Shown: positions 1 to 64,000 of the stretch, piece by piece | Layout of the letters: every line of letters starts with the position of its first letter | Position numbering within the stretch: the first letter of the stretch is position 1 | Source of the DNA: an uncultured virus (IMG/VR IMGVR_UViG_3300014039_000035) | Lineage: Duplodnaviria > Heunggongvirae > Uroviricota > Caudoviricetes | Reading direction: 5' to 3' (one strand) | IMG/VR virus record: IMGVR_UViG_3300014039_000035 | DNA: 64,000 nt | Translations under genes and position numbers: made by a program | The notes under the pieces: model-generated | The model's database searches: none | What the model was told of the DNA's origin: nothing | Seen by the model: the letters and a program-made list of their open reading frames with translations, nothing else

Positions 1-88
1 AAAACCGCCACGACAACGGTCACGGAAGAGACCAACCCCGAAAAGACACCGGTTGACAACAACGCTTCCGGAAAATCAATACAGAACT

Positions 89-125
89 AAAAAAAAGAAG
101 GGACGCCATCACGGCGGCCCTTCTT
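89..125 (-). terminator. intrinsic terminator downstream of the DUF3127-like gene
   Basis: Stem AAGAAGGG.CGCC/GGCG.CCCTTCTT followed by a T-run on the minus strand. Confidence 0.6.
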
Positions 126-166
126 CGTAATATGTTCATACACACGTCTAACCCATCGGTTAAACA

Positions 167-511
167 TTAAAACGGCAGTCCGTCGCCTTTGTCCTGCGCT
201 GCCGCTGTCGCAGGGGCGTTATTTACGTTAGCAAACGCGCCTTCAACCTCCCACTCGAAGCAGGTGACGTTGTGGTAGTACCTGCCGTTGTACTCACGGC
301 TTGTGACATCATAGTGGCACGTCACGACCTGACCAAGACGTAGTTTGGCGAACTCGTCAGCCTTGAAGCTGTTATCCAGCGCCAGCTGGCTTGTGTAGCG
401 TCCGTCTTGAAACTCGATGACCACCGTCTGCCTTTTCCAAGGGCCTCTCTGACCCTCGCCCGTCGCCATCGGTGGCACGGCAACGACTCTTCCTTTTACA
501 ATATTATCCAT
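167..511 (-). CDS. DUF3127-family OB-fold protein, probable single-stranded DNA-binding protein
   Basis: W-K-R-Q and SREYNGRYY motifs; acidic tail ending GDGLPF as in SSBs. Confidence 0.8.
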   Translation of the reverse strand: MDNIVKGRVVAVPPMATGEGQRGPWKRQTVVIEFQDGRYTSQLALDNSFKADEFAKLRLGQVVTCHYDVTSREYNGRYYHNVTCFEWEVEGAFANVNNAPATAAAQDKGDGLPF

Positions 512-523
512 TAACTATTTGAA

Positions 524-690
524 TTAGAATGATTTCCCTCTGAACTTTTGAATAACAGCGAAAGTCGAAAGACAACCGACAAGAATCACAGTTATAGGCC
601 AAAACAGAAAACATAGCAAGACAGAAAGCCAATTTATGTTCTCTACCCGAACATCAGGCACACACCACAACAGCAGGATTAATGTGAATC
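524..690 (-). pseudogene. 3' part of a small membrane-protein gene whose 5' end is occupied by the 691-820 element
   Basis: Open frame FTLILLLWCVPDVRVENINWLSVLLCFLFWPITVILVGCLSTFAVIQKFRGKSF* with no ATG of its own. Confidence 0.45.
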
Positions 691-820
691 TGACTACTCC
701 CACAGCTAAAGCAGTGGGGTTCTTGGGGCAGGCACGGAGCTTCCTCCCACCTTATGCCCACAAAGGGCTAGTCCTTCCCTCGCTATAATCCCACCATTAA
801 AATAGTGGGTTTTCTCGCTT
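691..820 (-). mobile_element. non-autonomous IS200/IS605-type miniature element (PATE-like)
   Basis: Two related hairpins CCCAC-N10-GTGGG (699-718, 790-809); minus strand ends ...GTGGGAGTAGTCA like IS605-group right ends; no ORF. Confidence 0.6.
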
Positions 821-845
821 ATTTCTCATAATGTATTCATTTTCT

Positions 846-1316
846 TTACTGCATCTTAAAAAACTTGATAAGCGCCTCGGCATCGAACCCCGGAACAGGC
901 TTGAAGTTCGCTATCGCCTTGTGAACCCTTTGCCGCTTGTCGTTCCCCTGCGGGTCGCCGTCAACACGGGAATAGTAGAGTATCAGCAGACGCACAATGT
1001 CATCAGCATACGACTGCAACGCCTCAGTGCGCTCTTTCATACCCTCCGGAACACGGCACATGGCATAGTTGAACGTATCGTCAAATGCCACCTCCAAGCC
1101 TTTCAGAAAGGCGTTGATATTCTTCTTCGCCTCGTTGAAGGCGTGCTTCTTGCGCTGCACAAGACAGTTCTGCGCGCCTATCTTGTCAAGGGCACGCGCC
1201 ATGTGCGCTCCCATAGTCTGCATTCCCCATACCATTTCCAGAAGTACGCCCAAGGCAGCGTAACCCTCAGCTGAGAAGTCGGTGCAGTCCTTGTTTATCA
1301 GAATATTCCCGTTCAT
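846..1316 (-). CDS. hypothetical phage protein
   Basis: 156 aa ORF, translationally coupled to its neighbours. Confidence 0.7.
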   Translation of the reverse strand: MNGNILINKDCTDFSAEGYAALGVLLEMVWGMQTMGAHMARALDKIGAQNCLVQRKKHAFNEAKKNINAFLKGLEVAFDDTFNYAMCRVPEGMKERTEALQSYADDIVRLLILYYSRVDGDPQGNDKRQRVHKAIANFKPVPGFDAEALIKFFKMQ

Positions 1317-1912
1317 AACCCTTTTTGTTTGAAATCAAAGTAATGCCCCTTGTCGGGATTCCTGCCCTTCTTCTCCAGAACCGGGCAGCGGTTCGTATTC
1401 TCGTCGTACCACGCCACAAGGTTGTTCACGTCAACCTCGTAACCACGGCTGCGCAGATACCAAGTGTTCAGATGGAACTTTCTTCCTCTGTTGCGTACCC
1501 TCAGCTTCGTCTGCTGCGGAACGCCGAACATTCGCCTCGCACGCTCCTCTTTGAGCAGTTGCCTTCTGGTCTCGGCTGACTTCTCCAGACGCTGGCGTTC
1601 CTTTCTTGCGCCAAGCCGCTGAAGGGATGTCTCTCCGCTCTTGAAGCGGTGCTTCTCGCTTCCGGGGATTATGTAGCCTTTCGGTGGGAACGTTCCGTGG
1701 ATGATGTGCGATTCTTTAGCCTTGTCGGCGGCATTCCGCTGGCACTTGCGCATGAACTGCTTGGTCTTGGTAAGCCCCAACGCCCTCGCTGTCCTGTGGA
1801 GTGTGGAGAAGCTGACGCCCAGCTTCTCCATTATCACATCATTCGGCGTGTTCTTGAACATCTTTCGGAGCCGCTCGACCTTGTCGGCGTTCTCCGGTCT
1901 CTCGTGCCACAT
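1313..1912 (-). CDS. basic HTH-containing DNA-binding protein
   Basis: N-terminal HTH-like segment (IMEKLGVSFSTLHRTARALGL) and HRFKSG motif. Confidence 0.6.
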   Translation of the reverse strand: MWHERPENADKVERLRKMFKNTPNDVIMEKLGVSFSTLHRTARALGLTKTKQFMRKCQRNAADKAKESHIIHGTFPPKGYIIPGSEKHRFKSGETSLQRLGARKERQRLEKSAETRRQLLKEERARRMFGVPQQTKLRVRNRGRKFHLNTWYLRSRGYEVDVNNLVAWYDENTNRCPVLEKKGRNPDKGHYFDFKQKGL

Positions 1913-1913
1913 T

Positions 1914-2306
1914 TTAGAAACTTGCGGACTCTCTTGCGGCTATGAAACGCCGCTTCGATTCAAGAACAGCATTATGCAGCCCCTCCAGCTCGTCAAGCAT
2001 CTTGTCCGTGTACGGCTTCGGTGCGCCCTTGCACCACGATTGGAAGTTGATTCTTTTCGGACACTCAAGGAAATCAAGCCTTTGACAGTAGGCGGTCCAA
2101 TTCCATATCTCATTGATATGTAGTTTGTCGGCATTGTCGATGTCATAGCGGATGTCATCGAAGTTGAGGAAAACCTCGTCGTTGACGCATACAACCTCAC
2201 CCACGCCCTGACCTATCCAGTCCGCTGTTGATAGATTGTGCCTTTTGATGAATGCTTCGAGGTATGCCTTGCACACCTCGTCGAATTGTTGTTTCAGCTC
2301 TTTCAT
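1914..2306 (-). CDS. hypothetical phage protein
   Basis: 130 aa ORF in operon with ATGA overlap. Confidence 0.7.
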   Translation of the reverse strand: MKELKQQFDEVCKAYLEAFIKRHNLSTADWIGQGVGEVVCVNDEVFLNFDDIRYDIDNADKLHINEIWNWTAYCQRLDFLECPKRINFQSWCKGAPKPYTDKMLDELEGLHNAVLESKRRFIAARESASF

Positions 2307-2935
2307 TGCGAATCTTTTTCCCCTTCTTCCTTCAAATCCCGTGCCACGTCGAGCTGCGTCTGCGGTGTCAGAACAAGGCCGTTCTCCTCAGAGAAACGCT
2401 TGTACTTGCAGTACTGGCACTCGTCAACCGTATTCTCCTCACAGAAAAGGCGGTAGCGGCACTCCTGCATGCACGACACTGGAAGGTAACGCCTCGGCTT
2501 CTCCGGCTTCTCCTCGCCGCCGTCAAGAAGTGACAGCTTGTCAGCCATCTTCAAGACAAACTCCGGATCCTGCGCCTGCTCGATGTTGTCTATCATCGTC
2601 ATAGCGAACTCCATCAGCTTCGCCTTGGAAGCCGCCTTGCGCTCCGACATAGGCTTCTTCTCCGCTTCGGGTGCAGCCTTGGGATGAAGGAACGCATTCA
2701 GTGTTTCCTCGTATGCCTTGATGTAGTCAATGCTCTCCCTGCGGGCAAAGAACTGACGCACGTAGGAGTCTATCGCCGCCTGCGCCTTCGAGGACAGCAT
2801 ATCCGGCCTTGCGAAAAGAAGAAAGGCCGTCTTCTTCGGGCAGCACGATATGACATACCAGGAAAGTGCGGCCTGCTCTTCCTGGGTCAACGGAGAAATG
2901 AAATTCTCCGGACGCAATGGAATCAGTGGTTTCAT
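2303..2935 (-). CDS. hypothetical protein with Cys-rich C-terminus; possible small terminase subunit
   Basis: Helical N-terminus plus CxxxCxYxxxC...CxxC tail; the TerS assignment is a guess. Confidence 0.4.
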   Translation of the reverse strand: MKPLIPLRPENFISPLTQEEQAALSWYVISCCPKKTAFLLFARPDMLSSKAQAAIDSYVRQFFARRESIDYIKAYEETLNAFLHPKAAPEAEKKPMSERKAASKAKLMEFAMTMIDNIEQAQDPEFVLKMADKLSLLDGGEEKPEKPRRYLPVSCMQECRYRLFCEENTVDECQYCKYKRFSEENGLVLTPQTQLDVARDLKEEGEKDSQ

Positions 2936-3330
2936 TTTGATAGATAGTCTTTTAGAAGCGCCCGGAAGTCCTCGACTGTGCGTATGACCTCATAGCGGTA
3001 ACCTTGCGCCTCGACCATTTTCTGCCAGTCTTTCTGATATTGGGACTGGTGACCTACGGGAGTCTTCATTTCTATGCAGAGTCCGTGCCAACCGCCACGC
3101 GGAATCAGACACAAAAGGTCGGCGACACCACGCACGATGCCTTGCGCCTTGCGCCTTGCGCCAGCGACAATATCCGATCTGTTACTCTCGTTCTCAACGT
3201 GGAAAATGAGGTGCCTGGTGACAGGAAACTCGTTCCACGCAACCTTGACGCACTCCGCCTGGATACGCATCTCCTCCGAAGACCTGCGCTTCCTGTCAAA
3301 GGGATTCTCCTGTGTCGGTATTATTGCCAT
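2932..3330 (-). CDS. VRR-NUC domain nuclease (Holliday-junction resolvase-like)
   Basis: E..IQ, FHVENE, GVADL, IEMK, SQYQKDW motifs. Confidence 0.9.
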   Translation of the reverse strand: MAIIPTQENPFDRKRRSSEEMRIQAECVKVAWNEFPVTRHLIFHVENESNRSDIVAGARRKAQGIVRGVADLLCLIPRGGWHGLCIEMKTPVGHQSQYQKDWQKMVEAQGYRYEVIRTVEDFRALLKDYLSK

Positions 3331-3339
3331 GACACAAAG

Positions 3340-4871
3340 TTAACGTTTTCCGCCCGATTGTGCAAACAGCGACGGACCTGTGTCCTCTTTCTTCTTCACC
3401 TTGACCTTGGAAAGAATCTCCTTCTTGAAAAACCACCAGAACTTCGGGCTGATGTTTTCGCCGTGCTTTGTCCGCAGCACGTCTATGGCACGCATAAAAG
3501 CCTCCTTCTGGTTGTCGGCGTTCTTTATGCAGACGTTCACGAGAATCCAGTTGTTCTTCTTCCCCGCCAGCTTCTGACGTGCCACATACTGCTCCAATGT
3601 CTCCTCCTCGCCCGATGTGGTGGACACTATCTCTTGCAGTTCCGCTTGGTATGTCTCCTGCCTTGACGGCCAATGGTAGCCGCAGAACTTACAGTCTGTC
3701 CACGAAACGGGAACCAGCTTGTGACACTGCGGACACTCTTTGACGGGCGGGACACCGCCGCCCTGCCCGGTGTTGTGCCAAACCGACCAATCTCTGTTAT
3801 CCTCATACCTTCCCAACCTCTCGTAATTCCGTCCGAAATCCATACAGATAAACTCGCCGTTTTTTCCGTCGGCAATCCTTGAAGCCCTCCCAAGGCATTG
3901 CAGATACTTGACCAACGATGTCGTCGAAAACATCAGCATTACGACCTTGATGTCCGGAATGTCGATACCCGTGGTAAACAGACCGAAATTAACCAGAACA
4001 GGAAATTCACCCCTGGCAAAAGCATCTACCACCGCCTTGCGCTCACCGCTGTATTCCTCATCCTCGTCAAAACTGCCAGAAAGGCAGTATTTGGCCTTAA
4101 TGCCACGCTCGCAGAACTCGCGCGTAAGATTTATCGTCTGCTCACTTGAACAGCAGAATACGATACATTTCTGACCTTTACAAAGACGCTCGTAGTTCTC
4201 CACAGCTCCGACATAACGCGCCTTGGACTTGAACTTGGACGCCATCTGGCCAAGGTTGTAATCCCCACGGCTATAGTCCCACTCGACATCATCCATTGAC
4301 GGAGCGTCAAGCGAGAATAGACGGCATCGGCATAGGTAGCCCATATCTATAATTTCCTGCACCTGCGGGCCAACCACGATAGCGCCATAATCGAGTCCGA
4401 ACTGACGCATTTGTCCATAGCGGGCAGGGGATGCGGAAAGACCTACCACAAAAGCATCCTGCGTTACCCGTTGCTGAAAGACAGTATCAAACTCGGACCG
4501 ATGACACTCATCGAGAATTATAAACTTGAAAGTACAAAACCAATCAAGCCATTCTTGTTTCTTCAAACGCTGACGCAGTGTCTGCACCATCATAACGCAA
4601 CACTTCGAGTCTGGCATCTTTCGTGTTTTCGCATAAACCTCAGCCGAGTCCACGCCCCACTTCCTTGTATGCGCCGCATCTTGCTTGAGAATCTCCTCGC
4701 TATGTGCAAGAATCAAAACACGATAATTGCTCATCGATGCCATCGACCCGATAAGAACCCCTTTGCCGTTTAGCCTGACCCTGTTGGGCTTTGCACGATT
4801 ATGTGCTTATAGCTCGACAGGGCCAGTCTTGATTCGTCAATTAATTTTTGTTGATAAATACGTAAATTCAT
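3340..4871 (-). CDS. SF2 DEAD/DEAH-box helicase with C-terminal zinc ribbon; Walker A interrupted by an 8-nt insertion at 4765-4775
   Basis: Upstream mini-ORF 4871-4770 gives MNLRIYQ...VQSPTGSG*; main ORF continues GKGVLIGSM, with DECH, SASP, TGIDIP, QCLGRASR and CPQC/CKFC. Confidence 0.9.
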
Positions 4872-5212
4872 GCTTCATTCAATTCCACCAGAAACCAGTA
4901 GTCATCGACAAATCCCAGCCGACTGTTCCACATCGACCGGATGTTCACGAAAGGGAAGCCGAAACGCTGCCGGCACACGCAGTCCAGCTCGCCGTCGTAC
5001 ACGCCTCCCTTGTTGTTCCACGCCGCCACGAAACGGGGGCGCATCCTCTTGCCGTCAAGAGTCTCGAACAGCACGTCAACCTCGGCCTTTCTTACCCAGA
5101 ACGCGTCTTCCACGGCGTTTCTTGGCAGAAGCAGGGCGTCCGCGCCTCTTGCCTGCACGCGAAACGCGCGGGTCTCTATACACCTCGGCGGCCGGCTCTC
5201 GCTCTTCCTCAT
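4868..5212 (-). CDS. hypothetical phage protein
   Basis: Stop overlaps the helicase ATG (ATGA). Confidence 0.55.
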   Translation of the reverse strand: MRKSESRPPRCIETRAFRVQARGADALLLPRNAVEDAFWVRKAEVDVLFETLDGKRMRPRFVAAWNNKGGVYDGELDCVCRQRFGFPFVNIRSMWNSRLGFVDDYWFLVELNEA

Positions 5213-5573
5213 CTTGCTTGTCTATTACCACAAAAATACACTTGTCCTCAAAAAACACATCCTTGCCGTACCCTTCCATCCGGGCGTTCAGAAGCCACTT
5301 CTGGTACGCTATCCTCCACGCCACGCCGTAGCGGATCCGGCAAAGCAAATCGCAAAGGTCACCCTCAACCACCATCGCCTTGATGATGCGGCAGTCCGGG
5401 CCGTTGAAAAGACGAAGACGGTCGCCCCGCCTCGCCTTCAACACGCAGGCCGTCTTATCGTAGAAAAGGCCGTAGGGAAGCAGTATGTAGTCCAGACGGA
5501 ACTCGCCCGGCTCCTCGTGGCCCGTGCGGAACAGCTTCGGCTTCCTATCCTCTATGTCTATGCCCAGTCCCAC
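5076..5573 (-). CDS. hypothetical phage protein
   Basis: 165 aa ORF starting immediately after the methyltransferase stop. Confidence 0.55.
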   Translation of the reverse strand: MGLGIDIEDRKPKLFRTGHEEPGEFRLDYILLPYGLFYDKTACVLKARRGDRLRLFNGPDCRIIKAMVVEGDLCDLLCRIRYGVAWRIAYQKWLLNARMEGYGKDVFFEDKCIFVVIDKQDEEEREPAAEVYRDPRVSRAGKRRGRPASAKKRRGRRVLGKKGRG

Positions 5574-5574
5574 A

Positions 5575-6300
5575 CTAAAACAAACTCCCTTGCTCTATCC
5601 TGTGACCGCCGATGTCCTGCACGCCGTGGCACACACGCTCGAAGCGCTCCACCGACTTGTCGAAATATTCCTTGTCTATCTCTATGCCCGTGAAGTCCAA
5701 GTCCAGACCGTACGCAGCTATCCTTGACGAGCCGCTTCCAAGGTGCGTGTCAAGAACCCTGTCCCCCGGCTTGGCGAACTGCTTGAAGACCCAAGAATAC
5801 AACGCCACCGGCTTCTGCGTCGGGTGGAAACGCTGCTCCTTCGCGCTTCCCTGCGGCGCGCACTCGAACACCTTGGCGTTGCCGTTGAAACTTGTCCACG
5901 CGTACTCCGCCATGGCCATACTGAAACTTTCCGAAATGGTCAGCTTGCGCCAGACCAAAAAGCATCTTGTCGGAGGAAGCGAGAAGTAGTTCCCGCCCCA
6001 GATGACCTGATTCTTCGCGACACGGAAAAGCTCCCTGAAATATTCCTCGCCGGGTGCCACGTCCCAGCCTATGATTTTTTTCCGCACTTCGCCGACCAGC
6101 TGCCGCCCGTCCTTGTAACGGTCGAACCTTTGGCCGAAACGCCCCCCCCCATTGATACTGAGGTCGTTAGCGCCACCGTACGGCGGGTCAACCACAGCCA
6201 AATCAAAGCTCTTGTCCGGCTGATTCCTCAGGAACTCCAGACAGTCCATGTTGTAGACTTGACTCTTCATTTTCATTCGATTCTTTTTTGATTTCTTCAA
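5575..6300 (-). CDS. N6-adenine/N4-cytosine DNA methyltransferase (beta class)
   Basis: DPPY, HPTQKP, DTHLGSGSS, GIEID motifs. Confidence 0.92.
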   Translation of the reverse strand: MKKSKKNRMKMKSQVYNMDCLEFLRNQPDKSFDLAVVDPPYGGANDLSINGGGRFGQRFDRYKDGRQLVGEVRKKIIGWDVAPGEEYFRELFRVAKNQVIWGGNYFSLPPTRCFLVWRKLTISESFSMAMAEYAWTSFNGNAKVFECAPQGSAKEQRFHPTQKPVALYSWVFKQFAKPGDRVLDTHLGSGSSRIAAYGLDLDFTGIEIDKEYFDKSVERFERVCHGVQDIGGHRIEQGSLF

Positions 6301-6910
6301 TATCCCTTCTCACCTGGAACGTGAACCTCTGTCTGCCCCGCCACTTCCTTGTCAGGTCGTGTATCGCCCTCGCGTACTGCTCGAACGCTATGATGCTGAA
6401 ATCGCGCTCGTCCTCCGGCACCCTCCGGTACTCGAATGCGAACATATGCATATCAGACACGTAGTCCGTGCTGACCATCCTCAATGCCAGCTTGCCGTCC
6501 GGACTCCACCGAACCCTCGGCGTGGACATGAACGCGTCTATCGCCCTCGGCTCCGGCCTTTTAAGCCACTCGGACATCCCTTTCAGATAGAAGCGCATAC
6601 AGTACGGAAGGAAGTACCACAGATGGTTCTGACGGATGATCTCGTAGATGTAGAACTCCGCGAACTCGTTCATACCGCGCTCCTTCGCCCAGCGGTACAT
6701 AAGGAAACGCCATGTCTCCCAGTCAAGGTCGCCCGGCTCGCCAAGGACGGCGAACTTCCACGAGACCGTGTGCTCCTCAAGGAAGTTACGCACCTCGTAG
6801 TCGTCGCCGCGCTCGCAAGCGTCCCAGACCCCCCGCTTGTAGCAGTAGTCGAAGAAACGCACTATCGCAGGAGCGCTCCGCCTGTTCAGCGGCGTCCTGT
6901 ACTCGTACAT
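6203..6910 (-). CDS. hypothetical phage protein
   Basis: Long aromatic-rich ORF; ATG at 6910 overlaps the end of the upstream ORF. Confidence 0.6.
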   Translation of the reverse strand: MYEYRTPLNRRSAPAIVRFFDYCYKRGVWDACERGDDYEVRNFLEEHTVSWKFAVLGEPGDLDWETWRFLMYRWAKERGMNEFAEFYIYEIIRQNHLWYFLPYCMRFYLKGMSEWLKRPEPRAIDAFMSTPRVRWSPDGKLALRMVSTDYVSDMHMFAFEYRRVPEDERDFSIIAFEQYARAIHDLTRKWRGRQRFTFQVRRDIEEIKKESNENEESSLQHGLSGVPEESAGQEL

Positions 6911-7134
6911 CTTCCTGTCGGCCTCCGGGGGCCTTCTTCTCTGACCAAAACCCACGTTAATTCCTCCTCGTTGTCCATCAACCAGCTCAGCATCTCGAAA
7001 TACAAGCCGATGGAGCACCCCGGCATAGGAAAGAGCCTCGCGCTCCCGTCCTCGCCCTGCCGGAGACGCCCCATTCGGCGACCGTCAACACTGATATAAA
7101 AATTATCCAGTAACACTTTTCTTCTCTTTTTCAA
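6886..7134 (-). CDS. hypothetical protein
   Basis: 82 aa ORF filling the operon gap. Confidence 0.45.
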   Translation of the reverse strand: MKKRRKVLLDNFYISVDGRRMGRLRQGEDGSARLFPMPGCSIGLYFEMLSWLMDNEEELTWVLVREEGPRRPTGRCTSTGRR

Positions 7135-7864
7135 CCTTCACCAACCTGCCGTCCACAAGCTCCCAGCCCTCCTTCATCTTGGAAGGGTTCATGTCCGAGT
7201 CTATGAACGCGTCGAAAAGAAGCACCCTGCGGCGCATATCCTCGATGCTTTCGGCGTAGTCCTCCCTGCGGAAACGGAACACTACGCCGCGCCAAGGGGC
7301 GAGCAGAGAGTCCAAGTCCTTCATTATGTCATCCCTAACGGGAGCGTACTTCACAAGCACCACGCTCTTAACCTTCGGATTCGACAGGAACAGCCCAAGA
7401 ATCTGCGGGCCGTGGTCCTTGAACACACGGAAGGACTTCTCCTCGCCGCTTGTCCGCTCGTCGCAGAAGAACTCGACCGTCTCGTTCCCGACCATCGTCT
7501 TGAACTCCAGGACAACGCTATCATCCTCGGAATAGGCGTCCGGACTCGCCCCGAACATCGGCATACCCTCCGGAATCCAGAAAGGCACCTCCGGAAGGTC
7601 CTTCGAGTACACGAAACGCGCCGCCTTGCACTCCGGAAGATTCCCGACCGCCCAGCGGAAGATGTCCGGCTCGGTCTCGTTGCCGATGTCCATAGCCCTT
7701 GCCGAAACGGGCAGGGAGAACCCGTGACGCCGCTCGAATCTCTTCGCCCGGACATACGACACGTTACTGTCTATAACCTTGCCGGAAGCCGACACCAGCT
7801 GCCCCAGCTCGCTCGCGGTTATCCGCCCGCAGCGCTTCTCCATCCAGACCTCGTTCTTGTCCAT
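7103..7864 (-). CDS. YqaJ/lambda-exonuclease-like recombination nuclease
   Basis: W...RCGRITASE, G...EP, GASPD, LEFK motifs. Confidence 0.9.
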   Translation of the reverse strand: MDKNEVWMEKRCGRITASELGQLVSASGKVIDSNVSYVRAKRFERRHGFSLPVSARAMDIGNETEPDIFRWAVGNLPECKAARFVYSKDLPEVPFWIPEGMPMFGASPDAYSEDDSVVLEFKTMVGNETVEFFCDERTSGEEKSFRVFKDHGPQILGLFLSNPKVKSVVLVKYAPVRDDIMKDLDSLLAPWRGVVFRFRREDYAESIEDMRRRVLLFDAFIDSDMNPSKMKEGWELVDGRLVKVEKEKKSVTG

Positions 7865-7866
7865 CG

Positions 7867-8493
7867 CTATTCAGGCAAATCGTCACTCTCCTGCGGCTTG
7901 GCGGCTATCCCGTCAGCCACCGCGTCCTCCACCGTCTGGCTCTCGAAGTCGTAACGCTCCTTTATCGCCGCCATGTCAAGGCCGTTCTTCAACGCCCAGT
8001 CCACGATGACACCGACCTTGTCCTCGGTTATGACCTTTTTCGCGGCAGGAGCCTGTGCGGGTGCGTAGCCGTTCTCGACAAGCCACTGCTGCATCTCCTC
8101 TACCGAGGCCGCCGGATAGCGGCTGATGCGGAGGCCGTAGGTGGTCCCGCCGTTTTGTACATCGCGTGCCTCCTCTTTGGTCAGCCTGACCGGAATGTTG
8201 TGGAGCAAGTCAATCCTACCCTCGCAAGGACGTCCGTCCTCAACGATGTCGTTCCAGTGCGCCTTGGCAATCCGGGTTCGGTTCGTAACATTTCCGACCA
8301 TGCTCTTTTCCGTAAAAGGATTCGGTGCGAACTTGAACAACCACACGTCTTTTTCCTGTCTTCCGTTCACTCGCAGGCTTTCATGAAATTCGATGCTTTC
8401 GATGATTATGCGAGGAATGTCTTGCCCACCGGGCAGCATATCCACGCTCGCATAGTCACTTTTCGTGCCTTTCTTGTAATAAGTCCCTAACAT
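7867..8493 (-). CDS. putative ssDNA-annealing/binding partner of the exonuclease
   Basis: Adjacent to YqaJ; NVTNR motif; acidic tail DDLPE. Confidence 0.5.
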   Translation of the reverse strand: MLGTYYKKGTKSDYASVDMLPGGQDIPRIIIESIEFHESLRVNGRQEKDVWLFKFAPNPFTEKSMVGNVTNRTRIAKAHWNDIVEDGRPCEGRIDLLHNIPVRLTKEEARDVQNGGTTYGLRISRYPAASVEEMQQWLVENGYAPAQAPAAKKVITEDKVGVIVDWALKNGLDMAAIKERYDFESQTVEDAVADGIAAKPQESDDLPE

Positions 8494-8568
8494 TTGTTTT
8501 GTTTTTAGTCTGTTCCGCCGATATGGCTTCACTTCGTATCTTTTCCTCTTACAAATTCTGTGCCCTAA

Positions 8569-9138
8569 TTATCTATCTTCATATCTCCAAAAATACCCGC
8601 CAGCCGTTCTGTTAGGATTTAGGCAAGCTCTTGATATATTACTAATGCCAGTCTCACGGCCAGCTTCAAGAGTGCCATAAAAAGAGCGTATAAAATTACC
8701 ATCCAAACTATATTGAGAAACCTTTTTTGAATTTGGACATAATTTTCCAGTTTTCCCACGGGCAGCATCCGAAGTATGTTTTATAGCAAGCTCAAAATTA
8801 CTATTCTCTTTTGGTGTACACCATCTTAGATTTTCTACTCTATTATTTCTTCTATCCCCGTCAATATGATCAATAAACGGCTTATTATGTGGATTTGGAA
8901 TAAATGCCGTACCCACAAGAGTGTGCACGAGCTTATATTTCTTTCCTGACGAATTGGATAAGGATACGAACTCGTAACCTCGGTTTTGAACAGCAGTTTT
9001 GAGGATTCGTTCTTTAACCGTAATCCTTTTTCCATTTCCCTGCACAATGACTCTCGTCAAGCTTTTTACTCGGCCCAAATTACTTACATCATAAAATCCC
9101 TCGTAACCAACAACCGGTTTCCAAATTTCTGTTTCCAT
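8569..9138 (-). CDS. NUMOD4-HNH-NUMOD1 homing endonuclease
   Basis: EIWKPVVGYEGFYDVSNLGRVKS, VHTLV, DHIDGDRRNNRVENLRWCT; AT-rich relative to flanks. Confidence 0.93.
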   Translation of the reverse strand: METEIWKPVVGYEGFYDVSNLGRVKSLTRVIVQGNGKRITVKERILKTAVQNRGYEFVSLSNSSGKKYKLVHTLVGTAFIPNPHNKPFIDHIDGDRRNNRVENLRWCTPKENSNFELAIKHTSDAARGKTGKLCPNSKKVSQYSLDGNFIRSFYGTLEAGRETGISNISRACLNPNRTAGGYFWRYEDR

Positions 9139-9151
9139 TTTTAGTAAAACA

Positions 9152-9252
9152 ATCCCCAGCGTTCAAATAGCGGTGGAAGCACTATTCTACTAACAGGGGA
9201 TGCTAATTGTCTATTTTGCTATCTTCCACATAGCAATAACTATGCAAAAATA
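9152..9252 (-). promoter_or_regulatory. TAnnTTTG promoter plus kissing-loop leader of the HNH gene
   Basis: TATTTTTG at 9252-9245; hairpin loops GTGGAAG and CTTCCAC are complementary. Confidence 0.7.
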
Positions 9253-9264
9253 ATAGTTATCAGA

Positions 9265-9759
9265 TTATTTTGCAAGCGTTTCAGCTTTTTTTACTGATTT
9301 ACGAAATCGACCATTTATCTCTCTCTCCATCTTCCTGCGCTCCCTCGCGCCCATCTCGACGTACTCCTGCACGCCCCTGACCTCCTCCATGGCCGCCTTC
9401 TCCTCCTCCGGGTCATCCTCGGCCTTCTCCTTCTCCTCCACGCGCTTCTCGTAGTCCACAAGGGCCTTCTGCACCTCGTCCACAAGCCGCTGGTCGGTCG
9501 TCATCGTCATCGTCAGGTAGTACAGCACGTTCGCGAAGCCGAACACGTTGTCCTCCTTGCCCTGCTCGACGCTCGCCCTTAAATAGCCGAACGGATGCTC
9601 GCACGCCGTCACCCTCATCCGCCAGTTGCCGCTCACGGTCCGCAGCTCCAGCGTGTAGCGGCGGAAAACATACCTGAACCCGCCCTTCTCGCCGCTTGCC
9701 TCGACCGGGTTCATCACATTGAGGCACCAGAACCTCACAATCTTGTCCCAAATTTTCAT
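9265..9759 (-). CDS. hypothetical phage protein
   Basis: 164 aa; TATCTTTG promoter element about 30 nt upstream. Confidence 0.7.
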   Translation of the reverse strand: MKIWDKIVRFWCLNVMNPVEASGEKGGFRYVFRRYTLELRTVSGNWRMRVTACEHPFGYLRASVEQGKEDNVFGFANVLYYLTMTMTTDQRLVDEVQKALVDYEKRVEEKEKAEDDPEEEKAAMEEVRGVQEYVEMGARERRKMEREINGRFRKSVKKAETLAK

Positions 9760-9841
9760 TTATTTTCGTTTTAACGGGGTTTTGACCCCAAAGATATACA
9801 TTTCCTCGCTTTTACGCAAAAACGCGCCCAAAACGCGAATT

Positions 9842-10780
9842 TTAACCTTTTACGTTCATATCGCGAATCCTTTTCCAGACTATCATGTCTCCGATGTCCG
9901 ATTTTTCCGGTATCTCCCTGACTCCCCACTTCTCCCACCATGGCCATATCTCACCCCTCTCCTGCCACTCGAACCGGCAGTCCATGTCCGGAAGCAAAAC
10001 CATGTTGGCGTCCACATCCCGGAGGTTCCCCTTGCCGCCCGTGGCCACGCACTGACGCCCCGGATAGGCCAAGGCGACCAGAAGACACGTCTTCTCGCTC
10101 TCGCAGACGTACACCTTGCGCCCCTGATCGACCAGATGCGCCCCGAAATAGCACCTCCCGGTGTAGCCGTCGCCCACGCGGTACTTCCTGCCGGGGAAGA
10201 AGTCCCTCAGCCTGTGCCCGTCCTCGCCGTATGCTATCCGCTTTTCGAACAGCACCCTGCCCGCGGAGTCCGTGTACCAGAACACGGCGTTCCCCTTCGA
10301 GTCCGTCGTCACGTTGAACCTCTCCCAGACATCCCTCACCGCCGCCTCCGGGAAAAGCCCGCACATCCAGCGGAAAAGCGGGCATCTGCCGAGGTCATAC
10401 GCCCGCGCGGCTTCCAGCACGTCCTTCGGCACGTACTTCACCTCCGGAGACACTATCCTGCGGAACTCCCGGTTCCAGTCCACAGACTGAGGCTCGCCGT
10501 TGATCATCCGAACCGCGTCGCGGTAGGTCTCCGCCCCGCCGAACTCGCGCAGCCACTGCGTCAGCGACACGCACCTGCCGCCCTCCTCGCTTATCCACAC
10601 GCTCCCCCTGCTCACGAAGACCTTGAGCTTGTCCCTGCGGTAAGGATGCCGGTCACCGTTCAGGTAATACCCGCCCTGAAGACCGCTCCCGTGCGGCACA
10701 AGCTCCATCCCCAGCAGCTTCGGGCAGTTCGCCAAGGCCGCCAGGGGATCGTAGTCGAACCTGAAACTATCCTTCCCCAT
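9842..10780 (-). CDS. Toprim-domain primase-like protein (Bacteroidetes DUF6371-like)
   Basis: CYFGAHL, VCESEKTC, ATGG, LLPDMD, DIGD motifs. Confidence 0.75.
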   Translation of the reverse strand: MGKDSFRFDYDPLAALANCPKLLGMELVPHGSGLQGGYYLNGDRHPYRRDKLKVFVSRGSVWISEEGGRCVSLTQWLREFGGAETYRDAVRMINGEPQSVDWNREFRRIVSPEVKYVPKDVLEAARAYDLGRCPLFRWMCGLFPEAAVRDVWERFNVTTDSKGNAVFWYTDSAGRVLFEKRIAYGEDGHRLRDFFPGRKYRVGDGYTGRCYFGAHLVDQGRKVYVCESEKTCLLVALAYPGRQCVATGGKGNLRDVDANMVLLPDMDCRFEWQERGEIWPWWEKWGVREIPEKSDIGDMIVWKRIRDMNVKG

Positions 10781-11300
10781 TATCCCTGTCCAATCGCATC
10801 ACCGTCATCACGCAGTAGTTCGCAAGATCCATCAGCGTGTCCCTGATGGACTCGCCCTTCACCAGCGCCTCCTTGCCGTCGGCCAGGCTCGCGAACCTGT
10901 TAGCCTTGTCGCATATCCGCACCGCCGCCGACACAAGCCCGAAGCGGTCTATCCCGTCGTCGAAGCTGCACCCGTAGTCCGCGTTCTTCGCCTTCCACGT
11001 CCGGTGCATCTCCTCCGTCACCCGCTCGAAGACGTCCGGCCCCTCGACAGTGTGCTTCAACGGCTTGAATACAATCTGGTCAACCGTGTTCAGAATCGTG
11101 CGGACGGAATGATACCGCTCAGCCATCGTCACCAGCGCCGCCGTCAACGGAACGGTGTCACCGTTCACATAGTGCGTCAGCGCCGTCCCCGTGCTGGCGA
11201 CACACAACAGATTCACCCCCGCCTTCGAGCACACACCCTCCAGCTCCTTCATCTTCGCCGAAATCTCATCCGGCACAAGTCTAACTTCCTTTTCTTCCAT
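10767..11300 (-). CDS. nucleotide-modification-associated (DUF1599-like, MazG-like helical) protein
   Basis: KNADYGCSF, RICDK..R, ESIRDTLMDLANY. Confidence 0.85.
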   Translation of the reverse strand: MEEKEVRLVPDEISAKMKELEGVCSKAGVNLLCVASTGTALTHYVNGDTVPLTAALVTMAERYHSVRTILNTVDQIVFKPLKHTVEGPDVFERVTEEMHRTWKAKNADYGCSFDDGIDRFGLVSAAVRICDKANRFASLADGKEALVKGESIRDTLMDLANYCVMTVMRLDRDNGEG

Positions 11301-11304
11301 GACT

Positions 11305-11556
11305 CTATGATTTTAACGTTTTCACCTCCTTGTCACACTCCTCAACTACGGCGCACGCTCTGTGCAGAACCGCCCGGAATTCCGGATTCCTCTGCGCCTC
11401 AGAAGCCAAAGCCGCGACAATCAGAACTTTTTCGCCACCTATCATGACGCTGTATTTATCCTCGTCCGACACGAGGCACACCGCACTGCATCCTTCGTTG
11501 CCGGAGAAATCCTTGATTTTCTCCAGATACCCTTGAATCTCTTCTGTGATTTTCAT
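11305..11556 (-). CDS. hypothetical protein
   Basis: 83 aa ORF, loosely similar to the N-terminal half of the downstream gene. Confidence 0.55.
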   Translation of the reverse strand: MKITEEIQGYLEKIKDFSGNEGCSAVCLVSDEDKYSVMIGGEKVLIVAALASEAQRNPEFRAVLHRACAVVEECDKEVKTLKS

Positions 11557-11559
11557 AAC

Positions 11560-11769
11560 CTATTGATTTTTAATATACAACCCACAGCAACACTCGTCCT
11601 CCTCCCGGTACGCCTTGCACGGACACACATCAAATTCCGTGCCAGCGTACCTGTTGTGGCAAGGGCAGTGACCGCCGCACCTCTCCACGCCCCTCACTAT
11701 CGCCCGCACCACCCTCTCATCCGGGTTCAGCCTGAACCCCGGCTTGATGAAAAACTTAAACTCGCTCAT
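11560..11769 (-). CDS. ferredoxin-thioredoxin reductase catalytic-domain-like small Fe-S protein
   Basis: LNPD, CPC, CPC, CCCGLY pattern. Confidence 0.75.
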   Translation of the reverse strand: MSEFKFFIKPGFRLNPDERVVRAIVRGVERCGGHCPCHNRYAGTEFDVCPCKAYREEDECCCGLYIKNQ

Positions 11770-11782
11770 TATAACTAATTGA

Positions 11783-13237
11783 TTAAAAAGGCAAATCTGC
11801 CATCACATCCTTTTCCTCAGCCTCCGGCAGCTCCACCTTCCGCTCCAGATAGTACCACATACCGTCACCACGCCTGGACTTCGCCGCCCCCATCTTCGAG
11901 AACATGTCCGTCACCGCGCTCCTGGACCTCGGCGTCTCCCCCCAGTCCTTGCAGTAGTTGATGTACTCCTGCACCCACTCCTTCAGCGGACGCCAGCCCT
12001 CGCCGGTCCGCTGCCTCGGCTCCGCGGCCACATACCCCTCCGTGTCCAGCCAACGCCTGAGCGAGTTCGCGCTCGCCTTCATCTCCTCCACGACATCACG
12101 CACCGACTGCGGCACGTCTATCTTCCCACCGTTCGCCACGAACTCACGGTAGCCCTCCAGCATCCAGTCGAATATCGCCGCCTTCACCTCCGGAGCCGCC
12201 AGCTTCCGCTCCAGCTGCGGGTCCTTGTCACGGTCGTCAACCTTGTTCGGCGCCAGGACCACCAGGAACCTTCTGAAATACCCCTCCGAGTCGTCCGTCG
12301 TCGGCGGTATCTTGTTCGCGCAGCACAGCATCAGCGGAACCTTGTCCACCTTCGTCGGACGCCTGGAGTACGGATGACGCCCCGTGAAAGGCGCCCCAGA
12401 CACGAACATCTTGAAGTCGCCCCCGGAGAAGTCCTTGTTCGACACGTCGTCGCAGTAGTTCACCACCTTCCCGTTCACGTCCGCGAGGTGGTAGTCCCTC
12501 TGGCTGCTCTTGAACAGCTGCTCCGGGTTGTAGCTGCTCGCCACCCTTCTCCCCAGCGTGTTCACCACCGCCTTGCATATCACGCTCTTTCCGTTCTGAC
12601 CCTCGCCGACCACGAACGTTATGTACTCTATCTTGTACTCCCGCCGGTCCGCGAGCATGCACCCGCAGAACTGACGGAACGCCGCGCGCATCCCCGGATC
12701 CGGGACCGTCCGCTCCAGCACGCTATCCCACAGCCGCGACCTCGCGTCCGCGTCGAACGCGTAGTCCATCACCATGTCCGTCACGTACTCCGGGCCGAAC
12801 CCCAGCAGGCGCCCCTCCCGGATGTCGTACACCCCGTTCGTGAAGCACACCCACCGCCGGTCCGGCACGAACCTGCACCGGGACTCCCCCACCAGCGCGT
12901 TCTCGCAGAAGTCACGGACGGCCCTCGCCGACGACGTGTGGTACACCAGCCCCACGTCCAGACGCTCCATCACCCTTATCACCAGCTCCAGCAGCGCCTC
13001 CTCCGTCACCAGCTCGTACCACCGCCCGTTGTACCCGTACAGCTGCCCGTCCTCGTCGGCGAGCATAAGCCCGCCCGACTCGCCGCCCTCCACGCCGCAC
13101 AGCATCCGACGGAAGACCTTGCACAGCCCGGCCTCCGTACGCTTGTTCACCCGCTCGTCAGACGCCCCCAGCCCGACGAGCGTGCCCGCCTGCTCCTGGA
13201 CCCCGACGAGGCGGTCCTCTATGAATTTCCAGTCCAT
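11783..13237 (-). CDS. P4/D5-family SF3 primase-associated helicase
   Basis: FTNGVYD (D5_N), Walker A GEGQNGKS, YCDD, CANKIP, FRRF. Confidence 0.92.
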   Translation of the reverse strand: MDWKFIEDRLVGVQEQAGTLVGLGASDERVNKRTEAGLCKVFRRMLCGVEGGESGGLMLADEDGQLYGYNGRWYELVTEEALLELVIRVMERLDVGLVYHTSSARAVRDFCENALVGESRCRFVPDRRWVCFTNGVYDIREGRLLGFGPEYVTDMVMDYAFDADARSRLWDSVLERTVPDPGMRAAFRQFCGCMLADRREYKIEYITFVVGEGQNGKSVICKAVVNTLGRRVASSYNPEQLFKSSQRDYHLADVNGKVVNYCDDVSNKDFSGGDFKMFVSGAPFTGRHPYSRRPTKVDKVPLMLCCANKIPPTTDDSEGYFRRFLVVLAPNKVDDRDKDPQLERKLAAPEVKAAIFDWMLEGYREFVANGGKIDVPQSVRDVVEEMKASANSLRRWLDTEGYVAAEPRQRTGEGWRPLKEWVQEYINYCKDWGETPRSRSAVTDMFSKMGAAKSRRGDGMWYYLERKVELPEAEEKDVMADLPF

Positions 13238-13253
13238 CGATTCTTTTCAATAA

Positions 13254-13436
13254 CGAGCGGCGCGCAAGGGACTCGAACCCTCCGGGGGACCTGAAATCCC
13301 CACGCGCCGGAGCGGCTGCCGAGGATGGGGCTATGAAATTTACGCCCGGTACCCCGCTCGGATCGGAGGGCAGAATTCCTTCGGGGAAACCCTCCTCACT
13401 CATCCACGGCCTGACCAAGACGGTGTGCGCCGCCCG
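13254..13436 (-). ncRNA. about 183-nt tRNA-like structured leader RNA
   Basis: T-arm GAGGG-TTCGAGT-CCCTT; 3' GCGCGCCGCTCG pairs with 5' CGGGCGGCGCAC. Confidence 0.55.
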
Positions 13437-13473
13437 CACCCCCGCTCGCACCGGGCCACCCCTTTTAGACCCG

Positions 13474-13505
13474 CAAATATATCAATCTTTCACCAAATCC
13501 GCAAA
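13474..13505 (-). promoter_or_regulatory. Bacteroidetes-type -33/-7 promoter
   Basis: TTTG-N20-TATATTTG upstream of the tRNA-like RNA and the helicase. Confidence 0.7.
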
Positions 13506-13853
13506 CTCCACTTCCCTCCCGCGCGGCACGTCGCCGCGCTTCCTGTCCAGCGCGAGCCTGCAACGCACCAGCCTGTCCGTCAGCACCGCTATCTCCCGCT
13601 CCAGCTCCTCCGGCGACATCCTTTCGGGAGCCACAGACCGCTCACTCTTGACCTTGGGCGGCCTCCCCCGCCTCTTCTTCGCAATCTCTTCCATATCCAA
13701 ATCATTTAAGTCTTCCCAAATCCACCTTCGCCCGCACCGAGCCACCCTCCAGCTCCTCGTACACCACGCCCGGCAGGTCCAGCTCCTCCCGCCAGACATC
13801 CCGCCACATCAGCTCCTTCAGCCGCGCGAGCGCCTCGGCCCGCGTCCGGCCCG

Positions 13854-14288
13854 TCACAGCCATCTCCATAGCAGCCCCCCGCAACTACCTTTCCTGTCCG
13901 CGGCCGACCTTATCCCGGACGGCCTCAGACCCGTCGCCCGCGCCGCCTCCACGACGCCGCTCCACGACCCGGCGGGATTCCCGGCCCCGTCCCACGCCCC
14001 CACCGGACGCGGACTCGCCTTCCTCCCGACCCGTCTCCACACCTGCGGCGACTCGCTCCACGCCAGGTTCTCCGCCCGGCTGTCCCGCACGTCACCGTTC
14101 AGGTGAACCAGATACGGCCGCCCCTCCGGGTTCGGCACGAACGCACGCGCCACGAGCCAGTCCACCCTCCTGCGCTTCCCCCCTATCGAGACCCACACGC
14201 CACGCACCGGACTCAGCGGAAGCCCCCCGGAGAGCACCTCCCCGGCGTCCGTCACCTCGTACCGGCCCTCTATCCTCTTCCGCCGCAT
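13854..14288 (-). CDS. degenerate NUMOD4/HNH/NUMOD1-like protein
   Basis: YEVTDAGEV, VDWLVARAFVPNPEG, HLNGD...ENLAW, EAARATG. Confidence 0.7.
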   Translation of the reverse strand: MRRKRIEGRYEVTDAGEVLSGGLPLSPVRGVWVSIGGKRRRVDWLVARAFVPNPEGRPYLVHLNGDVRDSRAENLAWSESPQVWRRVGRKASPRPVGAWDGAGNPAGSWSGVVEAARATGLRPSGIRSAADRKGSCGGLLWRWL

Positions 14289-14523
14289 ACCCCTATCTCC
14301 CCGTAACCGCACACAACATACTCGCCTTCCCCGGTAAGAACACCGAGGCTCGTCTGCGTGAGGGCGTCTATCGTGCCCCTCCGACCCGTCGCCAGAAGCA
14401 GGACCTCCTGCCCCAGACGAAGACTTTCCTTCGCTACCATAACGACCCGCCCAAGCCTTCAAAGACCGTGCCGGAAACACGAATGTATCTTTATACACTT
14501 AAAAATTTATGACCACTATTGAT

Positions 14524-15024
14524 AATCAATTACTTACATTTTTCACCCTTTTCAGTGTAGTTACACTACATTGAAACTACACTGGCGCAACTGACGGAGA
14601 GTGAATGAATTACAGCCGTCCAGTGTAGTTGTGTAGTCAGTGTAGGGCATCTCTAACTTTTTTCTCGTCTGTGTGCGTTCCTATAATATATACGCAGGAG
14701 AGTTTTTTAATGTTACGTGTGTATATAACTACATTACTACACTACATCTTCATAATTTACCACAAATCAATGCGTTATACCTATGTAGTTTGCGGTGATT
14801 TCTTATGCGATAGAGATTTATCGGCTTCAAAACTACATTGTGCCATTTTTTGGCACAAGCTCCCTATGGGTAAGGGCTGAAAATATCGAAAAAAAATTTT
14901 TTCAGGGTCACACCACCGCACCCTCGGTTTTCCTTGAAAACCCCCGCAACCCTTTGAATATCAAATAGTTACAGCCCTATTACGATGAAATGAATCTTGT
15001 AACTACTTGAAAATCAATGAGTTA
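14524..15024. other. putative replication origin or genome-end region with iterons and IHF-like sites
   Basis: 10 copies of ACTACA/TGTAGT in 14556-14837; four WATCAA-N4-TTA matches; lies between divergent arms. Confidence 0.6.
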
Positions 15025-15345
15025 ATGTTTCAACTTTTGAAACATTTTGAAAAAGCGTTTTAAGGCCGTTTTTAGCGCGTTTCACCCCAAAAATGATACG
15101 GAGTACCACTCAAGGTGTAAACGTGTATTACAGGCTAAAATAAAACGTTTTCTTGTCAAGTCTGGTATTTGTTTGCGGTGTGCCTACGTGCGTGTATGTG
15201 TGCCTATATATTGCGTTACCGTGAGTCTTAAAGTTTTTCGGAGTCGTTGTGTATCAAATTTCAAAGTTCGTCAAAAATAAAAGTGCCTTGGAGTGCTTTC
15301 TATTGCGGTTTGAACTAAAAATTTTGATAAATTGCAAGAAAAAAA

Positions 15346-15376
15346 TTTGCAATTACAGGAATTTGTAATATATTTG
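15346..15376 (+). promoter_or_regulatory. early promoter (-33 TTTG, -7 TATATTTG)
   Basis: Consensus Bacteroides promoter with 19-nt spacer. Confidence 0.8.
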
Positions 15377-15422
15377 CAATGTCAACAAAAAAGGAAGGCA
15401 CCGAAGAGGCTTCCAGTTGGCA

Positions 15423-15433
15423 GCTCTTTGACA
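15423..15433 (+). promoter_or_regulatory. boxA-like antitermination signal
   Basis: GCTCTTTGACA about 45 nt after the promoter. Confidence 0.6.
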
Positions 15434-15662
15434 ATACTGAGCACCGTGCGGAGAATGTAAGGGAGTGCTGTGCCTGTGCGTGGACGAAATGTCTTTTAGC
15501 GAAACGCTTTGAGCGTACAAATAGAGTAGGCCCTTGGGTTTTCCGAACCACACGGGAAATCTGACAATTTGTCAGTATGTCACGATGTCAGGAGGCGTAA
15601 GCAAACTAATACTAGCGGTCGGCTGGCACGGGTGGAGGCAGAGGCCTCTGGTGGCATTAATT

Positions 15663-15710
15663 AGGGGGCAAAGGTTTTTTTTTATGGTGGTTCAATTCCA
15701 CCAGCCCTTT
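15663..15710 (+). ncRNA. tRNA-minihelix-like element 1
   Basis: AGGGGGC..15 nt..TGGTGG-TTCAATT-CCACCA-GCCCTTT. Confidence 0.55.
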
Positions 15711-15738
15711 CCAAAGTTTAACAATTAAAAAAAAAGTT

Positions 15739-16089
15739 ATGAACAAAGCTAATTTCAGTGCAAAGGCACTCAAGGAATTCAGAACTCTTGTCAACAGAGA
15801 ACACAAGTCACTCTCTTCATGTCTCAGGACCATTAGGGATAATTGGGCCATGGTTGAATCACTTGCCGAGGCGGACGGTCTTGGCTTGGAGGATGTCACT
15901 CCAAAATATATTGTGAATCACCTTCACAACGACAATTACAACCGTGCCGGTGTGCTCGGTCGTATGGTCAAAGTCGAGGGCTCTGAGGATAAGGAGTTTC
16001 GGGCTTGGGAGACCTGGACACCGGCAAGGGCTCTGGACTACTTAAGGAGAGCCTCGGCTTGCCACTTCAGGGAGTTATGTAAGAAATAA
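15739..16089 (+). CDS. first early protein, unknown function
   Basis: 116 aa ORF with A-rich initiation region. Confidence 0.75.
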   Translation: MNKANFSAKALKEFRTLVNREHKSLSSCLRTIRDNWAMVESLAEADGLGLEDVTPKYIVNHLHNDNYNRAGVLGRMVKVEGSEDKEFRAWETWTPARALDYLRRASACHFRELCKK

Positions 16090-16093
16090 TAAT

Positions 16094-16138
16094 AGCCCCG
16101 CATGGTGCGTTGTGCCGGATCGTTTCCGGCACGGGGCT
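16094..16138 (+). ncRNA. tRNA-minihelix-like element 2
   Basis: AGCCCCG..12 nt..TGCCGG-ATCGTTT-CCGGCA-CGGGGCT. Confidence 0.55.
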
Positions 16139-16166
16139 CGAACAACTTTAAAAAAACATTTTAGAA

Positions 16167-16406
16167 ATGAGAATTAGAATTAGCGACAAACGCCTCCGTA
16201 ATGGGGAGTTGAAATTGGATGTAACCAATTTTTGCACGGACGGCATTGTAATGGTTTTCAGCCTTGACGGTGAACGGTATTTTACCTATTTTGTGGTACC
16301 CGCTGTAAAAAACGGTATGGTACAAAGAGCCTTCCGCAACGCGGGGGCTAACTCTTGGATGGTAACGATGGACGCAAAATATTTGACAGGACTATTTAGC
16401 GAGTAG
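16167..16406 (+). CDS. hypothetical early protein
   Basis: 79 aa ORF, A-rich leader. Confidence 0.65.
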   Translation: MRIRISDKRLRNGELKLDVTNFCTDGIVMVFSLDGERYFTYFVVPAVKNGMVQRAFRNAGANSWMVTMDAKYLTGLFSE

Positions 16407-16561
16407 TGTTATGCTGAACGGTAAAAAAGCGACAAAGTCGCTATATAAGAGCGAGTTCCATAGCCTTTATGAGGCGGTGTGCGAGGCTCAGACTATCCTC
16501 GATGACGTCCGAATACTTGCGGATACGGGCAAATGCCTGCGTGTGATCAGGCGGTATAAAT

Positions 16562-16606
16562 AGCCGTGCTTTGGGGTTCGGGGAGGATCGAGGCCTCCCC
16601 ACGGCT
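16562..16606 (+). ncRNA. tRNA-minihelix-like element 3
   Basis: AGCCGTG..12 nt..GGGAGG-ATCGAGG-CCTCCC-CACGGCT. Confidence 0.55.
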
Positions 16607-16630
16607 CGAATAACATTAACTAACAGAATT

Positions 16631-19600
16631 ATGATGAAAAGAAAAGAGGCGGCTGAACGGCTGCAAGTGGTGTACAACACCCTCGAAGTGCGTAAAGTGA
16701 AGTACGCAACTATTTACAGGAGAATCTTTAGGCAGGGAGACTGCTGGAGACTTATCGGATATGCTCACGATTACACGGTATAACATTATGGAAGTAACGA
16801 CAATGAAATGGAGGGTTGCCGAGGTGCATTGCCTTTTCACCGGTGAGCAATACGTGTTCACGAATAGTTTTTTTGGACTGTTGGCGGTTGCCGAAAGGTC
16901 GGACGAGGATAGCAACTTGTTTACGGTCATATATGGCAATGAGAACGCTGCCGGAGGTTCTTTAGGCGGTGACGTGTGCGCCATTTTGGCAGAACGGTTC
17001 ATTCGCAAGAACGAACAACGCTATTTGCAAAAGGTGGTAACGTTCAAGCGCAAGAACGAGGATTTGCGCAAATATTATGTTGATTGTGAGGCAAAGAGAT
17101 TTTAACTAACAAAAAACGCTGCGCTATCGGCGACACGGGCGAATGAAATGAAAATACTTTTTAGAACAAAAGACGATGCCCTCAGGGCGATGAAAGAGGT
17201 CGGCAAGACCGGCTATCTGTCAGAGGCTGACCACAGAAGCGGCCTCGATATCGACTATGACAGCTTCGGAGGCGACTTCTGTTGGTCGGGCGAGGTTCAG
17301 GCCTACAGAACTGATGATGATGACATCTTCGCCTGGTGGGAGTAAAACAAAAAAATAGATGCATATGAAACAGAAGTTTGAAAGGAGAATGTCGTTCGAT
17401 ATCGTTGCGGTGTCGGACGAGGCGATGAGTTTTGCCAAGGCGAAGAAATTCGCAAAAGAGCACGGGGGCAGGCTACCCGACCAGACGGAGGCGGCTGAAA
17501 TACTGAAGAATGCCGAGCACCCTGAATTGTCGCCTGAAAAAAGTTACGGCTACTGGTGTGAGTTCCGTCCTTATTACAAAATGGGCAGCGAAAGCGGGAT
17601 CGGGGCTTTCCACGGCGGTTATTTGGCGGCTTTTAGTTATGATACATGGAAGGACAGAAGATGGTGGTGCAACGCCATTGTAGTTAAGGATGTGGAGGAG
17701 TAGGCTGTATGGAGACGATAGTAATAAATGTAAAAGCACCTTACACGGTCAACGACTTTCGTGGACACAATCCGTTGGAGACATTCAACAACTTGAGGGC
17801 TGCGATCGGGATATATAGCGGCATAAGCTCGCCACAAATGGACGGACAGGGGCGCATCAAGCAACCAAGATTGAATTTCGCTTTGTGGCAGTCCAAAGAT
17901 AAGCCCGAACGGTGGATGATGGCGGTCGGGCAACGCAGGGGGTTCAAGGCAGTAACGTTTACTTTCGTATGAGATTGCCGACCGAGAACGTGGCACGTAT
18001 TTCGTGCGAGGGTCTTGGCGAGTTCCGGGCCTTCTACAGGCATGGTGCGCTGTGGGAGGCTTGGATCAAGCCTGACGGGAAAGTTGAATTAGAATGTAAG
18101 GAGAAGGCCGGCGTCCTGCGGGATGAGGCCGTAAAACGAATGGAAAATGAACGAGAATAAATGGTTGGTCTTGGCTTATTATCCGAGTCTCGACCGCATT
18201 GTTAGAAAGGTGTTTGACAATCTGGCAGACGCACAGGCCGAATTTCGTGCCATTGTGACGGATTTTCGGAGGATGTATTGGGGAGATAACAACGAGGACG
18301 GAACAAGGCGCGCGGGGGCTTTCGTGTCGTTCCGTATGTACATCCCCGAATTTACGGGAACGGCATACGTAGAAATTGTGAAGATATGAGTACTATCTGG
18401 AAAAGACGTTTGGCGTGGTGGGCAATAATAACTTTGCCCATCGTGCTTGTGGCGATAAAGTGGCACGGCAACGGCCTTATGTTGCTCGGTTTGATATGGG
18501 TGTTTAATCTTAATTACTTGGAGGACAGGTTGAATGAAGAGAGAGATAATAGCAGTGAATGTTAGCACGGGGGAAAAGCGGATTTATCCGGATACTGGAG
18601 TCTGTGCCGCTGATTTGGGAACGACACGGCAGAATATAATGCAGCAGCTGAACCGCAACGGCAATGTAGGCTCGTGGCGTCTGTATGACACGCAGGAGAC
18701 GCTGCAAAGACGTGTTTATGAACTGCAAAGGCTGATTAAGGAGGTTGAATCGTTATGAGAACTTATGTGAAGTTTGACGGCAAGGATGCCGTGCCGGAAT
18801 GGGTTGAGGATTGCTTCGAGTGTATAAGCGATCCTGCGCTGGGTGTCTGGGCTTTCTTCTGCGGTGGTTGCTTGTGGGAGGCGGTTCTTTCTGAGGATAA
18901 AACTGAAATGACATTCCATGACATGAACGGATGGAATTTCTATCAGGAACTTTTATTTGATATACGGGCTTATGCGGATGGTCTGGACGAGTTGCGTATG
19001 GAATATAATATCATTGATGATAGGACAATTAAAGTACGATTCTATTATGATAATTGATTTGATTTTAGACCGCAGGGCGGGCGAAGAGTATGACCCAAGG
19101 CTATTCTATGCCGAGGTGTCCGAATACGGTGAGATATGGCCGGATCTGGCCTATCCGATAGCACGGGCGATGGACGGTGGCGAGGAGTCTGACGTCAAGG
19201 CGGCTCTTTGCGACTACGTGGAGGGCAACGGCTACCCTGAGGATATAGCCGAATATGTTAACAGTGTAAATTGGTTGCGATATGAAAAAGATATGGCTTA
19301 GGCTTGGCGTGACGATAGAGGCAGACGCTAAGGAGACGGTGGCGATATTGGCTGGTGATGGGAAAGTTCTTGCGGAGGTTATCCGCAAGAACGGGTTCGC
19401 TTTAATGGGGAATAGTTGTATTCCGGCAGAATCGAATAAAGAGTTAGGCATCGATAGTAACATTGTAATTGAATTGAATTAACGATGAAGAATATAATAG
19501 TTGTCAGAAAGACTTTTTACCCACCTCAAATTAAGGTCAGGGAGGGTTGTTGGCCGGTTGTGCAACTCGTGTCAAATAAAGGAAGTCGTGACATTGAGGA

Positions 19601-19763
19601 GGTACAGAGGTTTACTATTGATGCACCGGGCTCTTGGTTCATTGATAGTTGGAACTGTCACGTAGACGGCAGCGACTATGAATTTAAGTCGATGAAAGAG
19701 GCTGTCGAATGGGGCTGCGAAGTTTTAGGCATAAAGGATTATGTTATATCTGTTGAACTTTAA
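16631..19763 (+). other. dense run of about 12 small early ORFs (e.g. 17148-17345, 17359-17703, 17709-17972, 18147-18389, 18534-18758 NUMOD1-like, 18755-19057, 19282-19482, 19485-19763)
   Basis: Co-oriented, abutting or ATGA-coupled ORFs of 50-115 aa with no recognisable enzyme motifs. Confidence 0.7.
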
Positions 19764-19777
19764 AATCGGTTTGTGAT

Positions 19778-20287
19778 ATGGAGAATCCGAATAGAATTTG
19801 GATTGCGGTGGCGATAGCGTCGCAATTCGCTTGGGCTGGCGCGGTGATAGCGTGCCACGCTGATAGTCCACTTGAAAGAAACGATGAACCGGAGGCCGTT
19901 GTGTATGAACCGCAACGGCAGCCGGGGCTTGACGAAAGGGGGCTGCTGATACTGTCGATGATGTACGTTGAGAGCCGTTTCGATCCGCTTGCGGAGGGCA
20001 GGGACAGCGACACGGGGATATTGCAGATAACGCCTGTATATGTAAGGGAAGCGAACAGGATTCTCGGCAGGGAGGAGTTCACCTTGGATGACGCAAGGGA
20101 TATAAAGCGATCCTTGGATATGTTTGACGTTGTTCAGGGTGAGCACAACGGCAAGGGCGACTGGGCTATGACGGTGTACTGGCACAACAAGAGCGATGCT
20201 TATCGTGACCGGGTTGTTCAGGCATACAATTTGTTCCTGAATTATGAAAGGATGCGAGAGGTTGTGGTGGGGAGATATGGTAAATAA
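19778..20287 (+). CDS. membrane-anchored lytic transglycosylase (SLT/lysozyme-like)
   Basis: N-terminal hydrophobic segment; YVESRFDP, GILQI, WHN motifs. Confidence 0.8.
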   Translation: MENPNRIWIAVAIASQFAWAGAVIACHADSPLERNDEPEAVVYEPQRQPGLDERGLLILSMMYVESRFDPLAEGRDSDTGILQITPVYVREANRILGREEFTLDDARDIKRSLDMFDVVQGEHNGKGDWAMTVYWHNKSDAYRDRVVQAYNLFLNYERMREVVVGRYGK

Positions 20288-20304
20288 CTAATCAAATAAT
20301 CTTT

Positions 20305-20601
20305 ATGAAAAAGAAAGAAGAACTGGTGACATTCGGACTCACCGAAAAGCAGGCCGAAGAGGTGATGCTGTTGGAATCACGGATGATGGATGAGGCGGTC
20401 AAGTTCCGCTTTGTCAAGAAGGACGGCACGATAAGGGAGGCCGTTGGAACTCTGAAACGTTCGCTTATGAAGTTGGCTGACGGTACGCTCTGGCAGCCGA
20501 AAGGAGAGCCAAGGCCTGACACGGTCGGGCTTATGAAGTATTGGGACTGCGAGAAACAGTCTTGGAGGTCATTCAACGTGGAGGGGCTGCTATGGAGGTA
20601 A
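20305..20601 (+). CDS. SH3 beta-barrel (WYL_2/DUF2693-like) protein
   Basis: VKFRFVKKDGTIREAVGTL...YWDCEKQSWRSF. Confidence 0.85.
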   Translation: MKKKEELVTFGLTEKQAEEVMLLESRMMDEAVKFRFVKKDGTIREAVGTLKRSLMKLADGTLWQPKGEPRPDTVGLMKYWDCEKQSWRSFNVEGLLWR

Positions 20602-20891
20602 TGCTGGTGTTTGGCGATGCGGAAATCTGTGACCGCATCAACGAGGGAGGGCATCAAGATATGAAATTATTCGGAACAAGCAGGTTTATGCAAAATTCGG
20701 CCAGCGAATATATGCATCAGTTCAAAGATTTATCAAGAATCGGTTTCCATATCATGCAAAAAGATTCCGCCTTTGGAGAAATGACGCCTATTAGAGAGGT
20801 TGATTTTGCTTATAAAGCCGGTATGAGAAAAATGCTGGAAAAGGTCTATGAGTATCTTCCGGAAGAAGTTAGAAAAGATTTGTTGAAATGA
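20592..20891 (+). CDS. hypothetical protein
   Basis: ORF coupled to both neighbours. Confidence 0.55.
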   Translation: MEVMLVFGDAEICDRINEGGHQDMKLFGTSRFMQNSASEYMHQFKDLSRIGFHIMQKDSAFGEMTPIREVDFAYKAGMRKMLEKVYEYLPEEVRKDLLK

Positions 20892-21289
20892 GAATAGTTG
20901 AGTATGCGTTGAGATTCGCCAAGACTGACAGGCAGATTGACATGACGGGCGAGAAAATTACGCCTGTTTCAGCCTTACTGCGTTTGTATGCTGAATACAA
21001 GGATGATTCGGTCTTTGTCCTGCTTTGCGGTGAGAGGGCCGGAATCAAGGGTTATGTGAGATTCCCGAAAGACATAGACCAGACGGATCTCCACCACGAG
21101 ATTATAAGGGTGTCGATAGATACCAAGGTGTCCACGGTCATAGTCGGCACACGTCACGACTGGCCGCCTTTCAGGGATATGGAAAAGACCCTCAAGGCGC
21201 ATGGCATTCACCTGTTGAACGGCATCATAATCGGCGAGGACAGTTACTATATGTTTCACCAAGATCAAGTTTATCGTTATGGAGATTAA
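20888..21289 (+). CDS. degenerate JAB/RadC-like protein
   Basis: VFVLL...GIHLLNGIIIGEDSYY resembles the RadC C-terminus but lacks HNHPS. Confidence 0.5.
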   Translation: MRIVEYALRFAKTDRQIDMTGEKITPVSALLRLYAEYKDDSVFVLLCGERAGIKGYVRFPKDIDQTDLHHEIIRVSIDTKVSTVIVGTRHDWPPFRDMEKTLKAHGIHLLNGIIIGEDSYYMFHQDQVYRYGD

Positions 21290-21575
21290 GATTTGGGTTG
21301 TGACCTACACAACGTGGTCGGATGATGACCAAGACCTGTACAACGAGGTGCAGGTTTGCGCAAGCAAGGAGGAGGCTGTCGATACGTTGAAACAATACAA
21401 GCGTTCAGAACTTGACAGCGGACATTTCTCATTTGTTATCGAGAATGAGTTTGATGGCTATCCGGACAGGTTTTTGACGGAATCAGCCTATGTGACAAAG
21501 GACACTGAAACCTGCTTCGAGTGTGTGGATGATTTCTATACGCTGCGGGTGAAGATAGAGGAGGCTGTGGTATGA
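21279..21575 (+). CDS. hypothetical acidic protein
   Basis: 98 aa ORF. Confidence 0.6.
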   Translation: MEIKIWVVTYTTWSDDDQDLYNEVQVCASKEEAVDTLKQYKRSELDSGHFSFVIENEFDGYPDRFLTESAYVTKDTETCFECVDDFYTLRVKIEEAVV

Positions 21576-21697
21576 TGTGGATATTGATTATATTGATGTG
21601 GATAGCATACCTTCCGGAGTTGTTCGATGACAGAAGGAGGGACAAGTGATGTTTTTGGCATATCTTGACGATCTGCTTGCAAGGAGGTAAAATAAAA

Positions 21698-21967
21698 ATG
21701 GCAAGTTACAAGAAAGAGTTCCTGGAATGGAAAAAACAGTACAAGGAAGACGAGTTCTACGACAGTCTTCCCGGTGTTGACTTGAAGATTGGCGACAAGG
21801 TGATGTTCACCAATTCGTCAGGGATAACGTTCGGGCCGTATGAGATTCTGGCCTTTCAGACACCCGATAAATATGGGCGGTGCGTCTTCATAGACCACGA
21901 CAGCTATTGGTTTCCGGCAACTTTAGAGTCATTGAGGCCATGTGGAAAAGAAAGAGCCGGAAGATAG
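21698..21967 (+). CDS. hypothetical SH3-like protein
   Basis: LKIGDKVMFTN motif. Confidence 0.55.
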   Translation: MASYKKEFLEWKKQYKEDEFYDSLPGVDLKIGDKVMFTNSSGITFGPYEILAFQTPDKYGRCVFIDHDSYWFPATLESLRPCGKERAGR

Positions 21968-22722
21968 ACATCAAGCCGATAGGCGATTCAAGGCCGTATG
22001 TCTTGTGGCGAAGGGTTTCCACGCAGGAGCAGGAGGTCTCTGGCCTTGGCTTGGAGGCGCAGTTGACCATAGCGAAGATGTTCATGGCAAGGGAGCCTGT
22101 GGCGGTGTTCACGGATGTCCATTCAGGAACGAAGTTGAAGGAGTGTGACCAGCTGTGGGAGGCGATACGCTACTGCAAGGCAAATGATTACGTCCTTTGC
22201 ATAGCGAAGAGTGACCGTCTGAGATCAGTGTCTGAGGCCTTGGACATTATAGACGCGATGGGCGAGCGCAATGTTGTGATATGCGATTTGCCTACTTGCG
22301 ACAGGTTTGTGCTGACCATCATGTTCGCGGTTTGGGAACGTCAGGCGCAGATGATACAGATAAACACACGTCTTGCGTTGGCGGAGCGTCAGAGACAGAT
22401 TGAGGTCAACGGCGGATTTTTCTCGAAGTCCGGTCGCTGGGTGAAGAAACTTGGCAGTCCAAAGGGTTATATGCCACGTCAGGCGATAGTTGCGGCAAAT
22501 GAGGCGTCAGCGGCCAAGGCGGTCGAATGGCGCAAGGAGTCACCTCTTTTCGCTTGGGTCGAGTTGCAGGTTTTCAAGCACCGGGCGAGGGTTGACATTC
22601 TGGCGGATGCGCAGGAACTTTACCGCAAGCATCCGGAGAAGTACGGTACACGCAACGGATGTCCGCTGAGTAAGGGTATATTAAGCAAGTGGATAAAGAT
22701 AATACAATTAAGCAATGACTAA
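21940..22722 (+). CDS. serine recombinase (resolvase family)
   Basis: RVSTQEQ..SGLGLEAQ, D..SG, K.DRL, ER..I..NT..AL. Confidence 0.9.
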   Translation: MWKRKSRKIDIKPIGDSRPYVLWRRVSTQEQEVSGLGLEAQLTIAKMFMAREPVAVFTDVHSGTKLKECDQLWEAIRYCKANDYVLCIAKSDRLRSVSEALDIIDAMGERNVVICDLPTCDRFVLTIMFAVWERQAQMIQINTRLALAERQRQIEVNGGFFSKSGRWVKKLGSPKGYMPRQAIVAANEASAAKAVEWRKESPLFAWVELQVFKHRARVDILADAQELYRKHPEKYGTRNGCPLSKGILSKWIKIIQLSND

Positions 22723-23017
22723 AATGAAATTAAGTGAAATGGATTTTGAGAGCGTTGTTAAGGCTCTTAAAAAGAAAGAAAAATCATTCTATATGCACTA
22801 TAATGCGAGTGATGAAATCGCACTGGTGGTAAGCCAAAAGTCGTTAGAAACAGTTAAGGACAATTTGAGGTCTAAATATGGTGATGTCGAGGTTGAACTT
22901 TATCCGGAAGCGTGTTGGTCAAGACAGGTCACCATTAAGGACGAGAAGTTCCAAAAAGACCTCGACGAATACTATAAACGCAAAAGCGCGTGGTGCGCCA
23001 AATATGGTTGTGACTGA
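22715..23017 (+). CDS. hypothetical protein
   Basis: 100 aa ORF ending WCAKYGCD. Confidence 0.65.
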   Translation: MTKMKLSEMDFESVVKALKKKEKSFYMHYNASDEIALVVSQKSLETVKDNLRSKYGDVEVELYPEACWSRQVTIKDEKFQKDLDEYYKRKSAWCAKYGCD

Positions 23018-23279
23018 TGTGTAGGTTATTCAAGGTTTAAGCCACGGTCCGGCACGAGGACTGGAATGGTGAAGTGTACAGCATATCGATAGAATGTGAC
23101 TGCTGGGCAAATAATGAAGAAGAAGCAAAAAATCTTGTCGAGGAATATCCCTTCGATACATACAAAGGTATGGATTTTGTAGGTGTTACGGTGGACACCG
23201 TGAAATTCGTGTCGGACTCGTTCGAGGACAATTACCCTCCAGCGATGACGAACTGGGAATATACGGTTTAAGAAAAAAC

Positions 23280-23391
23280 TCCCCGAAGAGCCGGATAGGA
23301 TGCTCCGGCAACGAAGGATGAAGACGCCCTGTGACACACTTCATCCGAAGCGTAGGACGGCAGTGTGGTTCGATTCCACACCGGGGAGCCA
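23280..23391 (+). ncRNA. tRNA-like RNA A (CCA-encoded, non-canonical core)
   Basis: Acceptor TCCCCG/CGGGGA-G-CCA, T-arm TGTGG-TTCGATT-CCACA, 6-bp D-like stem, 8-bp third stem. Confidence 0.7.
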
Positions 23392-23465
23392 CTCAAAGTC
23401 TTGGCAGACTTTCTTGGGGTCCTGAGAAAACCAACTGAAAAGTGTAGCGGTGTGAATCGCGAACA

Positions 23466-23570
23466 ATGCCGGGAGAAGGCCGTCACGGGACGGCAGGGAA
23501 TACGTGAATATAGCCAAAAACACAATCACGATGAATGTTTGAAAAGGCGGTTCGACTCCGCGCCCGGCAT
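23466..23570 (+). ncRNA. tRNA-like RNA B
   Basis: ATGCCGGG/CCCGGCAT closing stem, GCCGTC/GACGGC hairpin, CGTGA/TCACG hairpin, GCGG-TTCGACT-CCGC T-arm. Confidence 0.6.
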
Positions 23571-23595
23571 CAAGTTTATTGTTTAATTTATAGTT

Positions 23596-24096
23596 ATGAA
23601 AGAAGCAAAAGAATTGAATCTCTGCGAGATTCTCAAAGATTGCCCGAAAGGGACTAAATTATATACGCCGCTTTATGGTGTATGTAGTTTATATTCGGTT
23701 GATGACAAATTCATAACAATCGATTATGTCGGAGAGGTAAATATAATCTGTAATGAGACATTTTTCGCTAATGGAACAATCTCCACTTTAGGTGATGAAT
23801 GCCTATTGTTTCCCTCCAAAGATAACCGTGACTGGTCTACTTGGAAGAATCCAAAGCCAAAGGTTGAACGTTTTAACCCGAAGACGTTTGAGCCGTTCGA
23901 CAAGGTGCTGGTAAGAGAGGATGATGAAGATTGTTGGATACCAACCTTTATTAGTTATTTTGATAGGTGGCTAAAAAAGATAATTACGGTATCTGACCAA
24001 GCGTATAGTCGAGTCATCCCTTACAACGACGACACCAAGCATCTTATTGGTACGTGTGATGAGGCTCCGGAGTATTACAGATATTGGGAGAATTAA
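23596..24096 (+). CDS. conserved Bacteroidales phage protein
   Basis: LNLCEILKDCPKGTKLY, LFPSK..RDW, FEPFDKVLVR, IPYN..TKHLIGT. Confidence 0.75.
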   Translation: MKEAKELNLCEILKDCPKGTKLYTPLYGVCSLYSVDDKFITIDYVGEVNIICNETFFANGTISTLGDECLLFPSKDNRDWSTWKNPKPKVERFNPKTFEPFDKVLVREDDEDCWIPTFISYFDRWLKKIITVSDQAYSRVIPYNDDTKHLIGTCDEAPEYYRYWEN

Positions 24097-24098
24097 TC

Positions 24099-24362
24099 AT
24101 GATTTGGATTTGTATAATAATAGGCTTGATTTCTTTTGCTGGTCTTGTATATTCAATAATAGAAACAGATGGTTTTGCAATACTTGCTATTTTTTCTGTA
24201 TTTGGGTTAATATGCTCATTTGTCGGAATATTAGATTTATCTTCAGAGAAAAATAAATCTTATGAATATTCAGCAACTGAATACACTCTCGAATACAAGG
24301 TAACTACTATTGGAGAGCAGAGTGATACTACTTATGTATTGACAAAAATTAAAGAAGATTAG
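24099..24362 (+). CDS. small membrane protein
   Basis: Two hydrophobic helices. Confidence 0.6.
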   Translation: MIWICIIIGLISFAGLVYSIIETDGFAILAIFSVFGLICSFVGILDLSSEKNKSYEYSATEYTLEYKVTTIGEQSDTTYVLTKIKED

Positions 24363-24520
24363 GATATGAATTATACAGTGAAATTTTTTAGTCCATTAAG
24401 AAATGAAATAATGTTTCGTAAAATAGAGGCTAACAATGCTGAAATAGCACAAAAAACGATACAAATGTACTATAAAGTGCCTGAAAAAGATATTTTATCA
24501 ATCATCGAGGAGGATTAATT

Positions 24521-24703
24521 ATGGCATGGATAGCAAGAGATGGAAATCTCAATTTATGTATTTTCGACGATATGCCGGAAAGGTGTGTTTCAAGGGCGGT
24601 ATGGATTCCCTTTTATGGAGAAATCACAAATTTTATAGAACTTCCCTCCGATGCTGATGAAAAGTTAATTGGAAGACATATCACTTGGGGATATCAGCAG
24701 TAG
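24521..24703 (+). pseudogene. small phage gene truncated by the TnpB element (original end EDEPVEI* at 26543-26566)
   Basis: Removing 24689-26542 restores ...GRHITW-EDEPVEI* in frame. Confidence 0.8.
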
Positions 24704-24783
24704 ATAAAAAAATACTCAAAAATATCTAAAATTATTTAAACATATTATTAACATTTTTCAAAATTGATACTATTTATATTTAG

Positions 24784-24883
24784 AAAACAAAAGTCAGACG
24801 TTGTTTTGGAATATTAGAGAAATTTAAGTTACAATACCTTCATGGCATCGTCTGACTTTAGTGCCAAGAAGGTTTTGTAACTT
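24784..24883 (+). promoter_or_regulatory. kissing-loop leader of tnpB
   Basis: Loops AAGTCAGACG (24791-24800) and CGTCTGACTT (24849-24858) are 10/10 complementary. Confidence 0.7.
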
Positions 24884-24894
24884 TTTTTATTTTT

Positions 24895-26535
24895 ATGATT
24901 ATTGACAGCAAATATACAAAAGTGTTCGTCTCCGATGATATAACCCGTTTGAAATATAACGAGTTACACGATGTTGCTGTCAATATCAGAGACCATAAGA
25001 ACAAGGTATCTGAATTCGTTTCCCATAACCTCCTAAAATATTTGGATTATTCCAATCTGACGTTTATGAAGGAAATGAGAACTGAATTCAAAAACCAAGT
25101 GGGTTCTTCGTTTGATGCTCAACTCTATACACAAGTACTGACTTGTTATCAAAACAAATTTGATAACATAAGAAAAAATCTTACTTTTGAAAAAGTCACT
25201 TATTCCCATTGTGAACTCTACAAAAGGAGCATCAAGATAAACAAGAAAGGTGATTTCAAAAAAGTAGTTAACAAACACGAAACCACAAGGTTGTCCATCT
25301 GTTTAAGTTACCTTGCACGATACGGGAATGATAATACCGTTGAATATATTAATTCTCAGATGCCTACTTGTGATGATAATAAGAAAGGCTATTACCAATC
25401 CATTTTGGATTGCTGCTCCAAGTTTGGATTCGAGCGATTGATGGGATTGGCGATGCAGAAACGTCAGCGAGCAATAGACAGATACAAGGATAACCCCATC
25501 GAATTCAAATCCCTTACATTCAGTGGCAGAAGCCGTAAAAAGAAAATCCTCGATTGGAACAAGAACTACAATTCTGAGATTAACGCATTCGTATCATTGT
25601 CAGGATTTGATAGGAAATCCATGGATATCCCCGTTAAATTTGCAAAGGATTACCACGGCTCGATGGGTGATTATTTCAAGGCGAATCCTGATTACGAATA
25701 CACCATTGTATTCAATGAACGAAAGAAATCGGTATCCATCAATCTTTGTAAGGACGGTGAAAGGTTTATCCCGGAGGCGGGTAATAACCTTATCGGGATT
25801 GACGTAAATTGCAAGCATAACTTATTCTCATTATCAGATAACTCTACGTATGATTATGACCGTCAGTTGGTTAATGATTATTGTAGGTTAGCGTTGGATA
25901 TAGATAAACGCAAGAAAAAGGATAAGGAGTACCAACCGGGAAAGAGAACCCAATGGAAACTGGATACCCTCAAAAAGAAAATGGACAAATCCGAGCAGAA
26001 CCTCATTGCCTTGATGTGCAAACAATTGGCATCAGAGGGATATAACCACATAGTGATGGAGGATTTGGATAATGGATTCGGAAAATGCTTTGTTAAGGAT
26101 AAGGATAATGAGGATATCAACTATAACCGCAAGGTCAAATTTCTTGGATTGTCAAGCCTCAAGAATGAGGTGGAGCATATTGCGAGGAACTACGGAATAG
26201 CGTTGTCCACGGTGCAAGCGAGTTACACGTCCAAGATGTGCCCAATATGCGGCTGTATCGAGGACGAGAACCGTCCCGACCAAGAGACATTCTGTTGCGT
26301 TGAATGTGGTCATTCAAGCAATGCTGATTTCAATGCGTCGGTGAATATAAGGAACAGAGTCAGCGAAGCCGTGCTTCGAGATAGGCTCTTAAAACAAAAG
26401 GATAATGGTGCCTACGAACCTAAAAAGATGAAAAGAGAAAAGGTTAAGGAGGTATTGTTATCGTTTCGGAAACACCTGCAAAAGGCAGGGAGTGAATGTA
26501 TTCAAACGGAGTTAAACACTTTTGAATATGTTTAA
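24895..26535 (+). CDS. tnpB: TnpB-family RNA-guided endonuclease (546 aa)
   Basis: RuvC GIDVN / VMEDL / NADFNA, YTSKMCPICG...CVECG zinc ribbon. Confidence 0.93.
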   Translation: MIIDSKYTKVFVSDDITRLKYNELHDVAVNIRDHKNKVSEFVSHNLLKYLDYSNLTFMKEMRTEFKNQVGSSFDAQLYTQVLTCYQNKFDNIRKNLTFEKVTYSHCELYKRSIKINKKGDFKKVVNKHETTRLSICLSYLARYGNDNTVEYINSQMPTCDDNKKGYYQSILDCCSKFGFERLMGLAMQKRQRAIDRYKDNPIEFKSLTFSGRSRKKKILDWNKNYNSEINAFVSLSGFDRKSMDIPVKFAKDYHGSMGDYFKANPDYEYTIVFNERKKSVSINLCKDGERFIPEAGNNLIGIDVNCKHNLFSLSDNSTYDYDRQLVNDYCRLALDIDKRKKKDKEYQPGKRTQWKLDTLKKKMDKSEQNLIALMCKQLASEGYNHIVMEDLDNGFGKCFVKDKDNEDINYNRKVKFLGLSSLKNEVEHIARNYGIALSTVQASYTSKMCPICGCIEDENRPDQETFCCVECGHSSNADFNASVNIRNRVSEAVLRDRLLKQKDNGAYEPKKMKREKVKEVLLSFRKHLQKAGSECIQTELNTFEYV

Positions 26536-26669
26536 GTTTTCGGAGGATGAACCAGTAGAAATTTAGAGTTATGAAAACAAAAGAACAAATACTTAAATGG
26601 CTTGACAAGCAGCCTTGGAAGAATGAATTTTACAGACTTGTTGGAAACCGCTAAACCGTTGTTGTAATT

Positions 26670-27091
26670 ATGACTATCGAAGAAAAAGCAAAAGAGTACG
26701 TAGAGACTTGTATTGATGATGACCCAGTAAATCCATTTGCTGCAATAGCCAGAGTTGAAGGAAGAGATGCGTTTAAGCGAGGCGCACAATGGATGCTTGA
26801 AAAAGCAAAGTTGTGGCTAATTAAAAATCTTAAATACACCGACGATATATCTAATTTTCAAAAAGCTATGGATGAATAGTTATGACGGAAGACGAATTGA
26901 TATTTCATGATTTACTTATGGCTACACATACAGTCAAAGCAGTAGAAAAAGCACGTAAAGAGGTGATTGAAAAGGCTGCTAATTGGTTTACAAATTATCT
27001 TGCAGAAATAGGTTATCCAGATGATTGGATAAGAGACTCAAAAGTACAACAAAGCGGAATGGAAAGATTTCGTAAAGCAATGGAGGAATAA
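26670..27091 (+). other. two small related ORFs (26670-26879, 26882-27091)
   Basis: Both contain EKA..W and end F.KAM.E. Confidence 0.6.
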
Positions 27092-27092
27092 T

Positions 27093-27454
27093 ATGAAACA
27101 GTTTAGTTTAGAGGAATATCTCAAGAACCCCAACAGGAGGATTATTACAAGAGACGGCAGAAAGGCGAGGGTTATTTGTACTAACAGAAGCAGCGTATAT
27201 CCTATTGTAGCCCTTGTTGATAATGGTATCGAAGACATATATATATATATAGCGAAACAGGTATCTGTTCGGAAGGTCGTGACAAATTAGACCTCTTATT
27301 CGCGCCAGAAAAGCATATGGGTTGGATGAATATATACAAAGCCGCGTACAGCCCTATTGGGGGCGGGGTGTATGGTTCAAAAGAAGAAGCGGAGAGAAAT
27401 ATAGGTTTCAACCAAGACTATATCAATACATGTAAAGTAGAATGGGAGGAATAA
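27093..27454 (+). pseudogene. phage protein frameshifted at an (AT)7A microsatellite
   Basis: Deleting one AT unit at 27237-27251 joins MKQFSLEEYLKNP... to ...LDLLFAPEKHMGWMNIY...KVEWEE*. Confidence 0.75.
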
Positions 27455-27456
27455 TT

Positions 27457-27867
27457 ATGAAAGTATCAGAACTTCAATTAGGCGACATCGTTAGTTGCCT
27501 TGACGACCCCGTGAGGGTCGTGTCGTTAAGCCTCAAAGACGATGAGCCTATCGGCATAATGTCACCTTTAAAGACGATAGAGACGTTCAGGGAGGAGGAT
27601 GTCAAGCCTTTACCTCTAACGTCTAAAATCTTGTTGGCTAACGGATTTGAATTTGACGAAGAGGTAAAGCGCGGATATGTCCTATATCTCGACGAGGGTA
27701 AGACGTGGTATGTGGCGGTATCGCTCAGATATAATGACGAGCCACGTATGACCGAGATTAGTTTCGAGAGATGTGGAGTTGTAAAACCGATACAATACGT
27801 TCACGAGTTGCAGCACGCCCTGCGCTTGGTTGGACTTAATGATTTGGCGAAAAACCTTAAAGTATGA
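27457..27867 (+). CDS. YopX-like phage protein
   Basis: ELQLGD, PLPLT..IL..NGF, IQYVHELQHAL. Confidence 0.7.
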   Translation: MKVSELQLGDIVSCLDDPVRVVSLSLKDDEPIGIMSPLKTIETFREEDVKPLPLTSKILLANGFEFDEEVKRGYVLYLDEGKTWYVAVSLRYNDEPRMTEISFERCGVVKPIQYVHELQHALRLVGLNDLAKNLKV

Positions 27868-28166
27868 AGTGGGTTAAATTAGCGGAGATGATACCGCTTG
27901 ACGCACCTTGCGAGTGCCCCTACGATTGCAGGGGCTGCGAGCATCTGAAAGGAGTTGTGTTTCACGGTAACGATGATGTCGAGGTCGAGTGCGACTTGGA
28001 CGAGGAGGACTGGCAATGACGGTAAAGGAACTTATAGCGGCCTTGCAGGCGATGCCGCAGGACAGCGAGGTGGTGATGTTCGATGGGCCGAGCCAGTACA
28101 CCCCGTGCAAGGTCTATGTGGCAGAGTGGGGAGGAAAGGGCATCAAGGGGAACGTGGTGATTGATT

Positions 28167-28182
28167 AGGCACGTTTCTTGCA
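28167..28182 (+). promoter_or_regulatory. sigma-54-like -24/-12 promoter
   Basis: AGGCAC-GTTTC-TTGCA with exact GG-N10-GC spacing, intergenic. Confidence 0.45.
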
Positions 28183-28278
28183 GGTAAACGAATACCGCTT
28201 TTGCCGCCGAAGTGTGTTTCAAGCCAAGCCATTCAACATAGATAAAGGGAAGGGGCGGCCTTCCCTTAACTTTTAGAC

Positions 28279-28941
28279 ATGGGTAAAAAAGAGAAAAAAT
28301 GCTCCTTGTTCGAGGAGATGCTGATGTGGACTTCCTACCGTTATGCGATAGGAAGCAAGACATACGTGTCGTGTCTCGCCTACGAGATACCACAACACTA
28401 CTATCACAGGCTGACACCGGAAAGACGGCAGTTCACTGCGTATGACATACGCAGGGAGATATACGAGCGCTTGCGGATAGTGTTGCCGTTCGGGTTCAGA
28501 ATAGACCGGATGACAGATAAGGACAAACTCAATCCACTTGAAACGCTGTTCACTTTCTTTAATAGTGAAGTAGACTCGTTTGACGTGATGCAGACCTTGG
28601 CAAACCTTGTATATGACGCTCATTCCAATACATACAAGGTCGAAGAAAAGAAACCAATCTTCGAAAGTTCATTTTCTGTCAGCGACATCAACCACTTTAT
28701 ACCGTGGGAGACGTTCGCAAGTTGTTTCGACGATTCGGAGCATATAGTGGTAAACGGAAAGACGCTGTTCAAGACTTGGCAGCGAAAACTCGTCCCGGTT
28801 CCCGGCAAAGAATGTTGTTTTAGACAAGACAATTTCGGCTGGGAGCCAATATGGTATGACTTGGATAACTTCCTCGCAAACGGAGAGTATTCCGGGTATT
28901 GGACTGAAAAGGAGTTGGAAGAATGGCGAAAGTCGAAATAA
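28279..28941 (+). CDS. hypothetical protein
   Basis: 220 aa, SYRYAIGSKTY motif. Confidence 0.7.
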   Translation: MGKKEKKCSLFEEMLMWTSYRYAIGSKTYVSCLAYEIPQHYYHRLTPERRQFTAYDIRREIYERLRIVLPFGFRIDRMTDKDKLNPLETLFTFFNSEVDSFDVMQTLANLVYDAHSNTYKVEEKKPIFESSFSVSDINHFIPWETFASCFDDSEHIVVNGKTLFKTWQRKLVPVPGKECCFRQDNFGWEPIWYDLDNFLANGEYSGYWTEKELEEWRKSK

Positions 28942-29240
28942 ATCCGGGCGACCGTTTCGGCCACTGGGTTGTCCAGTCTTTCGCAGGATCAAAACTGCCG
29001 AGCAAGAACGCACCTTCCAAGTGCAAATATTTTCTTTGCAAATGTGACTGCGGAACAATCAGAGAGGTTAAAGGCTCGGACTTGAAGCGTGGCGTGTCGG
29101 AGAGCTGCGGATGTCTGAAAGGCGAACGCAGGTGGCACAAGGAAATCAAGTGGGAGCCGAGGGTAGCGGAGATTAAAGCGAAGCCGTACAGGCCGAAGCA
29201 CCCCGAAATGTTTAATGATGACTGGATGTTTAGTTTTTGA
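28923..29240 (+). CDS. Cys-rich domain protein (CKCDCG...SCGC, as found N-terminal to phage HNH/AP2 proteins)
   Basis: GDRFGHWVV, CKCDCG, SCGC. Confidence 0.7.
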   Translation: MAKVEINPGDRFGHWVVQSFAGSKLPSKNAPSKCKYFLCKCDCGTIREVKGSDLKRGVSESCGCLKGERRWHKEIKWEPRVAEIKAKPYRPKHPEMFNDDWMFSF

Positions 29241-29242
29241 AA

Positions 29243-29620
29243 ATGAAGACAGATATTCACTTTGACAAAGACGCATTTGTTGGCGTTCAGAAGATAGACG
29301 GCATTGAATGCAAGATTCTGTTTGTCACCCCGTCTCTGCGACTTTTTGCGTGGAGGCTTGACAAACCAGAGTTGGTTGTTTTTGGATTGACGGAAAAGGA
29401 AGATTTTGTGGTCAATCCAGAAGAGGCTGGATTCAATTTGGATGAAAACGGCTGCTGGGTTAAGCCCAATGGAGATTCTGTGTTAGTATTTTTCGACAGG
29501 GACATTTCGTTCGGCGAATATGACCGTCTTTTCGAGAAATATTTTCCGAGGGAATATGAAATAAATAGAAAGACTCAGGAAGAGGGGCTTCGCATAAACT
29601 ATTTTGATGACAATGCTTAA
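29243..29620 (+). CDS. hypothetical protein
   Basis: ORF in operon. Confidence 0.6.
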   Translation: MKTDIHFDKDAFVGVQKIDGIECKILFVTPSLRLFAWRLDKPELVVFGLTEKEDFVVNPEEAGFNLDENGCWVKPNGDSVLVFFDRDISFGEYDRLFEKYFPREYEINRKTQEEGLRINYFDDNA

Positions 29621-30278
29621 TCTTTTCTGCGGTGACTGCACGACAATCTTGAAAGAAATTCCTGTGCCATCCAATTCAGTCATAGTCACTGACCCGCCAT
29701 TCAACATAGGCTACAAGTACAAGTCCTACGGAGATAAAAGAAAGGAGACGGAATATCTTGCTTGGCTTGTTTCTGTCATAGGCGATAGACCGTCCGTGCT
29801 GATTCACTATCCAGAGATGTTGTTCAAGATTGCGAAAGCATTGGACAAGGTTCCCCAAAGAGTCATTTCTTGGTGCTACAATTCCAATACGGCACGGCAG
29901 CATCGGGATGTTGCATTTTTCGATGTCAAGCCTGTAATGAAACAAGTGACGCAGCCATACAAAAATCCAAACGATAAGCGCATAAAAAAAAGGTTAGCAA
30001 TGGGCTACACTGGTGCGGCGATGTACGACTGGTTCGTCGTGAATCAAGTCAAAAACGTAAGCAAGGCAAAGAATGGAATCAATCATCCGTGCACAATGCC
30101 TTTGGAAGTCATGGAACGGATAGTTGGTGTTCTTCCAAAGGGCGTGACGGTCATTGACCCGTTCATGGGTGCAGGGACAACCGGAATGGCCTGCAAGAAA
30201 TTTGGGTACGATTTCATTGGCATTGAATTGGATAAAGACTATTTTCGTTTAGCGCAAGAGCGCATTAAAACAATTTAA
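29613..30278 (+). CDS. N4/N6 DNA methyltransferase (beta class)
   Basis: TDPPF, HPCTMP, DPFMGAGTT, GIELD. Confidence 0.92.
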   Translation: MLNLFCGDCTTILKEIPVPSNSVIVTDPPFNIGYKYKSYGDKRKETEYLAWLVSVIGDRPSVLIHYPEMLFKIAKALDKVPQRVISWCYNSNTARQHRDVAFFDVKPVMKQVTQPYKNPNDKRIKKRLAMGYTGAAMYDWFVVNQVKNVSKAKNGINHPCTMPLEVMERIVGVLPKGVTVIDPFMGAGTTGMACKKFGYDFIGIELDKDYFRLAQERIKTI

Positions 30279-30280
30279 TA

Positions 30281-30712
30281 ATGATAAAGGTGAAAATCAA
30301 GCGGCTCACCCCCGGAGCGGTGATGCCAAGCAAAGGAACGGAGAAATCAGCCGGTTTTGATTTGACGGCAATATCCGCATCATGGGACAAAGAGAGAGAG
30401 CAAATCAAGTACGGATTCGGACTCGCATTCGAGATACCGGAAGGCTATGTAGGATTGATTTTCCCAAGGTCGTCAGTCTGCAAGAAGGATATGTCGCTGT
30501 CGAACTGCGTGGGTGTCATAGATTCCGATTATCGTGGCGAGGTTACGGCGGTGTTCAACGTGCCCGACCCTTTCACGGCTAACGTCTATGCTGTCGGCGA
30601 CAGAATAGCGCAGATAGTGTTTATGAAGTTGCCGGAAGTGGAGGTAATTGAGGCGAATGAATTGTCTGAAACACAAAGAGGAGAAGGCGGTTATGGCAGC
30701 ACAGGCAAATAA
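30281..30712 (+). CDS. dut: trimeric dUTPase
   Basis: AGFDL, PRSS, GVIDSDYRGE, RIAQ, RGEGGYGSTG. Confidence 0.97.
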   Translation: MIKVKIKRLTPGAVMPSKGTEKSAGFDLTAISASWDKEREQIKYGFGLAFEIPEGYVGLIFPRSSVCKKDMSLSNCVGVIDSDYRGEVTAVFNVPDPFTANVYAVGDRIAQIVFMKLPEVEVIEANELSETQRGEGGYGSTGK

Positions 30713-30959
30713 AAAACCGGCCAAAATAGCCGTGACTTTCGCCGAGGACGGGACAATCACCGCCTCGTACTGCGAAAAAGAAAGTAAGGGCGAGAATGTC
30801 TATCTTGCCAAGGGAGCGATAATCCAAGGCCTTCTGGAACTGTCTAATGCTCTGATAAAAAGAGCGGAGCGTGCGGATGCCAACGGACTGACAAAGAAGA
30901 TTGCCAAGGAGCGTGTCAATACCGTGGTTCAGATAATCAACCAAATCAACAAATTCTGA
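30693..30959 (+). CDS. hypothetical protein
   Basis: ORF between dut and the HTH gene. Confidence 0.55.
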   Translation: MAAQANKKPAKIAVTFAEDGTITASYCEKESKGENVYLAKGAIIQGLLELSNALIKRAERADANGLTKKIAKERVNTVVQIINQINKF

Positions 30960-31222
30960 TGAATCCCGGCAAAGTATTCAAGAAAGCGCGTCTGGAGTGC
31001 GATGAGAGCCTCCGGACATTCGCCGCACGTCTTGGCGTGTCAAAAAGCACGCTGTGGAAGATAGAGCGAGGCACCACACCGCCAAGCAAGGACACCATAT
31101 ACAAGTTCCTTGTGCTGATGGGTTACTCTATGGTCCAGTTCTGCATCGAGTCTTTCGACGACTGCGACTACGTTGGAGCGAAATTGTACAATCCTTTAAT
31201 TGCGGAGAAAAACAATGCTTAG
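30959..31222 (+). CDS. XRE-family HTH regulator
   Basis: SLRTFAARLGVSKSTLWKIERG. Confidence 0.88.
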   Translation: MNPGKVFKKARLECDESLRTFAARLGVSKSTLWKIERGTTPPSKDTIYKFLVLMGYSMVQFCIESFDDCDYVGAKLYNPLIAEKNNA

Positions 31223-31787
31223 GGTTGAGAATGTGAGGGTCTATGACTTGAAGGAATCGGTCATAGCGTGCCGCAACTCGATGCGGCTTGAACTGCCGGA
31301 ATACACTAACGAGGAGTTCGAGAAGTCTCTTGAGAGGGCGAAAAAACTTGCACCGCTTGGCGGCGGTCACTCCAACTTCTTATCCGGGATCCGTGTCGCC
31401 TTTGACTTGGTATATCCGAACTACATCAGTCCGGAACTGCAACGGTACACTTTCTTAAAGATAGTGAACTCCAGCAGCAAGATGCACAAACTCTACATGA
31501 TGGATATAGGCAAATGCTGTAACAAATATGTTACAGAGAATACCATAAAAGAGGTTTCGGCTCTGCAAAAGGCGTATTTGGAATCTCCGACATACGAGAA
31601 CTTCATGCGTTTGGTGTCGAATTGTCCGCAAGGCATAGAGTTGTTCATGCGCTGCACGACCAACTATCTGTGCCTTAGGAATATCTATTCGCAGCGAAAG
31701 AGCCACCGCCTTGCAGAAGACTGGTCCGCTTTCTGCGACTTCATACGGTCTTTGCCGTATGCCAAAGAGTTCCTTCTTGACGATTGA
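31215..31787 (+). CDS. divergent ThyX-like (flavin-dependent thymidylate synthase fold) protein
   Basis: GHSNFL, ELQRY...S.S.MH, NY..L.NIY.QRK.HRL.EDW; next to dut. Confidence 0.6.
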   Translation: MLRVENVRVYDLKESVIACRNSMRLELPEYTNEEFEKSLERAKKLAPLGGGHSNFLSGIRVAFDLVYPNYISPELQRYTFLKIVNSSSKMHKLYMMDIGKCCNKYVTENTIKEVSALQKAYLESPTYENFMRLVSNCPQGIELFMRCTTNYLCLRNIYSQRKSHRLAEDWSAFCDFIRSLPYAKEFLLDD

Positions 31788-31829
31788 CAAAAGCGCCGCG
31801 CGAATCCCACCGCACGGCGCTTGTTTTGA
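31788..31829. terminator. bidirectional terminator between convergent arms
   Basis: AAAAGCGCCG.GCG...CGC.CGGCGCTTGTTTT. Confidence 0.7.
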
Positions 31830-31850
31830 CAGACGGGCAACTTGCCGCCC

Positions 31851-32264
31851 CTATCTGCCCTCACCGCATCCGGCGCAAAGGTACATCCTTGCGACCGGAT
31901 ATGTTTTTGCCCCTATCTCGCCGGCAAGGTATTGCAGTTCCTCGCCGAAAGGGTCTATCCCGATGGCCTTTGCTATGTGCATTGTGACGTGTCCCTTTTC
32001 GTGGTCGTAGGTGTTCTGAAACTCGAACACGGATGATGCCCTGCCTATCACGCAGACGGAGGTTCTTGAATTGAAGGATGAGGCGGTGAGGCCTGTGTTG
32101 GACTGGATGTGTGAAAGGATTCTTTCTGCGGCCTCAATCTTGTCGATTGAAATTCCCGCCTCGTCCATCAAATCAAGAATTGTGTCCGTGTCATCGGCTA
32201 CCGCGTCGTAGCAGAACATCACGTTCCACCGCCAATCGGGCAAAGAGACACGCTGAACCATCAT
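31851..32264 (-). CDS. HExxH zincin-like protein
   Basis: NTYDHEKGH...EELQY. Confidence 0.65.
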   Translation of the reverse strand: MMVQRVSLPDWRWNVMFCYDAVADDTDTILDLMDEAGISIDKIEAAERILSHIQSNTGLTASSFNSRTSVCVIGRASSVFEFQNTYDHEKGHVTMHIAKAIGIDPFGEELQYLAGEIGAKTYPVARMYLCAGCGEGR

Positions 32265-32683
32265 AATATGCTCTCCCAATCTACGGGGATGCCGGAACGC
32301 ACTGTGTCGGCATACCAACGGTTGAAGATGAATCCGTCAGCCTGGTCCAGATCGTCAATGACATCCTTGACATACTTGGCAAGGTGCGCCTCGTCCTCTA
32401 TGCTTGAACCAAAGAAATCAGCCTTGGCCATGTTAGCCACGAAAACATAATCGTGTCCGACGGCGTTCTCCAAGGTTATCCCGTTACGTTTCAGCATGTC
32501 ATCGACCTGCTCTTTACCCCACGCGTCGATGCGCTCCATCTTTCCGGTTGCCGGGTTCTTCTTGCGCATCTGCGAGGATGCGAACTCCTGCGCCTTGCCG
32601 TTGAAGTGCATTCCGTTGTGACGGAGGTAGGCGACCATAGCCGCCGGCCTCTCGTCGTAAATGTCAAGCGGTTCCCTGTACAT
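32261..32683 (-). CDS. conserved phage accessory protein
   Basis: YL..NG.HFN, YVFVANMAKADF, FNRWYAD. Confidence 0.7.
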   Translation of the reverse strand: MYREPLDIYDERPAAMVAYLRHNGMHFNGKAQEFASSQMRKKNPATGKMERIDAWGKEQVDDMLKRNGITLENAVGHDYVFVANMAKADFFGSSIEDEAHLAKYVKDVIDDLDQADGFIFNRWYADTVRSGIPVDWESIL

Positions 32684-32685
32684 GG

Positions 32686-32925
32686 CTAATAGCGGTATCT
32701 GCGACGGCGCTCACCGAAGTCATCACCGTCATAATCATCGCGTTCGTGCCTGCGCCTCATAGTAGACATGGAACGATAGTCCCCGTCGCCCCCGCGCATG
32801 TTGAATCCGCTCTCCTCGCCCAGCTCGCTGATGCAGTGCATCAGTCTTCCCCCGGCGGTCAGCATTTCCTCAGCCAAGTCGGACATCTTGTCCAGCTTGC
32901 TTTCTGTTATCTCAATTATTCTCAT
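32686..32925 (-). CDS. small Arg/Asp/Gly-rich protein
   Basis: 79 aa, low-complexity tail. Confidence 0.65.
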   Translation of the reverse strand: MRIIEITESKLDKMSDLAEEMLTAGGRLMHCISELGEESGFNMRGGDGDYRSMSTMRRRHERDDYDGDDFGERRRRYRY

Positions 32926-32939
32926 GATTCTGTCTTGTT

Positions 32940-33446
32940 TTATTTAGAGACCTTGTTCAGCGCCTTGACCAGCAGCTCCTTCATATCACCTATGGATTCC
33001 TCCATGCCGCCAAGCCGTTTTTCAAGCGTTTCAATCTTTTCCTTTTGTTCCCTTTCCTCGGCAAGCCGCGGATTGAGTGAGCACATGATGGACTCGCAGG
33101 CCTCCAGAGCGTTCTTGTGATAGTCCACGCTCCCAAGGACTTCCTTGCTTGTCCGTATCATGTTCTCAACCTCGGCTATCATGGCGTCACGGCTTTCGGA
33201 AATAACCATGTTGCCGGAAGATGCGATGACCGCCGCGGACGGAAGTTGCTTGAAGGTCAGCAACTCGTCGCCTGCCTTCACGGTCAAGTCTATGACAGTA
33301 TCCTGCTGGAACTGTCCCGGCATCAGTTGCGTGCCGAATTTCGTGACCGGAGAAGAAACCGATTGAACCACACCCGTCTTCAGGGTCGGGATGTCACCCT
33401 TTGTCAGTAGATACACTGTGCCTGACTGTCTCAATGCGCTGAACAT
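32940..33446 (-). CDS. conserved accessory protein with coiled-coil C-terminus
   Basis: MFSALRQ...LNP..A.E.EQ. Confidence 0.7.
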   Translation of the reverse strand: MFSALRQSGTVYLLTKGDIPTLKTGVVQSVSSPVTKFGTQLMPGQFQQDTVIDLTVKAGDELLTFKQLPSAAVIASSGNMVISESRDAMIAEVENMIRTSKEVLGSVDYHKNALEACESIMCSLNPRLAEEREQKEKIETLEKRLGGMEESIGDMKELLVKALNKVSK

Positions 33447-33465
33447 GTCTCTGATGATTTAATTG

Positions 33466-33813
33466 TTACGCAAGTCCTGTAAGGAGTTGCAATGTTCCTG
33501 TTGAAGCCTCATAATAGGCGATGTAGATTCCCGTGCCGCTGATGTTGTTCACGGTGACGGCTGCGTTGTCTAAGGTAGTTACGGCCTGGTCGCCGGAAGC
33601 CACGGAGGAGAATACCACTGGCAGTGTCCCGGTAGTTCCCGTCGGTATCGCCTGCGCAAGCCAGACAGCGACGAATCCGCTGAAGTTCCTTGCGAACCGT
33701 GCGTCACTTGTGAAGTTGAACCTCACGTCAGTAGCGGTGACGGTCACGCTTTCGGATTTTACTCTTGGAATCCCGCCTCTGTTGGCCATGAAATAAAACG
33801 GTATCATACTCAA
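33466..33813 (-). CDS. conserved beta-rich accessory protein
   Basis: NRGGIP, QAIPTGTTGTLPV. Confidence 0.7.
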   Translation of the reverse strand: MSMIPFYFMANRGGIPRVKSESVTVTATDVRFNFTSDARFARNFSGFVAVWLAQAIPTGTTGTLPVVFSSVASGDQAVTTLDNAAVTVNNISGTGIYIAYYEASTGTLQLLTGLA

Positions 33814-33850
33814 AAGTATTATGGGCCGTCAAGAGGCGGCCCGGTTCAAC

Positions 33851-34771
33851 TTACAGCCAAGGGCCGTTGCCGATTACACCTGTGCCAAGTCCGTTCAAAC
33901 CGTTAAGGCCAAGAAGTGTGGCTTGACAAGGGGACAGATAGACACCGTTCTGTGCTGGTACGACCTGCGTCTGCGGGAGCTTGCACTTGATTCCGTCAAC
34001 CTCTGACTGCAACGCCGCCAAAGCCGAGTTGAGCGGTGTGAACGCATGGTTGATGTACTGTCCTATCTGCGCGGTTTGGTTGGCCTGTGAAATCTGTCCC
34101 AGAAGGTTTGACCTTTCCTCGCGGAGAGCGTCAATCTTGTTCTGCAACTCACGCTGCTCCAACTGACAGAACTTGTCGTTGATAAGCACGCTCTGCTGGT
34201 CAATCTTCGAGCCGAGGATGTTGGTCTGCTCGGAGATGGCGATTCGGTTCTCATAGCCCTGCTGTGTAGTGAGAAGCCTGTTGTCGCAGCAGCACTGGGC
34301 GAGCTGCCTTTCGATAGAGCAGTTGCCGCTCTGGATGGCGTTGATGATGGCCTGCCCAGACATACCGACTTGATTGCCGAGTGACTGGAGCTGTGTCATC
34401 ACGCCGTTGATGGACTGTTGAATCTGTCCTACGGAGCAGTTCAGTGTAGAAGCGAGTTGGCTGATGGCTGTCCCGTTCCCGTTGATGGCCTGCATCAGCA
34501 AGTCCCTGCCGTTATCCCCATTGATAAGGGACGCAAGGTCGGCTGTGCCTTGGCCGTTTCGTCCGAAGCCGCCCCAACCGTTGCCGCCCCAAAGGAGGAT
34601 AAGGAACAAGAACCAAATCCAGCCGCCGTTTCCCCAGCCGCCGTTGTTGTTCATCATCGCCAGAACGTTCGGGTCAACTCCCCTGTTCTGCGCAAGATTG
34701 GCGAGCCAGCCCCACATTCCGCTGTTGCCCGTGCCGGTGCCGTCGCCGATTACATAAGTTTTTGTCTCCAT
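33851..34771 (-). CDS. Gly/Asn/Gln-rich membrane protein with CCC motif
   Basis: WIWFLFLILLWGGNGWGG hydrophobic segment, QLAQCCCD; own TAACTTTG promoter at 34822-34815. Confidence 0.75.
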   Translation of the reverse strand: METKTYVIGDGTGTGNSGMWGWLANLAQNRGVDPNVLAMMNNNGGWGNGGWIWFLFLILLWGGNGWGGFGRNGQGTADLASLINGDNGRDLLMQAINGNGTAISQLASTLNCSVGQIQQSINGVMTQLQSLGNQVGMSGQAIINAIQSGNCSIERQLAQCCCDNRLLTTQQGYENRIAISEQTNILGSKIDQQSVLINDKFCQLEQRELQNKIDALREERSNLLGQISQANQTAQIGQYINHAFTPLNSALAALQSEVDGIKCKLPQTQVVPAQNGVYLSPCQATLLGLNGLNGLGTGVIGNGPWL

Positions 34772-34856
34772 GATATTGGTATTAGTGTGTTTCGACCGCC
34801 ATTCGGTCTTGGCACAAAGTTACTACATCGCGGAGGGAATAGAGAAGGAAGTTACG

Positions 34857-35156
34857 TTATATCCTTAAATCGTTTCTACTGCGCCAACTGTCTGGAACAA
34901 TACGATGTATTTTGTGGAACGGATAAAGCACCTTGCGGATAGGTTTATCCAGAAGTTTGCGGAAGATGTTGACACGGATAGTTGTCTCAGGCTTGTTGTA
35001 GAAGTCCGCGATGTCGCTGATTGAGCCGTAAACTTTCATACTGGACTCGATAGCCTGTGTCGCACTGTTGATTTCCTCCATGGTGCAAGAATCGCTTTGC
35101 AACTTCTTGATGTAGAACTCAAGAATCTCGATTAGATAGTCTTTAGGATTAAACAT
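34857..35156 (-). CDS. hypothetical protein, possible HTH
   Basis: ISDIADFYNKPETTIR. Confidence 0.5.
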   Translation of the reverse strand: MFNPKDYLIEILEFYIKKLQSDSCTMEEINSATQAIESSMKVYGSISDIADFYNKPETTIRVNIFRKLLDKPIRKVLYPFHKIHRIVPDSWRSRNDLRI

Positions 35157-35637
35157 AATGATGTGGTTTTAGAAAAACATTGTATGCAGCCGCAAGCAGC
35201 AGAATGGTCATGCAAACGGTGATTCCGTTCAGGATATATACGGCAATATCTGTAAGTTCTATCAGATAAGCGTCGATGATTGTGAAGCAGAATGGCACAA
35301 GCGGTATGGCGCTGGCAAGGCGATGCCATCTGCAAAGACGCAGTATCCTTGAGAATATCAGCATTATGATGATAATTGGCGGTGGCGTGAAAAGGATGAT
35401 ACTGAACAGCCATGCCGTGTCCACCGGGCAGAATGTCTGGACAATGATACCAACAATATAAAAAAGGGACACCACAAACGGTGCTATCTGTACCGCAAGT
35501 GTAATATCCCTTAATGTAAGTATCAGTCGTTTTATACGTTCATCGCTTTCGTCTTGGTTGTCCATGGCTATTAACTTTAGGGCTAACGGTGATTTGAATG
35601 CCTTTGCCCATGAGTCTTTCTCCGTTGGGGTTGTCAT
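35149..35637 (-). CDS. four-TM membrane protein
   Basis: Hydrophobic segments. Confidence 0.65.
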   Translation of the reverse strand: MTTPTEKDSWAKAFKSPLALKLIAMDNQDESDERIKRLILTLRDITLAVQIAPFVVSLFYIVGIIVQTFCPVDTAWLFSIILFTPPPIIIIMLIFSRILRLCRWHRLASAIPLVPFCFTIIDAYLIELTDIAVYILNGITVCMTILLLAAAYNVFLKPHHYV

Positions 35638-35726
35638 TCTTCACCACTTTGATTGGTAGTGCCGCAAGTTTCGTGCCAGACTTCTTGCCTTTCTGGACTT
35701 TTATCTTAAATTTTGCTTTGCTCATG

Positions 35727-36200
35727 TCAGAATGTAATTAAAACGCCGCCCGTAATACCTAGACCGTAAGCGAACCGCCCGTCCGGTGTGAGACATGCCG
35801 ACGGCCCCGTCGCAAGGCCGAAACGAAACTTTCTTTGCGACTCTGTAACCGTCTTTGTGATTATCTTTGTCTCTGGAAAAACCTTGACGTATTCGAGATT
35901 TGTGTGGAAGCCAGACACTGCTATATCATAATCCTTTGTTGTATAACGGTCAAGGGTGATAGGGACGGCCACGGAGACTGTATCGTGAATATAAAGTGTG
36001 TCTGTGGCCACCAGACGCACAGTGTCCTTCCTGATAATCCTTGTCTCTTTCAGAATCGGCCTGTAATCGACGATTGTGTCACGGATGGCCAATGTATCCA
36101 CTTGGACTGTAACCGTCTCTTTACGGGCGTTTCTGCCGCCAAGGAAGCCAAGCGTGGCGGAGATTGCCATACATATTAAAAACAAAACTTTCTTTTCCAT
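35727..36200 (-). CDS. putative spanin-like lysis accessory protein
   Basis: N-terminal TM, repeated DT motifs, C-terminal beta-hairpin ending in F; downstream of the endolysin. Confidence 0.6.
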   Translation of the reverse strand: MEKKVLFLICMAISATLGFLGGRNARKETVTVQVDTLAIRDTIVDYRPILKETRIIRKDTVRLVATDTLYIHDTVSVAVPITLDRYTTKDYDIAVSGFHTNLEYVKVFPETKIITKTVTESQRKFRFGLATGPSACLTPDGRFAYGLGITGGVLITF

Positions 36201-36323
36201 GTTTTTTTGCAAAAAAAAGTCTCCACACCTCACGGCGGGGAGACCGAAAACTCATTAACTAACCATTTATGAAATGAAAAAAGAAGTAATACAACGTTCT
36301 TAATCACCGACACAAATATAGCA

Positions 36324-36740
36324 CTATCTTTTCACACCGCCAAGTCTATCCGCCCATTTCTCCGTGAAAAAAGAATAATAATCCACGGTCTGGAACTTTT
36401 TGAACGTCGAGTGCATCCACGCCCATGTGATTGACGGTATGCCTATCACAAGGAGGAAGAGCCAGCCGAGGCGCAGCGACTGCCTCGTGTGGCCGTACTC
36501 ATGCTTGTGCGTCTTCTCGATGAACGAGCCTTTGCCGTACTCCCTGTACTTCCAAGGCAGTATAATATACCTCCCGAGGCTGATGCCGCCTTTCATTTTC
36601 TCCGAGTAGAGGACACGGGCATCACCGTAGGGTGATTCCATACAGTAGCAATCAATGCTGTAAATCTGGAAAAGGGTAAACCCCAAGAGGTTCTGCGGAA
36701 GTTCCCACAGATACCTCAAAACTTTAACAAACTTTGTCAT
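36324..36740 (-). CDS. membrane-associated HExxH protein
   Basis: WELPQNLLG, HEYGH..QS, FTEKWAD. Confidence 0.7.
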   Translation of the reverse strand: MTKFVKVLRYLWELPQNLLGFTLFQIYSIDCYCMESPYGDARVLYSEKMKGGISLGRYIILPWKYREYGKGSFIEKTHKHEYGHTRQSLRLGWLFLLVIGIPSITWAWMHSTFKKFQTVDYYSFFTEKWADRLGGVKR

Positions 36741-37183
36741 AATGTGATGTTTAGAAATTGTCTGCGTTGCTTTCCGCCCGGTCCTTTCAGACCGATGTGG
36801 AGCCATCTCGCACCTGTCTTGGTGTTCCGCTCGGTTATGCACTGGTCAAACGCGGTGTCTGTGCGTTTCAGCCAATCCACGGCAAATCTCGTAAAACCGG
36901 CGATGTCGCCGTTCATTGGCTGCAAATCAGCGGCAAAGCCGGTAAGATGCGCCGATGTCGCCGCACCGCCGACAGCCTTGTTCAGAGCGGGACAGCGATA
37001 GCCAGATGTGATTCTTATGCCGCTGCCGTAAGCGTCACGGAGCGGCTGCAATAACTTTTCCGCAAGTTCCTTGACCGCGGACTTGACGGCCAGGTTCGGA
37101 AGACTGTTGTCAATCCCCCTTGCCATGGCCGTGCTCGATTCAGTGAACTCCTCGTAGGAGAAATTTTTTGTTAAGTCAGACAT
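36737..37183 (-). CDS. endolysin, peptidase M15A family
   Basis: NFSYEEF, ITSGYRC..LN.AVGG...SAH..G.AAD, WLH. Confidence 0.92.
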   Translation of the reverse strand: MSDLTKNFSYEEFTESSTAMARGIDNSLPNLAVKSAVKELAEKLLQPLRDAYGSGIRITSGYRCPALNKAVGGAATSAHLTGFAADLQPMNGDIAGFTRFAVDWLKRTDTAFDQCITERNTKTGARWLHIGLKGPGGKQRRQFLNITL

Positions 37184-39656
37184 TGAAATCCTCCAGTCTT
37201 GCAATCATGAACATGACCTGCACCTCGCTAACATAATTGCCTTTCAGGCTCATGGTGTCAACGATGAACGATCCTGTTGATTTTGTATACACCGATGCGC
37301 TTGCTGGATTATCGCTTGTGGTTCGTCCCAACGTGGTGAGCTGCACAAGATAGTTGCTTCCCCATGCTGACGGGATAGTGACCTTGAACGTTCCGTTCGA
37401 TTGCCAAGACACTGATATTTTGTCCGTACTCGTTGCCTTGACCATCTTGTACGTTCCCATTGATGGGGACGTGGACTTGAGGTTCATCGTTCCCATGGCC
37501 AGCACACCGAGAGGCAGCCCGTAGGTAGGAATAAGGCTCTTCCAACCCTCAGATGCACCTCTGCGGAACTTGATGCCGTTGTTCGAGAAGTCGAATCCGT
37601 AGCCACCGTTCTCCATCTTCATCCGCATGCCACCGGAGGCTTGATTATACAACGAAATGTAATTGTCGCTTCTCACGCCAAGGCACAGCCCGTTGGCGAA
37701 GTAACGTGAGACGTAAAACTCCGAGCTGAAGGTCACCCCCGACAGTGCCGTCGGCTGTCCCCATGCCGCGGATGCGGTACTGCCCGGGTTCACTGCGGAC
37801 ATGTTGCATTCTATCGTTATCCTGTGCCATCCCGCCACTGTCTGTGCCTTGCGTCCAGCCCAATCCACTGTTGACGCGCGTTCAACTGCGCTGTCTTGTT
37901 CAAAGGTGACCCCTAACAGTCCATAGGCCAATGTCGCTGTGCCTATTTTGGTTGTGCAGGCCTCATCCGAGTATGTTGTCACTACAAGGTGGACCGCGAC
38001 TGACGCACCGGACAGGGCGATGGGTCCCTCCACGTCTGTGGAAGGCTGCGTCCCGGACTTTGCGGTGAGTGATACTTTTCCCGCCCCCAAAGTTATTTCA
38101 GTCGGGGTTGACGTGTGGAATGGTCCGCACAGATTCACCGTCCTTGAATAGGCTCTGGAGGGGTCGCTGATTGGCCCACCCGAAAGTTCGGGGAACGAAC
38201 CGATACCCATTGACACGCCCGCTGCCTGTCCCCATATATATGCGGTTCTCTCTGATAGTTCTACTTGGCCGGTGGCTGTACCGAACAGAGCCGCTATGTC
38301 CGTGTATTTGTTCCCCTCGAACGTGGATGCCAAAGTACCATCGGCATCGTAGATGTTGATGGACTTGTTGTCCGGGGTTATCTCCACCCTCTGCCCGTTC
38401 TGGATTCCCGCGACGAGCCTGTTCACCGTGAGGCTGTCAATGAACGCTGAGTTGGCGGCTAGATTCTCGACATCGATGAAGTTCGCTTTGATTCTATCAG
38501 CAATCACAAGAGCCGACAGTATCGGGGCCATTGAGTTTATCTGCGCCCAGTATTCCCCGACCGCAAGCGGGATGGGGGTTGGAGAGACTGACAGAATCTC
38601 CACAACCACGTTGTCGTTGTTGGCATCGCCTGATGAATCCTTGGCATAACCTGCATAGAAATAATGCTCACCACGCGTTGGAACGGTTATCTCCACCGTC
38701 TGCGTGTTTGTCCCTGACACCTTGGCAAGATAGTCGCTGGTGCTGTAAGCCTTGTCCAGGCCGCAGACGTAGCCCCAGTCGTAGTTCGCCTCGCTGGACG
38801 CTGTAATCTTCACAGTGATTACCGTGTTGGCCGCGTAGGTAAGGAATTTTATCTTCGCCCACGTGGATTGGACTCCTTTGTTAGACGTGAACGTGTTCCC
38901 GCTCTGTGTCCAACCGCCTTCTGACGAGAACTCTACCGTGTTCCCTGACGTGTGCGTCTTGCGGCAAATGAACGCCTTCGGACGCGTTGTGTCATCGTTA
39001 GGGTCGTACATGCTTAGGGACTCTGTGAGCACCACGTCTATGAAGCCCTGCCCGTTGCTGTCCCGGTAATACGGATTGTTGTCGTTCCGGTACTCCACTC
39101 CAGCCGCCCATTTCGAGTAGCGGTAGGACAGGCCATCTTTCCCGTCCTTCCCATCTGTACCGTTCGTTCCGTCCTTGCCGGGTACCCCTTGGTCTCCCTT
39201 GAACTTGCTCCACGTGTACTTGCTTGGGTCTGTCCCCTCTGTCTGTGTAGTCTGATTGACCGCAATGCCGATGTACTCCGTCGTGGTCTTCGGAGTGTCG
39301 TACATGCTCGTAGGATAGCCGGAAGTACCGAGTGAATCAGCGTACTTTATCCACGTGTAGTAAGTCTTGCCGTCAGCACCCGGCTGCCCCGGAAGGCCGT
39401 CGGCTCCGTCTGTCCCCTTGAATAGAGACCAAGTGTATTCTGCGGCAACGTTGCTCTCAATTGGAGTGGTTTTGTTGTAGGCGAAACCGATATACTTCTT
39501 AAGCTCTCCGCCCACAACAGGGCTATCGCTGATTCCACCGCCTTGCGCGTCATCAGCGTACTTTATCCATGTGTATAGAGACTTCCCGTCCTTGCCGTTC
39601 TCTCCGTCCTTGCCGGGCCGTGCCCTAGTGACCATTTGACTTCCCTGAGCATTCAT
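37176..39656 (-). CDS. tail fibre / host-specificity protein with collagen-like repeats
   Basis: G-X-Y runs and two YTWIKYAD...YTWS.FKG modules. Confidence 0.8.
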   Translation of the reverse strand: MNAQGSQMVTRARPGKDGENGKDGKSLYTWIKYADDAQGGGISDSPVVGGELKKYIGFAYNKTTPIESNVAAEYTWSLFKGTDGADGLPGQPGADGKTYYTWIKYADSLGTSGYPTSMYDTPKTTTEYIGIAVNQTTQTEGTDPSKYTWSKFKGDQGVPGKDGTNGTDGKDGKDGLSYRYSKWAAGVEYRNDNNPYYRDSNGQGFIDVVLTESLSMYDPNDDTTRPKAFICRKTHTSGNTVEFSSEGGWTQSGNTFTSNKGVQSTWAKIKFLTYAANTVITVKITASSEANYDWGYVCGLDKAYSTSDYLAKVSGTNTQTVEITVPTRGEHYFYAGYAKDSSGDANNDNVVVEILSVSPTPIPLAVGEYWAQINSMAPILSALVIADRIKANFIDVENLAANSAFIDSLTVNRLVAGIQNGQRVEITPDNKSINIYDADGTLASTFEGNKYTDIAALFGTATGQVELSERTAYIWGQAAGVSMGIGSFPELSGGPISDPSRAYSRTVNLCGPFHTSTPTEITLGAGKVSLTAKSGTQPSTDVEGPIALSGASVAVHLVVTTYSDEACTTKIGTATLAYGLLGVTFEQDSAVERASTVDWAGRKAQTVAGWHRITIECNMSAVNPGSTASAAWGQPTALSGVTFSSEFYVSRYFANGLCLGVRSDNYISLYNQASGGMRMKMENGGYGFDFSNNGIKFRRGASEGWKSLIPTYGLPLGVLAMGTMNLKSTSPSMGTYKMVKATSTDKISVSWQSNGTFKVTIPSAWGSNYLVQLTTLGRTTSDNPASASVYTKSTGSFIVDTMSLKGNYVSEVQVMFMIARLEDFNV

Positions 39657-39659
39657 ACG

Positions 39660-40043
39660 CTATGCGCTTATCTGTCCAACGGTTGCGGTCGCCACCTCTT
39701 TCGCCTTCGCGCGCCAAGCCTGAAACGCCTCGTATTCGGCTTTGTACTCAGCCCGCTTGTCCTCTGTCAGGGATGAGGTCGAATCCATCGCCTCCTGATA
39801 GTTGGCCATTATGGCTTCCACTTTGTCAGCCGCGTAGCGGTCCCGGACTATCGCGTTCACGATGTCACCGTAATCGGAACTCTCCACGTCCACGTTCTCG
39901 GCTGTCAGAACGGTGACGTCCTCCCCGTCCATGTCCTTCCTCGTCTCCGTTGAATAATCGAAGAAAACCCTTGTGGTCAACCCCTCACGTACCGCCTTCA
40001 CTCCGGAAGGCACCGTTCCGCTGTAATCAAAATAACACTTCAT
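39660..40043 (-). CDS. small tail-associated or DGR-adjacent protein
   Basis: IVRDRY....EAI.AN...EY..FQ.WR..AK. Confidence 0.6.
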   Translation of the reverse strand: MKCYFDYSGTVPSGVKAVREGLTTRVFFDYSTETRKDMDGEDVTVLTAENVDVESSDYGDIVNAIVRDRYAADKVEAIMANYQEAMDSTSSLTEDKRAEYKAEYEAFQAWRAKAKEVATATVGQISA

Positions 40044-40047
40044 AATA

Positions 40048-40659
40048 CTATAAGTCTTGAAATTTATATGTCGATTTGCCTCCTCCGAGGTCCTGTTTCC
40101 TTATCATCACGTTCTCGACGGGGAATATTTTCGTTCCCGCCCGCTCCATTGTCTTGCACTGGTCAAGCACGTCCTTAAGCGACTGTGACCCGGTGATGAA
40201 CTTAACTCTGTCCCCGTCCTTTATCTGGACCATCACAACGTATTTGTCCATGTTCTGCTTCGACCGGTCATGGATGTCCCTTGTTCTGATGTTCGACTCG
40301 AAGTCAAGAACCGTCAGCGGCATATTGATTATGTCGGTCAGAGGTACCTGCTTGACGTCGAATATCCGTTTCCCGTCCCGGTCCCTCTGGCTTATCATCG
40401 TTATGCCTTTGTCAGCGAATCCCATTTTCTTCCCTGTTATTTTTCTCCAAAGGTTCTTGCAGTCCCCGTGCTCGCACCAACCCTTGTAGCTGTCCAGTAT
40501 CTGTCTTTTTCTCTTTCGGCTTTTGACGCGCCCCATCCCCGCTGCGAAGCGTTTCTTTATGCCCTTGCGAAGCCTCACATCCTCCTTCGAGAACACATAT
40601 CCGAGGAAATCGATGCCTCGGCCCGCGTTGACGCTTCCGTCTGTGCCGTTTCTTCTCAT
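40048..40659 (-). CDS. DGR reverse transcriptase part 3 (motif 7 and thumb) fused in frame to an accessory domain with a possible internal ATG at 40425
   Basis: RGIDFLGY, LRK.IK, SY.GW....D..NLW; then MGFADKG...IINMPLTVLDFE. Confidence 0.8.
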   Translation of the reverse strand: MRRNGTDGSVNAGRGIDFLGYVFSKEDVRLRKGIKKRFAAGMGRVKSRKRKRQILDSYKGWCEHGDCKNLWRKITGKKMGFADKGITMISQRDRDGKRIFDVKQVPLTDIINMPLTVLDFESNIRTRDIHDRSKQNMDKYVVMVQIKDGDRVKFITGSQSLKDVLDQCKTMERAGTKIFPVENVMIRKQDLGGGKSTYKFQDL

Positions 40660-40915
40660 AGTGGAGAATCGGTGCGTAGTAACTGTTTGCCTTTACCGTC
40701 ATCCCGCGCTCCTCCGCCAAGCGGTCGTAGGCGTTCAGGAGGAACCTCGCCTCTCCCTTTGTCCTTGCCAGCATGACCATGTCGTCGCAATTCCGCTCCA
40801 GCTTCACCCCGTACCTTTCTGTGAGGATGTGGTCTATCTCCATGTGGGCGAGGTTGCCAATCATCCCGCTTATGTACGCGCCAATTCGCACGCCCCGCCT
40901 TCTTCTCTCTTTCAT
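40412..40915 (-). CDS. DGR reverse transcriptase part 2 (palm motifs 4-6, NCDD)
   Basis: GVRIGAYISGMIGNL...IDH...RNCDDMVM...GMTVK. Confidence 0.8.
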   Translation of the reverse strand: MKERRRRGVRIGAYISGMIGNLAHMEIDHILTERYGVKLERNCDDMVMLARTKGEARFLLNAYDRLAEERGMTVKANSYYAPILHYEKKRHRRKRQRGPRHRFPRICVLEGGCEASQGHKETLRSGDGARQKPKEKKTDTGQLQGLVRARGLQEPLEKNNREENGIR

Positions 40916-41492
40916 CTTCAATCTCCTTTTCAATGTCCTCCCCGCAATAGTAGTCGAGCACGCAGATCTCCATTAGCCGGATGAAACGCTCGTCCTTGAA
41001 ATGATGCCTGAGAACCCTCAGCATATACCCGTGATCCAAACCTTGATAATACTTCTTGCAGTCTGACTTCGCAGTCCACGTGTGGTCCGGATAACGCCTG
41101 AGCAGACGCTTCATGCGCCTAACCCCGTAGAGGTTGCCCCGTCCCTTGATGCAGCTGGAAGTGTCCGCTATCATCTTCCCGTTGATGACCGGCTCTATCA
41201 CCTGCATTATGGCGTGGCTCATTATCTTCCACGGCATATAGTCCTCATCATCGAGACGCCTCATCTTCCCGCTGTCTGCCTTGCGGTTGACCACGCGGCT
41301 GCGATGCTCCGGGAAATCAAGGTTGAGAATCATTCCCCTCAATCTCTCCACGGTCGCGTCAATGTCCGCGTTCACAGCCCGGATGTCGCTCCGTCTTTTC
41401 GCCTTGCCGCCCCTCTGTGAGTTCTTTATGGCAAGACGTAGATTGCCATCATCCGCTATCCGCTCCAAAATAAAACCTTTCTTTTTCGTCAT
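40656..41492 (-). CDS. DGR reverse transcriptase part 1 (motifs 1-3)
   Basis: NL..A...Q.GK, GK.R, HAIMQVIEP, SCIKGRG, KSDCKKYY..LDH. Confidence 0.85.
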   Translation of the reverse strand: MTKKKGFILERIADDGNLRLAIKNSQRGGKAKRRSDIRAVNADIDATVERLRGMILNLDFPEHRSRVVNRKADSGKMRRLDDEDYMPWKIMSHAIMQVIEPVINGKMIADTSSCIKGRGNLYGVRRMKRLLRRYPDHTWTAKSDCKKYYQGLDHGYMLRVLRHHFKDERFIRLMEICVLDYYCGEDIEKEIEDEREKKAGRANWRVHKRDDWQPRPHGDRPHPHRKVRGEAGAELRRHGHAGKDKGRGEVPPERLRPLGGGARDDGKGKQLLRTDSPL

Positions 41493-41707
41493 ACTTTCAT
41501 CAATTATCAAAACCTGCATAGTTTGACTGCCCGGAACGTTCGAGACCTTGCGGCCCTACATTAGCCCCGCTCGCGACCGACACAAAGGGCCGCTCTCCCG
41601 CATTCGAGATGTTCTGACTCTCCGGCGCGACCTGCCACCGGGGTCAAGGCTGAGGGGATTCGCTGCCCCGTAGCTATCGGGGATGACGATGACAGGATTG
41701 TATGTAT

Positions 41708-41813
41708 GACGGGCGCCGTAATTCGAGTTCGTGATCGACCAAGCGTTGTTCGAGTTGACGTAGAACGGACCCGAGTTCGCCCCGTTATTAGCGGAACCAC
41801 CGACGAGACAAAC
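41708..41813 (-). repeat. DGR template repeat (TR)
   Basis: 106-bp ungapped match to the VR, rich in AAC/AAT codons. Confidence 0.95.
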
Positions 41814-41834
41814 TCCAACGACGACACTTATCCC

Positions 41835-41893
41835 CTCCCGCCTACCACAGGCGCGGGAGCGGCTCTGGCCGCTCAAAGCGACCAGCCCGCTCC
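41835..41893 (-). other. two GC-rich hairpins between the target gene and TR
   Basis: GAGCGG-G-CTGGTCGCT-TTG-AGCGGCCAG-AG-CCGCTC and CTCCCG-C-GCCT/AGGC-GGGAG. Confidence 0.55.
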
Positions 41894-41937
41894 ACCGTGG
41901 ATTACGTTTACGAGTATATGCTCTATTCAGCATCATC

Positions 41938-43254
41938 CTAAATGGACCCTCCTCCCACTATTGTCACCGGGCCGTAGAATGCAGGACGGGCGCCGCAAGA
42001 CGAGTCCGCGACCGACCAAGCGTAGCTCGAGGTGACGTAGAACGGACCCGAGGTCGCCCCGTGAGGCGCGGAACCACCGACGAGACAAACCTGTCCTGTA
42101 TCATTGCCCCAAAAGTAATTGCACCAATAGGACGATGAGTCTCCCGACAGCCCAGAAGGGATGAGGTCGAAGTACTCTCCCTTTAGCATCTTTGACACAT
42201 AGCCGGAAGATGCCAGTCTTGTGAGCTTGCGGTAAAGCCCGTTCGGATGCGAAGCCAGCTCGGAGGCTGATGGCATTCTGTTGCCGGTGTAGACGAACAT
42301 TTCCGTGCCGTCCTGCCCCTCGTTGGCTGAGTTGCCGCAGAACAGGCCTTGGATGAAGTTCCACTGGCTGTTCCACCAGTCCTCCACACCGAGCACCGAC
42401 ACATGGCTTGAGTCCGACTTGGCGTCAGAGTCACTTATTGCCACGCTGCCGGTCGCGTCACCGAGACCCTTGGTTCCACCGGTCTTCCTTAGCGTGGTTG
42501 ACGCGAGGAACGCTGTCCAGTCTAATCCCGCTGCGCCTCCGACACCCTGTCCGATGCCGGCCTGAATGTTGGCGTTGCCCCCCGTCTCACAGAGGCACAT
42601 CATCCCTATCCAGCGCATGATGTCATAGTCAACGATGCCCCAGTTCGAGCCGAATGCCTGCGCGGCATTCCAGTATGCGTTGATGGAATACCCACCGGTG
42701 AAAAAGTCAACGCCTGAGCGTGACACAAGCTTGCTGGAGACGATGGAGCCTTGGTAAGCACCAACGACAATCTTCTCTCCGTTGTCTGCCGTGCCTATGA
42801 ACCGCTTGCTTATCGGCTGCTGAGACATCCACAGGTACGGGATGTTCGTCTCGGCATCCACCTGATAGAGATAGTAGAGCTTCGGGGCGATGACCACGAC
42901 GTTGCCCTTTGTCTCATCGAGTGTCGTGCCGTCAGCGAACACCCCTGAGTTGTTCGGGTGCAGCTTGGCCGCCCGTCCGTTGGCGTCCATGAGATACCTC
43001 CCCACCTGCGCCTTGTAGGCGTTGTAGGCGGCTGTGTTGCCTACCATACCCCAAGCCGGTGATGATTGAAGCTCGTCCTTGATTGGGATACCCCAAGCCA
43101 CGGAGTGCAGAAGCTGCGTCTGCCCTGAGTTGACAGCCGCAAGGAACTCCTCCACGGTGATCCTCCGTATGGAACCGCCCACCTCCACGATGAGCGAGTC
43201 CGATTTCAGTAGTGACGCAACAGTTGTGACCGTGCCTAATTCCTGATTTGCCAT
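41938..43254 (-). CDS. DGR target protein, probable receptor-binding tail protein with C-type lectin-fold C-terminus
   Basis: GVEDWWNSQWNF, then GG.A..G...G...GAR carrying the VR. Confidence 0.88.
   Translation of the reverse strand: MANQELGTVTTVASLLKSDSLIVEVGGSIRRITVEEFLAAVNSGQTQLLHSVAWGIPIKDELQSSPAWGMVGNTAAYNAYKAQVGRYLMDANGRAAKLHPNNSGVFADGTTLDETKGNVVVIAPKLYYLYQVDAETNIPYLWMSQQPISKRFIGTADNGEKIVVGAYQGSIVSSKLVSRSGVDFFTGGYSINAYWNAAQAFGSNWGIVDYDIMRWIGMMCLCETGGNANIQAGIGQGVGGAAGLDWTAFLASTTLRKTGGTKGLGDATGSVAISDSDAKSDSSHVSVLGVEDWWNSQWNFIQGLFCGNSANEGQDGTEMFVYTGNRMPSASELASHPNGLYRKLTRLASSGYVSKMLKGEYFDLIPSGLSGDSSSYWCNYFWGNDTGQVCLVGGSAPHGATSGPFYVTSSYAWSVADSSCGARPAFYGPVTIVGGGSI
41985..42090 (-). repeat. 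DGR variable repeat (VR)
   Basis: 14 differences from TR, 13 of them at TR adenines. Confidence 0.95.
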
Positions 43255-43270
43255 ATTCTTGATTTTTGAA

Positions 43271-44341
43271 TTACATTTCCCATTCGACCTCCGACACGAC
43301 CACCACATCCTTCTCCGCCCCGTCTACGTCCGTCTGTGTTGTCGTGACCGTCACAAGGTTGGTAGCTCCCGTGTTCTGCCCCGTGGCCGGGATTCTCAGA
43401 AGCGACTGCCACGTGTCCTTGTCCATGATGTTGGACACCCACTTTGCCCCGGTGATGCCGGTGAGCTCTGTGTTCGTCCGCACGTTAATCACATAGGCCT
43501 CCAGATAGACCGGCTTCCCATCGCTGACCTCCCTGTTCGCCCCGTTGGTGCTCCGGTCTGATGCCGAGACCACGAAGCGGTGCTCCAGATGGTAGTCGTC
43601 AAGGGTGTCGGTTATTCGTATTGCCGCCCTGAACACCGGAGCGGTGTCATCGGCTGACTTGTAGAACTCAGCTATGATGAGCTGTGTCCCGTCCACGTCG
43701 CTGCGCGTGACAGTTATCGTTGCACCGCTCTTGTCGGACCAGAGGGTGTCATCCTTGTACCATTTCACCACATAGCCGGTCTGTTCCGTGCCTCCAAGGT
43801 AGAGTTTGGTCATGACCGCTGTCGACTTCACATTCTCGGTAAGCTGCTCCGAAGTCGCATTGATGGTACCGATATAGGAAGACGAGCCCATCGGCTGGAT
43901 CTGAATGTCAATGCTCTTCGTGAGCTGGTAATCGACACCACCGGATGAAGCGGTGCATGAATATGTCAGAGTGTCGCTTGCCTGATTGTCCTTGCTCGCA
44001 AGGTTGGCGATTATCCTCAAAGCCCCCGTGACGGTGTTCATCTGGAACTTGCCCGTGGAATCCGTCCGCCAATCGCCCGACACCGCACCGTTGAAGTTCA
44101 GCGTGCTGGTGTTGTACTTCCATTGATGAGCTCCGAGAGTCACCGTGTTGACCCTTGCTGATGTCACCTGCGGGGTCAGCACCGGCTGGTTGTCCGGCAC
44201 CGTCCAGTCCGGTGTGGGAGAACCAGTGTCTGGATCCACGGCTTGGAAAAGCGGTTGACTGCTTCCGATGCTGATGAAGAAGGTGTCACCGCTTCTGAGG
44301 CGTTTCACCGTTAGACTGTTCTGCGTGCTGTAGTTGTTCAT
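43271..44341 (-). CDS. tail structural protein (Ig-like, beta-rich)
   Basis: Position in tail module; PDW...QP.L.P, KWYKD. Confidence 0.7.
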   Translation of the reverse strand: MNNYSTQNSLTVKRLRSGDTFFISIGSSQPLFQAVDPDTGSPTPDWTVPDNQPVLTPQVTSARVNTVTLGAHQWKYNTSTLNFNGAVSGDWRTDSTGKFQMNTVTGALRIIANLASKDNQASDTLTYSCTASSGGVDYQLTKSIDIQIQPMGSSSYIGTINATSEQLTENVKSTAVMTKLYLGGTEQTGYVVKWYKDDTLWSDKSGATITVTRSDVDGTQLIIAEFYKSADDTAPVFRAAIRITDTLDDYHLEHRFVVSASDRSTNGANREVSDGKPVYLEAYVINVRTNTELTGITGAKWVSNIMDKDTWQSLLRIPATGQNTGATNLVTVTTTQTDVDGAEKDVVVVSEVEWEM

Positions 44342-44550
44342 GACCAACCTCCTTCTTTAAGGGCCTTCTTTATTCCCTCATCAGAATATACCTTGCCGCC
44401 AAGAGCCTTTGCCTTCTTGGCAGGGGTGTCGCCCGGAACGTCCGGGAGTTCCTTCTCGTTGACTATGACAAGACTACCGTTCGTCCTGTGCCCGAACAGG
44501 CTTATCCCGAAGCCCGCTGCCTTCACTTTGTCCGCTATGATGTAATACAT
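44338..44550 (-). CDS. small tail-module protein
   Basis: 70 aa coupled ORF. Confidence 0.65.
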   Translation of the reverse strand: MYYIIADKVKAAGFGISLFGHRTNGSLVIVNEKELPDVPGDTPAKKAKALGGKVYSDEGIKKALKEGGWS

Positions 44551-44551
44551 A

Positions 44552-45784
44552 TCAGTTGATGATTAAAATGTTACCGCTTTCATCCACGAGCGTGTCACTG
44601 CCCGACACCGCCACCTTGTGGGCTTCCTTTATCTCAGATTCTGTGTAGATGTCCAGCCAGTCATCCCCGTAGTTCCTGCCTATCATCGTCTTGTCAAGCT
44701 CGAAGAGGGTCTTGCCCCCTTCATTGTGTTCCAACCCAGTCAGATAGGCAGAATCCGTCTTCCAGACAATGCGTATGATGCTCTCCGGACAATCAACCAC
44801 ATTGCCATCAGACTGCACCATCGCCTTGTCGAAGCGCATCACATCTATTGGAAGGATAGACGCACCGTTCGTTGGGCTTATCTTGTAGTCCGGATAGACC
44901 CTGCCAACAGAGAACTGGATCTGAGGAGCCGGGCCTTTATTTCCCTCTATTACAGCCTTGACAAGGAAATCCGCCTTGGCTATCAGCCGAAGGTCGAGCG
45001 ACACACCCGATGCAGACACCGACACCACTTCCGGATCGGCTGCCGTCATCTTCGTGAACTTGCTTGCCCCGTCAACGCGGTACAGCTCCAGCGAAAAACC
45101 AGAAGTCAGCTTTGTCCCAGCCTTATAGACGGCAACAGGGATAGCCCTGATGTAAGAGTTCTTATCCGTGGCCGCGGCCTTGGCTGAATCGCTTGCGGCA
45201 ATCAGCCCATGGGCCACCTTGTACTCGTACAGGTGCAGCTTGTCCTTGAAAGGGTTGTACTGGATGATCTGGTCGTCACCGATGCCTATCGAATAGGAAT
45301 CCTCCGACTTGTCCTGCGTGGACAGAAGGAACGTCTCCGTGGCAATCTGGATGTTCGTCCCAAGGCGCGGATCTGCGACCACCGCCTTGAACTGCAATGA
45401 ATATGGCTGCCCCGGAGGAACGTTCTTTCTTATCGTCAGGGCTCCCCGATAGTTGGAAGAGGATTCGTCAATTGAATAGAGAGCCGCCCCGTCATCCGTC
45501 GTCCCCTGAAAGTCCGGATGCTCTGAGATGAGCGTCCCGTTGACGTACCACCGCATCTGCGCAAGGACGGAGTTCGCATACTGGTTATCCCACGACCCGT
45601 CCGAGGCATTGGCATTCACCTGCGGCCAGAACTGCGAAGGGCTCGCTGCCCTGTCCGGGTCGTACTCCCCGGTTGCCGAGTTGTACACCTGCATGGCCGA
45701 AGACGCGGGCGTCAGGCACTCCACCGACACCGCCACGTTCAAAGGCGCGTAATCTATCCCTATTCGTTGCTTGTTGCTTTTCAT
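44552..45784 (-). CDS. tail structural protein
   Basis: QVYN..TGEYDPDR; TAACTTTG promoter just upstream. Confidence 0.7.
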   Translation of the reverse strand: MKSNKQRIGIDYAPLNVAVSVECLTPASSAMQVYNSATGEYDPDRAASPSQFWPQVNANASDGSWDNQYANSVLAQMRWYVNGTLISEHPDFQGTTDDGAALYSIDESSSNYRGALTIRKNVPPGQPYSLQFKAVVADPRLGTNIQIATETFLLSTQDKSEDSYSIGIGDDQIIQYNPFKDKLHLYEYKVAHGLIAASDSAKAAATDKNSYIRAIPVAVYKAGTKLTSGFSLELYRVDGASKFTKMTAADPEVVSVSASGVSLDLRLIAKADFLVKAVIEGNKGPAPQIQFSVGRVYPDYKISPTNGASILPIDVMRFDKAMVQSDGNVVDCPESIIRIVWKTDSAYLTGLEHNEGGKTLFELDKTMIGRNYGDDWLDIYTESEIKEAHKVAVSGSDTLVDESGNILIIN

Positions 45785-45812
45785 GATTTTAATTACAAAG
45801 TTACAAAAAATA

Positions 45813-48800
45813 TCAGAAAGCCAACGAGTAATTGGTTGTATCACCACTTGATAAAGTAGCTGTAATGGTGAACAACGTGCTGACCCCGATGTTACCAAGG
45901 TCGCTGTACTCCTTGCCATGCTCTATCGTTATGCTGCCGTTGAAATTCTTCGCCTTGTCAAGCAGCGCCCATGCCGCATCCTCTGTTGGGTTGCCGGTGT
46001 CACGGGCTATCTTCCAAGAAGTCACCTTCGAGGTGATGTCATCCCATCCCTTGTAGACGGTGCATGTGACGTTCAGCGATTCCCCGTATGCGAGCGTGTC
46101 CTGCCCCTCAGTGTCTATCTCCAGACGCAGCGGGAGGTTCAGGAACTGCTCGACCACACCGGACATGTAGATGTTGTTCAGATAGGCGGAGTAGCCGGTC
46201 ATGTTCAGATTGAACACGTTGAGATTGGACAGGTCGCCGAACTGCGCACCTATGTTGTCCTTGGTGAACTCCCAACTGTTCACGCCTTTCAGATAACGCT
46301 CGTAAGTCCTTGTCGAATAGCGTGATGTCTGCCTTGTCGTGTCTGAGAAGTTTCCGTAGCCGACGAAGTGCATCGCCTCGCAAGGATGATGTGTTTCAGT
46401 CCAAGTGTCGCTTGCCGGTCGAATGGCGTAGCGGAACACATGGTTGTCACCTGCAAGTATCTCGGTCACACGGAAATAAGTAGTGTAGAACCCGGAGAAG
46501 TAAAAGTTTCCGATGCCGTCGTCCGAATCCGCGAGTGCGTTGGTGTCTGCCGTGATGCCGTCGTGGTAGATGCCCATGCAGATGTCATCCAAGGCGACCA
46601 TACCAATCTCGCCTTCCTCCAAGTGAAGGTAGATGACTCCGGAGTTCAGCATGTTGCCGTCAGCGTCATAGTCCGGCTCCACACGCTCGATAATGCCGCC
46701 TCCCGAAGCGTTCCACCTGTTTCCTATCTGTATTGAAACTCGGTTGTACCGTAGTTCCGGAACTTCAAGGAAATGCCGTATGGTCAGCTCGTCCAACTCG
46801 CCCCGTCCCTTGGAATCAATTTTGCCGCCGAATCCGGTGATTCCGCTCGCATAATCGCCGAAAGACGAACCCTGCTGCATCGTGATGTGTCCCACGGCAA
46901 CGTCATCCTTCTCCTTTGAAAGATACACCATAGGCAGCATGGCGTTCTGCTGCTGAATCTTGTTGACCGTGGATTCAAGGTTCGCTATGATGGTCTCCGG
47001 CGACAAGGTGGAAGAGCCGGAAGACCTCGCCAAGACATTCTCGGAAAGCACCACATCGACGGTTGGAAGCATCACAGTGTCGTTCGCCCACGTTATCGTC
47101 ATTGACCGTATGGCAAGGAAAAGAATCTGACCGCCAGAGAACCGCTTGTCGTATATCTGCATCACAACGCCTGTCCCAAGGCGTGACATCAACGTTGCAG
47201 TCTCATCGCCGACAAGGGTATTGATTCGTATCTTATCCAGCTGAACCGCCCAAGTTGGGTTGGTGTAAGCCTTGCTTTCCAAGGCGGTCTGCTTCTCTTT
47301 GTTAAGTTTCTTCTCGGCCCACTCTACATAGATGTGCGGCATATCTATGCCGATGAAGTAGAAATGGTCACCGCCGACAGGCTTCGGGCTTGTTGCGTTC
47401 GGAAGGTATTTTCCGGTAGCCTCGTAGTCCACGTCGGATTTGGCGAGTGTGAGCATCCACTCTGAGGAAACGCCGTCGATAGTCTTTGTCCTATCCACGG
47501 TCGGCCAATCGACAATGGTGAACTCATAGTCGCTGCTTGCGGACATCCAGCCGTCGGAGAAAACCAATTTGGCCTCATTCCCCACACGGTCGCCAAGGAC
47601 AGGCTCCCACACACGCTTCATATATTGCAGGTCGGTCTCGCTTGTGCCCTGCGTGGTCTGGAACACGTTCTTTATCCAGACGTTGAAGGTCTGTGCAGTG
47701 TCTGCGCCGGATGCCACCTTGACGGAGGATGTCAAGGTTATGTTCTTGAATCCCACTTCTCTTGTGGCGCTCACCTCACCGCGAAGAATGGTATTGATTG
47801 ACACGACGAACTTTACCTTCAAGTGATAGCTCGTTCCTCCGGGAATGCTGCTAACATTGAACAAAGTGCCGTCACTGTCACGGACCGCGAATATCTCGGT
47901 CTCTTTCGGTTCATAAATAAAAGCAAAATCACGTGCATTTTTCCGCTCGACATAAGGCGAATAATCAATCTGCCCAATGAACCCTTCTGGAACACTGAAA
48001 GACGCCCCCTCTATTGTGACTGAATCTGTGACATTGCGGTTAGGCGTATAGGACTTGTTACTGGTCAAGTCAGCAAGCATATCCGGAAGTGATGTCTTCT
48101 TTTCGCCGCTCTCATCCGTCTCTACGCCGTCGCTTCCGTCGGTAATAGAACCCACGGCCACAATCTCGTCAATCCTGCCGTAAGGGTCAACAGTAACATT
48201 CTGGATTGTCGGGTAGATGTCGTCGTTGTCATCCAGTTTTCCCTGCCGCACGCCGTACTTGGCTATGGAATCGTCATCCTTGACATACTCCACGGGACGG
48301 AACTTCTCGTCTGTCAATCCTTTCTGATATGCCCACGAAGACGTGACCTCATCCGGCTCGGTTGTTGTAGGCACGGGATAATCGGCGTTCGCCGGGCGGT
48401 TCGGATTCCGCAGCCAACCTTTGACGTAATAACGGAAGTTGATGTCCAGAAGCCTCTCGAAATAGACCGTGGATAACTCGGCGCAAGCATCGGGGTCTCC
48501 GGCAAAGGCGGTGTTGTTCGGGTCTTCCTTCTTGAAGTATCTGTAAGGCAGATTCTTGTCGCCGCCACGGCCAAGAAGCTGGTTGTAAATATCCGCGTCC
48601 TCTATCTGCCTTTCGATGCGCGTGAGACCGCCTTGGTAGCCGTATTGGAATACATGGTCTTGTATGGTCTGCATCTGACCACCAACGGTTATGGTGTAGC
48701 CGTTCACGTCCTTTGTGACGTGCCAAGTCAGACCGTAGATGTCGTAGAAGACCGGAAGCACATCCCAAAGGTAGGTGTATTCTATCGACACGTCCTTGAC

Positions 48801-49259
48801 CTCTGGGGAAAGCTCGATGCCCTGCGCCGCCACGATTCGGAACTTGTTCGACCCGAAGTAGTAATCCAGCACACGGTTGAAGGCTGTGATGAAATCGGTC
48901 ACGTTCAGACGCAGCGACGCTATGTATTTGTCAACGATGACCGTGCCCACCTCGACCTCGGAAATCTCGATAAAGAAGTACCGTTTCAACTCGGACTCTA
49001 TCGAGGAAATAAAGGTAAGGTCAAGTATCGACTTCTGCGTGGTCGTGTCCTTCGTCGCCTGCGGAGTCTTGGTGTTCAGTATGAACTCCTCGCCGTTGTA
49101 GACCAGCTTCCACTCCTTGCTCTCGAAGTCGGGCGTCACGCCGCCGTCTATCTTGACCTGTGTGGTTATGGTGCGGCTGCCCATCTCCTCCAAGGAGACG
49201 GTCGCCTGACTCAACGTCGCATAGGACGGAAAATTGACCTCTGTAATGCCTTTAATCAC
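45813..49259 (-). CDS. tail tip / baseplate hub (Tal-like) protein
   Basis: 1148 aa after Dit; GGDKNLPYRY, IYPTI, LEVPELRYNR. Confidence 0.8.
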   Translation of the reverse strand: MIKGITEVNFPSYATLSQATVSLEEMGSRTITTQVKIDGGVTPDFESKEWKLVYNGEEFILNTKTPQATKDTTTQKSILDLTFISSIESELKRYFFIEISEVEVGTVIVDKYIASLRLNVTDFITAFNRVLDYYFGSNKFRIVAAQGIELSPEVKDVSIEYTYLWDVLPVFYDIYGLTWHVTKDVNGYTITVGGQMQTIQDHVFQYGYQGGLTRIERQIEDADIYNQLLGRGGDKNLPYRYFKKEDPNNTAFAGDPDACAELSTVYFERLLDINFRYYVKGWLRNPNRPANADYPVPTTTEPDEVTSSWAYQKGLTDEKFRPVEYVKDDDSIAKYGVRQGKLDDNDDIYPTIQNVTVDPYGRIDEIVAVGSITDGSDGVETDESGEKKTSLPDMLADLTSNKSYTPNRNVTDSVTIEGASFSVPEGFIGQIDYSPYVERKNARDFAFIYEPKETEIFAVRDSDGTLFNVSSIPGGTSYHLKVKFVVSINTILRGEVSATREVGFKNITLTSSVKVASGADTAQTFNVWIKNVFQTTQGTSETDLQYMKRVWEPVLGDRVGNEAKLVFSDGWMSASSDYEFTIVDWPTVDRTKTIDGVSSEWMLTLAKSDVDYEATGKYLPNATSPKPVGGDHFYFIGIDMPHIYVEWAEKKLNKEKQTALESKAYTNPTWAVQLDKIRINTLVGDETATLMSRLGTGVVMQIYDKRFSGGQILFLAIRSMTITWANDTVMLPTVDVVLSENVLARSSGSSTLSPETIIANLESTVNKIQQQNAMLPMVYLSKEKDDVAVGHITMQQGSSFGDYASGITGFGGKIDSKGRGELDELTIRHFLEVPELRYNRVSIQIGNRWNASGGGIIERVEPDYDADGNMLNSGVIYLHLEEGEIGMVALDDICMGIYHDGITADTNALADSDDGIGNFYFSGFYTTYFRVTEILAGDNHVFRYAIRPASDTWTETHHPCEAMHFVGYGNFSDTTRQTSRYSTRTYERYLKGVNSWEFTKDNIGAQFGDLSNLNVFNLNMTGYSAYLNNIYMSGVVEQFLNLPLRLEIDTEGQDTLAYGESLNVTCTVYKGWDDITSKVTSWKIARDTGNPTEDAAWALLDKAKNFNGSITIEHGKEYSDLGNIGVSTLFTITATLSSGDTTNYSLAF

Positions 49260-49746
49260 TTGTCTGTGCAGTTAGATTGAAATCACAAAGACTTGGTTTA
49301 GTCACACGTATTTTCCACTCCACGACCACCACATCGTGCCACTCACCCTTGGAATCGCGCCAGAAGTCCGTGGCCTCCGATATGGGGTAAGGATAGCCGA
49401 CAATCAAAGTCTTCTTATAGTCGTTGTAGAACCACACCCGCTTGAATGTCTTCACGCCGTTATCATCCTTGTCGAACAGCGCGGCGTTGAATGCAGCAAT
49501 CTTCTGGTTTGCGTTTTCAAGGCTGCCCTCAGCCTTGACGTAGAACTTGACCTTGTAATCGAACGCCGCGTCAACCGTCTTGGTCAGAAGATGCTCACCC
49601 TCCTCCTCCGGGTAGGCCGTGGACTCGAAAGCCTTGATGTCCGGGCCGAGGCGGTTGTCGGCTGACACATAGACAAGGCCATAGGTCTCGTCCGTGTAGA
49701 CCGGGCTTCCGTCACCGTCCCCTATTTTAAGACGCACTCTCAGCAT
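49252..49746 (-). CDS. distal tail (Dit-like) protein
   Basis: Position after the tape measure; YPEEEGE, YNDYK. Confidence 0.65.
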   Translation of the reverse strand: MLRVRLKIGDGDGSPVYTDETYGLVYVSADNRLGPDIKAFESTAYPEEEGEHLLTKTVDAAFDYKVKFYVKAEGSLENANQKIAAFNAALFDKDDNGVKTFKRVWFYNDYKKTLIVGYPYPISEATDFWRDSKGEWHDVVVVEWKIRVTKPSLCDFNLTAQTSD

Positions 49747-50116
49747 CGTCTTCCTCCTTTTTCAGATGACAGGTGTCGCAATCCGGCGATTCGTCATACT
49801 TCTCCTCAAGAAGAAGCACCGGACAGCCGTCACCCATATTCGTGTACTTGCACTTGCTCGCCCGTCTGATGCACTTGGACTTCTTGTCCAGCTTCGCCTC
49901 AAGACGCTTGTTCATCGCCCTTGTCTCCTCAATCGTGCCCTGCTGCTCCTCAATATATTTCTTCTGGAGTCCGAGAATCTGCGTCACATTGTCGAGGACG
50001 TCCTTGTCCTTCTTCTGACGGCTGCGCCAGACGTTACCGAACCACCCCATGATGCCCGTGACCAACGGAAGTCCGAGGTTCTGCAATATGTCCGAAAGTA
50101 TTGGTGTCTCACCCAT
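49727..50116 (-). CDS. putative holin-like protein (TM plus coiled coil)
   Basis: N-terminal hydrophobic helix, coiled coil, Cys-rich tail. Confidence 0.5.
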   Translation of the reverse strand: MGETPILSDILQNLGLPLVTGIMGWFGNVWRSRQKKDKDVLDNVTQILGLQKKYIEEQQGTIEETRAMNKRLEAKLDKKSKCIRRASKCKYTNMGDGCPVLLLEEKYDESPDCDTCHLKKEEDDAESAS

Positions 50117-50118
50117 AA

Positions 50119-50601
50119 TTATTTGGTATTTAGATATTTCAGACAATGCAGTCTTGCAGACTCCTCGGCCTCAACCTTGCTGTCACCATAGATGTAAAGC
50201 GGAACCCGGACAGGGTACGGCATATTGTCTGCGTTGCAGCTCTCCACTTTCATGTCGCATCCGTTGGCGAAATGCAGCATAGGGATTATCGCCTTGTCAA
50301 CGTTCAGCCCCGTGCGAATAGTCCCGGTGCAGTTGTGGAAGACATAGACCTGCTGGTCATCAAGGACCTCGCCGTCAAAGTGGCGGTCAACGAATACACC
50401 GGAGGCGTCGGCGTCGCTGAAATGGCGGCGTATAATCTCCAAATCGGGATAACCCTCCTTTATCGCCCAGTCCACGGTTTTCTTGTATAAGGCGACGGCC
50501 TCCACCTTGGACTGCACCTCCGAAAGCGCCGCGCGGTTCTCCCCGCACATGTGGTGCAGGGAGGCCTCGTGACGCAGCTGTTTTTTCCAGTCTTTCTCCA
50601 T
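50119..50601 (-). CDS. hypothetical protein
   Basis: 160 aa; TACCTTTG 4 nt before the ATG. Confidence 0.65.
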   Translation of the reverse strand: MEKDWKKQLRHEASLHHMCGENRAALSEVQSKVEAVALYKKTVDWAIKEGYPDLEIIRRHFSDADASGVFVDRHFDGEVLDDQQVYVFHNCTGTIRTGLNVDKAIIPMLHFANGCDMKVESCNADNMPYPVRVPLYIYGDSKVEAEESARLHCLKYLNTK

Positions 50602-50619
50602 GTCGCAAAGGTACGAAAA

Positions 50620-53600
50620 TTAACTCTTTGTGCCAACACAATGGGTGTTGATATTGGCCGACTTCGGCGTTATCACGCTGCGGATCATCTGGTATATCCC
50701 GGCGACGTTCTCGTCTATCCTGCTCATCTGCCCACGGAACGTCTCGTCGCCAAACTGAACAGAGGTGGCCTGCGGCGTGGCCACGGTGTTAGGTGTAGAG
50801 CCACCCTGTATCGCCACAAGGATAGCGGCGACGTTTCGGTCTATGTTCGGCATATAGGACATATAGAAGTTCTGCGTGTTGATGCCCGCCGCAAGGGCGT
50901 TGATGGACTCCTCGGAAGCACCGGCGATGTCCTTGGATATTCCGGAAAGGGTTGAGCCGGTGGCACGGATATTCATTCCGGCTGCGGTGAATCTGTCCAT
51001 CAAGGCGGTAAAGGATGTCTGTATATCCTCGTTTACCGCCGTGGTCAACTCCGCGATTTTTGCTATATCATCCACGGAAAGCTCACCATCCTCAGAATAA
51101 TCCTCAATGGCATCAAACACCGGCTTCAAGATTTTCTGCATCATCTGCCCGGCGACTGACTTCACAATCATGTTGTCTATCATCTCCTTGAACTTGTCCT
51201 TCATGGCCGATGTTGTGCTTGAGAACTCACGGTACGCGTCAATCCAAGATTGCGCAAAATCCTCAGCCGCGGAAGTCAAGTCTGTACCCGAAAAGAACTC
51301 GCTGAGCTGATGCTTCATCTCATCCATCTTCTCCAAAACGTCATCCATACTCTCTTCGTATTCCTTTATCTTGTCATCATCGGCCTTGTGCCCCTTGCTT
51401 CTTTCAGCGTCAGCCATCTTCTGATAAGCATCGGCCTGCGCTTGGAGGTTCTTCATCTGCTCTTGGTAGTTGTAGATGTAGTCTGAGCCGAATGAATCCT
51501 CCATAGCCTTCTCCAACCTCTTATACGCCTTTTCAAGATTGTCCACTATCTCTTGTTGATTCTCTATCTCGCGGTTCGCCTTGGCGGTGGACAGATTGCT
51601 CATTATCATGCCCAGTGCGGCGACAGACGCAATTATGGCGGAAATAGCAAGAACTACCGGGTTGGTCTCCAAAAGGGTGAACATTGCGTTGATGAACACA
51701 AGGGCCGTGCCAACCATAGTAAGACCGGCGGCGATGCCTTGCAGTACTGCTTCACCGTCAGAAGCTTCGTCAAGGTTCAGAATATCGGAAACAGAACTTA
51801 CGATTGAAGAAAATGTATTGAAAGTAGTGCTGACATCATTTACCGATTTCTCGGTAGATTTCATAGCCTTGCGCATAGAGTCTTGCGCTTTCTTATACTC
51901 TTGAGTACCTTTCTTACCCTCTTTCTCCAATCTGTTTGCCGTCTGCTTGGCCTTGATATAATCCTTTATACCTTTTATCGCGCCTTGGTAAGGATTTCTT
52001 TCCGTAATCTGCGCCTGCGCCTGCTCTAATGCCTGGACAGCCGCCTTCAACGACTCCGGAGCGTCACCGGAATCCTTCCACTTGTCGATGTACGAGGTCA
52101 GCAAGGCGATGAGGTTGTTCAGCGTTGCCGTTGATACGTTATCCATATCCTCGAACGCCTTTGTCCACTCGTAAGTGGCTTTCAACGCCTCCATTTCGAT
52201 ATTGGACACCTCCTTCGCCTCCTTGCTGGTTGAAGCCGCCTGCATCTGCGTCGAAGTGGCCTTGACCTTGGCTTTGGCGGCGGTTTTCTCCTCGGTGGTC
52301 TTGGTCGAATCCTTGTCTATCGCCGCAATCTGCTCCGCCTCCCACTGCTGAATCTCAACCCGTTTCTGTGCCTCACGCTGCTGCGTCTCGGTGATGCGCT
52401 CCTCGAAAGTTTTGTGCTTCTGATACGAGGTGACCAAATCTTTCAGCCATTGGGCGTTGTACTGGATTGAACTGTTGGCGGCATCTTGCAGCACCTTCTG
52501 CCACTCCTGCGAGAACTTGTCCAGATTGGAGAGGATATACCCGAAGTCCTGCGTGTCTATGGCCGCCTTCATCTCCGGGGTCTGGTCGGCTTCCGAAAGG
52601 CTCGCGAAAGCCTTGTCCAGCTGCGACTGAATCCGGCCCTTGAAGTCCTTTCCGATGTCGCCGTAGACCGAGACGGTCAGCGTCGTGGCGAGCTGCTCGT
52701 CTCCTGTCTGGCCGAGGATGTCGTTGTAGAAGTTGCGTGCAGCCTCGCTGTTCTTTAACTCGGTGCTGAGCTGTTTTATCGCCTTGTCAAGGTTCTTTGA
52801 CATCTGAGACGTGTCTATGTCAGTCTTTGCGTCAAAGATGGACTGTATCAAGGACTGATATTCACGAAGCACACCGGAATCAATTTTCAAACCGAGGAAA
52901 TCCAGAACATCACCTTTCGCGCCCTTCTTTTGCGCCTCGGCAAAAACCGTCTTCTTCAAGTCCTCGAACCAGCCGGAAAGGTCGGTCGCAGCGCGTTTCT
53001 GTTCAGCCGGGTCAATTCCCAAGGCCACACCACGCCCCTGCATAATGCTTCCCTCTTTCTGCAAAGCGGATGAAGCCGACATAAATTTCAGTAGGGATTC
53101 ATAACCCTTCTGGAAATCCTTCATGAACTTGATACGATTCTGCATCAATAGGATGAAAGAATCCTTTGTCGTGCCACCGCTGCCATTTGAAGCCGTCAGA
53201 TACATCGCATTATTGTCGGTCAGTATCTTTGTGTACATGGCAAGCTGCGCCTTTGCGTCAGCAAGGGCTGCGGCCATCTGTTCTTTCTTTCCTCCTGTAG
53301 CCGCACCATAAGCGTGCTGATAGAACTCGACTGCCTCTTTCTGTTCTTTATAGCCTTTTGCCGCATCATCGAGAGCGTCTTTCAGCGATGTGAAGTTCTC
53401 AATCTGCTCGTTGGTGAAGGCGCGGACCTTCTGACCGGTGCTTGACATCGTGTATGCGTAGCCAGTGAGGGACAGCCGCCATTTGTCATCAAAAAAGTCC
53501 AACCAAACGCCAACCTCACCGGAATAGCCTTCCAACTGTTTATTCGCGTCTTCGACTAACGTCAGATACTGTTTTATCTCGGCTTCTAGTTCGGTGATAC

Positions 53601-55851
53601 GCCGTCCACGTGCGGCCCGCTCTTCTTCGGTTAAATCATCTTCGTATTGTGTGTTATAAGGACCAAAACGAGTGATTTTACCGCGCTCCAGCTCGCGCGC
53701 TATCTTGTCACGTTCAACCTCGCGTTTTGCAAGTTCGGCCTCGGCACTTGTCTTATCTTGCATCAAGGCTAATTTTATAGCTTCTTTAACCGCGTCGTTG
53801 TTGGCTTGTATCGCCTTGGTATTTATCTTCAAAGAACCTGTCTGTGCATCCACACCAGCCACAGCAGATGGATAAGCCTTTGCCAAATCCTTGGTGATTC
53901 GAGTCAATTTTTTTTGCTCCTCCGCAGTCTTGTCCGTCTTCTTGCTTAACTCGTCATAAGATGTACACAAATCATCAATATCCTTGGCGTGGGACTTTGA
54001 CTGCTTGAAAGATTCCAAAGACTTCTCGAAATCATCAACGCTTATCTTCGCCTTGTTGGCATTGGTCATCAACTGATACAAGCCATACCCCAACGCCGTT
54101 ATCCCCGCTATCGCCAGAGCATAAGGGTTTTTAAGCAAAGCCGCCGTCATCTTGTAGAACGCCTTGGTGAACAGGTTGGTGGCAGCGGCCTCCCGTGTCT
54201 TCGCCGCCACATAGGCGTTGCTCAAGGCTATCTGCACCTTCTTCGCAGCAGTCTCGCCGAAAATCAAAGTTATGGTCTTGCTTATGCCAACCTGCTTTTG
54301 CCACTCAATCTTTAACTCGGCCAATTTCGCAGCAGTAAGTGCCTTGGTTGCCATTGAAGAAGCAATAACCGCCACTTTATATGCCGTCATAGACGCGATA
54401 ACCCCGCCAAGAACCTTGCTGACCGTTTGCCAATTATCCATCAATGATTTTGCAGATGAAATCATAAATTCCATGGCTTTATGAACAACCTTTGTGTTAC
54501 CTATCTCATCATACATGATAGCGACGGAATCCTTCAAGTTCATCCATTGGCCTTGCAGAGTCTCGGACTGCTTCTCCTGCATTTTGTAGAATATACCGCC
54601 GGCATTGGTCATATCCTCAAATATCTCCTTGACCATCTTGAAGGACACGGCGCGCTTAGATATAAGGTCAAAAACCTCTGCCGTGTTCACCATACGCCCG
54701 GAAAGCTGTGTGAACTTGTCGGCCAGCAACTCCACTAATGGGATTCCTGCCTCGGTGAACTGCCGCAGTTCCTGTCCACGAAGCACAGAAGCAGCACGGA
54801 CCTGACCATAGGCAAGGATTATACGCCCCATATCAACACCGAGACCGGAAGATATGTCTGCTAAGCGCTGTGTCGTCTCAAATAACTGGTCTGTCTCTAT
54901 TCTGTACGCAGAAAGCTGCTTGGTGTAAGACACCAAGTCTTTGATTTCAAAAGGAGATTTGATAGCTGCGGCCTTAATCTGTTTAAAGAGTTCGCTCGCC
55001 TTGTCACTATCCTGTATGATGCCGCCCAAGGCTACCCTCTGCATCTCGAACTCGGCAGTCACGGCACGGATGTTACGAAGAAAGTTCGTCACTTGATGCA
55101 ACGCAAAATAGGCTGCTGTACTTTTTATCAAGGTGCCGAGCCGTGAATGGCTTTTTGACAACTCCGTGTTATAGGTCTTCTGCTCACTTGTAGCTGACTT
55201 TATCTTAGCACGCACATCCGTCAGACGGGTCTCGTAATCCTTAAAGGCCGTAGAACCTATCGCCACCTGCCCCATAGCCGCCGACAACAAAGATTCCTGC
55301 TTACGGAGTTCATTCAGCGTATTTGCCGGAGCGGACATCATGAGTTTAGCGGGCATCATGAGTTTATTGTCACGTGTAGCCTGCGCACGTTTGGCGAGCT
55401 TGTCCTGCTCCGCCGCCCAGCGCGAGGTCAGCGATGCGTTCTTATCCAACGCCTTCGCTATCCGCTTGTATTCATTGTACAGCTCCTTGGCCTCAGCGGT
55501 CAATGCACCCCTCGCCGTGAACTTCTGTGCGCTGCCCATTTCCTCCCACCTGCGGTTCACCGAGGCGAGGTCGGCGGTCAGTTGCTTAATGCTTCCGTCG
55601 TTGGCAGACAAACGCCGCATCTTGTCGTTCGCCACGTCAAGCGACTGCGCAAGACCCTGCACCCATTTTGTCGCGTCTTTCCAGTCCTGACTGTCTATCG
55701 GCGCCTCGGCCATAAGTTGACGCGCCATGTTCAGTTCCTGTGACAGCTGCTCTATCGTGTTCTTCAACGGACGCATCGCCGAAGGCAGCTTCTTTATGGC
55801 GTCGTCAAACGCCTTGTCAATGTCAATGACTACCGGTATCTCCACCGCCAT
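50620..55851 (-). CDS. tape measure protein
   Basis: 1743 aa, Ala-rich helical; SPFE..DL...KQL.AY, GQELRQFTEAGIP. Confidence 0.95.
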   Translation of the reverse strand: MAVEIPVVIDIDKAFDDAIKKLPSAMRPLKNTIEQLSQELNMARQLMAEAPIDSQDWKDATKWVQGLAQSLDVANDKMRRLSANDGSIKQLTADLASVNRRWEEMGSAQKFTARGALTAEAKELYNEYKRIAKALDKNASLTSRWAAEQDKLAKRAQATRDNKLMMPAKLMMSAPANTLNELRKQESLLSAAMGQVAIGSTAFKDYETRLTDVRAKIKSATSEQKTYNTELSKSHSRLGTLIKSTAAYFALHQVTNFLRNIRAVTAEFEMQRVALGGIIQDSDKASELFKQIKAAAIKSPFEIKDLVSYTKQLSAYRIETDQLFETTQRLADISSGLGVDMGRIILAYGQVRAASVLRGQELRQFTEAGIPLVELLADKFTQLSGRMVNTAEVFDLISKRAVSFKMVKEIFEDMTNAGGIFYKMQEKQSETLQGQWMNLKDSVAIMYDEIGNTKVVHKAMEFMISSAKSLMDNWQTVSKVLGGVIASMTAYKVAVIASSMATKALTAAKLAELKIEWQKQVGISKTITLIFGETAAKKVQIALSNAYVAAKTREAAATNLFTKAFYKMTAALLKNPYALAIAGITALGYGLYQLMTNANKAKISVDDFEKSLESFKQSKSHAKDIDDLCTSYDELSKKTDKTAEEQKKLTRITKDLAKAYPSAVAGVDAQTGSLKINTKAIQANNDAVKEAIKLALMQDKTSAEAELAKREVERDKIARELERGKITRFGPYNTQYEDDLTEEERAARGRRITELEAEIKQYLTLVEDANKQLEGYSGEVGVWLDFFDDKWRLSLTGYAYTMSSTGQKVRAFTNEQIENFTSLKDALDDAAKGYKEQKEAVEFYQHAYGAATGGKKEQMAAALADAKAQLAMYTKILTDNNAMYLTASNGSGGTTKDSFILLMQNRIKFMKDFQKGYESLLKFMSASSALQKEGSIMQGRGVALGIDPAEQKRAATDLSGWFEDLKKTVFAEAQKKGAKGDVLDFLGLKIDSGVLREYQSLIQSIFDAKTDIDTSQMSKNLDKAIKQLSTELKNSEAARNFYNDILGQTGDEQLATTLTVSVYGDIGKDFKGRIQSQLDKAFASLSEADQTPEMKAAIDTQDFGYILSNLDKFSQEWQKVLQDAANSSIQYNAQWLKDLVTSYQKHKTFEERITETQQREAQKRVEIQQWEAEQIAAIDKDSTKTTEEKTAAKAKVKATSTQMQAASTSKEAKEVSNIEMEALKATYEWTKAFEDMDNVSTATLNNLIALLTSYIDKWKDSGDAPESLKAAVQALEQAQAQITERNPYQGAIKGIKDYIKAKQTANRLEKEGKKGTQEYKKAQDSMRKAMKSTEKSVNDVSTTFNTFSSIVSSVSDILNLDEASDGEAVLQGIAAGLTMVGTALVFINAMFTLLETNPVVLAISAIIASVAALGMIMSNLSTAKANREIENQQEIVDNLEKAYKRLEKAMEDSFGSDYIYNYQEQMKNLQAQADAYQKMADAERSKGHKADDDKIKEYEESMDDVLEKMDEMKHQLSEFFSGTDLTSAAEDFAQSWIDAYREFSSTTSAMKDKFKEMIDNMIVKSVAGQMMQKILKPVFDAIEDYSEDGELSVDDIAKIAELTTAVNEDIQTSFTALMDRFTAAGMNIRATGSTLSGISKDIAGASEESINALAAGINTQNFYMSYMPNIDRNVAAILVAIQGGSTPNTVATPQATSVQFGDETFRGQMSRIDENVAGIYQMIRSVITPKSANINTHCVGTKS

Positions 55852-56158
55852 TTTTTTGTTCCTCCTTGATTATGTATGACTGTAAATCCTCTTCGCCTGT
55901 CGGCAACCCAAAGTTACGAAGAATATTGTTAACCTCGGCCTTTGACTTGCGAGTTCCCGAAACGGTAAGTAGCTTGTCCTCCTGCTCATAGTCGTAGTCG
56001 TAATACCCCTTGTCCACCATCCACATCGTCACGAGGTTGGCGGAGTCCAGATACCAGTAACGCAGCCACGACCAGAAGTTGTAGTTCCCGTAGACGTTCT
56101 TTATCCGCTCGTTGTGCGTCGAGGTCTCAAAGGCAGACCCTACTTGTCTTCCTTTTTT
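55823..56158 (-). CDS. -1 frameshift extension of the tail assembly chaperone (gpGT-like)
   Basis: -1 frame open from both G GGT TTT (56296-56290) and A AAA AAG (56158-56152) to 55823. Confidence 0.65.
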   Translation of the reverse strand, partial: KKGRQVGSAFETSTHNERIKNVYGNYNFWSWLRYWYLDSANLVTMWMVDKGYYDYDYEQEDKLLTVSGTRKSKAEVNNILRNFGLPTGEEDLQSYIIKEEQKNGGGDTGSH

Positions 56159-56667
56159 ATCCCCAAACCGTCCTTCTCCAACATATTTAGTGTATTCTCC
56201 AGCCGCTCGCGCGCTTCTTTGGCGGCTTCGCCAACCGGCCTCATAAACAGTTCGCGTTCCTGCCTTGAGAGCTGCCAGTTGGCTTTGGAAAAACCCACGT
56301 CCTCGCTCACGGCCCCCGCCCCGTTTATCTTGAACGTCACCTCATCGCCACGGAGCTGCAACAGCCGCCACTTTATAGCCCAGAGCCAAGGACAGAATAT
56401 CGCCCAGTTACCCAAAAGGTAGTAAGCCGCCTTCTTCGAGTGCAGCGAATAGAGTTTCTTTGTCAGCCGCCTCGCCGTCTTGCTGTCAACGCCCATCTTG
56501 CCTTTCGCCTCAAGCACCTGCGCCTCCTGCTCAAGCAAGGCTATCCGCTCCTTGACCGCCTGCGCCACCTGCCTGACCTTGTATTTCCGACCGCCAGCCT
56601 CTATCACGCACGGCGCCTGCATCACGGTCTCGTACTCGCCGGATATGAATTTGTCCGATTTTTCCAT
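56140..56667 (-). CDS. tail assembly chaperone (gpG-like)
   Basis: Between the major tail and tape measure genes; contains slippery heptamers. Confidence 0.75.
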   Translation of the reverse strand: MEKSDKFISGEYETVMQAPCVIEAGGRKYKVRQVAQAVKERIALLEQEAQVLEAKGKMGVDSKTARRLTKKLYSLHSKKAAYYLLGNWAIFCPWLWAIKWRLLQLRGDEVTFKINGAGAVSEDVGFSKANWQLSRQERELFMRPVGEAAKEARERLENTLNMLEKDGLGIKKEDK

Positions 56668-56694
56668 AATTGTTCTAATTTTCCTTTTTTATCG

Positions 56695-56728
56695 AAAAAA
56701 GGGGACGGAACAAAACATTCCGTCCCCG
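56695..56728 (-). terminator. intrinsic terminator after the major tail gene
   Basis: GGGGACGGAA/TTCCGTCCCC 10-bp stem followed by T6 on the minus strand. Confidence 0.85.
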
Positions 56729-56756
56729 CGATTCGCTCCTCGAAAGAAGGATACCA

Positions 56757-57404
56757 TTAACCGCCGTCTTCGCCTGCTGTGCCGTCAAGGGTCGCCGCAG
56801 TGATGCTGCCATCAGCGTAGTCAACGCTGGTTGTAGAAGACAGAATCATGCAGGTCTTGAGGGTCGCACTGTCCATGAACTCAGCTGTGGCCACAACGTG
56901 AAGCCTCCAAAGGTTGTCGCTCCAAGAAAGGGAGGCCGCCATCTTCGCCTTAGGGAAGAAGATTGCCCTGTTGCCCTCGTCGTTGGTAATCATGAGAGGA
57001 CGCACCTTGACCGGAAGTTTGTGTCCGAAGCCGTAGCAGGTAACGGTGCCGTCCTTGAACACAGCCGTAGCGCCACCAGTAGCCACGGTGATTGATTCCG
57101 CGCCAAGGAACGCCGCAATGAAGTCAGCCTCAAGGTCGGCAAGGTCGAAGGACACCTGATGGGTTCCGTTGGTAGCCCTTGAGGTGATTACGTCGCCCTG
57201 CTCGTCAAGAATCTGACTGAAAGACACCTGCTCGCCGTCCCACGAGGTTGAGTCCTGTACGACCTGCCCAAGGCTCGCGCCGTTGGTCAGAACGTTGGCA
57301 AGCGTGGTGGAGGAGGTATAACCGCCGGCTGGCGCGCTGAACACGATGATGTCGCCCTGTCCGGCAAGAAGCTGCTGTGAGCCTCCAAGATTTTTTACTG
57401 CCAT
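56757..57404 (-). CDS. major tail tube protein
   Basis: 215 aa, synteny, downstream terminator. Confidence 0.75.
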   Translation of the reverse strand: MAVKNLGGSQQLLAGQGDIIVFSAPAGGYTSSTTLANVLTNGASLGQVVQDSTSWDGEQVSFSQILDEQGDVITSRATNGTHQVSFDLADLEADFIAAFLGAESITVATGGATAVFKDGTVTCYGFGHKLPVKVRPLMITNDEGNRAIFFPKAKMAASLSWSDNLWRLHVVATAEFMDSATLKTCMILSSTTSVDYADGSITAATLDGTAGEDGG

Positions 57405-57406
57405 AA

Positions 57407-57859
57407 TTATTGCTTGTTAAAATTGTTGTTCGTATGCCACCTCAAATTGAGGCTTGTGACTGAATAGCCCGAAGTCTGGTTCGGTGATGTAGGGGTTATG
57501 AAACGCTCCATGTCGTATCGGTAGACGTAGTTTTCCGTCACCGCTCCCTCCACGAGTTTGTCGAACTGCTCCAGAATCTTCTTGACGCGGTTGGCCTTGA
57601 CCGATCCGTCATCATTCAGTTTGGAGTAGAGACTCACAAGAAGGTAGCCCGATGCGTAGTCCACTTTCGCACCTACGCCCTCGATGTCGCCGTTCACGTA
57701 GATGACTATGAAATCCGCGGGCAGTCCGTTGGTCGGGCGCTCCCAGTCGCTGTAAACAGTGACCTTCTCCGTCTTGCCGCCGGGCTGGCCAACGCTTATC
57801 TTGCCGTCAAGCAGCGCTTTCAGCTCCGTGTCCGGGTTTATGTGCGATGCGTGCATCAT
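57407..57859 (-). CDS. tail terminator / completion protein
   Basis: Synteny. Confidence 0.6.
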   Translation of the reverse strand: MMHASHINPDTELKALLDGKISVGQPGGKTEKVTVYSDWERPTNGLPADFIVIYVNGDIEGVGAKVDYASGYLLVSLYSKLNDDGSVKANRVKKILEQFDKLVEGAVTENYVYRYDMERFITPTSPNQTSGYSVTSLNLRWHTNNNFNKQ

Positions 57860-58383
57860 ATATTACCGTCTTTTGACAATCCAAGGGCAGGAAGCCTTGA
57901 TTCCAGTGTGTTGTTGAACGTCTCTTGCAGCCAATCCAGATAACCCGGCTTCGAGCTGTCCTCGTCAGCGGCTCCGGCGTAAGGCACGGCGACGATAAGC
58001 GTCGAGCCGATGCCTTTCGACAAAGGCTTGCTGTCCCGGACAGCCTTGATGGCCTCACGATAACCCCAGATTTTCTTGTAGCGGCTTTCGCCGTTGTCGG
58101 TCTTCGGGGCGCTTATCTTCGTGACGTGCTGCGGCTTTGAGGCAAGCTGTGGCATATAGCAGGCCCTTATTACTCGGCCGCTCTTCGACACATACGCGGC
58201 GATACTGTCATGCAGGTTGCCGGTGTAAACCGGGATGGATTCCCGATTGCGGTCAACAAACGCCAGAAAGGACTGCGTTGCGTCGGTCATAAGCCTTTCA
58301 GCCCTGCGGTTGAAGCCCTTGGCCGATTTCAGCAGCTCCTCCTGAAATTGTCTCTGCGTTGTGTTCCACTTTGTCCTTGACAT
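57856..58383 (-). CDS. HK97 gp10-like neck/tail completion protein
   Basis: PVYTGNLHDSI, VPYA. Confidence 0.75.
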   Translation of the reverse strand: MSRTKWNTTQRQFQEELLKSAKGFNRRAERLMTDATQSFLAFVDRNRESIPVYTGNLHDSIAAYVSKSGRVIRACYMPQLASKPQHVTKISAPKTDNGESRYKKIWGYREAIKAVRDSKPLSKGIGSTLIVAVPYAGAADEDSSKPGYLDWLQETFNNTLESRLPALGLSKDGNI

Positions 58384-58385
58384 GG

Positions 58386-58721
58386 TTAATCCCCCTGCGC
58401 CTGTTTCAGTTCAACCCTTGTACACTGCAAATTGGCTCTCCAAGGCATGTTTATGTCCCTGACTATCTCCGCAACCCCCGTGATTTCACGTCCCTGCTCG
58501 GTCGTGACCGAAACAGAGTCGTTTATCATCACCATAACCTCATTGCCCGGCAGATAGACGGAAGGAACCCTCGTCACGATTGACCGTGAATATCCGGTGC
58601 CGCCCTCCTCGTAGAGGCACGGACCAGAATAGACCACGGAACGCTCCGGGTTGTCCCATTCGTCCTTCTTTCCCGTCAGACGGCTTATGGTGCATTTGTC
58701 GCGGAAACCTATCAGTCGCAT
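58386..58721 (-). CDS. head closure protein
   Basis: CTISR...DEW.....VVYSGPC; synteny. Confidence 0.65.
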   Translation of the reverse strand: MRLIGFRDKCTISRLTGKKDEWDNPERSVVYSGPCLYEEGGTGYSRSIVTRVPSVYLPGNEVMVMINDSVSVTTEQGREITGVAEIVRDINMPWRANLQCTRVELKQAQGD

Positions 58722-58724
58722 GAA

Positions 58725-59156
58725 CTACTTGCTCCTCAGATAACTTGCGTCATACATTTCGCTGGAGGACTCATCCTCCTCGACGTCGAGACCCCACTTC
58801 AAGCGGAGCGCGTCGCCCATCGCCTTGAACCTCGCGCGGTCTGCCATCGTGATGGTGTAACCGCCTCTGGAAGCACGGACGTCGCCGACCTGCTCGGAGT
58901 AGCCCCCGCCAGCGAAAACCCCCAACACCGAATAGTAGATTGTCGAAGAGGCATAGTCCAGACGCTTCTGGAAATCCTCGTCCTTCGAGCGGTCGGACAC
59001 CACCTCGCCGTCCTCACCATAGACGTAATCAACATCCTCCGTGAGGGTGAGGCGGTCAAGCCCTATCTCGATGGGACTCCTTGCCGCGCGGGCAACAACT
59101 GTGTCCTGCAAGTCCAAACCTTGCACCAAACTACGCAGATACTCTTCGACAGTCAT
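58725..59156 (-). CDS. head-tail adaptor protein
   Basis: MTVEEYL..; directly after the capsid gene. Confidence 0.65.
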   Translation of the reverse strand: MTVEEYLRSLVQGLDLQDTVVARAARSPIEIGLDRLTLTEDVDYVYGEDGEVVSDRSKDEDFQKRLDYASSTIYYSVLGVFAGGGYSEQVGDVRASRGGYTITMADRARFKAMGDALRLKWGLDVEEDESSSEMYDASYLRSK

Positions 59157-59171
59157 ACTTCGGTTTTATTT

Positions 59172-60386
59172 TTAGCTCGTGTAAGTGATGAGATAGTACA
59201 TCTCCTTCGGACGGGTCGGAACGCAAAGCGCGTTCAGCTCTGACCACCAGTCCTGTGTCCTCGAACGCTTGTCGTAATCGTACTGGATAAGACCCCTGCC
59301 GTCGAAGAACTTAGCGTAGATTGCGCTGTCATCCGGTGTGAGAGCAAGCGTGGTCTTGATTGTTCCGATAGGACCCGCAGGATAGAACACGTAGGTGTTC
59401 GCGTTGAAGGTCCTAAAGGTCTTGCGCACGAGCTTGGCGTCAGGGCCCTTGCCTTCAAGTGTCTCCACTCCGGCAAGACCCTTGCGCAGATGCACGTTTG
59501 CAGCCGGGATGCCGATGACCTTGGCGAAAAGGCTCACAAGCTCCTCGTCACCAGCCGCGTTGCCGACGGCAAGGGCGTTGGAGTCGTTGTTGCCAATCAC
59601 AAGGTCAGGACGGAGAATGTAGCCGAAAGCGGTGCGCCACTTCGGATGATCCATGTCCTCGAGGAATGAGATGTAGTCTACCTCGCAGACGATGTCCATG
59701 TAACCGGCTCTCTTCATCTTGCGGATGATGGCCTTAACGTCGCTTACAGGGTCTGCGTCAGTGTTGGCGTTAGCCGTGGTCTTCTCGGTGTCGCTGTTGA
59801 ACCATCTCTTCGCCTTGGCGACGGTGGTCACGTTGGCGGCAGGAACGTCAGCCTCGAACACGAGACCCTTGATGCCCCTTGGGTTGTTTTTGGCGTCAAG
59901 CGACAGCTTCCTGTTGGAAACCATCTGGTCGCGCTGGTAGGTCATTGAAAGTTCGTGCGCGCTCTGGATGTCCTTCATTCCGTTGAAGAGAAGGTCAAGA
60001 GCGTACTGCTTCGCCGTCTTGTCCTGGAAGTCAAGGTCCTGAAGGGCGGCGAGGTACTTGCGGTAGTCGTCAGCATCCCAGAGGAAGCGTGCCTTCATCG
60101 TAGGCACAACGCCGCTTGTCTCCTCGAATCCCTCCGTGCCGAAAGGGATCGCCTCGGAGTCCTTGTCGGTGTAGGTGGCCATCACCTTCACGCGGTTGGA
60201 CATCACAAGGTTCTTGAAGTCGAAAGTAAGGGATGAATATTCGTCCCAGTTGAAGCCGTCAAGGTTGAGTCCCTGAATGTTGTTGAACCCAACCACGTCG
60301 TTGATGTAGAGACCAAAGCTCTTGGAGGACAGGATACCCGCCTCGCTCATCAAGGTGTAGAAACCTTTTGCGTACTTGTTTGCCAT
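59172..60386 (-). CDS. major capsid protein
   Basis: 404 aa following scaffold and decoration genes. Confidence 0.8.
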   Translation of the reverse strand: MANKYAKGFYTLMSEAGILSSKSFGLYINDVVGFNNIQGLNLDGFNWDEYSSLTFDFKNLVMSNRVKVMATYTDKDSEAIPFGTEGFEETSGVVPTMKARFLWDADDYRKYLAALQDLDFQDKTAKQYALDLLFNGMKDIQSAHELSMTYQRDQMVSNRKLSLDAKNNPRGIKGLVFEADVPAANVTTVAKAKRWFNSDTEKTTANANTDADPVSDVKAIIRKMKRAGYMDIVCEVDYISFLEDMDHPKWRTAFGYILRPDLVIGNNDSNALAVGNAAGDEELVSLFAKVIGIPAANVHLRKGLAGVETLEGKGPDAKLVRKTFRTFNANTYVFYPAGPIGTIKTTLALTPDDSAIYAKFFDGRGLIQYDYDKRSRTQDWWSELNALCVPTRPKEMYYLITYTS

Positions 60387-60403
60387 ATTCTATTCCTCCT
60401 TTT

Positions 60404-61036
60404 TTAAGCGGTCTCGTTCTCGAATGTGATTCCAGGCATCGCCGCCTTGTAGAAGTCAGGCACAGCAGCGATTCTGTCGCCAAGAATCTGGCCCTTGGTA
60501 ACAACCGCCACAGTACCCTTGCCGCCCTCGGCGTCAACGTAAATCTGTCTCCAAGACAGTCCGTCCGGAAGCACGGCGGCCTTGTTCTCGCCAGCCTCGG
60601 ACACGATGTAGAGCTTATCGCCCTTGGCTAATGTGCCGAGTGCATTGGCGGTGATAGTGAAAGTGTAAACGCCATCCGCAACGGACGGTGTTCCTGAAAG
60701 AGCCGCTGCAAGGGCAGCCTTCCCGGTAGAGTCGCACTTGCCGAGGATAAGGCCAGCCTTAGGCACAACAGCACCGTTGAGTGGCTTTATCTTCAATGTA
60801 GTGGCGGAAGCGGACACGGCGGCCTCGACCTCAAAAGTCTCAAGGAACTTCGCCTCGCCGCCCATGGTCTTGAGCGACACAGGAATGCCGAGAGGTATCA
60901 ATGTACCCTTCGCCACGCCCGTAAGGTCAACGGTTCCACCCGCGACCTTGCGCTCCTTCACCTCAAGCCACACCGGCATCGTAGCCGCGTCGTACTGCTT
61001 TGAGTCGGAGCCGTAGAAATTTCCAAAATTGCTCAT
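60404..61036 (-). CDS. head decoration / minor capsid protein
   Basis: Synteny; GTLIPLG.PV motif. Confidence 0.65.
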   Translation of the reverse strand: MSNFGNFYGSDSKQYDAATMPVWLEVKERKVAGGTVDLTGVAKGTLIPLGIPVSLKTMGGEAKFLETFEVEAAVSASATTLKIKPLNGAVVPKAGLILGKCDSTGKAALAAALSGTPSVADGVYTFTITANALGTLAKGDKLYIVSEAGENKAAVLPDGLSWRQIYVDAEGGKGTVAVVTKGQILGDRIAAVPDFYKAAMPGITFENETA

Positions 61037-61061
61037 TTGTTAAACATTTAATGGGTTGATG

Positions 61062-61772
61062 TCACTTTGTGTCGGGAAGCAGACCCTGCGCCTTCTTCCG
61101 GGCAATCTCTGCGCTCCAGTCAACCGTGCCGTCCTCCTCGTTCTTAGGAGGGTCAGCCTTGAACGGCTGCGACGTGTCCACGCCGAGACGGGACACCGCC
61201 TTGTTGAAGTAGCCGGACGCCTTCGCCGAAAGCTCCTCAGCGGTCATCTTGCTTCCCGTCGCCTCGTTCAGCTCCACGGCGCGCTCCCATGCCTCGTCCG
61301 CCTGGTCCTTGTACTTCTTGGCGTAGTCGCCGTTGAAGAAGGACTCGTGCGCCGCGCTGAGGGCAGCCTTCGCTGTGTTCGAGGTCTCCAGAGCCGTAAT
61401 CTTCTCGTTGAGCGGGGCGACTGCCTCGGCTATGGCCGCCTTGACTATCGATGCGATGTCTGGCGAGCCTTCACCCTCTTTGCCTTCATTACCCTCGCCC
61501 CCCTTGTCCTTGTCTGGCTCCGGGTGCGCCGCCTTGTAAGCCTCAAAAGCACGCTGAGACTCGCTGTTCCTCTGAATAGCCTGGTCACGCTGCCTCTGAA
61601 TCTCCTTGGCAATCAAGTCCAACGTGGTCGCGTCAGCAACCGCTCCCTCGATGTCCTCCTCCTTCTCGACAGTCTTTTCACGAAGCGACGCAATCCTGTC
61701 AAGAGCGTCGTTGCTCAATCCGTATGCCTTGTACTTCGTCTTGAGCGCCTCTAAAATCTGTTCTTTCAACAT
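61062..61772 (-). CDS. capsid scaffolding protein
   Basis: ILEALKTKY..YGLS; acidic, helical; TAACTTTG promoter at 61797-61790. Confidence 0.75.
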   Translation of the reverse strand: MLKEQILEALKTKYKAYGLSNDALDRIASLREKTVEKEEDIEGAVADATTLDLIAKEIQRQRDQAIQRNSESQRAFEAYKAAHPEPDKDKGGEGNEGKEGEGSPDIASIVKAAIAEAVAPLNEKITALETSNTAKAALSAAHESFFNGDYAKKYKDQADEAWERAVELNEATGSKMTAEELSAKASGYFNKAVSRLGVDTSQPFKADPPKNEEDGTVDWSAEIARKKAQGLLPDTK

Positions 61773-61830
61773 ATTTCCAACTTTTTATGCAAAGTTATAA
61801 GGATTTTTCTAAAGTTTGGCATAATTTGTG

Positions 61831-61933
61831 TAACTTTGTTCCGTGTCGAGGTCCAGACGACAAAAGAAGAAAGTTATACGTCCCCCGTGCGAGTACGTCT
61901 GTGCTGGACCCACCGACCGAAAACACGAGGGAC
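61831..61933 (+). promoter_or_regulatory. TAACTTTG promoter plus kissing-loop leader of the endonuclease gene
   Basis: Loops GGTCCAG (61850-61856) and CTGGACC (61904-61910) are complementary. Confidence 0.7.
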
Positions 61934-61946
61934 TTTTTGTGTTATC

Positions 61947-63119
61947 ATGGGTATACGAAAAACTCAAGAGCAATTCATCAAGGAAGCCTATGCACTCCAC
62001 GGAGACCATTATGACTTCTCAAAAGCCGTCTATACGAACAGCAAAGACAAAATGTCAGTCTACTGCAACATTCACCACAAATTCTTCTCGACGACGCCAA
62101 ATCAGATATTGCGTGGTTCGGGTTGCCCGGAGTGCGGACTTGCGTCGAGAATAGCAAAAAGAACCGACACGACAGAATCTTTCATTGCGAAAGCAAGAAA
62201 GGTTCACGGTGACAAATATGATTACTCTAAAGTTGTCTATGAAAAATCAGACATACCGGTGACAATCACATGCAAAAAGTGCGGAAAAGACTTCAAGCAG
62301 TCACCTAACACTCATCTGATGGGCCACGGATGCGAGGCTTGTTCTTACAAGGAAAGGGGAATCCGAAGAGCAAAGGGGATTGATATTTTTACGGCCGAGG
62401 CAAGAGCTGTATGGGGCGAGGCTTATGACTATTCATCGGTTGTTTACAAAAACAGCAAAACCAGAGTAGATATAATATGTCCAAAACACGGCGTTTTCTC
62501 TACTACACCATATCAACATTTGAAAGAAGGCGTGGGGTGTCCGCAGTGCAAAAGAGAATCCCGGTTGCTATATGGTATCGCTGTGAACGATGTGCCAAAC
62601 TGCAATCCTAAATGCTTACAAACCTGGGTTGGGATGTTGCATAGATGTTATTATGAAAAAGAACTGGAGCGCCATCCGACATACCGTGGATGCTCCGTGT
62701 GTGAAGAATGGCTTAGACTGTCTGGATTCGTGCCGTTCTGGGAGGCAAATTATCGCCCAAAATATGAGTTGGAGAAAGACATCCTTGTGAAAGGCAATAA
62801 AGTGTACAGTCCGGACACTTGTTGCTTTGTGCCACGACGGATTAATCTCCTACTTACAAACAGAAAGCGATTCCGTGGAAATTTGCCCATCGGGGTGTCA
62901 CTCTCTGAAAGCGGACTTAGATACAAGGCTACCTATGACAGAGACGCGAAAGCAACACTTGTTGGGTATTTCGACACGGTAGAAGAAGCATTCCTCGCAT
63001 ACAAAAAAGCAAAAGAAGAATATATCAAGAAGGTGGCGCAAAAATACTACGATTCCGGTAAAATTGGCCAAAAGGTTCACGAAGCCCTTCTTCGTTATCA
63101 AATCGAAATCACCGACTAA
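61947..63119 (+). CDS. putative homing endonuclease: three HGDKYDYS/zinc-ribbon repeats plus HNH-like and AP2-like C-terminus
   Basis: 3x YD(Y/F)S..Y...C..(H)G...GC..C; W.GMLHRCY, LEKDIL..GNKVYSP.TCCFVP, GYFDTVEEA. Confidence 0.8.
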   Translation: MGIRKTQEQFIKEAYALHGDHYDFSKAVYTNSKDKMSVYCNIHHKFFSTTPNQILRGSGCPECGLASRIAKRTDTTESFIAKARKVHGDKYDYSKVVYEKSDIPVTITCKKCGKDFKQSPNTHLMGHGCEACSYKERGIRRAKGIDIFTAEARAVWGEAYDYSSVVYKNSKTRVDIICPKHGVFSTTPYQHLKEGVGCPQCKRESRLLYGIAVNDVPNCNPKCLQTWVGMLHRCYYEKELERHPTYRGCSVCEEWLRLSGFVPFWEANYRPKYELEKDILVKGNKVYSPDTCCFVPRRINLLLTNRKRFRGNLPIGVSLSESGLRYKATYDRDAKATLVGYFDTVEEAFLAYKKAKEEYIKKVAQKYYDSGKIGQKVHEALLRYQIEITD

Positions 63120-63157
63120 TTTATGAATACCGCAGAAATATTTGCTATTTTTGCGGT

Positions 63158-64000
63158 ATGTTTAGACTTCTAAAAGAACATAAACCCTTTCCCACACAGT
63201 ATGACCATATTGTGCGCAAAAATCCCACAAAAAACAGCAAGGGATATGACAAAATGGTCGGACCGGAAGGGGAGTTTTATCTTCGGGACAAAATAGACTT
63301 TGCCCCACAAAAAGGTCTTCAAGAAAACGCTTGCCGTGACGATTCTGATGTAATATTCCTTGCCGGTGCCATTCAGATGGGCAAAACATATTTGCAGATG
63401 CTCAAAGCGCTATACGGTATAGACAAACCGGGGTATTCCGGCAGGTTCATTTCAGTAAGACTGCAAGACTCGAAAAAAGGTAGCTCGCTTTATCGTGACG
63501 CCGTGGAGATATGGGGAAACTTTGCGGATTGTCAATACACATCAAGCGATTATCCGGCTTTCACTTGGCCGCAGACCAATTCAAGTATTCTGATGACGCA
63601 CTCGAATTTTAATGTGGACAATCCATCGGAATACCTTGATTTTAAGGAGTTTGCCAAGAAGAATAGTGCCAGTTTTATCGCAGTGGACGAATTTTCAGAC
63701 ATGAGCTTCAAAATGTGGACATATTGGTTCGGGCGAAATCGCGATGCCTCTGGTATGAAACCTTGTATGATAGCGAGCTTCAATCCCGAATATCAACATT
63801 TCTCTACACAGATGCTGCTTGACGGCGGCTATATCGGGAGCGACTACTTCGTTATCCCCGAAATGGTCGGCAAGCAACGCTTCTTCTACATAGACGGTGA
63901 CGAACCAGAAAACATCATCTGGGGCGACACAAGAGCGGAAGTGGCTTCAAGAGCCAATATCGTGATAACCGAAAAGGAAGCAGCGGCGGGTATCACACCG
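63158..64000 (+). CDS. terminase large subunit, 5' part (runs off the window)
   Basis: Manual translation: PQKGLQE, Walker A IFLAGAIQMGKT, Walker B FIAVDE, NRD, SFNP. Confidence 0.85.
   Translation, partial: MFRLLKEHKPFPTQYDHIVRKNPTKNSKGYDKMVGPEGEFYLRDKIDFAPQKGLQENACRDDSDVIFLAGAIQMGKTYLQMLKALYGIDKPGYSGRFISVRLQDSKKGSSLYRDAVEIWGNFADCQYTSSDYPAFTWPQTNSSILMTHSNFNVDNPSEYLDFKEFAKKNSASFIAVDEFSDMSFKMWTYWFGRNRDASGMKPCMIASFNPEYQHFSTQMLLDGGYIGSDYFVIPEMVGKQRFFYIDGDEPENIIWGDTRAEVASRANIVITEKEAAAGITP

What the first reader, a model, noticed from the sequence alone, without database searches (positions are those of the whole stretch)
9152..9252. Kissing-loop leader RNA, copy 1, upstream of the NUMOD4-HNH gene
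Seen on the minus strand: a promoter, then hairpin TTGCTAT-[GTGGAAG]-ATAGCAA, a spacer, a long irregular hairpin (ATCCCC...GGGGAT) with apical AATAGTG-[CTTCCAC]-CGCTATT, a U-rich stretch and the ATG. The loops are 7/7 complementary. The same architecture, with unrelated sequence, precedes tnpB (24784) and the endonuclease at 61947. Inference: a shared cis-regulatory RNA (attenuator or antisense switch, loosely reminiscent of P4 CI / P1 c4 control) that restrains toxic mobile nucleases.
Basis: partly seen in the sequence, partly recalled or inferred. Interest (0 to 1): 0.8.

Follow-up and report, generated by a model that had tools for sequence, protein, structure and literature searches.

The report
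Kissing-loop leader RNA of phage nucleases
Between a promoter and the selfish HNH nuclease gene of this gut phage lies a folded RNA leader of about 100 bases, in which the tips of two hairpins pair with each other on top of a terminator-like stem; it belongs to an uncatalogued design that probably limits how much nuclease is made.

Summary
On the minus strand, 9252-9139 carries a Bacteroidota-type -7 box, hairpin 1 (loop GUGGAAG), a long hairpin 2 with apical loop CUUCCAC (7/7 complementary), a U-rich tail and the ATG of a NUMOD4-HNH gene. The same design precedes the TnpB-like gene (11-nt loop pairing) and the CapR/DUF723-type endonuclease gene (7 nt).

Copy 1 has no sequence variants: all 4 other copies found are identical. 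Relatives supply the test. A leader family upstream of phage TnpB genes keeps the 8-bp loop-loop helix through 6 sequence versions (100% of cells paired, 5 of 8 pairs changed on both sides, 0 of 500 shuffles as good). A model built from that family finds window copy 2 (E 4e-5). Copy 1 is linked only through leader L119, by sequence similarity (2 of 2000 shuffles as good). Three HNH relatives and one relative of gene 3 carry the design with other letters.

No Rfam family matches, and two full-text searches found no description. This scan has flagged the same class before on other phage DNA.

Best reading: a portable promoter-plus-attenuator leader that throttles nuclease expression. Function is inferred, not shown; no RNA data exist.

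The parts
9245..9275 (-). Promoter-like site of the cassette: TTGC (9275-9272), 19-nt spacer, TATTTTTG -7 box (9252-9245). Expected transcript start is a few bases before hairpin 1.
   Evidence: Read. The consensus TANNTTTGY with a -33 site is from a passage of PMC12632263. The same type of box precedes copy 3, L039 and L240. Not tested experimentally.
9224..9249 (-). Competing hairpin UUUUGCAUAGU / GCUAUGUGGAA. It can form only in RNA started upstream of the cassette promoter, and it buries the hairpin 1 loop.
   Evidence: MFE of the longer RNA. Alone it is -8.9 kcal/mol against -6.0 for hairpin 1. Seen in copy 1 only.
9216..9236 (-). Hairpin 1: UUGCUAU [GUGGAAG] AUAGCAA; the loop is 9229-9223.
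9152..9201 (-). Hairpin 2: outer stem AUCCCC/GGGGAU, internal loops, apical stem AAUAGUG/CGCUAUU (one U-G pair), loop CUUCCAC (9179-9173) complementary 7/7 to the hairpin 1 loop.
   Evidence: Hairpin 2 alone is -16.9 kcal/mol and the loop-loop duplex is -8.9 kcal/mol.
9139..9151 (-). U-rich tail UGUUUUACUAAAA directly after hairpin 2, ending at the start codon.
   Evidence: A U run follows hairpin 2 in every leader examined.
8569..9138 (-). NUMOD4-HNH_3-NUMOD1 homing endonuclease gene (189 aa).
   Evidence: Pfam E 9e-16, 1e-11 and 3.5e-4.
8544..9330 (-). Mobile cassette (promoter, leader, HNH gene) that is present or absent in related phages.
   Evidence: Homology to relatives L050 and L051 breaks at 9320 and resumes at 8123. 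In L050 the two flanking genes abut. Metagenome contigs join 8133 to 9331 and 8543 to 9331; the cassette unitig has lower depth than the flanks in run X7.
24784..24894 (+). Leader copy 2: hairpin 1 at 24784-24807 (pairing segment AAAGUCAGACG, 24790-24800), hairpin 2 at 24828-24881 (loop pairing segment CGUCUGACUUU, 24849-24859), then U7AU5.
   Evidence: Matched by covariance model R1, built without it: 40.4 bits, E 4.1e-5 over 434 kb.
24895..26535 (+). TnpB-like gene (546 aa).
   Evidence: Pfam Cas12f1-like TNB domain, E 1.3e-15. Relatives at 55-97% identity.
61831..61946 (+). Leader copy 3: -7 box TAACTTTG (61831-61838), hairpin 1 at 61844-61862 (loop GGUCCAG, 61850-61856), hairpin 2 at 61880-61933 with apical hairpin 61897-61917 (loop CUGGACC, 61904-61910), U5 at 61934-61938.
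   Evidence: Relative L240/L241 has the same two loops with all three stems replaced.
61947..63119 (+). Endonuclease-type gene (390 aa) with CapR, DUF4379 (treble-clef zinc finger) and DUF723 modules and a weak AP2 match.
   Evidence: Pfam.

Best explanation
The finding is the 5' leader of a portable expression cassette: own promoter, structured leader, nuclease gene.

Transcription from the -7 box at 9252-9245 would put hairpin 1 at the very 5' end of the RNA. Its 7-nt loop then pairs loop-to-loop with the tip of the long hairpin 2. The base of hairpin 2 is followed at once by a U run, which is the anatomy of an intrinsic terminator.

I read the whole as a leaky transcription attenuator. The kissing contact clamps or speeds the folding of the irregular terminator hairpin, most transcripts end as a compact RNA of about 90 nt, and a minority read through into the nuclease gene. 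Expression stays low and is set by the cassette, not by where it landed.

What is shown and what is inferred:
- Shown: the structure, its recurrence in front of three unrelated nuclease genes, covariation of the loop-loop helix and the stems in relatives, and travel of the leader with the mobile cassette.
- Inferred: promoter use, termination, the direction of the kissing loop's effect, and any benefit to the element.
For: Structure and recurrence:
- The anatomy is at the stated coordinates.
- The same design precedes the three mobile-nuclease-type genes recognised among the 70 window ORFs scanned with Pfam.

Covariation in relatives:
- In the TnpB-leader family (8 sequences, 7 distinct) the 8-bp loop-loop helix is 100% paired. 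5 of 8 pairs changed on both sides and none on one side only. Whole-structure covariation score is 0.385 against 0.183 in shuffles (0 of 500 as high). Slid controls pair in 41-59% of cells.
- With window copy 2 and L119 added, 20 of 25 pairs changed on both sides. The loop-loop helix was not part of the model that made this alignment.
- Model R1, built without it, finds window copy 2 at E 4.1e-5 and L119 at 20.7 bits.

Links to copy 1 and copy 3:
- Copy 1 resembles the L119 leader: same loops, plus CAAA[AG]TAGACA and CCCTGTT. Global alignment score is 33 against 13.1 +/- 4.4, with 2 of 2000 shuffles as high; with the loops removed, 22 of 2000.
- HNH relatives L039/L057 (CCACCAC/GUGGUGG), L216 (UCCCCCGA/UCGGGGGA) and L226 (AUUGCGG/CCGCAAU) have the same design with other letters. 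That is 4 of 54 distinct upstream regions with 7 nt or more of loop-loop complement, against 2 of 540 shuffles; one of the four, L217, is doubtful.
- The relative of gene 3, L240, keeps both loops and replaces all stems.

Strand and terminator features:
- G-U pairs occur in the stems, and 13 of 15 leaders fold better on the sense strand. This points to a sense-strand transcript.
- A U run follows hairpin 2 in all leaders. In L148 and L150 about 20 further bases separate it from the ATG, so it belongs to the hairpin, not to the start codon.

Mobility and context:
- The leader lies inside the mobile cassette.
- Copy 3 has no co-directional gene upstream. The leader therefore acts on the cassette's own transcripts, and termination there cannot be complete.
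Against: - No RNA data: no transcript start, end or level is known for any copy.
- Copy 1 has no sequence variants; its leader is identical in 4 of 4 other copies.
- Models R1 and R2 do not recognise copy 1. The best hit in the right place is 5.4 bits, E 0.34 in 136 nt.
- Folding z-scores for copies 1 and 3 are modest: -1.6 to -2.5 and -1.15.
- The simple terminator scan calls none of the hairpins, because loops exceed 8 nt and stems are irregular. The U run of copy 1 is short (UGUUUU).
- A kissing contact at the tip of a terminator does not obviously change termination, and it could equally favour read-through.
- The phage genes downstream of the HNH cassette lie on the same strand, and I see no -7 box in the 36-nt gap. 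A strong terminator there would be costly to the phage.
- Most HNH relatives examined lack the design.
Confidence: 0.5

Rival explanations
1. The kissing loop is an ON mark, not a brake. Only transcripts started at the cassette promoter carry a free hairpin 1. Its contact with the tip of hairpin 2 delays or distorts closure of the terminator, or opens the start region, so the nuclease is made only from the cassette's own promoter. This follows the logic of the guanidine-IV riboswitch without a ligand, and of T4 I-TevI/mobE, where promoter position decides which RNA fold forms.
For: - In copy 1 a competing hairpin that includes the -7 box region buries the hairpin 1 loop in RNA coming from upstream.
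- Copy 3 can be expressed only through hairpin 2.
- In guanidine-IV a kissing loop is proposed to favour read-through (passage of PMC11611296).
- T4 endonuclease genes use promoter-dependent hairpins (passages of PMC2988022).
Against: - The kissing hairpin is nested inside the terminator-like stem, not an alternative to it, so no competition is visible in the secondary structure.
- I did not see the competing upstream hairpin in the other leaders.
- Termination of operon transcripts at hairpin 2 would cut off the downstream phage genes.
Confidence: 0.17
2. The terminated leader is itself the product: a stable small RNA whose two complementary loops let it pair in trans with nascent leaders of the same element (loop 1 to loop 2 and the reverse). 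It would report copy number or time of infection, with a private address for each element.
For: - The loops vary much more than the rest of the leader: 6 versions in 7 distinct sequences whose other columns are mostly invariant.
- Leaders that share a genome carry different addresses. The window has three unrelated pairs. Contig G003 has GUGGAAGC and GUGGACAG. One contig holds L153 and L156 with GUGGAGAG and GCGAGGAG.
- Covarying specificity is known from P1/P7 c4 and P4 CI (recalled, not read here).
Against: - Nearly all loop changes are transitions between a purine-rich and a pyrimidine-rich loop. These can drift through G-U intermediates without any selection for diversity.
- Pairing in cis should outcompete pairing in trans.
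- No RNA data exist, and there is no third copy of any loop sequence near the genes.
Confidence: 0.15
3. The fold protects or positions the mRNA and does not control transcription. A 5'-terminal hairpin tied to a 3' hairpin shields the leader from RNases, or presents the U-rich tract as a ribosome landing site in a host that uses no Shine-Dalgarno pairing.
For: - Hairpin 1 starts 5-13 nt after the -7 box in copy 1, copy 3, L039 and L240, so it would be 5'-terminal.
- The tract before the ATG is A/U-rich with no Shine-Dalgarno sequence.
Against: - In L148 and L150 the U run stays with the hairpin although the ATG is about 20 nt further on.
- Protection alone does not need a loop-loop contact of 7-11 bp kept by covariation.
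Confidence: 0.1
4. The element acts as DNA: hairpins of a single-stranded transposon end (IS200/IS605-type left end), or inverted half-sites for a DNA-binding protein.
For: - Several members precede tnpB genes.
- In DNA terms the loops are inverted repeats 43-48 bp apart.
Against: - The same design precedes HNH and CapR/DUF723-type genes that are not IS elements.
- Strand-specific G-U pairs and the one-sided U run.
- No matching second end or third copy.
- Stems covary as hairpins, which a double-stranded operator would not need.
Confidence: 0.04
5. Copy 1 is a chance look-alike: a 5' hairpin and a terminator-like hairpin whose loops happen to match.
For: - Copy 1 has no variants and no model match.
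- Loose loop-loop pairs are common in this window, 32 against 15 in shuffles.
Against: - Pairs with both stems of 7 bp or more are expected 0.15 times per shuffled window.
- It lies exactly between a promoter-like box and a nuclease ATG, as in the supported members.
- It shares loops and flanking motifs with L119.
Confidence: 0.04

Closest known systems
Guanidine-IV riboswitch (mepA motif)
   Same: A 5' leader with two hairpins whose loops form a kissing contact, coupled to an intrinsic terminator (passage of PMC11611296).
   Different: - There the loops are conserved and bind a ligand, and the second hairpin competes with the terminator.
- Here the loops are the most variable part, the kissing hairpin is the tip of the terminator-like stem itself, and the genes are nucleases.
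- No Rfam match.
Regulatory hairpins and terminators of T-even phage homing endonuclease genes (I-TevI/II/III, segB, mobE, segF)
   Same: - Free-standing or intron endonuclease genes carry their own RNA structures that keep expression low.
- Promoter position decides which fold forms.
- mobE and segF carry intrinsic terminators, with about 30% termination measured for mobE (passages of PMC2988022).
   Different: - Those hairpins sequester a Shine-Dalgarno site or lie inside the coding region.
- None has a loop-loop contact.
- Here the start codon is outside the fold and the host type uses no Shine-Dalgarno pairing.
P1/P7 c4 and P4 CI immunity RNAs (recalled, not read here)
   Same: An RNA hairpin loop pairs with a complementary site in the same leader transcript, and related elements differ by compensated changes that set specificity.
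   Different: - Those RNAs are processed out and act on a ribosome binding site (c4) or cause termination at distant sites (CI).
- Here the partner is a hairpin tip about 50 nt away, and no processing is known.
- The Rfam scan of the whole window returned no family.
IS200 left end (recalled, not read here)
   Same: A transposase gene of the IS200/IS605 group is preceded by a terminator-like hairpin and further RNA structure that hold expression down.
   Different: - In IS200 the hairpin is also the transposase binding site and blocks transcription coming from outside.
- It has no loop-loop contact.
- Here a promoter lies upstream of the hairpins, and the design also serves non-IS genes.
ColE1 RNA I / RNA II kissing complexes and the IncI-alpha/IncB repZ pseudoknot (recalled, not read here)
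   Same: - Fully paired 7-nt loop-loop helices (ColE1).
- A hairpin loop pairing at long range within a leader to set expression of a dosage-sensitive gene (IncI-alpha/IncB).
   Different: Those systems rest on an antisense RNA from the opposite strand. None is evident here, and both partners lie on one transcript.

Membership tests
Guanidine-IV riboswitch (mepA motif) | Match to the curated Rfam model | tested here: not met
   0 matches at gathering score in the whole window. Only two unrelated weak hits at E up to 10 in 8900-9500.
Guanidine-IV riboswitch (mepA motif) | Conserved loop nucleotides that form the ligand site | tested here: not met
   Loops are the most variable columns: 6 versions in 7 distinct family sequences and three unrelated pairs in the window. 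That conserved loops define the class is recalled.
Guanidine-IV riboswitch (mepA motif) | Kissing contact between two hairpin loops in a 5' leader | tested here: met
   7/7, 11/11 and 7/7 complementarity in the window; covariation in relatives.
Guanidine-IV riboswitch (mepA motif) | The kissing hairpin competes with the terminator stem | tested here: not met
   The kissing hairpin is nested within the terminator-like stem.
T4-type endonuclease regulatory hairpin | [quoted passage not shown] | tested here: not met
   The ATG and the 13 nt before it lie outside hairpin 2 in copy 1, and there is no Shine-Dalgarno sequence.
T4-type endonuclease regulatory hairpin | A promoter placed inside a hairpin, so that only longer transcripts form it | tested here: inconclusive
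   In copy 1 the 5' arm of a competing hairpin (9249-9239) overlaps the -7 box, so it would be absent from cassette-promoter transcripts. Seen in copy 1 only; no transcript data.
Intrinsic terminator / leader attenuator | Stable hairpin immediately followed by a U run | tested here: met
   Hairpin 2 is -16.9 kcal/mol, then UGUUUU. Copy 2 has U7AU5 and copy 3 has U5. Relatives have U5-U8. The simple consensus scan does not call them.
Intrinsic terminator / leader attenuator | Transcripts end at the U run, and the fraction changes with the upstream structure | not testable with these tools
   No RNA run holds the stretch.
P1 c4 / P4 CI co-transcribed antisense RNA | Compensated differences between relatives in the RNA loop and its target | tested here: met
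P1 c4 / P4 CI co-transcribed antisense RNA | The target overlaps the ribosome binding site of the controlled gene, or there are several targets in the operon | tested here: not met
   The partner loop lies 35 nt or more before the ATG, and no further copy of any loop sequence was found near the genes. The defining feature is recalled.
IS200/IS605 transposon end hairpins | Similar subterminal hairpins at both ends, with a Y1 transposase | tested here: inconclusive
   No repeat of the loop sequences elsewhere in the loci. The design also precedes non-IS genes. I did not map right ends or search for tnpA.
The TnpB-leader RNA family defined here (models R1, R2) | Significant covariance-model match | tested here: not met
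   For copy 1: no hit at E up to 10 in the whole window, and 5.4 bits locally. For copy 2: met, at 40.4 bits and E 4.1e-5 with a model built without it.

The most novel reading that the evidence does not exclude
The leader is a self-addressed riboregulator. Each mobile nuclease cassette makes a short terminated RNA whose two complementary loops form a private address. Through loop-loop pairing in trans with nascent leaders of the same cassette on other genome copies, it measures the cassette's own dosage and switches nuclease synthesis. Co-resident cassettes keep different addresses to avoid cross-talk. This would be a sense-sense counterpart of antisense copy-number control, carried by selfish genes inside phages.
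Probability: 0.15. Interest if true: 0.9.

Novelty: new variant of a known kind. Interest (0 to 1): 0.75.

Why it matters
Homing endonucleases and TnpB nucleases are selfish genes that must be expressed without harming their carrier. How they manage this outside T4-like phages is largely unknown.

This is a compact, portable control module found in front of three unrelated nuclease families, in gut and rumen phages of a phylum that uses non-standard promoters and no Shine-Dalgarno pairing. Its loop-loop helix takes many sequences, which makes it a natural set of orthogonal RNA parts and a direct handle for compensatory-mutation experiments.

If the contact tunes an intrinsic terminator, it is a ligand-free way to set termination strength. 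If it acts in trans, it is a new form of dosage sensing. It is also a candidate new RNA family for Rfam.

Tried and rejected
Searches for variants of copy 1:
- Close relatives of the HNH gene in viral (47 loci), metagenome (62 loci) and genome (2 loci) collections gave only identical leaders (L002, L053, L054, L055). All other relatives are at 54% identity or less.
- A loop-independent DNA pattern from copy 1 and L119 found only those two.
- Relatives of the L039 HNH gene: the nearest is 42% identical.
- blastn of the cassette against GenBank phages hit only the HNH core. The TnpB-family leader had no match there.

RNA data and read laying:
- No RNA holder is listed for the stretch.
- Laid contigs cover the cassette, but the differences inside the leader were not among the rows shown.

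Models and family scans:
- Models R1 and R2 do not find copy 1 or copy 3.
- R2 found nothing in 151 genomes of the order of the nearest held genome. No positive control genome was included, so this shows little.
- Rfam gave nothing.

Detectors and simple scans:
- A strict simple-hairpin detector on HNH upstream regions gave 5 of 55 against 1.3 expected. Several hits were parts of one larger hairpin and L039 was missed, so I do not lean on it.
- Of the four MFE-based hits, L217 is A/T-rich and doubtful.
- The sigma-70 and simple terminator scans were uninformative. A TAGACA-18-TAGAAT match inside the leader is not kept in L119.

Ideas rejected:
- Leader peptide: copy 1 has a 6-codon ORF starting in hairpin 1, but length, frame and even the ATG are not kept among relatives (read).
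- A third copy of the loop sequences, as in P4 seqA/B/C: none found.
- Extended duplex between hairpin 1 and the tip of hairpin 2: the stems are not complementary, so only the loops can pair (read).
- L120 and L024 show a hairpin loop complementary to another leader segment (9 nt each) but in a different arrangement; not counted as members.

Literature: the full-text searches 'kissing loop' + 'homing endonuclease' + 'phage' (3 papers) and 'TnpB' + 'kissing' (4 papers) gave nothing relevant by title and abstract.
Full report
**What is there.**
- The window is a tailed phage. Pfam finds a capsid protein E, a tape measure protein, an M15 peptidase, methylases, a dUTPase, a D5-like primase-helicase and a YqaJ nuclease.
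- In one search I scanned 60 of the 76 non-overlapping ORFs of 90 aa or more, and 10 more; 6 were not scanned.
- The nearest capsid relatives in GenBank are Bacteroides and Phocaeicola phages at 27% identity.
- On the minus strand, the 126 nt between the stop of ORF 9759-9265 and the ATG at 9138 hold, in order: TTGC (9275-9272, still inside the upstream ORF); a 19-nt spacer; TATTTTTG (9252-9245); hairpin 1, UUGCUAU[GUGGAAG]AUAGCAA (9236-9216); an A-rich spacer; hairpin 2 (9201-9152), with outer stem AUCCCC/GGGGAU, internal loops and apical AAUAGUG[CUUCCAC]CGCUAUU; then UGUUUUACUAAAA and the ATG.
- The box fits the Bacteroidota -7 consensus TANNTTTGY with a -33 site (passage of PMC12632263).
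- The gene is a NUMOD4-HNH_3-NUMOD1 homing endonuclease.

**Is it more than chance?**
- RNAfold returns both hairpins for 9130-9240 (z -1.58).
- With 25 more upstream bases a competing hairpin, UUUUGCAUAGU/GCUAUGUGGAA, replaces hairpin 1 (z -2.50). It is -8.9 against -6.0 kcal/mol.
- A detector of hairpin pairs with complementary loops finds 32 loose pairs on both strands of the window, against 15.2 in 20 block-wise dinucleotide shuffles.
- With both stems of 7 bp or more it finds 3 (copy 1, counted on both strands) against 0.15. With runs of 10 nt or more it finds 2 (copy 2) against 0.05.
- Copy 1 alone is suggestive only. Its position and its relatives carry the argument.

**The other two copies.**
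- Copy 2 (24784-24894, plus strand) has AAAACAA[AAGUCAGACG]UUGUUUU and a 20-bp hairpin with loop UCGUCUGACUUUAG. 11 nt are complementary, and U7AU5 and the ATG of a TnpB-like gene follow (z -3.89).
- Copy 3 (61831-61946, plus strand) has a perfect TAACTTTG box, UGUCG[AGGUCCAGA]CGACA, and GUCUGUG[CUGGACC]CACCGAC inside GUCCCCCGUG/CACGAGGGAC. U5 and the ATG of a CapR/DUF4379/DUF723-type gene follow.
- RNAfold chose another tip for copy 3, but the fold with this apical hairpin has the same energy, -17.3.
- Among the ORFs scanned, these are the only three homing-endonuclease or TnpB-type genes I recognised.

**The cassette is mobile.**
- Relatives L050 (98.8% identity) and L051 (89.5%) lose homology at window 9320; L051 regains it at 8123.
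- In L050 the two flanking genes abut.
- The last codons of the upstream gene and the first 136 of the downstream gene are kept as protein but recoded in low-GC DNA. This is what co-conversion from a diverged donor would leave.
- In pig-gut, gut and wastewater metagenomes, the cassette (8552-9357) is a separate, nearly identical unitig. Its depth is far below the flanks in run X7.
- Contigs join 8133 to 9331 (X2), and 8543 to 9331 with 283 other letters between (X7).
- The leader therefore travels with the HNH gene.

**No variation in copy 1.**
- The leader is identical in L002, L053, L054 and L055.
- All other HNH relatives found are 54% identical or less. Covariation had to come from relatives of the design.

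**A leader family with covarying loops.**
- Upstream of a tnpB relative (59% identity) in phage contig G003, leader L119 reads UGAUAG[AGGUGGAAGC]CUAUCA, CAAAGUAGACA, then GAGGUU...CCCUGUU GUUGC[CAGCUUCCACAUUUU]GCAAC...AACCUC, U8 and the ATG. This is the same loop pair as copy 1.
- A second tnpB in G003 and its relatives gave 8 leaders, 7 of them distinct.
- They precede two different genes: a canonical 418-aa TnpB, and a gene whose first residues resemble the window's 546-aa protein. The second identification rests on reading the first codons only.
- These leaders are about 90% conserved except in the two loops. The loops read GUGGACAG/CUGUCCAC, GUGGAGAG/CUCUCCAC (twice), GUAGGAAG/CUUCCUAC, GUGAGGAG/CUCCUCAC, GCGAGGAG/CUCCUCGC and GCAGAGAG/CUCUCUGC.
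- Counted on alignment A2, the 8-bp loop-loop helix is paired in 100% of cells. 5 pairs changed on both sides and none on one side only. Hairpin 1 and the inner stem of hairpin 2 also show compensatory and G-U changes.
- The whole-structure covariation score is 0.385 against 0.183 (0 of 500 shuffles as high). Slid controls pair in 41-59% of cells.
- Model R1, built from these 8 with the nested helices only, finds window copy 2 at 40.4 bits (E 4.1e-5 in 434 kb) and L119 at 20.7 bits (E 4e-4 in 261 nt).
- On the model-made alignment A4 (9 sequences), copy 2 falls into register with GUCAGACG/CGUCUGAC, and 20 of 25 pairs change on both sides. L119 is one column out of register there, which accounts for the unpaired cells.
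- Caveats: the family members are related and few, and the nested helices in A4 are fitted to the model. The loop-loop helix was not in the model.

**Link to copy 1.**
- Neither R1 nor R2 recognises copy 1, so membership by model is not met.
- The link is through L119. A global alignment scores 33 against 13.1 +/- 4.4 for shuffles (2 of 2000 as high). With both loop heptamers removed it scores 27 against 14.0 +/- 4.5 (22 of 2000).
- HNH relatives also carry the design with other letters:
  - L039/L057 (41% identity): CGCUUA[UCCACCAC]UAAGCG and a long hairpin whose tip holds GUGGUGG, then U5. L057 has one C-to-U change that makes a G-U pair.
  - L216 (34%): 8 nt complementary.
  - L226 (43%): two 7-nt loops, 7/7 complementary.
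- In 54 distinct upstream regions, 4 have 7 nt or more of loop-loop complement in the MFE, against 2 of 540 shuffles. One of the four, L217, is doubtful.
- Most HNH relatives lack the design.
- For gene 3, relative L240/L241 (44%) has GGUAA[GGUCCAG]UUACC and GGCGCGUG[CUGGACC]CACCGCC within CCCACAAC/GUUGUGGG, then U5. The loops are the same as in copy 3, and all three stems are replaced.

**RNA or DNA, and which strand.**
- G-U pairs in the stems, the one-sided U run, and better folding of the sense strand in 13 of 15 leaders (the family members are not independent) all point to a sense transcript.
- The design serves genes that are not insertion sequences, and no second copy of any loop sequence lies near the genes. 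This weighs against a transposon-end or operator role.

**How it most likely works.**
- Hairpin 2 followed by a U run has the anatomy of an intrinsic terminator. In L148 and L150 the U run stays with the hairpin although the ATG is about 20 nt further on.
- Hairpin 1 would be at the 5' end of a transcript started at the -7 box. It begins 5-13 nt after the box in copy 1, copy 3, L039 and L240.
- The stems of the two hairpins are not complementary, so only a pure kissing complex can form. Its duplex energies are -8.9, -15.1 and -11.3 kcal/mol for the three copies.
- That 7-nt loops can pair fully is known from ColE1 RNA I/II (recalled).
- I read the leader as a leaky attenuator whose terminator hairpin is clamped at its tip by hairpin 1, giving low, context-independent nuclease expression.
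- Copy 3 has no co-directional upstream gene, so the leader acts on the cassette's own transcripts and cannot stop all of them.
- In copy 1 the downstream phage genes depend on transcription through the cassette. I see no -7 box in the 36-nt gap, which again argues for leakiness.
- Rival readings are scored in their own section: an ON mark for own-promoter transcripts (helped by the competing hairpin in copy 1), a trans-acting self-addressed small RNA, and a stability or translation role.
- Loop hypervariability and the different addresses of co-resident copies fit a trans role. However, nearly all loop changes are transitions that can pass through G-U intermediates, so drift is enough to explain them.

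**Comparison with what is known.**
- No Rfam family matches any copy or relative.
- Two full-text searches found no description.
- The closest systems are listed with their differences: guanidine-IV (PMC11611296, passage); T4 endonuclease hairpins and the mobE/segF terminators (PMC2988022, passages); and, recalled rather than read, P1 c4/P4 CI, the IS200 left end, and ColE1 and IncI-alpha.
- This scan has reported the same class before on other phage DNA. Those notes agree with what I found, and one gave me the guanidine-IV comparison. They are not independent evidence.

**Verdict.** This is a real structured leader of an uncatalogued class. Copy 2 is a model-supported member, copy 3 is supported by a relative, and copy 1 is supported by architecture, context and similarity to L119. 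The function is inferred.

Noticed in passing
window 8123-9331: The HNH cassette is flanked by low-GC, recoded versions of the ends of the two neighbouring phage genes. Relatives without the cassette have the high-GC versions. This looks like co-conversion tracts from a diverged donor phage.
   Followed up: partly
window 9224-9249 (minus strand): A hairpin that overlaps the -7 box competes with hairpin 1 and buries the GUGGAAG loop. It could form only in transcripts coming from the upstream operon.
   Followed up: partly
window 21940-22722 and 24000-27000: A resolvase-type serine recombinase ORF lies 2 kb upstream of the TnpB-like gene. The TnpB region is a low-GC island (31-39% GC) with small ORFs. 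I did not examine whether the two form an IS607-like unit.
   Followed up: no
window 63136-63230: A promoter-like TTGCTATTTTTGCGG, much like the one before L240's leader, sits in an inverted repeat (CCGCA...TGCGG). A 9-nt complement, CGCAAAAAT, lies in a small hairpin about 70 nt downstream, before the ORF that starts at about 63254.
   Followed up: no
window 35432-35557: Weak hits of models R1 and R2 on both strands (12.9-21.5 bits, E 0.45-7.1) at a terminator-like hairpin (GGGAUA...UGUCCC, then U6) within or beside ORF 35149-35637. Probably not a member.
   Followed up: no
L146 (contig G003), 233-2175: The canonical tnpB with its leader is inserted in a tRNA gene array: tRNAs at 233-303, 323-393, 1923-2011 and 2104-2175. 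A weak RAGATH-18 hit (E 0.59) lies at the 3' end of tnpB, where a guide RNA scaffold would be expected.
   Followed up: no
L024 1441-1500: An HNH relative (36% identity) shares the first 23 coding bases with the window gene. It has a 9-bp G+C-rich hairpin plus U6 just before the ATG, and the tip of that hairpin is complementary over 9 nt to a segment about 45 nt upstream.
   Followed up: partly
window 24700-24790; L119; L148-L157: Upstream of hairpin 1, the TnpB-type leaders share CTATTTATA-like and TATAAATA-like motifs in place of the TAnnTTTG box. This may be a promoter type of the large phages they come from.
   Followed up: no

Follow-up and report, generated by a model that had tools for sequence, protein, structure and literature searches.

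The window analyzed here covers positions 1-64,000 of a virus record of 66,465 bases. It encodes a primase, a helicase, a major head protein, a tape measure protein and a split reverse transcriptase, the last spread over several ORFs at 40048-41519 on the minus strand. Three small folds, referred to below as elements 1 to 3, sit where the GC skew turns, at the head of a long plus-strand run of small genes that have no PHROG or Pfam matches. GenBank phages gave no match to the region 15300-17200. The features at the head of this operon are as follows, with loci of relatives given as L numbers.

15346-15376, plus strand: candidate promoter of the Bacteroidota type (TTTG, 19 nt, TAnnTTTG), a regular-expression match that heads the operon
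15423-15433, plus strand: boxA-like antitermination motif in the leader, kept in L002, L106, L107, L113, L110 and L166
15436-15662, plus strand: leader, conserved in L002, L106 and L107
15663-15713, plus strand: element 1, a half-tRNA with orthologues in L002, L106-L111, L115 and L166; predicted +1 at G15664, T-loop at 15691-15697, U73 at 15710, encoded CCA at 15711-15713
15739-16089, plus strand: first operon gene, 116 aa, with 34 homologues
16094-16141, plus strand: element 2, a half-tRNA with compensatory changes relative to L106, in a gap that holds a pistol ribozyme in four relatives; predicted +1 at G16095, U73 at 16138, tail CGA
16167-16406, plus strand: 79-aa gene with homologues in L002 and L106
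16411-16563, plus strand: 50-aa gene with a TAG stop that runs into element 3; 56-aa homologues in L002 and L073
16562-16609, plus strand: element 3, a half-tRNA with orthologues in L002, L073 and L106, the weakest fold of the three; predicted +1 at G16563, U73 at 16606, tail CGA
16631-16783, plus strand: 50-aa gene 3′ of element 3, with a homologue in L106 and absent from L002 and L073

The motif at 15423-15433, which resembles a boxA antitermination site, was not found in L108, L109, L115, L097 and L103, the further loci in which it was sought. The plus-strand region 15346-15662 holds the candidate host-type promoter, a hairpin, the boxA-like motif and a possible multibranch RNA, and the leader itself (15436-15662) is probably structured. 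Its consensus fold contains 40 pairs, 1 of them with a double change, and was rejected as an established structure because this covariation is too low to call. Distant relatives (L108-L110) have a longer leader with a CGAAATG core in common. The candidate promoter matches the Bacteroidota consensus as described in part of PMC7366714, and its -7 box is also present in L002, L106, L107, L113 and L166; from this match we infer a Bacteroidota host, and gene content together with the host-type promoter suggests that the transcript is early. Homologues of the first operon gene, whose unannotated 116-aa product matches neither PHROG nor Pfam, anchored our positional comparisons. Element 3 directly adjoins the next gene in L002 and L073, with no homologue of 16631-16783 between them, and most of the later gaps in the operon are closed. 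The run of small genes also includes a DNA invertase or serine recombinase-like gene (21940-22722, plus strand) that occurs in G002 and G003 as well, and a transposase-family ORF of 546 aa (24895-26535, plus strand) lies in a low-GC island with an AT-rich stretch upstream.

The initial annotation described three intergenic folds of common geometry at 15663-15710, 16094-16138 and 16562-16606, and this geometry is confirmed. Each consists of a 7-pair outer stem, which in element 1 includes 2 G-U pairs, and a 6-pair stem closed by GG-(T/A)TC(G/A)NNN-CC, with linkers of 15, 12 and 12 nt and distances of 28, 28 and 24 nt to the next ATG. The term intergenic is less apt, since element 1 lies within a long leader rather than between two clear genes, and element 3 begins within the TAG of ORF 16411-16563, sharing two bases with it, so that this element is not wholly intergenic. 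A strict geometric scan of the whole genome, allowing linkers of up to 30 nt and requiring at least 12 stacked pairs, gave 4 matches (elements 1 to 3 and one at 13255-13309 on the minus strand), whereas 100 dinucleotide shuffles averaged 0.27 and never exceeded 2. Folded as single sequences, only element 2 scores strongly (z -3.16), against -1.68 for element 1 and -0.66 for element 3, which thus folds no better than its own shuffles. Three further folds resembling the top half of a tRNA are present in the window.

13255-13309, minus strand: half-tRNA 20 nt before the primase gene, with a CTC tail (G-CUC)
23279-23391, plus strand: tRNA top half with a 77-nt hairpin insert, ending in G-CCA (z -3.15)
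23466-23573, plus strand: tRNA top half with a 72-nt insert, ending in U-CAA 25 nt before an ATG (z -2.52)

The last two form a tandem pair of larger tRNA shells (23279-23573) in which inserts replace the D and anticodon arms, and neither has an Rfam match; other tRNA shells with expanded middles occur in the relatives G002-G005. A covariance model of the three-way fold (R1) added no three-way element in the window to the set from the geometric scan.

None of the three elements is a tRNA gene. The 12- to 15-nt linkers leave no cloverleaf with D and anticodon arms, ARAGORN called 0 tRNA genes in the window, and no Rfam family, tRNA included, reached its gathering score there; between 14000 and 33000 Rfam gave two chance-level matches (E 2.4 and 2.6), neither on an element. 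They also do not belong to the promoter-containing sequence repeats described for T4-like phages as PeSL cassettes (PMC2839356 and PMC4122927, as far as these portray them), because the three folds share shape rather than sequence, no repeat family joins them, and no sigma70-like site lies inside any of them.

Function in transcription was a second concern. The initial annotation had named ordinary terminators as an outcome that would count against it, but the terminator scan of 14500-17500 placed each of its 4 terminator-like sites outside the elements, and the sequence 3′ of the elements is A-rich rather than U-rich. A related alternative is that the elements act in cis as antiterminator or pause RNAs together with the boxA-like site, for which the put RNA of phage HK022, a cis-acting antiterminator, offers a comparison, or that they are attenuators. 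Their clustering just after the promoter and the boxA-like motif would fit such a role, as would the closing of most later operon gaps. We nevertheless regard it as very improbable, since three more copies lie far from the promoter at 15346-15376, and neither the tRNA-like tail nor the replacement by a ribozyme described below would be explained.

The 13 pairs of each element are better read as the 12-bp stack of a tRNA plus a pair between positions -1 and 73. Counted from the T-loop, each element in the window has 12 stacked positions, then a discriminator able to pair with base -1, and then a C, giving tails of U-CCA, U-CGA and U-CGA for elements 1, 2 and 3. A T-arm with T-loop motif stacked on an acceptor-like stem, together about 12 bp, is therefore present in all three, with A rather than U at position 54 in elements 2 and 3. 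Only element 1 encodes a full CCA, while C74 is found in all three. Among 22 elements from the window and its relatives (obtained from 32 rows by adding 3 and excluding 13: the 4 at pistol gaps, 4 that nearly duplicate others, and 5 in which the loop size differs or the fold is uncertain), C74 is present in 21 and A76 in 20, whereas position 75 is free (G7, C6, T5, A4) and position 73 varies (T9, G6, A6, C1). For comparison, C accounts for 52 of the 440 bases just downstream of these elements (12%). The single miss, in L110, is a register error and reads G-CUA. In a wider set of 34 that includes elements found by pattern, C74 is present in 29 and a C one base early in the other 5.

True tRNA genes show the same tail. 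Those in the phage contigs we fetched carry C74 in 31 of 32 cases and C75 in 2 of 32, a tally that leaves out 11 of 43 calls with no T-loop recognized by the regular expression. In the Bacteroidaceae genome G025, a stand-in for the phage host and not the known host itself, the corresponding counts are 32/32 for C74, 4/32 for C75 and 2/32 for CCA (30 of 49 loci used, L133-L162, with 6 rows left out). Genes for tRNA in G025 and in phage contigs (G009, G020) thus encode C74 nearly always and C75 rarely, and our literature search found no description of such a C74-without-C75 tail rule. Selection of C74 as a means of blocking RNase Z was also considered, but dropped as a specific claim because the true tRNA genes of the lineage carry the same C74 and G025 has RNase Z as well as RNase E/G; no RNase J scored above the cut-off in that genome.

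The linker, which the initial annotation called one-sided, has the lengths given there, but it is not featureless. GG occurs at linker positions 2-8 in 13 of 14 short linkers, rows that are partly related to each other, against a shuffle mean of 6.1, and 0 of 10000 shuffles reached this count. The D-loop of tRNA likewise carries GG.

Comparison with relatives indicates that pairing, rather than sequence, has been maintained. The claim that the stems differ in sequence yet stay paired is borne out by compensatory changes between orthologues, and a repeat search confirmed that the three folds are not DNA repeats of one another. Compared with its versions in L106 and L113, which end in CCA, element 2 shows changes on both sides at 5 of 13 pairs, with 0 broken; element 1 differs from its L002 orthologue by two double changes in the T-stem, and element 3 from that in L106 by one C-G to U-G change. 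In a set of 15 three-way elements, 150 of 150 cells pair, compared with 76.7% when shuffled and 38-61% when slid, and 7 of 10 pairs covary. Because these 15 were selected for their fit to the fold, comparison of orthologues is the cleaner test. The architecture upstream of the first gene changes more freely. It is a three-way fold in the window, L002 and L166, a four-way fold with an extra anticodon-like hairpin in L106 and L107, and a straight T-loop hairpin in L108-L111 and L115, but every version keeps the T-loop and about 12 stacked positions. The kept features, namely T-loop, 12-bp stack and tail, are in our alignments those that RNase P is described to read; its 12-bp ruler and its hairpin substrates are treated in PMC11143913, in the part available. 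A repeated GAACGGC motif precedes the straight-hairpin versions (L108-L111, L115 and L103:19870-19920) within long structured leaders.

These comparisons bear on whether the folds could be decayed tRNA genes, attachment-site remnants or PeSL-like recombination cassettes with no present RNA function. The L106 and L107 versions do resemble tRNAs minus the D-stem, and the loss of the gene beside element 3 in L002 and L073 breaks at the element's tail. The compensatory changes with no broken pairs are disfavoring covariation for a remnant, however, and on the sense strand G-U pairs outnumber A-C mismatches by 24 to 3. As the three folds are not DNA repeats of each other and neither ARAGORN nor Rfam calls a tRNA in the window, we find this origin exceedingly doubtful.

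Across 13 distinct loci the gap of element 2 holds a half-tRNA in 8, a pistol ribozyme in 4 and is missing in 1. Half-tRNAs are found in the window (with near-copies L001 and L105), L002, L106, L113, L110 and L166, and the 8 also include L111 and L112, where a 12-bp hairpin has an atypical loop and a CUA tail. Pistol ribozymes lie directly 3′ of the first-gene stop in L108 (with its duplicate L116), L109, L114 and L115, and score 53-57 bits against a cut-off of 34.5. Hairpins at these four loci had at first sight been candidates for odd minihelices lacking C74, a reading we rejected, as they are the P3 arms of the pistol ribozymes. The pistol would presumably cut some 18 nt ahead of the next ATG, closer to the 3′ than to the 5′ end of the mimics. 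The half-tRNA in L166 is flanked by homologues of both genes that flank the L108 pistol (E 4e-11 and 1e-17). In a tree of 12 proteins, which omits L166 and the fragments L113 and L114, pistol-bearing L109 and hairpin-bearing L112 are sisters (98/95), implying at least 2 changes at this gap. The exchange is thus seen at one gap and with 4 related pistol loci. Element 2 is dispensable, as L107 lacks any gap behind the first gene.

A further observation concerns how one structure might give rise to the other. The hairpin at L111:599-629 resembles the pistol P3 arm at L109:1542-1574 and L115:5401-5433, a likeness equaled by 8 and 4 of 2000 shuffles, respectively, with 17 pairs tried. This is a hint that one of them arose from the other in place.

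Folds that resemble the top half of a tRNA, and a pistol ribozyme in the same gap of relatives, suggest that the folds are likely to be cut marks for host tRNA-trimming enzymes. We consider it probable that the elements mark the places where host RNase P cuts a polycistronic, probably early transcript, probably with 3′ trimming in addition. The initial annotation proposed that the phage cuts or stabilizes its early mRNA through tRNA mimicry, and the cutting part of that proposal gains comparative support from the 12-bp ruler, the T-loop, the tRNA-like tail, the compensatory changes and the pistol replacement. In such a scheme, the host-type promoter at 15346-15376 would drive one long RNA. RNase P would hold the T-loop, aided by the linker GG as it is by the D-loop, and would measure 12 pairs, while GGU in its L15 loop would pair with N73-C74. 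The RNase P RNA of G025 retains L15 GGU, and for the B. subtilis enzyme the C74 pair accounts for a rate difference of over 100-fold, according to PMC1874595. Cuts are predicted before G15664, G16095 and G16563, and each downstream piece would begin with a 12-bp stem that perhaps shields it. Cutting would divide the first genes among separate messages, each with its own 5′ end, and at element 1 it would sever the leader 15436-15662 from the first gene. A possible purpose is to give the first few genes separate lifetimes and translation settings and to release them from the long leader. The gaps would then be cut places, with a ribozyme doing the work in some lineages and host tRNA-processing enzymes in the remainder.

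Alternatively, the host tRNA 3′-end machinery may also trim after N73 or C74, which would free a stub of 44-50 nt and leave a message starting 24-28 nt before the ATG. In B. subtilis, CCA blocks RNase Z, as reported in PMC1874595, so element 1 would be spared a 3′ cut. If stubs are freed, they might themselves be the product, acting as tRNA decoys that soak up host anti-phage tRNases, synthetases, the CCA enzyme or EF-Tu. Decoys near a promoter would likely be abundant, element 1 and the fold at 23279-23391 end in an encoded CCA, and larger tRNA shells exist here and in relatives. We judge this quite unlikely, given that the elements have no anticodon loop, their acceptor sequences and discriminator vary freely, and the copies are single, placed in gene gaps and in one case replaced by a pistol ribozyme; decoys would, besides, still require the cuts of the RNase P reading. 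The decoy claim of the initial annotation therefore fares poorly: the D and anticodon arms in the middle of the fold vary freely or are missing in orthologues, and a ribozyme can take its place.

Several observations weigh against cutting by RNase P, among them the incomplete CCA and the A54 of elements 2 and 3, the early C in 5 of the wider set of 34, and the dispensability of element 2. With 40-nt flanks, moreover, nearest-neighbor calculations favor alternative structures by some 4-5 kcal/mol in elements 2 and 3 and in element 1 of L002, leaving acceptor pairing probabilities of 0.00-0.04, and the tRNA-like fold dominates only with 8-nt upstream flanks. In the cell, though, ribosomes would cover the 40-nt flanks, which are coding sequence, and tertiary contacts are not part of the model. 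In addition, the stop codon of the gene before element 3 ends on the predicted +1 base, so that a cut there would leave a stop-less upstream message. An upstream stop extending to +1 is seen in 8 of 34 rows; three of the 8 are orthologues and most were found by a pattern that itself starts with TAG. Some t-elements of plant mitochondria are likewise cut inside a reading frame (nad6, ccmC), as noted in part of PMC1920247, and the stop overlap of element 3 may therefore be a cost or a feature rather than a disproof.

If the fold were left intact, the stop-codon problem would not arise. The elements could then be uncut structural elements that serve as nuclease roadblocks or keep an A-rich ribosome-loading stretch unstructured, their tRNA look being a reused stable fold. 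All of them lie 20-32 nt before an ATG and are followed by an A/U-rich stretch, and Bacteroidota ribosomes are described, in part of PMC7366714, as loading on A-rich leaders without a Shine-Dalgarno sequence. A roadblock, however, needs neither a 12-bp length nor C74 nor the linker GG, and would not be swapped for a self-cleaving ribozyme, making this explanation unlikely in our estimation.

The proposal that the elements are RNase P cut marks invites comparison with several known systems. The early RNase III sites of phage T7 are structured marks between early genes, as the elements would be, but they are long duplexes and only the elements have a T-loop and tail. Hairpin substrates of RNase P share with the elements an acceptor stem plus T stem-loop, the 12-bp ruler and a 3′ tail, which pairs with L15 in the substrates and may do so in the elements, most of which lack a full CCA; these substrates are synthetic or are precursors of single small RNAs, and none has been described as a repeated gene-boundary mark. 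Close to the elements are also the t-elements of plant mitochondria (Forner et al. 2007, PMC1920247), which are likewise tRNA-like folds with a T-arm motif, reduced in some cases to acceptor-like stem-loops, and which mark mRNA ends for RNase P or RNase Z. On structure, the elements qualify as putative processing signals of this type. The t-elements belong to an organelle and have mapped ends, while the phage elements have predicted ends, are minimal, are repeated along one operon and are exchanged with a ribozyme. Theta ribozymes, as presented in part of PMC10879173, are RNA elements of gut Bacteroidota phages that act around tRNA processing, where tRNA genes mostly lack CCA; they are catalytic and trim real tRNAs, whereas here tRNA fragments would serve mRNA cutting. 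The same genomic niche is occupied by pistol (RF02679), twister and hammerhead ribozymes near phage genes (PMC6765202, in part), which have been proposed, but not shown, to split polycistronic transcripts and whose purpose is there treated as an open question. No ribozyme family matches the elements, whose cleavage would depend on a host enzyme that leaves a 5′ phosphate in place of the 5′ hydroxyl left by a ribozyme.

A broader possibility, to which we would give about even chances, is that Bacteroidota phages run a mitochondrion-like tRNA punctuation, in which the cut at a gene boundary can be supplied interchangeably by minimal tRNA mimics, tuned to the C74-only tRNA tail of the host, or by self-cleaving ribozymes. 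Our literature search, which did not extend to subscription papers or to the supplements of PMC5737381, found no paper on such punctuation in phages, and the main text of PMC5737381, in the part covered, mentions tRNA only for GOLLD and ROOL. As a pistol ribozyme and a putative host-enzyme target are swapped between the same two genes, the message-cutting reading is directly testable. If it is true, many orphan ribozymes near phage genes would gain a job, stop-codon cuts would turn off the upstream gene and protect the downstream one, the natural substrates of RNase P would extend to repeated mRNA punctuation in viruses, and 45-nt parts would become available for operon splitting in gut Bacteroides. 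Separately, the unexplained C74-only tail of Bacteroidaceae tRNAs (32/32 genes in one genome) bears on how tRNA 3′ ends are finished.

The complete relatives G002 and G003 gave no match in the strict scan and have only variant folds, read by eye, and no ribozyme was detected in the stretches of these genomes that were scanned. In GTDB, 1 of 16 pattern matches (L124) is the fold and resembles the phage element of G016, the remainder being tRNAs or chance matches. A search of 121 Bacteroidales genomes with covariance model R1, a weak search in which 49 candidates were scored per genome, gave 2 matches (L170 and L171), both of which we read as lying among phage-like genes. Within these pattern and model searches, the fold appears to be rare in bacterial genomes. 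A pattern scan of IMG/VR returned 39 stretches, of which 19 hold the fold at the match and the others tRNAs or nothing. Beyond three close relatives, the fold is found in about 10 phage groups that are otherwise little related and that share, where compared, at most a few HNH, dUTPase-like or methylase matches with this genome. In G020, a twister ribozyme is found about 360 bases upstream of the element. Similarly, a sub-threshold hammerhead match (L170:1937-2013, minus strand) is located about 1 kb upstream of a half-tRNA on the same strand, and a type-P3 twister (L094:1760-1840, minus strand) lies upstream of another, also on the same strand.

What the first reader, a model, noticed from the sequence alone, without database searches (positions are those of the whole stretch)
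24784..24894. Kissing-loop leader RNA, copy 2, inside the TnpB element
Seen: AAAACAA-[AAGTCAGACG]-TTGTTTT, a spacer, then a long hairpin AAGTTACAA..CCTTC.TGGCA-[..CGTCTGACTT..]-TGCCA.GAAGG..TTGTAACTT, a U-tract and the ATG. The loops are 10/10 complementary. The topology matches the leaders at 9152 and 61844 although the nuclease family and the sequence are unrelated. Inference: a portable expression-control module shared among selfish phage nucleases.
Basis: partly seen in the sequence, partly recalled or inferred. Interest (0 to 1): 0.8.

Follow-up and report, generated by a model that had tools for sequence, protein, structure and literature searches.

The report
Kissing-loop leader RNA before phage tnpB
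Just upstream of a phage-borne TnpB nuclease gene lies a conserved two-hairpin RNA leader whose two loops are kept complementary to each other in many relatives although their sequence keeps changing, which looks like a built-in throttle on a selfish gene.

Summary
Window 24784-24894 holds a small hairpin (24784-24807), a long terminator-like hairpin (24826-24883), a T-run and the ATG (24895) of a 546-aa TnpB. The loops are 11/11 complementary. The same architecture precedes tnpB in 18 of 71 distinct upstream regions of relatives. In the 17 compared, cognate loops pair over 8-11 nt using 13 different core sequences. None of 264 non-cognate pairs reaches 8 nt. On a covariance-model alignment of 15 sequences, 28 of 31 base pairs show compensatory changes, including 7 of 8 loop-loop pairs. 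G·U (17) outnumbers A·C (3), which points to the sense-strand RNA. The leader lies inside the left end of a tnpA-less IS607-type element (about 24688-26544). The same roughly 200-nt left end also heads a barely related 418-aa TnpB. Looser versions of the topology precede the window's HNH gene and its 390-aa zinc-finger gene, each backed by only one or two homologues. It matches no Rfam family, and my paper searches found no description. Function is inferred, not shown: most likely an attenuator or throttle of tnpB expression, possibly with the short terminated leader acting in trans (as in P1 c4, P4 CI or IsrK).

The parts
24688..26544 (+). tnpA-less IS607-type TnpB element: left end, leader, tnpB, right end
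   Evidence: In blastn of window 24000-27500 against the stored loci, similarity starts at 24687/24688 (L001, L012) and nearly all alignments end at 26544-26551. The terminal motif GGGATA-N4-CAG is conserved in most leader-bearing loci. Relatives L017, L052, L067, L078, L079 and L081 carry a tnpA ORF directly upstream of tnpB. I read it by eye as an N-terminal helix-turn-helix plus a serine recombinase; it was not scanned against a family library.
24769..24779 (+). Conserved box ACTATTTATAT a few nt upstream of hairpin 1; putative promoter or transcript-start element
   Evidence: It is near-invariant across the leader-bearing loci. It is not a general motif of the window: 1 exact and 3 one-mismatch matches against 1.67 expected. 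Its function is inferred.
24784..24807 (+). Hairpin 1 (HP1): 7-bp stem with 10-nt loop AAGTCAGACG
   Evidence: Six of its 7 stem pairs show changes on both sides in 15 sequences, and 96.1% of cells are paired (helix 1).
24790..24800 (+). segA: 11 nt complementary to segB
24808..24825 (+). A/T-rich single-stranded spacer between the hairpins
   Evidence: A spacer of 16-25 nt is present in all relatives.
24826..24883 (+). Hairpin 2 (HP2): long imperfect hairpin (21 bp) with a 14-nt loop; terminator-like
   Evidence: Helices 3 and 4 are 100% and 88.5% paired, and 15 of their 16 pairs show compensatory changes.
24849..24859 (+). segB: 11 nt in the HP2 loop, complementary to segA
   Evidence: Seven of 8 kissing-helix pairs are compensatory (helix 2).
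24884..24894 (+). T-run (TTTTTATTTTT) between HP2 and the start codon
   Evidence: T columns are invariant in the 16-sequence alignment. Every tnpB-adjacent hit of the locus scan carries a tail with at least 6 T in 9.
24895..26535 (+). tnpB, 546 aa; D303/E389/D478 and the CxxC..CxxC cysteines are conserved
   Evidence: Pfam PF07282 at 1.3e-15. There are 80 related loci.
9139..9260 (-). Analogous leader of the HNH-NUMOD gene (8569-9138, minus strand). HP1 is GCTAT[GTGGAAG]ATAGC (9218-9234). HP2 spans about 9151-9202 with CTTCCAC in its apical loop.
   Evidence: z = -2.5. Homologue L124 has CGCTTA[TCCACCAC]TAAGCG with GTGGTGG in its HP2. Homologue L109 has a 9-nt complement to its terminator loop.
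61844..61946 (+). Analogous leader of the 390-aa DUF4379/CapR/DUF723 gene (ATG at 61947). HP1 is TGTCG[AGGTCCAGA]CGACA (61844-61862). HP2 spans 61880-61933 and is followed by T5. CTGGACC lies at 61904-61910.
   Evidence: z = -1.5. In homologue L137/L138 (44% identity) the loops are conserved and both stems are replaced compensatorily.

Best explanation
The stretch is the structured 5' leader of the tnpB transcript. It is encoded inside the left end of a tnpA-less IS607-type element.

Shown. The RNA (sense strand) forms a small 5' hairpin and a long hairpin that ends in a U-run 11 nt before the AUG. The loop of the first hairpin is kept Watson-Crick complementary (8-11 nt) to the loop of the second in all relatives that carry the leader, while the actual sequences differ.

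Inferred. The second hairpin plus U-run is an intrinsic-terminator-like attenuator, so most transcripts started at the conserved box end as a leader RNA of about 100 nt. Only read-through transcripts carry tnpB. The loop-loop pairing sets the balance between the two outcomes.

In minimum-energy folds of the nascent RNA, the long-range segA:segB helix forms before the 3' arm of HP2 exists. That helix is sterically hard to reconcile with closing the apical stem of HP2. It could therefore delay terminator folding and favour read-through, after which the RNA settles into the more stable two-hairpin kissing form. That form also places a rigid structure next to the start codon.

The net effect would be low, self-limited expression of a selfish nuclease inside a phage operon. 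The direction of the effect (more or less termination) is not known.
For: Anatomy.

Conservation: 18 of 71 distinct tnpB upstream regions carry the architecture.

Loop specificity: 17 of 17 cognate loop pairs match over at least 8 nt, using 13 different cores. Among 264 non-cognate pairs the maximum is 7 nt and the median 4.

Covariation: on the covariance-model alignment A7 (15 sequences), 90.9% of cells are paired against 64.2 +/- 1.5% in shuffles (0 of 500 as high). Twenty-eight of 31 pairs have changes on both sides. Slid controls give 33.5-49.6% paired. In the loop-loop helix, which the model does not encode, 7 of 8 pairs are compensatory.

Strand: G·U 17 against A·C 3 in the nested helices. 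The plus-strand fold is more stable in 13 of 17 leaders, and G·U pairs number 61 against 11.

Terminator features: a T-run follows HP2 in all leaders, and the start codon lies 9-20 nt downstream.

Nascent-RNA folds: the segA:segB helix is the minimum-energy structure in 16 of 17 leaders. The full-length RNA prefers HP1 plus HP2 (mean -27.5 kcal/mol).

Association: the covariance model finds the leader only directly upstream of tnpB genes. It gave 19 such hits in 409 kb and all 5 hits with E < 1 in 654 kb.

Not needed for transposition by TnpA: relatives that carry tnpA lack the leader.
Against: No transcript data exist: no RNA run was listed. The transcript start, termination and read-through are therefore all unobserved.

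HP2 is an atypical terminator. Its loop is 13-17 nt and the stem is imperfect and in this window AT-rich. The simple terminator scan did not list it.

The segA:segB helix pairs with the loop, not with an arm of the terminator. Classical antitermination logic therefore does not apply directly, and the lower stem next to the U-run could still form.

The U-run could equally be an unstructured A/U-rich translation-initiation region.

The conserved box matches no promoter consensus that I could recognise.

The nested helices in A7 were aligned to the model, which favours them.

The kissing cores change at least as fast as unpaired spacer: 0.40-0.44 against 0.26-0.31 differences per site in two groups. 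A purely cis structural role does not predict this.
Confidence: 0.55

Rival explanations
1. Self-addressed trans-acting small RNA. The leader terminated at the U-run (about 100 nt) is itself the product. Because it carries both segA and segB, it can kiss nascent or read-through leaders of the same element in trans. This would make tnpB expression depend on dose or copy number. The variable loops would act as element-specific addresses that avoid cross-talk. This extends the best explanation rather than excluding it.
For: The layout is promoter-like box, hairpins, then U-run directly before the ORF.

In two groups of close relatives the kissing core (0.40-0.44 differences per site), the HP1 stem (0.32-0.40) and the HP2 apical stem (0.42-0.50) vary as much as or more than unpaired spacer (0.26-0.31). 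The HP2 lower stem is almost fixed (0.06).

Between L012 and G003b the left end is about 85% identical by my estimate, yet 4 of 8 core positions differ, with matching changes in segB.

Two copies in one phage carry different loops: L010 GGAGAGAG and L013 GCAGAGAG; L003 GTGGAAGC and G003b GTGGACAG.

Precedents, read as passages only: the short IsrK RNA acts on its own read-through mRNA, and P4 CI RNA pairs with seqA and seqC of the same transcription unit (PMC4825925). P1 C4 antisense RNA is encoded in the same operon as its target (PMC8198154).
Against: No RNA data. The variability analysis rests on 3-5 sequences per group, and a third group shows no such pattern. The two copies in phage G006 share identical loops (L009 and L054). 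L010 and L013 differ at only one core position, so their cross-complement is still 6 nt. No Rfam family matched, so there is no homology to any curated antisense RNA.
Confidence: 0.25
2. Passive RNA architecture. HP2 merely insulates the element from upstream phage transcription, or forms a stable 3' end for upstream messages. HP1 is a 5' stabiliser. The loop-loop pairing only compacts the fold against RNases, with no regulatory switching.
For: The element sits co-directionally inside phage gene or tRNA arrays. Full-length folds prefer the two-hairpin state in all 17 leaders. T4 free-standing endonuclease genes carry terminators and hairpins that simply lower their expression (PMC2988022, passages).
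Against: It does not explain why an 8-11 nt loop-loop complement is maintained through at least 13 sequence replacements. It also does not explain why the nascent RNA favours the long-range helix in 16 of 17 leaders.
Confidence: 0.12
3. DNA-level element. The inverted repeats are transposase- or regulator-binding sites, or single-strand DNA hairpins used in transposition, as at IS200/IS605 ends.
For: The leader lies within the left end of the element. The HP2 lower stem is conserved in sequence within groups (0.06 differences per site).
Against: The partner transposase of this family looks like a serine recombinase of the IS607 type (my reading of the ORFs printed). From established knowledge these act on double-stranded DNA.

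Relatives that carry tnpA lack the leader. No copy of the motifs occurs at the right end or elsewhere in the loci. A protein site would not tolerate 13 unrelated loop sequences. The G·U over A·C asymmetry of 17 to 3 marks one strand. A T-run and a start codon follow in a fixed orientation.
Confidence: 0.04
4. Part of the guide-RNA system: a 5'-encoded TnpB-binding or guide-related RNA, or a target of the element's own omega RNA.
For: It is physically linked to tnpB in all strong hits. From established knowledge, pseudoknots are a feature of TnpB and Cas12 guide scaffolds.
Against: From established knowledge, TnpB guide RNAs derive from the 3' end of the gene and the right end of the element. 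No third copy of either loop sequence occurs within 1.5-3 kb on either side, including the right end and its flank. Topologically similar leaders precede an HNH gene and a zinc-finger gene that use no guide RNA.
Confidence: 0.04

Closest known systems
Phage P1/P7 c4 antisense RNA and satellite phage P4 CI RNA (antisense RNA encoded in the same transcription unit, in the same orientation, as its target)
   Same: A stem-loop presents a short sequence that is complementary to a downstream segment of the same transcript and governs expression of the genes behind it. P4 CI RNA causes premature termination by pairing with seqA and seqC (PMC4825925, passage). C4 RNA is needed to block ant in the c4-icd-ant operon (PMC8198154, passages). 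From memory only: P1 and P7 differ in specificity through a few loop nucleotides with matching target changes, which resembles the covarying loops here.
   Different: There is no sequence or structure homology, since no Rfam family matched. Here the target lies in the loop of a terminator-like hairpin about 50 nt downstream, not at a ribosome-binding site or in flanking seqA and seqC. Processing and trans action are unknown. The regulated gene is a transposon nuclease, not an immunity gene.
IsrK of the Salmonella Gifsy-1 prophage (an RNA that is both a small RNA and the leader of its own mRNA)
   Same: One promoter gives a short RNA ending at an intrinsic terminator and a read-through mRNA. 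The short form base-pairs with the long form and changes its expression (PMC4825925, abstract and passages).
   Different: IsrK switches translation between two alternative structures. No hairpin-loop to hairpin-loop pairing is described there. The comparison is by analogy only.
Regulatory hairpins and terminators of T4-type homing endonuclease genes (I-TevI, segB, mobE, segF, seg43(25))
   Same: Selfish phage nucleases are kept low by RNA structure at their 5' ends. mobE and segF carry intrinsic terminators. seg43(25) has a very stable hairpin just upstream of, but not covering, its ribosome-binding site (PMC2988022, passages).
   Different: Most of those hairpins sequester the ribosome-binding site and are bypassed by an internal late promoter. 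Here the start codon is outside HP2, there is a second hairpin, and there is a covarying loop-loop pairing. No such pairing appears in the passages I read.
Transcription attenuators and riboswitch expression platforms
   Same: A terminator hairpin with a U-run sits directly before the ORF, with an upstream element that can pair with part of it.
   Different: There is no conserved unpaired core that could bind a ligand; the invariant columns are only two in the box and three in the T-run. The competing helix engages the loop, not a terminator arm.
Rfam RNA families, including the IS605-orfB-I/II motifs linked to tnpB
   Same: They are structured RNAs physically associated with tnpB (orfB) genes. 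I know them only by name from a search listing of the Rfam 15 paper.
   Different: No Rfam 15 family reaches its gathering score in the window. At E up to 10 in 24300-27300, only four chance-level hits appear, to unrelated families.

Membership tests
Intrinsic (Rho-independent) terminator | Stable stem-loop in the transcript | tested here: met
   HP2 has 21 bp and about -26 kcal/mol. Its stems covary (helices 3 and 4).
Intrinsic (Rho-independent) terminator | U-run immediately 3' of the stem | tested here: met
   TTTTTATTTTT at 24884-24894. T columns are invariant in 16 sequences. Every tnpB-adjacent hit has a tail with at least 6 T in 9.
Intrinsic (Rho-independent) terminator | Short loop (3-8 nt) and G+C-rich stem | tested here: not met
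   The loop is 14 nt here and 13-17 nt in relatives. The basal stem here is AAGTTACAA/TTGTAACTT. The consensus scan did not list it.
Intrinsic (Rho-independent) terminator | Transcripts actually end at the U-run | not testable with these tools
   No RNA run was listed.
Kissing-loop / loop-loop pseudoknot | Both complementary segments lie in hairpin loops | tested here: met
   (constrained folds of 17 leaders).
Kissing-loop / loop-loop pseudoknot | Complementarity is maintained by compensatory change | tested here: met
   17 of 17 cognate pairs reach at least 8 nt and 0 of 264 non-cognate pairs do. Seven of 8 pairs have changes on both sides.
Kissing-loop / loop-loop pseudoknot | The pairing forms physically while both stems are intact | not testable with these tools
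   An 8-11 bp helix in loops of 10 and 14 nt is sterically tight. The alternative is an extended helix with HP1 melted, which is the nascent minimum-energy structure in 16 of 17 leaders.
IS607-family TnpB element | TnpB with conserved acidic residues (read as the RuvC triad) and a zinc finger | tested here: met
   PF07282 at 1.3e-15. D303, E389, D478 and C449/C452/C468/C471 are invariant. Assigning the acidic residues to RuvC is my reading of the motifs.
IS607-family TnpB element | Serine-recombinase TnpA next to tnpB | tested here: not met
   It is absent from this element: 207 nt of non-coding left end lie upstream. It is present directly upstream of tnpB in relatives L017, L052, L067, L078, L079 and L081 (read by eye). 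This copy is therefore a tnpA-less derivative.
IS607-family TnpB element | Defined ends shared with relatives | tested here: met
   Similarity starts at 24687/24688 and ends at 26544-26551. The left-end motif GGGATA-N4-CAG is seen.
IS607-family TnpB element | Guide (omega) RNA at the 3' end and right end | not tested
   I only noted that the right end lies 9 nt after the stop codon.
P1 c4 / P4 CI type co-transcribed antisense RNA | Antisense segment and target lie in one transcription unit in the same orientation | tested here: met
   segA and segB are 56-60 nt apart start to start (48 nt in L003) on the same strand.
P1 c4 / P4 CI type co-transcribed antisense RNA | Processed, stable small RNA that acts in trans | not testable with these tools
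   No transcript data.
P1 c4 / P4 CI type co-transcribed antisense RNA | Homology to the known RNAs | tested here: not met
   No Rfam family matched. That Rfam holds models of these RNAs is recalled, not checked.
Riboswitch / ligand-sensing attenuator | Conserved unpaired nucleotides forming a binding core | tested here: not met
   Invariant columns are only two in the box and three in the T-run. The loops and spacer vary.
Riboswitch / ligand-sensing attenuator | Mutually exclusive terminator and antiterminator pairings | tested here: inconclusive
   The segA:segB helix wins in the nascent RNA in 16 of 17 leaders, but it pairs with the terminator loop, not an arm.
IS200/IS605-type subterminal DNA hairpins | Y1 transposase partner and a matching hairpin at the other end | tested here: not met
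   The partner in relatives looks like a serine recombinase (read by eye). No related hairpin or loop motif occurs at the right end.
T4-type ribosome-binding-site-sequestering hairpin of homing endonuclease genes | The hairpin covers the ribosome-binding site or start codon | tested here: not met
   HP2 ends 11 nt before the ATG, which lies in the U-rich single strand. Only the variant in L004/L076 places the complement on the start codon.

The most novel reading that the evidence does not exclude
The leader is a self-addressed RNA code for selfish genes. Each element makes an abundant terminated leader RNA whose two loops recognise the loops of nascent leaders of the same element only. The element would thus count its own copies or transcripts and gate nuclease expression accordingly.

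The hypervariable, co-evolving loop pair would be the equivalent of a plasmid incompatibility or phage immunity specificity. The whole left-end cassette of about 200 nt can be moved between unrelated nuclease genes: two TnpB families, and by convergence or ancient exchange also HNH and zinc-finger homing-type genes.
Probability: 0.2. Interest if true: 0.85.

Novelty: new variant of a known kind. Interest (0 to 1): 0.72.

Why it matters
TnpB is the ancestor of Cas12 and a genome-editing tool, yet how its natural expression is controlled is little studied. My full-text searches for TnpB with kissing, leader or terminator found no description of such a leader.

A compact natural leader of about 110 nt would offer two things. 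It is a new RNA family for regulating RNA-guided nucleases. It is also a ready-made set of orthogonal loop pairs: 13 natural specificities were seen here.

It also shows how transposon nucleases are domesticated inside large gut and rumen phages. The recurrence of the same topology before unrelated homing-type genes suggests a general solution to keeping a dangerous nuclease gene quiet inside a phage operon.

Tried and rejected
- **Rfam.** Nothing reached the gathering score in the whole window. At E up to 10 in 24300-27300 there were only four chance-level hits: Gut-1, tp2, mir-2970 and GA-cis.
- **Phage GenBank collection.** blastn of 23500-27500 found no match.
- **Own genome.** The assembly is not held. 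The nearest records, G001 and G002, hold no tnpB. G001 holds only the right flank, from 26490.
- **RNA runs.** None was listed.
- **Earlier findings of this scan.** None for this genome.
- **Third copy of the loops.** I looked for another copy of either loop sequence, as a guide or target idea, in the loci and in window 22001-29000. None was found.
- **The conserved box as a general phage promoter.** It is not enriched in the window. No convincing sigma-70-type promoter was found at the leader.
- **MAFFT plus RNAalifold on 16 leaders.** Only 5 pairs were recovered because the alignment was poor. I replaced this with a hand-annotated 5-sequence seed and a covariance model.
- **Relaxed descriptor (7-nt complement, weak tail).** It gave 25 real hits against 26 decoy hits, so it is uninformative. 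Its hits before the D5_N/DUF5906 gene (window 13258-13384) and others are not claimed.
- **MFE-based descriptors.** They miss the HNH and 390-aa leaders of the window.
- **Bacterial genome collection.** Three tnpB relatives were found, none with the leader.
- **Other canonical TnpB genes in phage G006 (409 and 419 aa).** They have a single AT-rich palindrome upstream, not this module.
- **Self-cleaving ribozyme, group I intron (IStron) and T-box.** I considered these and dropped them. There is no Rfam hit, no conserved core, and the left end is only 207 nt.
Full report
**1. The observation**

- Hairpin 1 (HP1): AAAACAA (24784-24790), loop AAGTCAGACG (24791-24800), TTGTTTT (24801-24807).
- An 18-nt A/T-rich spacer.
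- Hairpin 2 (HP2, 24826-24883): three stem segments (AAGTTACAA/TTGTAACTT, CCTTC/GAAGG, TGGCA/TGCCA) and a 14-nt loop, T-CGTCTGACTT-TAG.
- TTTTTATTTTT (24884-24894), then ATG at 24895.

The complementarity is 11/11: AAAGTCAGACG (24790-24800) with CGTCTGACTTT (24849-24859).

The RNA fold of 24770-24900 returns both hairpins as the minimum-energy structure (-33.7 kcal/mol, z = -4.68, 0 of 200 shuffles as good). The opposite strand folds less well (-27.9 kcal/mol).

The ORF 24895-26535 (546 aa) matches Pfam PF07282, the Cas12f1-like TNB domain, at E = 1.3e-15. In an alignment with three relatives, D303, E389, D478 and the CxxC...CxxC cysteines are invariant. I read the three acidic residues as the RuvC triad from their motifs (IDVN, MED, NAD).

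**2. Relatives**

The window's own assembly is not held, and the GenBank phage collection has no match. Protein-guided scans gave 4, then 11, viral loci and 69 metagenome loci with tnpB relatives at 31-97% identity. Many lie on phage contigs of 150-366 kb.

From 77 upstream regions, 71 are distinct. By inspection and scripts, 18 of those carry the same architecture. It runs in this order:
- a conserved box, ACTATTTATAT;
- HP1;
- an A-rich spacer of 16-25 nt;
- a long HP2;
- a T-run;
- a start codon 9-20 nt later.

The loop sequences are quite different from case to case. Examples are GTGGAAGC/GCTTCCAC, GCAGCAAGA/TCTTGCTGC, GGAGAGAG/CTCTCTCC, GTGAGGAGT/ACTCCTCAC, GTGGCACG/CGTGCCAC, AAATGGAACCC/GGGTTCCATTT, GTAAGAGA/TCTCTTAC, GTCGAAGT/ACTTCGAC and GTAGAATC/GATTCTAC.

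The remaining upstream regions have other contexts. Several relatives (L017, L052, L067, L078, L079, L081) have a tnpA ORF ending just before tnpB. I read it by eye as an N-terminal helix-turn-helix plus a serine recombinase, the IS607 arrangement. These relatives have no leader.

**3. Is the loop-loop pairing real?**

Four tests bear on this.

(a) Cognate against non-cognate loops. In 17 leaders the cognate loops share a perfect complement of 8-11 nt (17 of 17), with 13 distinct cores. Among 264 non-cognate combinations with different cores the maximum is 7 nt and the median 4. None reaches 8 nt.

(b) A covariance model. I built it from five hand-annotated leaders, encoding the nested stems only. 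It recovered the window's leader at E = 5.7e-6, and 19 leader hits in 84 sources totalling 409 kb. It missed L064.

On its 15-sequence alignment I counted the nested helices plus the loop-loop helix, written as a pseudoknot.
- 90.9% of cells are paired, against 64.2 +/- 1.5% in shuffles (0 of 500 as high).
- 28 of 31 pairs have changes on both sides.
- The covariation score is 0.700 against 0.216.
- Slid controls give 33.5-49.6% paired.
- The loop-loop helix has 7 of 8 compensatory pairs and 83.5% of cells paired. This is an underestimate, because some loops are misaligned.

The nested helices were fitted to the model, which favours them. The loop-loop helix was not part of the model.

(c) A strict descriptor. 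It was run over the window and three whole phage contigs (648 kb, both strands). It gave 4 hits, all directly upstream of tnpB genes, and 0 in reversed-sequence decoys. A relaxed version gave 25 real against 26 decoy hits and is uninformative.

(d) A search for other copies. No third copy of either loop sequence occurs in any locus or in window 22001-29000. The pairing is therefore internal to the leader.

**4. RNA or DNA, and which strand?**

In the nested helices, G·U cells number 17 and A·C cells 3. In strand-wise folds, G·U pairs number 61 on the sense strand and 11 on the antisense strand, and the sense strand is more stable in 13 of 17 leaders. The T-run and start codon always follow HP2 in the same orientation.

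The transposase of this family appears to be a serine recombinase (read by eye). From established knowledge of IS607, such enzymes act on double-stranded DNA. The relatives that carry tnpA lack the leader. The right end carries no related hairpin.

I conclude that the structure is selected in the sense-strand RNA.

**5. Where it sits**

blastn of 24000-27500 against all loci shows similarity starting at 24687/24688 and ending at 26544-26551, 9 nt after the stop codon. A terminal motif GGGATA-N4-CAG is shared by most leader-bearing loci. The leader therefore lies inside the 207-nt left end of a tnpA-less element of about 1857 bp.

The conserved box is not a general motif of this phage. No standard promoter was recognised there. 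Calling it a promoter is an inference.

**6. Portability**

In phage contig G003 a second strict hit (L164:12840-12962, minus strand) precedes a canonical 418-aa TnpB (HTH_OrfB_IS605 6.3e-17, OrfB_IS605 1e-19, TNB 1.2e-24). That protein shares only 28% identity over 109 aa with the 546-aa type.

Its left end plus leader aligns with that of L012 over about 200 nt, at about 85% identity by my estimate. The similarity stops at the start codon. The differences are concentrated in the kissing cores (GTGGACAG against GTGAGGAG, with matching changes in the partner) and in the apical stem of HP2.

In two groups of close relatives the differences per site are as follows.

| Region | Differences per site |
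|---|---|
| HP2 lower stem | 0.06 |
| Spacer | 0.26-0.31 |
| HP1 stem | 0.32-0.40 |
| Kissing core | 0.40-0.44 |
| HP2 top stem | 0.42-0.50 |

A third group is too diverged to show a pattern. The samples are small (3-5 sequences per group), so this is suggestive only.

Over 654 kb (three phage contigs plus the window), the model's 5 hits with E < 1 are all directly upstream of tnpB.

**7. The other two leaders of the window**

The HNH-NUMOD gene (8569-9138, minus strand) is preceded by GCTAT[GTGGAAG]ATAGC and a long hairpin with CTTCCAC in its apical loop. Its T-run is weak and the fold z-score is -2.5.

Among 47 homologue loci, most upstream regions lack the module. L124 (41% identity) has CGCTTA[TCCACCAC]TAAGCG with GTGGTGG in its second hairpin. 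L109 (36% identity) has a 9-nt complement (GCATTTACA/TGTAAATGC) to the loop of a strong terminator hairpin.

The 390-aa gene (ATG at 61947; Pfam DUF4379, CapR, DUF723 and a weak AP2 match) is preceded by TGTCG[AGGTCCAGA]CGACA and by GTCCCcCGTG...CACGaGGGAC followed by T5. The second hairpin's interior holds GTCTG-TGC-CTGGACC, and the fold z-score is -1.5.

Its 44%-identical homologue L137/L138 keeps the loops (GGTCCAG/CTGGACC) but replaces both stems compensatorily: GGTAA/TTACC and CCCACAAC/GTTGTGGG.

The topology therefore recurs before three unrelated gene families. The evidence for these two leaders is thinner, and they are not detectably homologous to the tnpB leader. Whether the 390-aa protein is a nuclease is not shown.

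**8. Mechanism**

Shown: a conserved sense-strand RNA with two hairpins and a covarying loop-loop pairing, a U-run, and an adjacent start codon.

Inferred: HP2 plus the U-run acts as an attenuator, and the loop-loop pairing tunes it.

In folds of the nascent RNA up to the end of segB, the long-range segA:segB helix, with HP1 melted, is the minimum-energy structure in 16 of 17 leaders. The full-length RNA prefers HP1 plus HP2 (mean -27.5 kcal/mol). An 8-11 bp helix through a 14-nt loop with 1-4 nt linkers cannot easily coexist with the apical stem of HP2. The helix could therefore delay terminator folding, a kinetic antiterminator, before the RNA relaxes into the kissing form.

There are points against this.
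- HP2 is an atypical terminator, with a large loop, and the consensus scan did not list it.
- The competing helix does not touch the basal stem next to the U-run.
- The U-run may simply be the translation-initiation region.

The rapid, compensated turnover of the loops fits better with a trans component. In that reading the terminated leader RNA acts on other leader transcripts with element-specific addressing. This resembles three known systems.
- IsrK, whose short form acts on its own read-through mRNA (PMC4825925, abstract and passages).
- P4 CI RNA with seqA and seqC (PMC4825925, passage).
- P1 C4 RNA within the c4-icd-ant operon (PMC8198154, passages).

A variant in L004/L076 places the complement of the HP1 loop (ATCTACAATC) once upstream of and once across the GTG start codon, with no enclosing terminator hairpin. 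That suggests the HP1 loop is a general internal antisense device. However, those two loci are near-identical and give no covariation.

T4-type homing endonuclease genes are also held down by 5' hairpins and terminators (PMC2988022, passages). None of the passages I read describes a loop-loop pairing.

**9. Novelty**

No Rfam 15 family matches. Full-text searches found no description. The term sets were:
- TnpB with kissing;
- homing endonuclease with kissing loop and terminator;
- TnpB, IS607, leader and terminator;
- loop-loop, antiterminator, terminator hairpin and pseudoknot;
- IS605-orfB.

The library lacks most subscription journals, so this is not proof of absence.

I class the leader as a new RNA family and a new variant of a known kind: a structured attenuating leader with internal antisense.

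**10. Verdict**

The key open questions are whether transcripts end at the U-run, in which direction the loop pairing pushes expression, and whether the short RNA acts in trans.

Noticed in passing
L050:1501-1512: This tnpB relative begins ATG ATA ATA TAG, where most relatives have M-I-I-Q with CAG. That suggests the phage reads TAG as glutamine (a recoded stop).
   Followed up: no
window 24521-24703: The small upstream ORF (60 aa) runs into the element's left end. Its last codons and its TAG stop (24701-24703) are supplied by the left end. L001 has a different upstream gene joined to the same left-end sequence.
   Followed up: partly
window 26490 (G001:C66:1): A contig of the nearest held genome starts, at 100% identity, 55 nt before the element's right end and continues through the right flank. 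This looks like an assembly break at a present/absent element.
   Followed up: no
window 1-9138 and 61947-64000; G002: The 15.9-kb viral record G002 carries the 390-aa gene and the HNH gene about 12 kb apart. In the window they lie near opposite ends (11.2 kb apart if the ends are joined), so the window may be circularly permuted.
   Followed up: no
L164:11267-15425 (phage contig G003): The leader-bearing 418-aa TnpB element sits inside a same-strand phage tRNA cluster (12 tRNAs in 8 kb). tRNA-Arg(tct) ends a few nt from its left end, and tRNA-Ser lies just after tnpB. A TnpB fragment nearby is also flanked by tRNA-like sequence.
   Followed up: partly
G006 (339 kb, direct terminal repeats), G003, G004, G007: Large phages carry several tnpB copies: G006 has 6 matches, two of them of the 546-aa type with identical leader loops. 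Two canonical copies in G006 (409 and 419 aa) instead have a single AT-rich palindrome (..TATATTTATATA..) upstream.
   Followed up: partly
G005:11651-11786 (L171): A DUF6291 gene is preceded by TGCGC[..CAGCTACAAT..]GCGCA and a strong hairpin (-28 kcal/mol) with GTAGCTG in its loop. The motif CAGCTACAAT recurs immediately at the ATG, so the hairpin loop could pair with either the upstream loop or the start region. The complement is only 7 nt, and hits of that class are as common in decoys.
   Followed up: partly
L004:2900-3010 and L076: Variant tnpB leader: GTGAG[aaATCTACAATCg]CTCAC, then GATTGTAGAT, then GATTGTAG-TG overlapping the GTG start. No terminator hairpin surrounds the complement.
   Followed up: partly
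L028:7-64: A second copy of the element's right-end sequence (83% identical to window 26487-26544) lies about 1.3 kb upstream of the tnpB start. This may be the end of a neighbouring element.
   Followed up: no
window 13258-13384 (minus strand): A G+C-rich two-hairpin arrangement with a 7-nt loop complement (CCCTCCG/CGGAGGG) lies 20 nt upstream of a D5_N/DUF5906 primase-helicase gene. Its T-run is weak, and hits of this class are as common in decoys.
   Followed up: partly
L079, L081, L052, L017, L078 upstream of tnpA: The sequence just upstream of tnpA in these IS607-type relatives looks coding. It shares a motif (..EELQK.V..AK..), which suggests a conserved target gene or a further element-borne ORF.
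   Followed up: no
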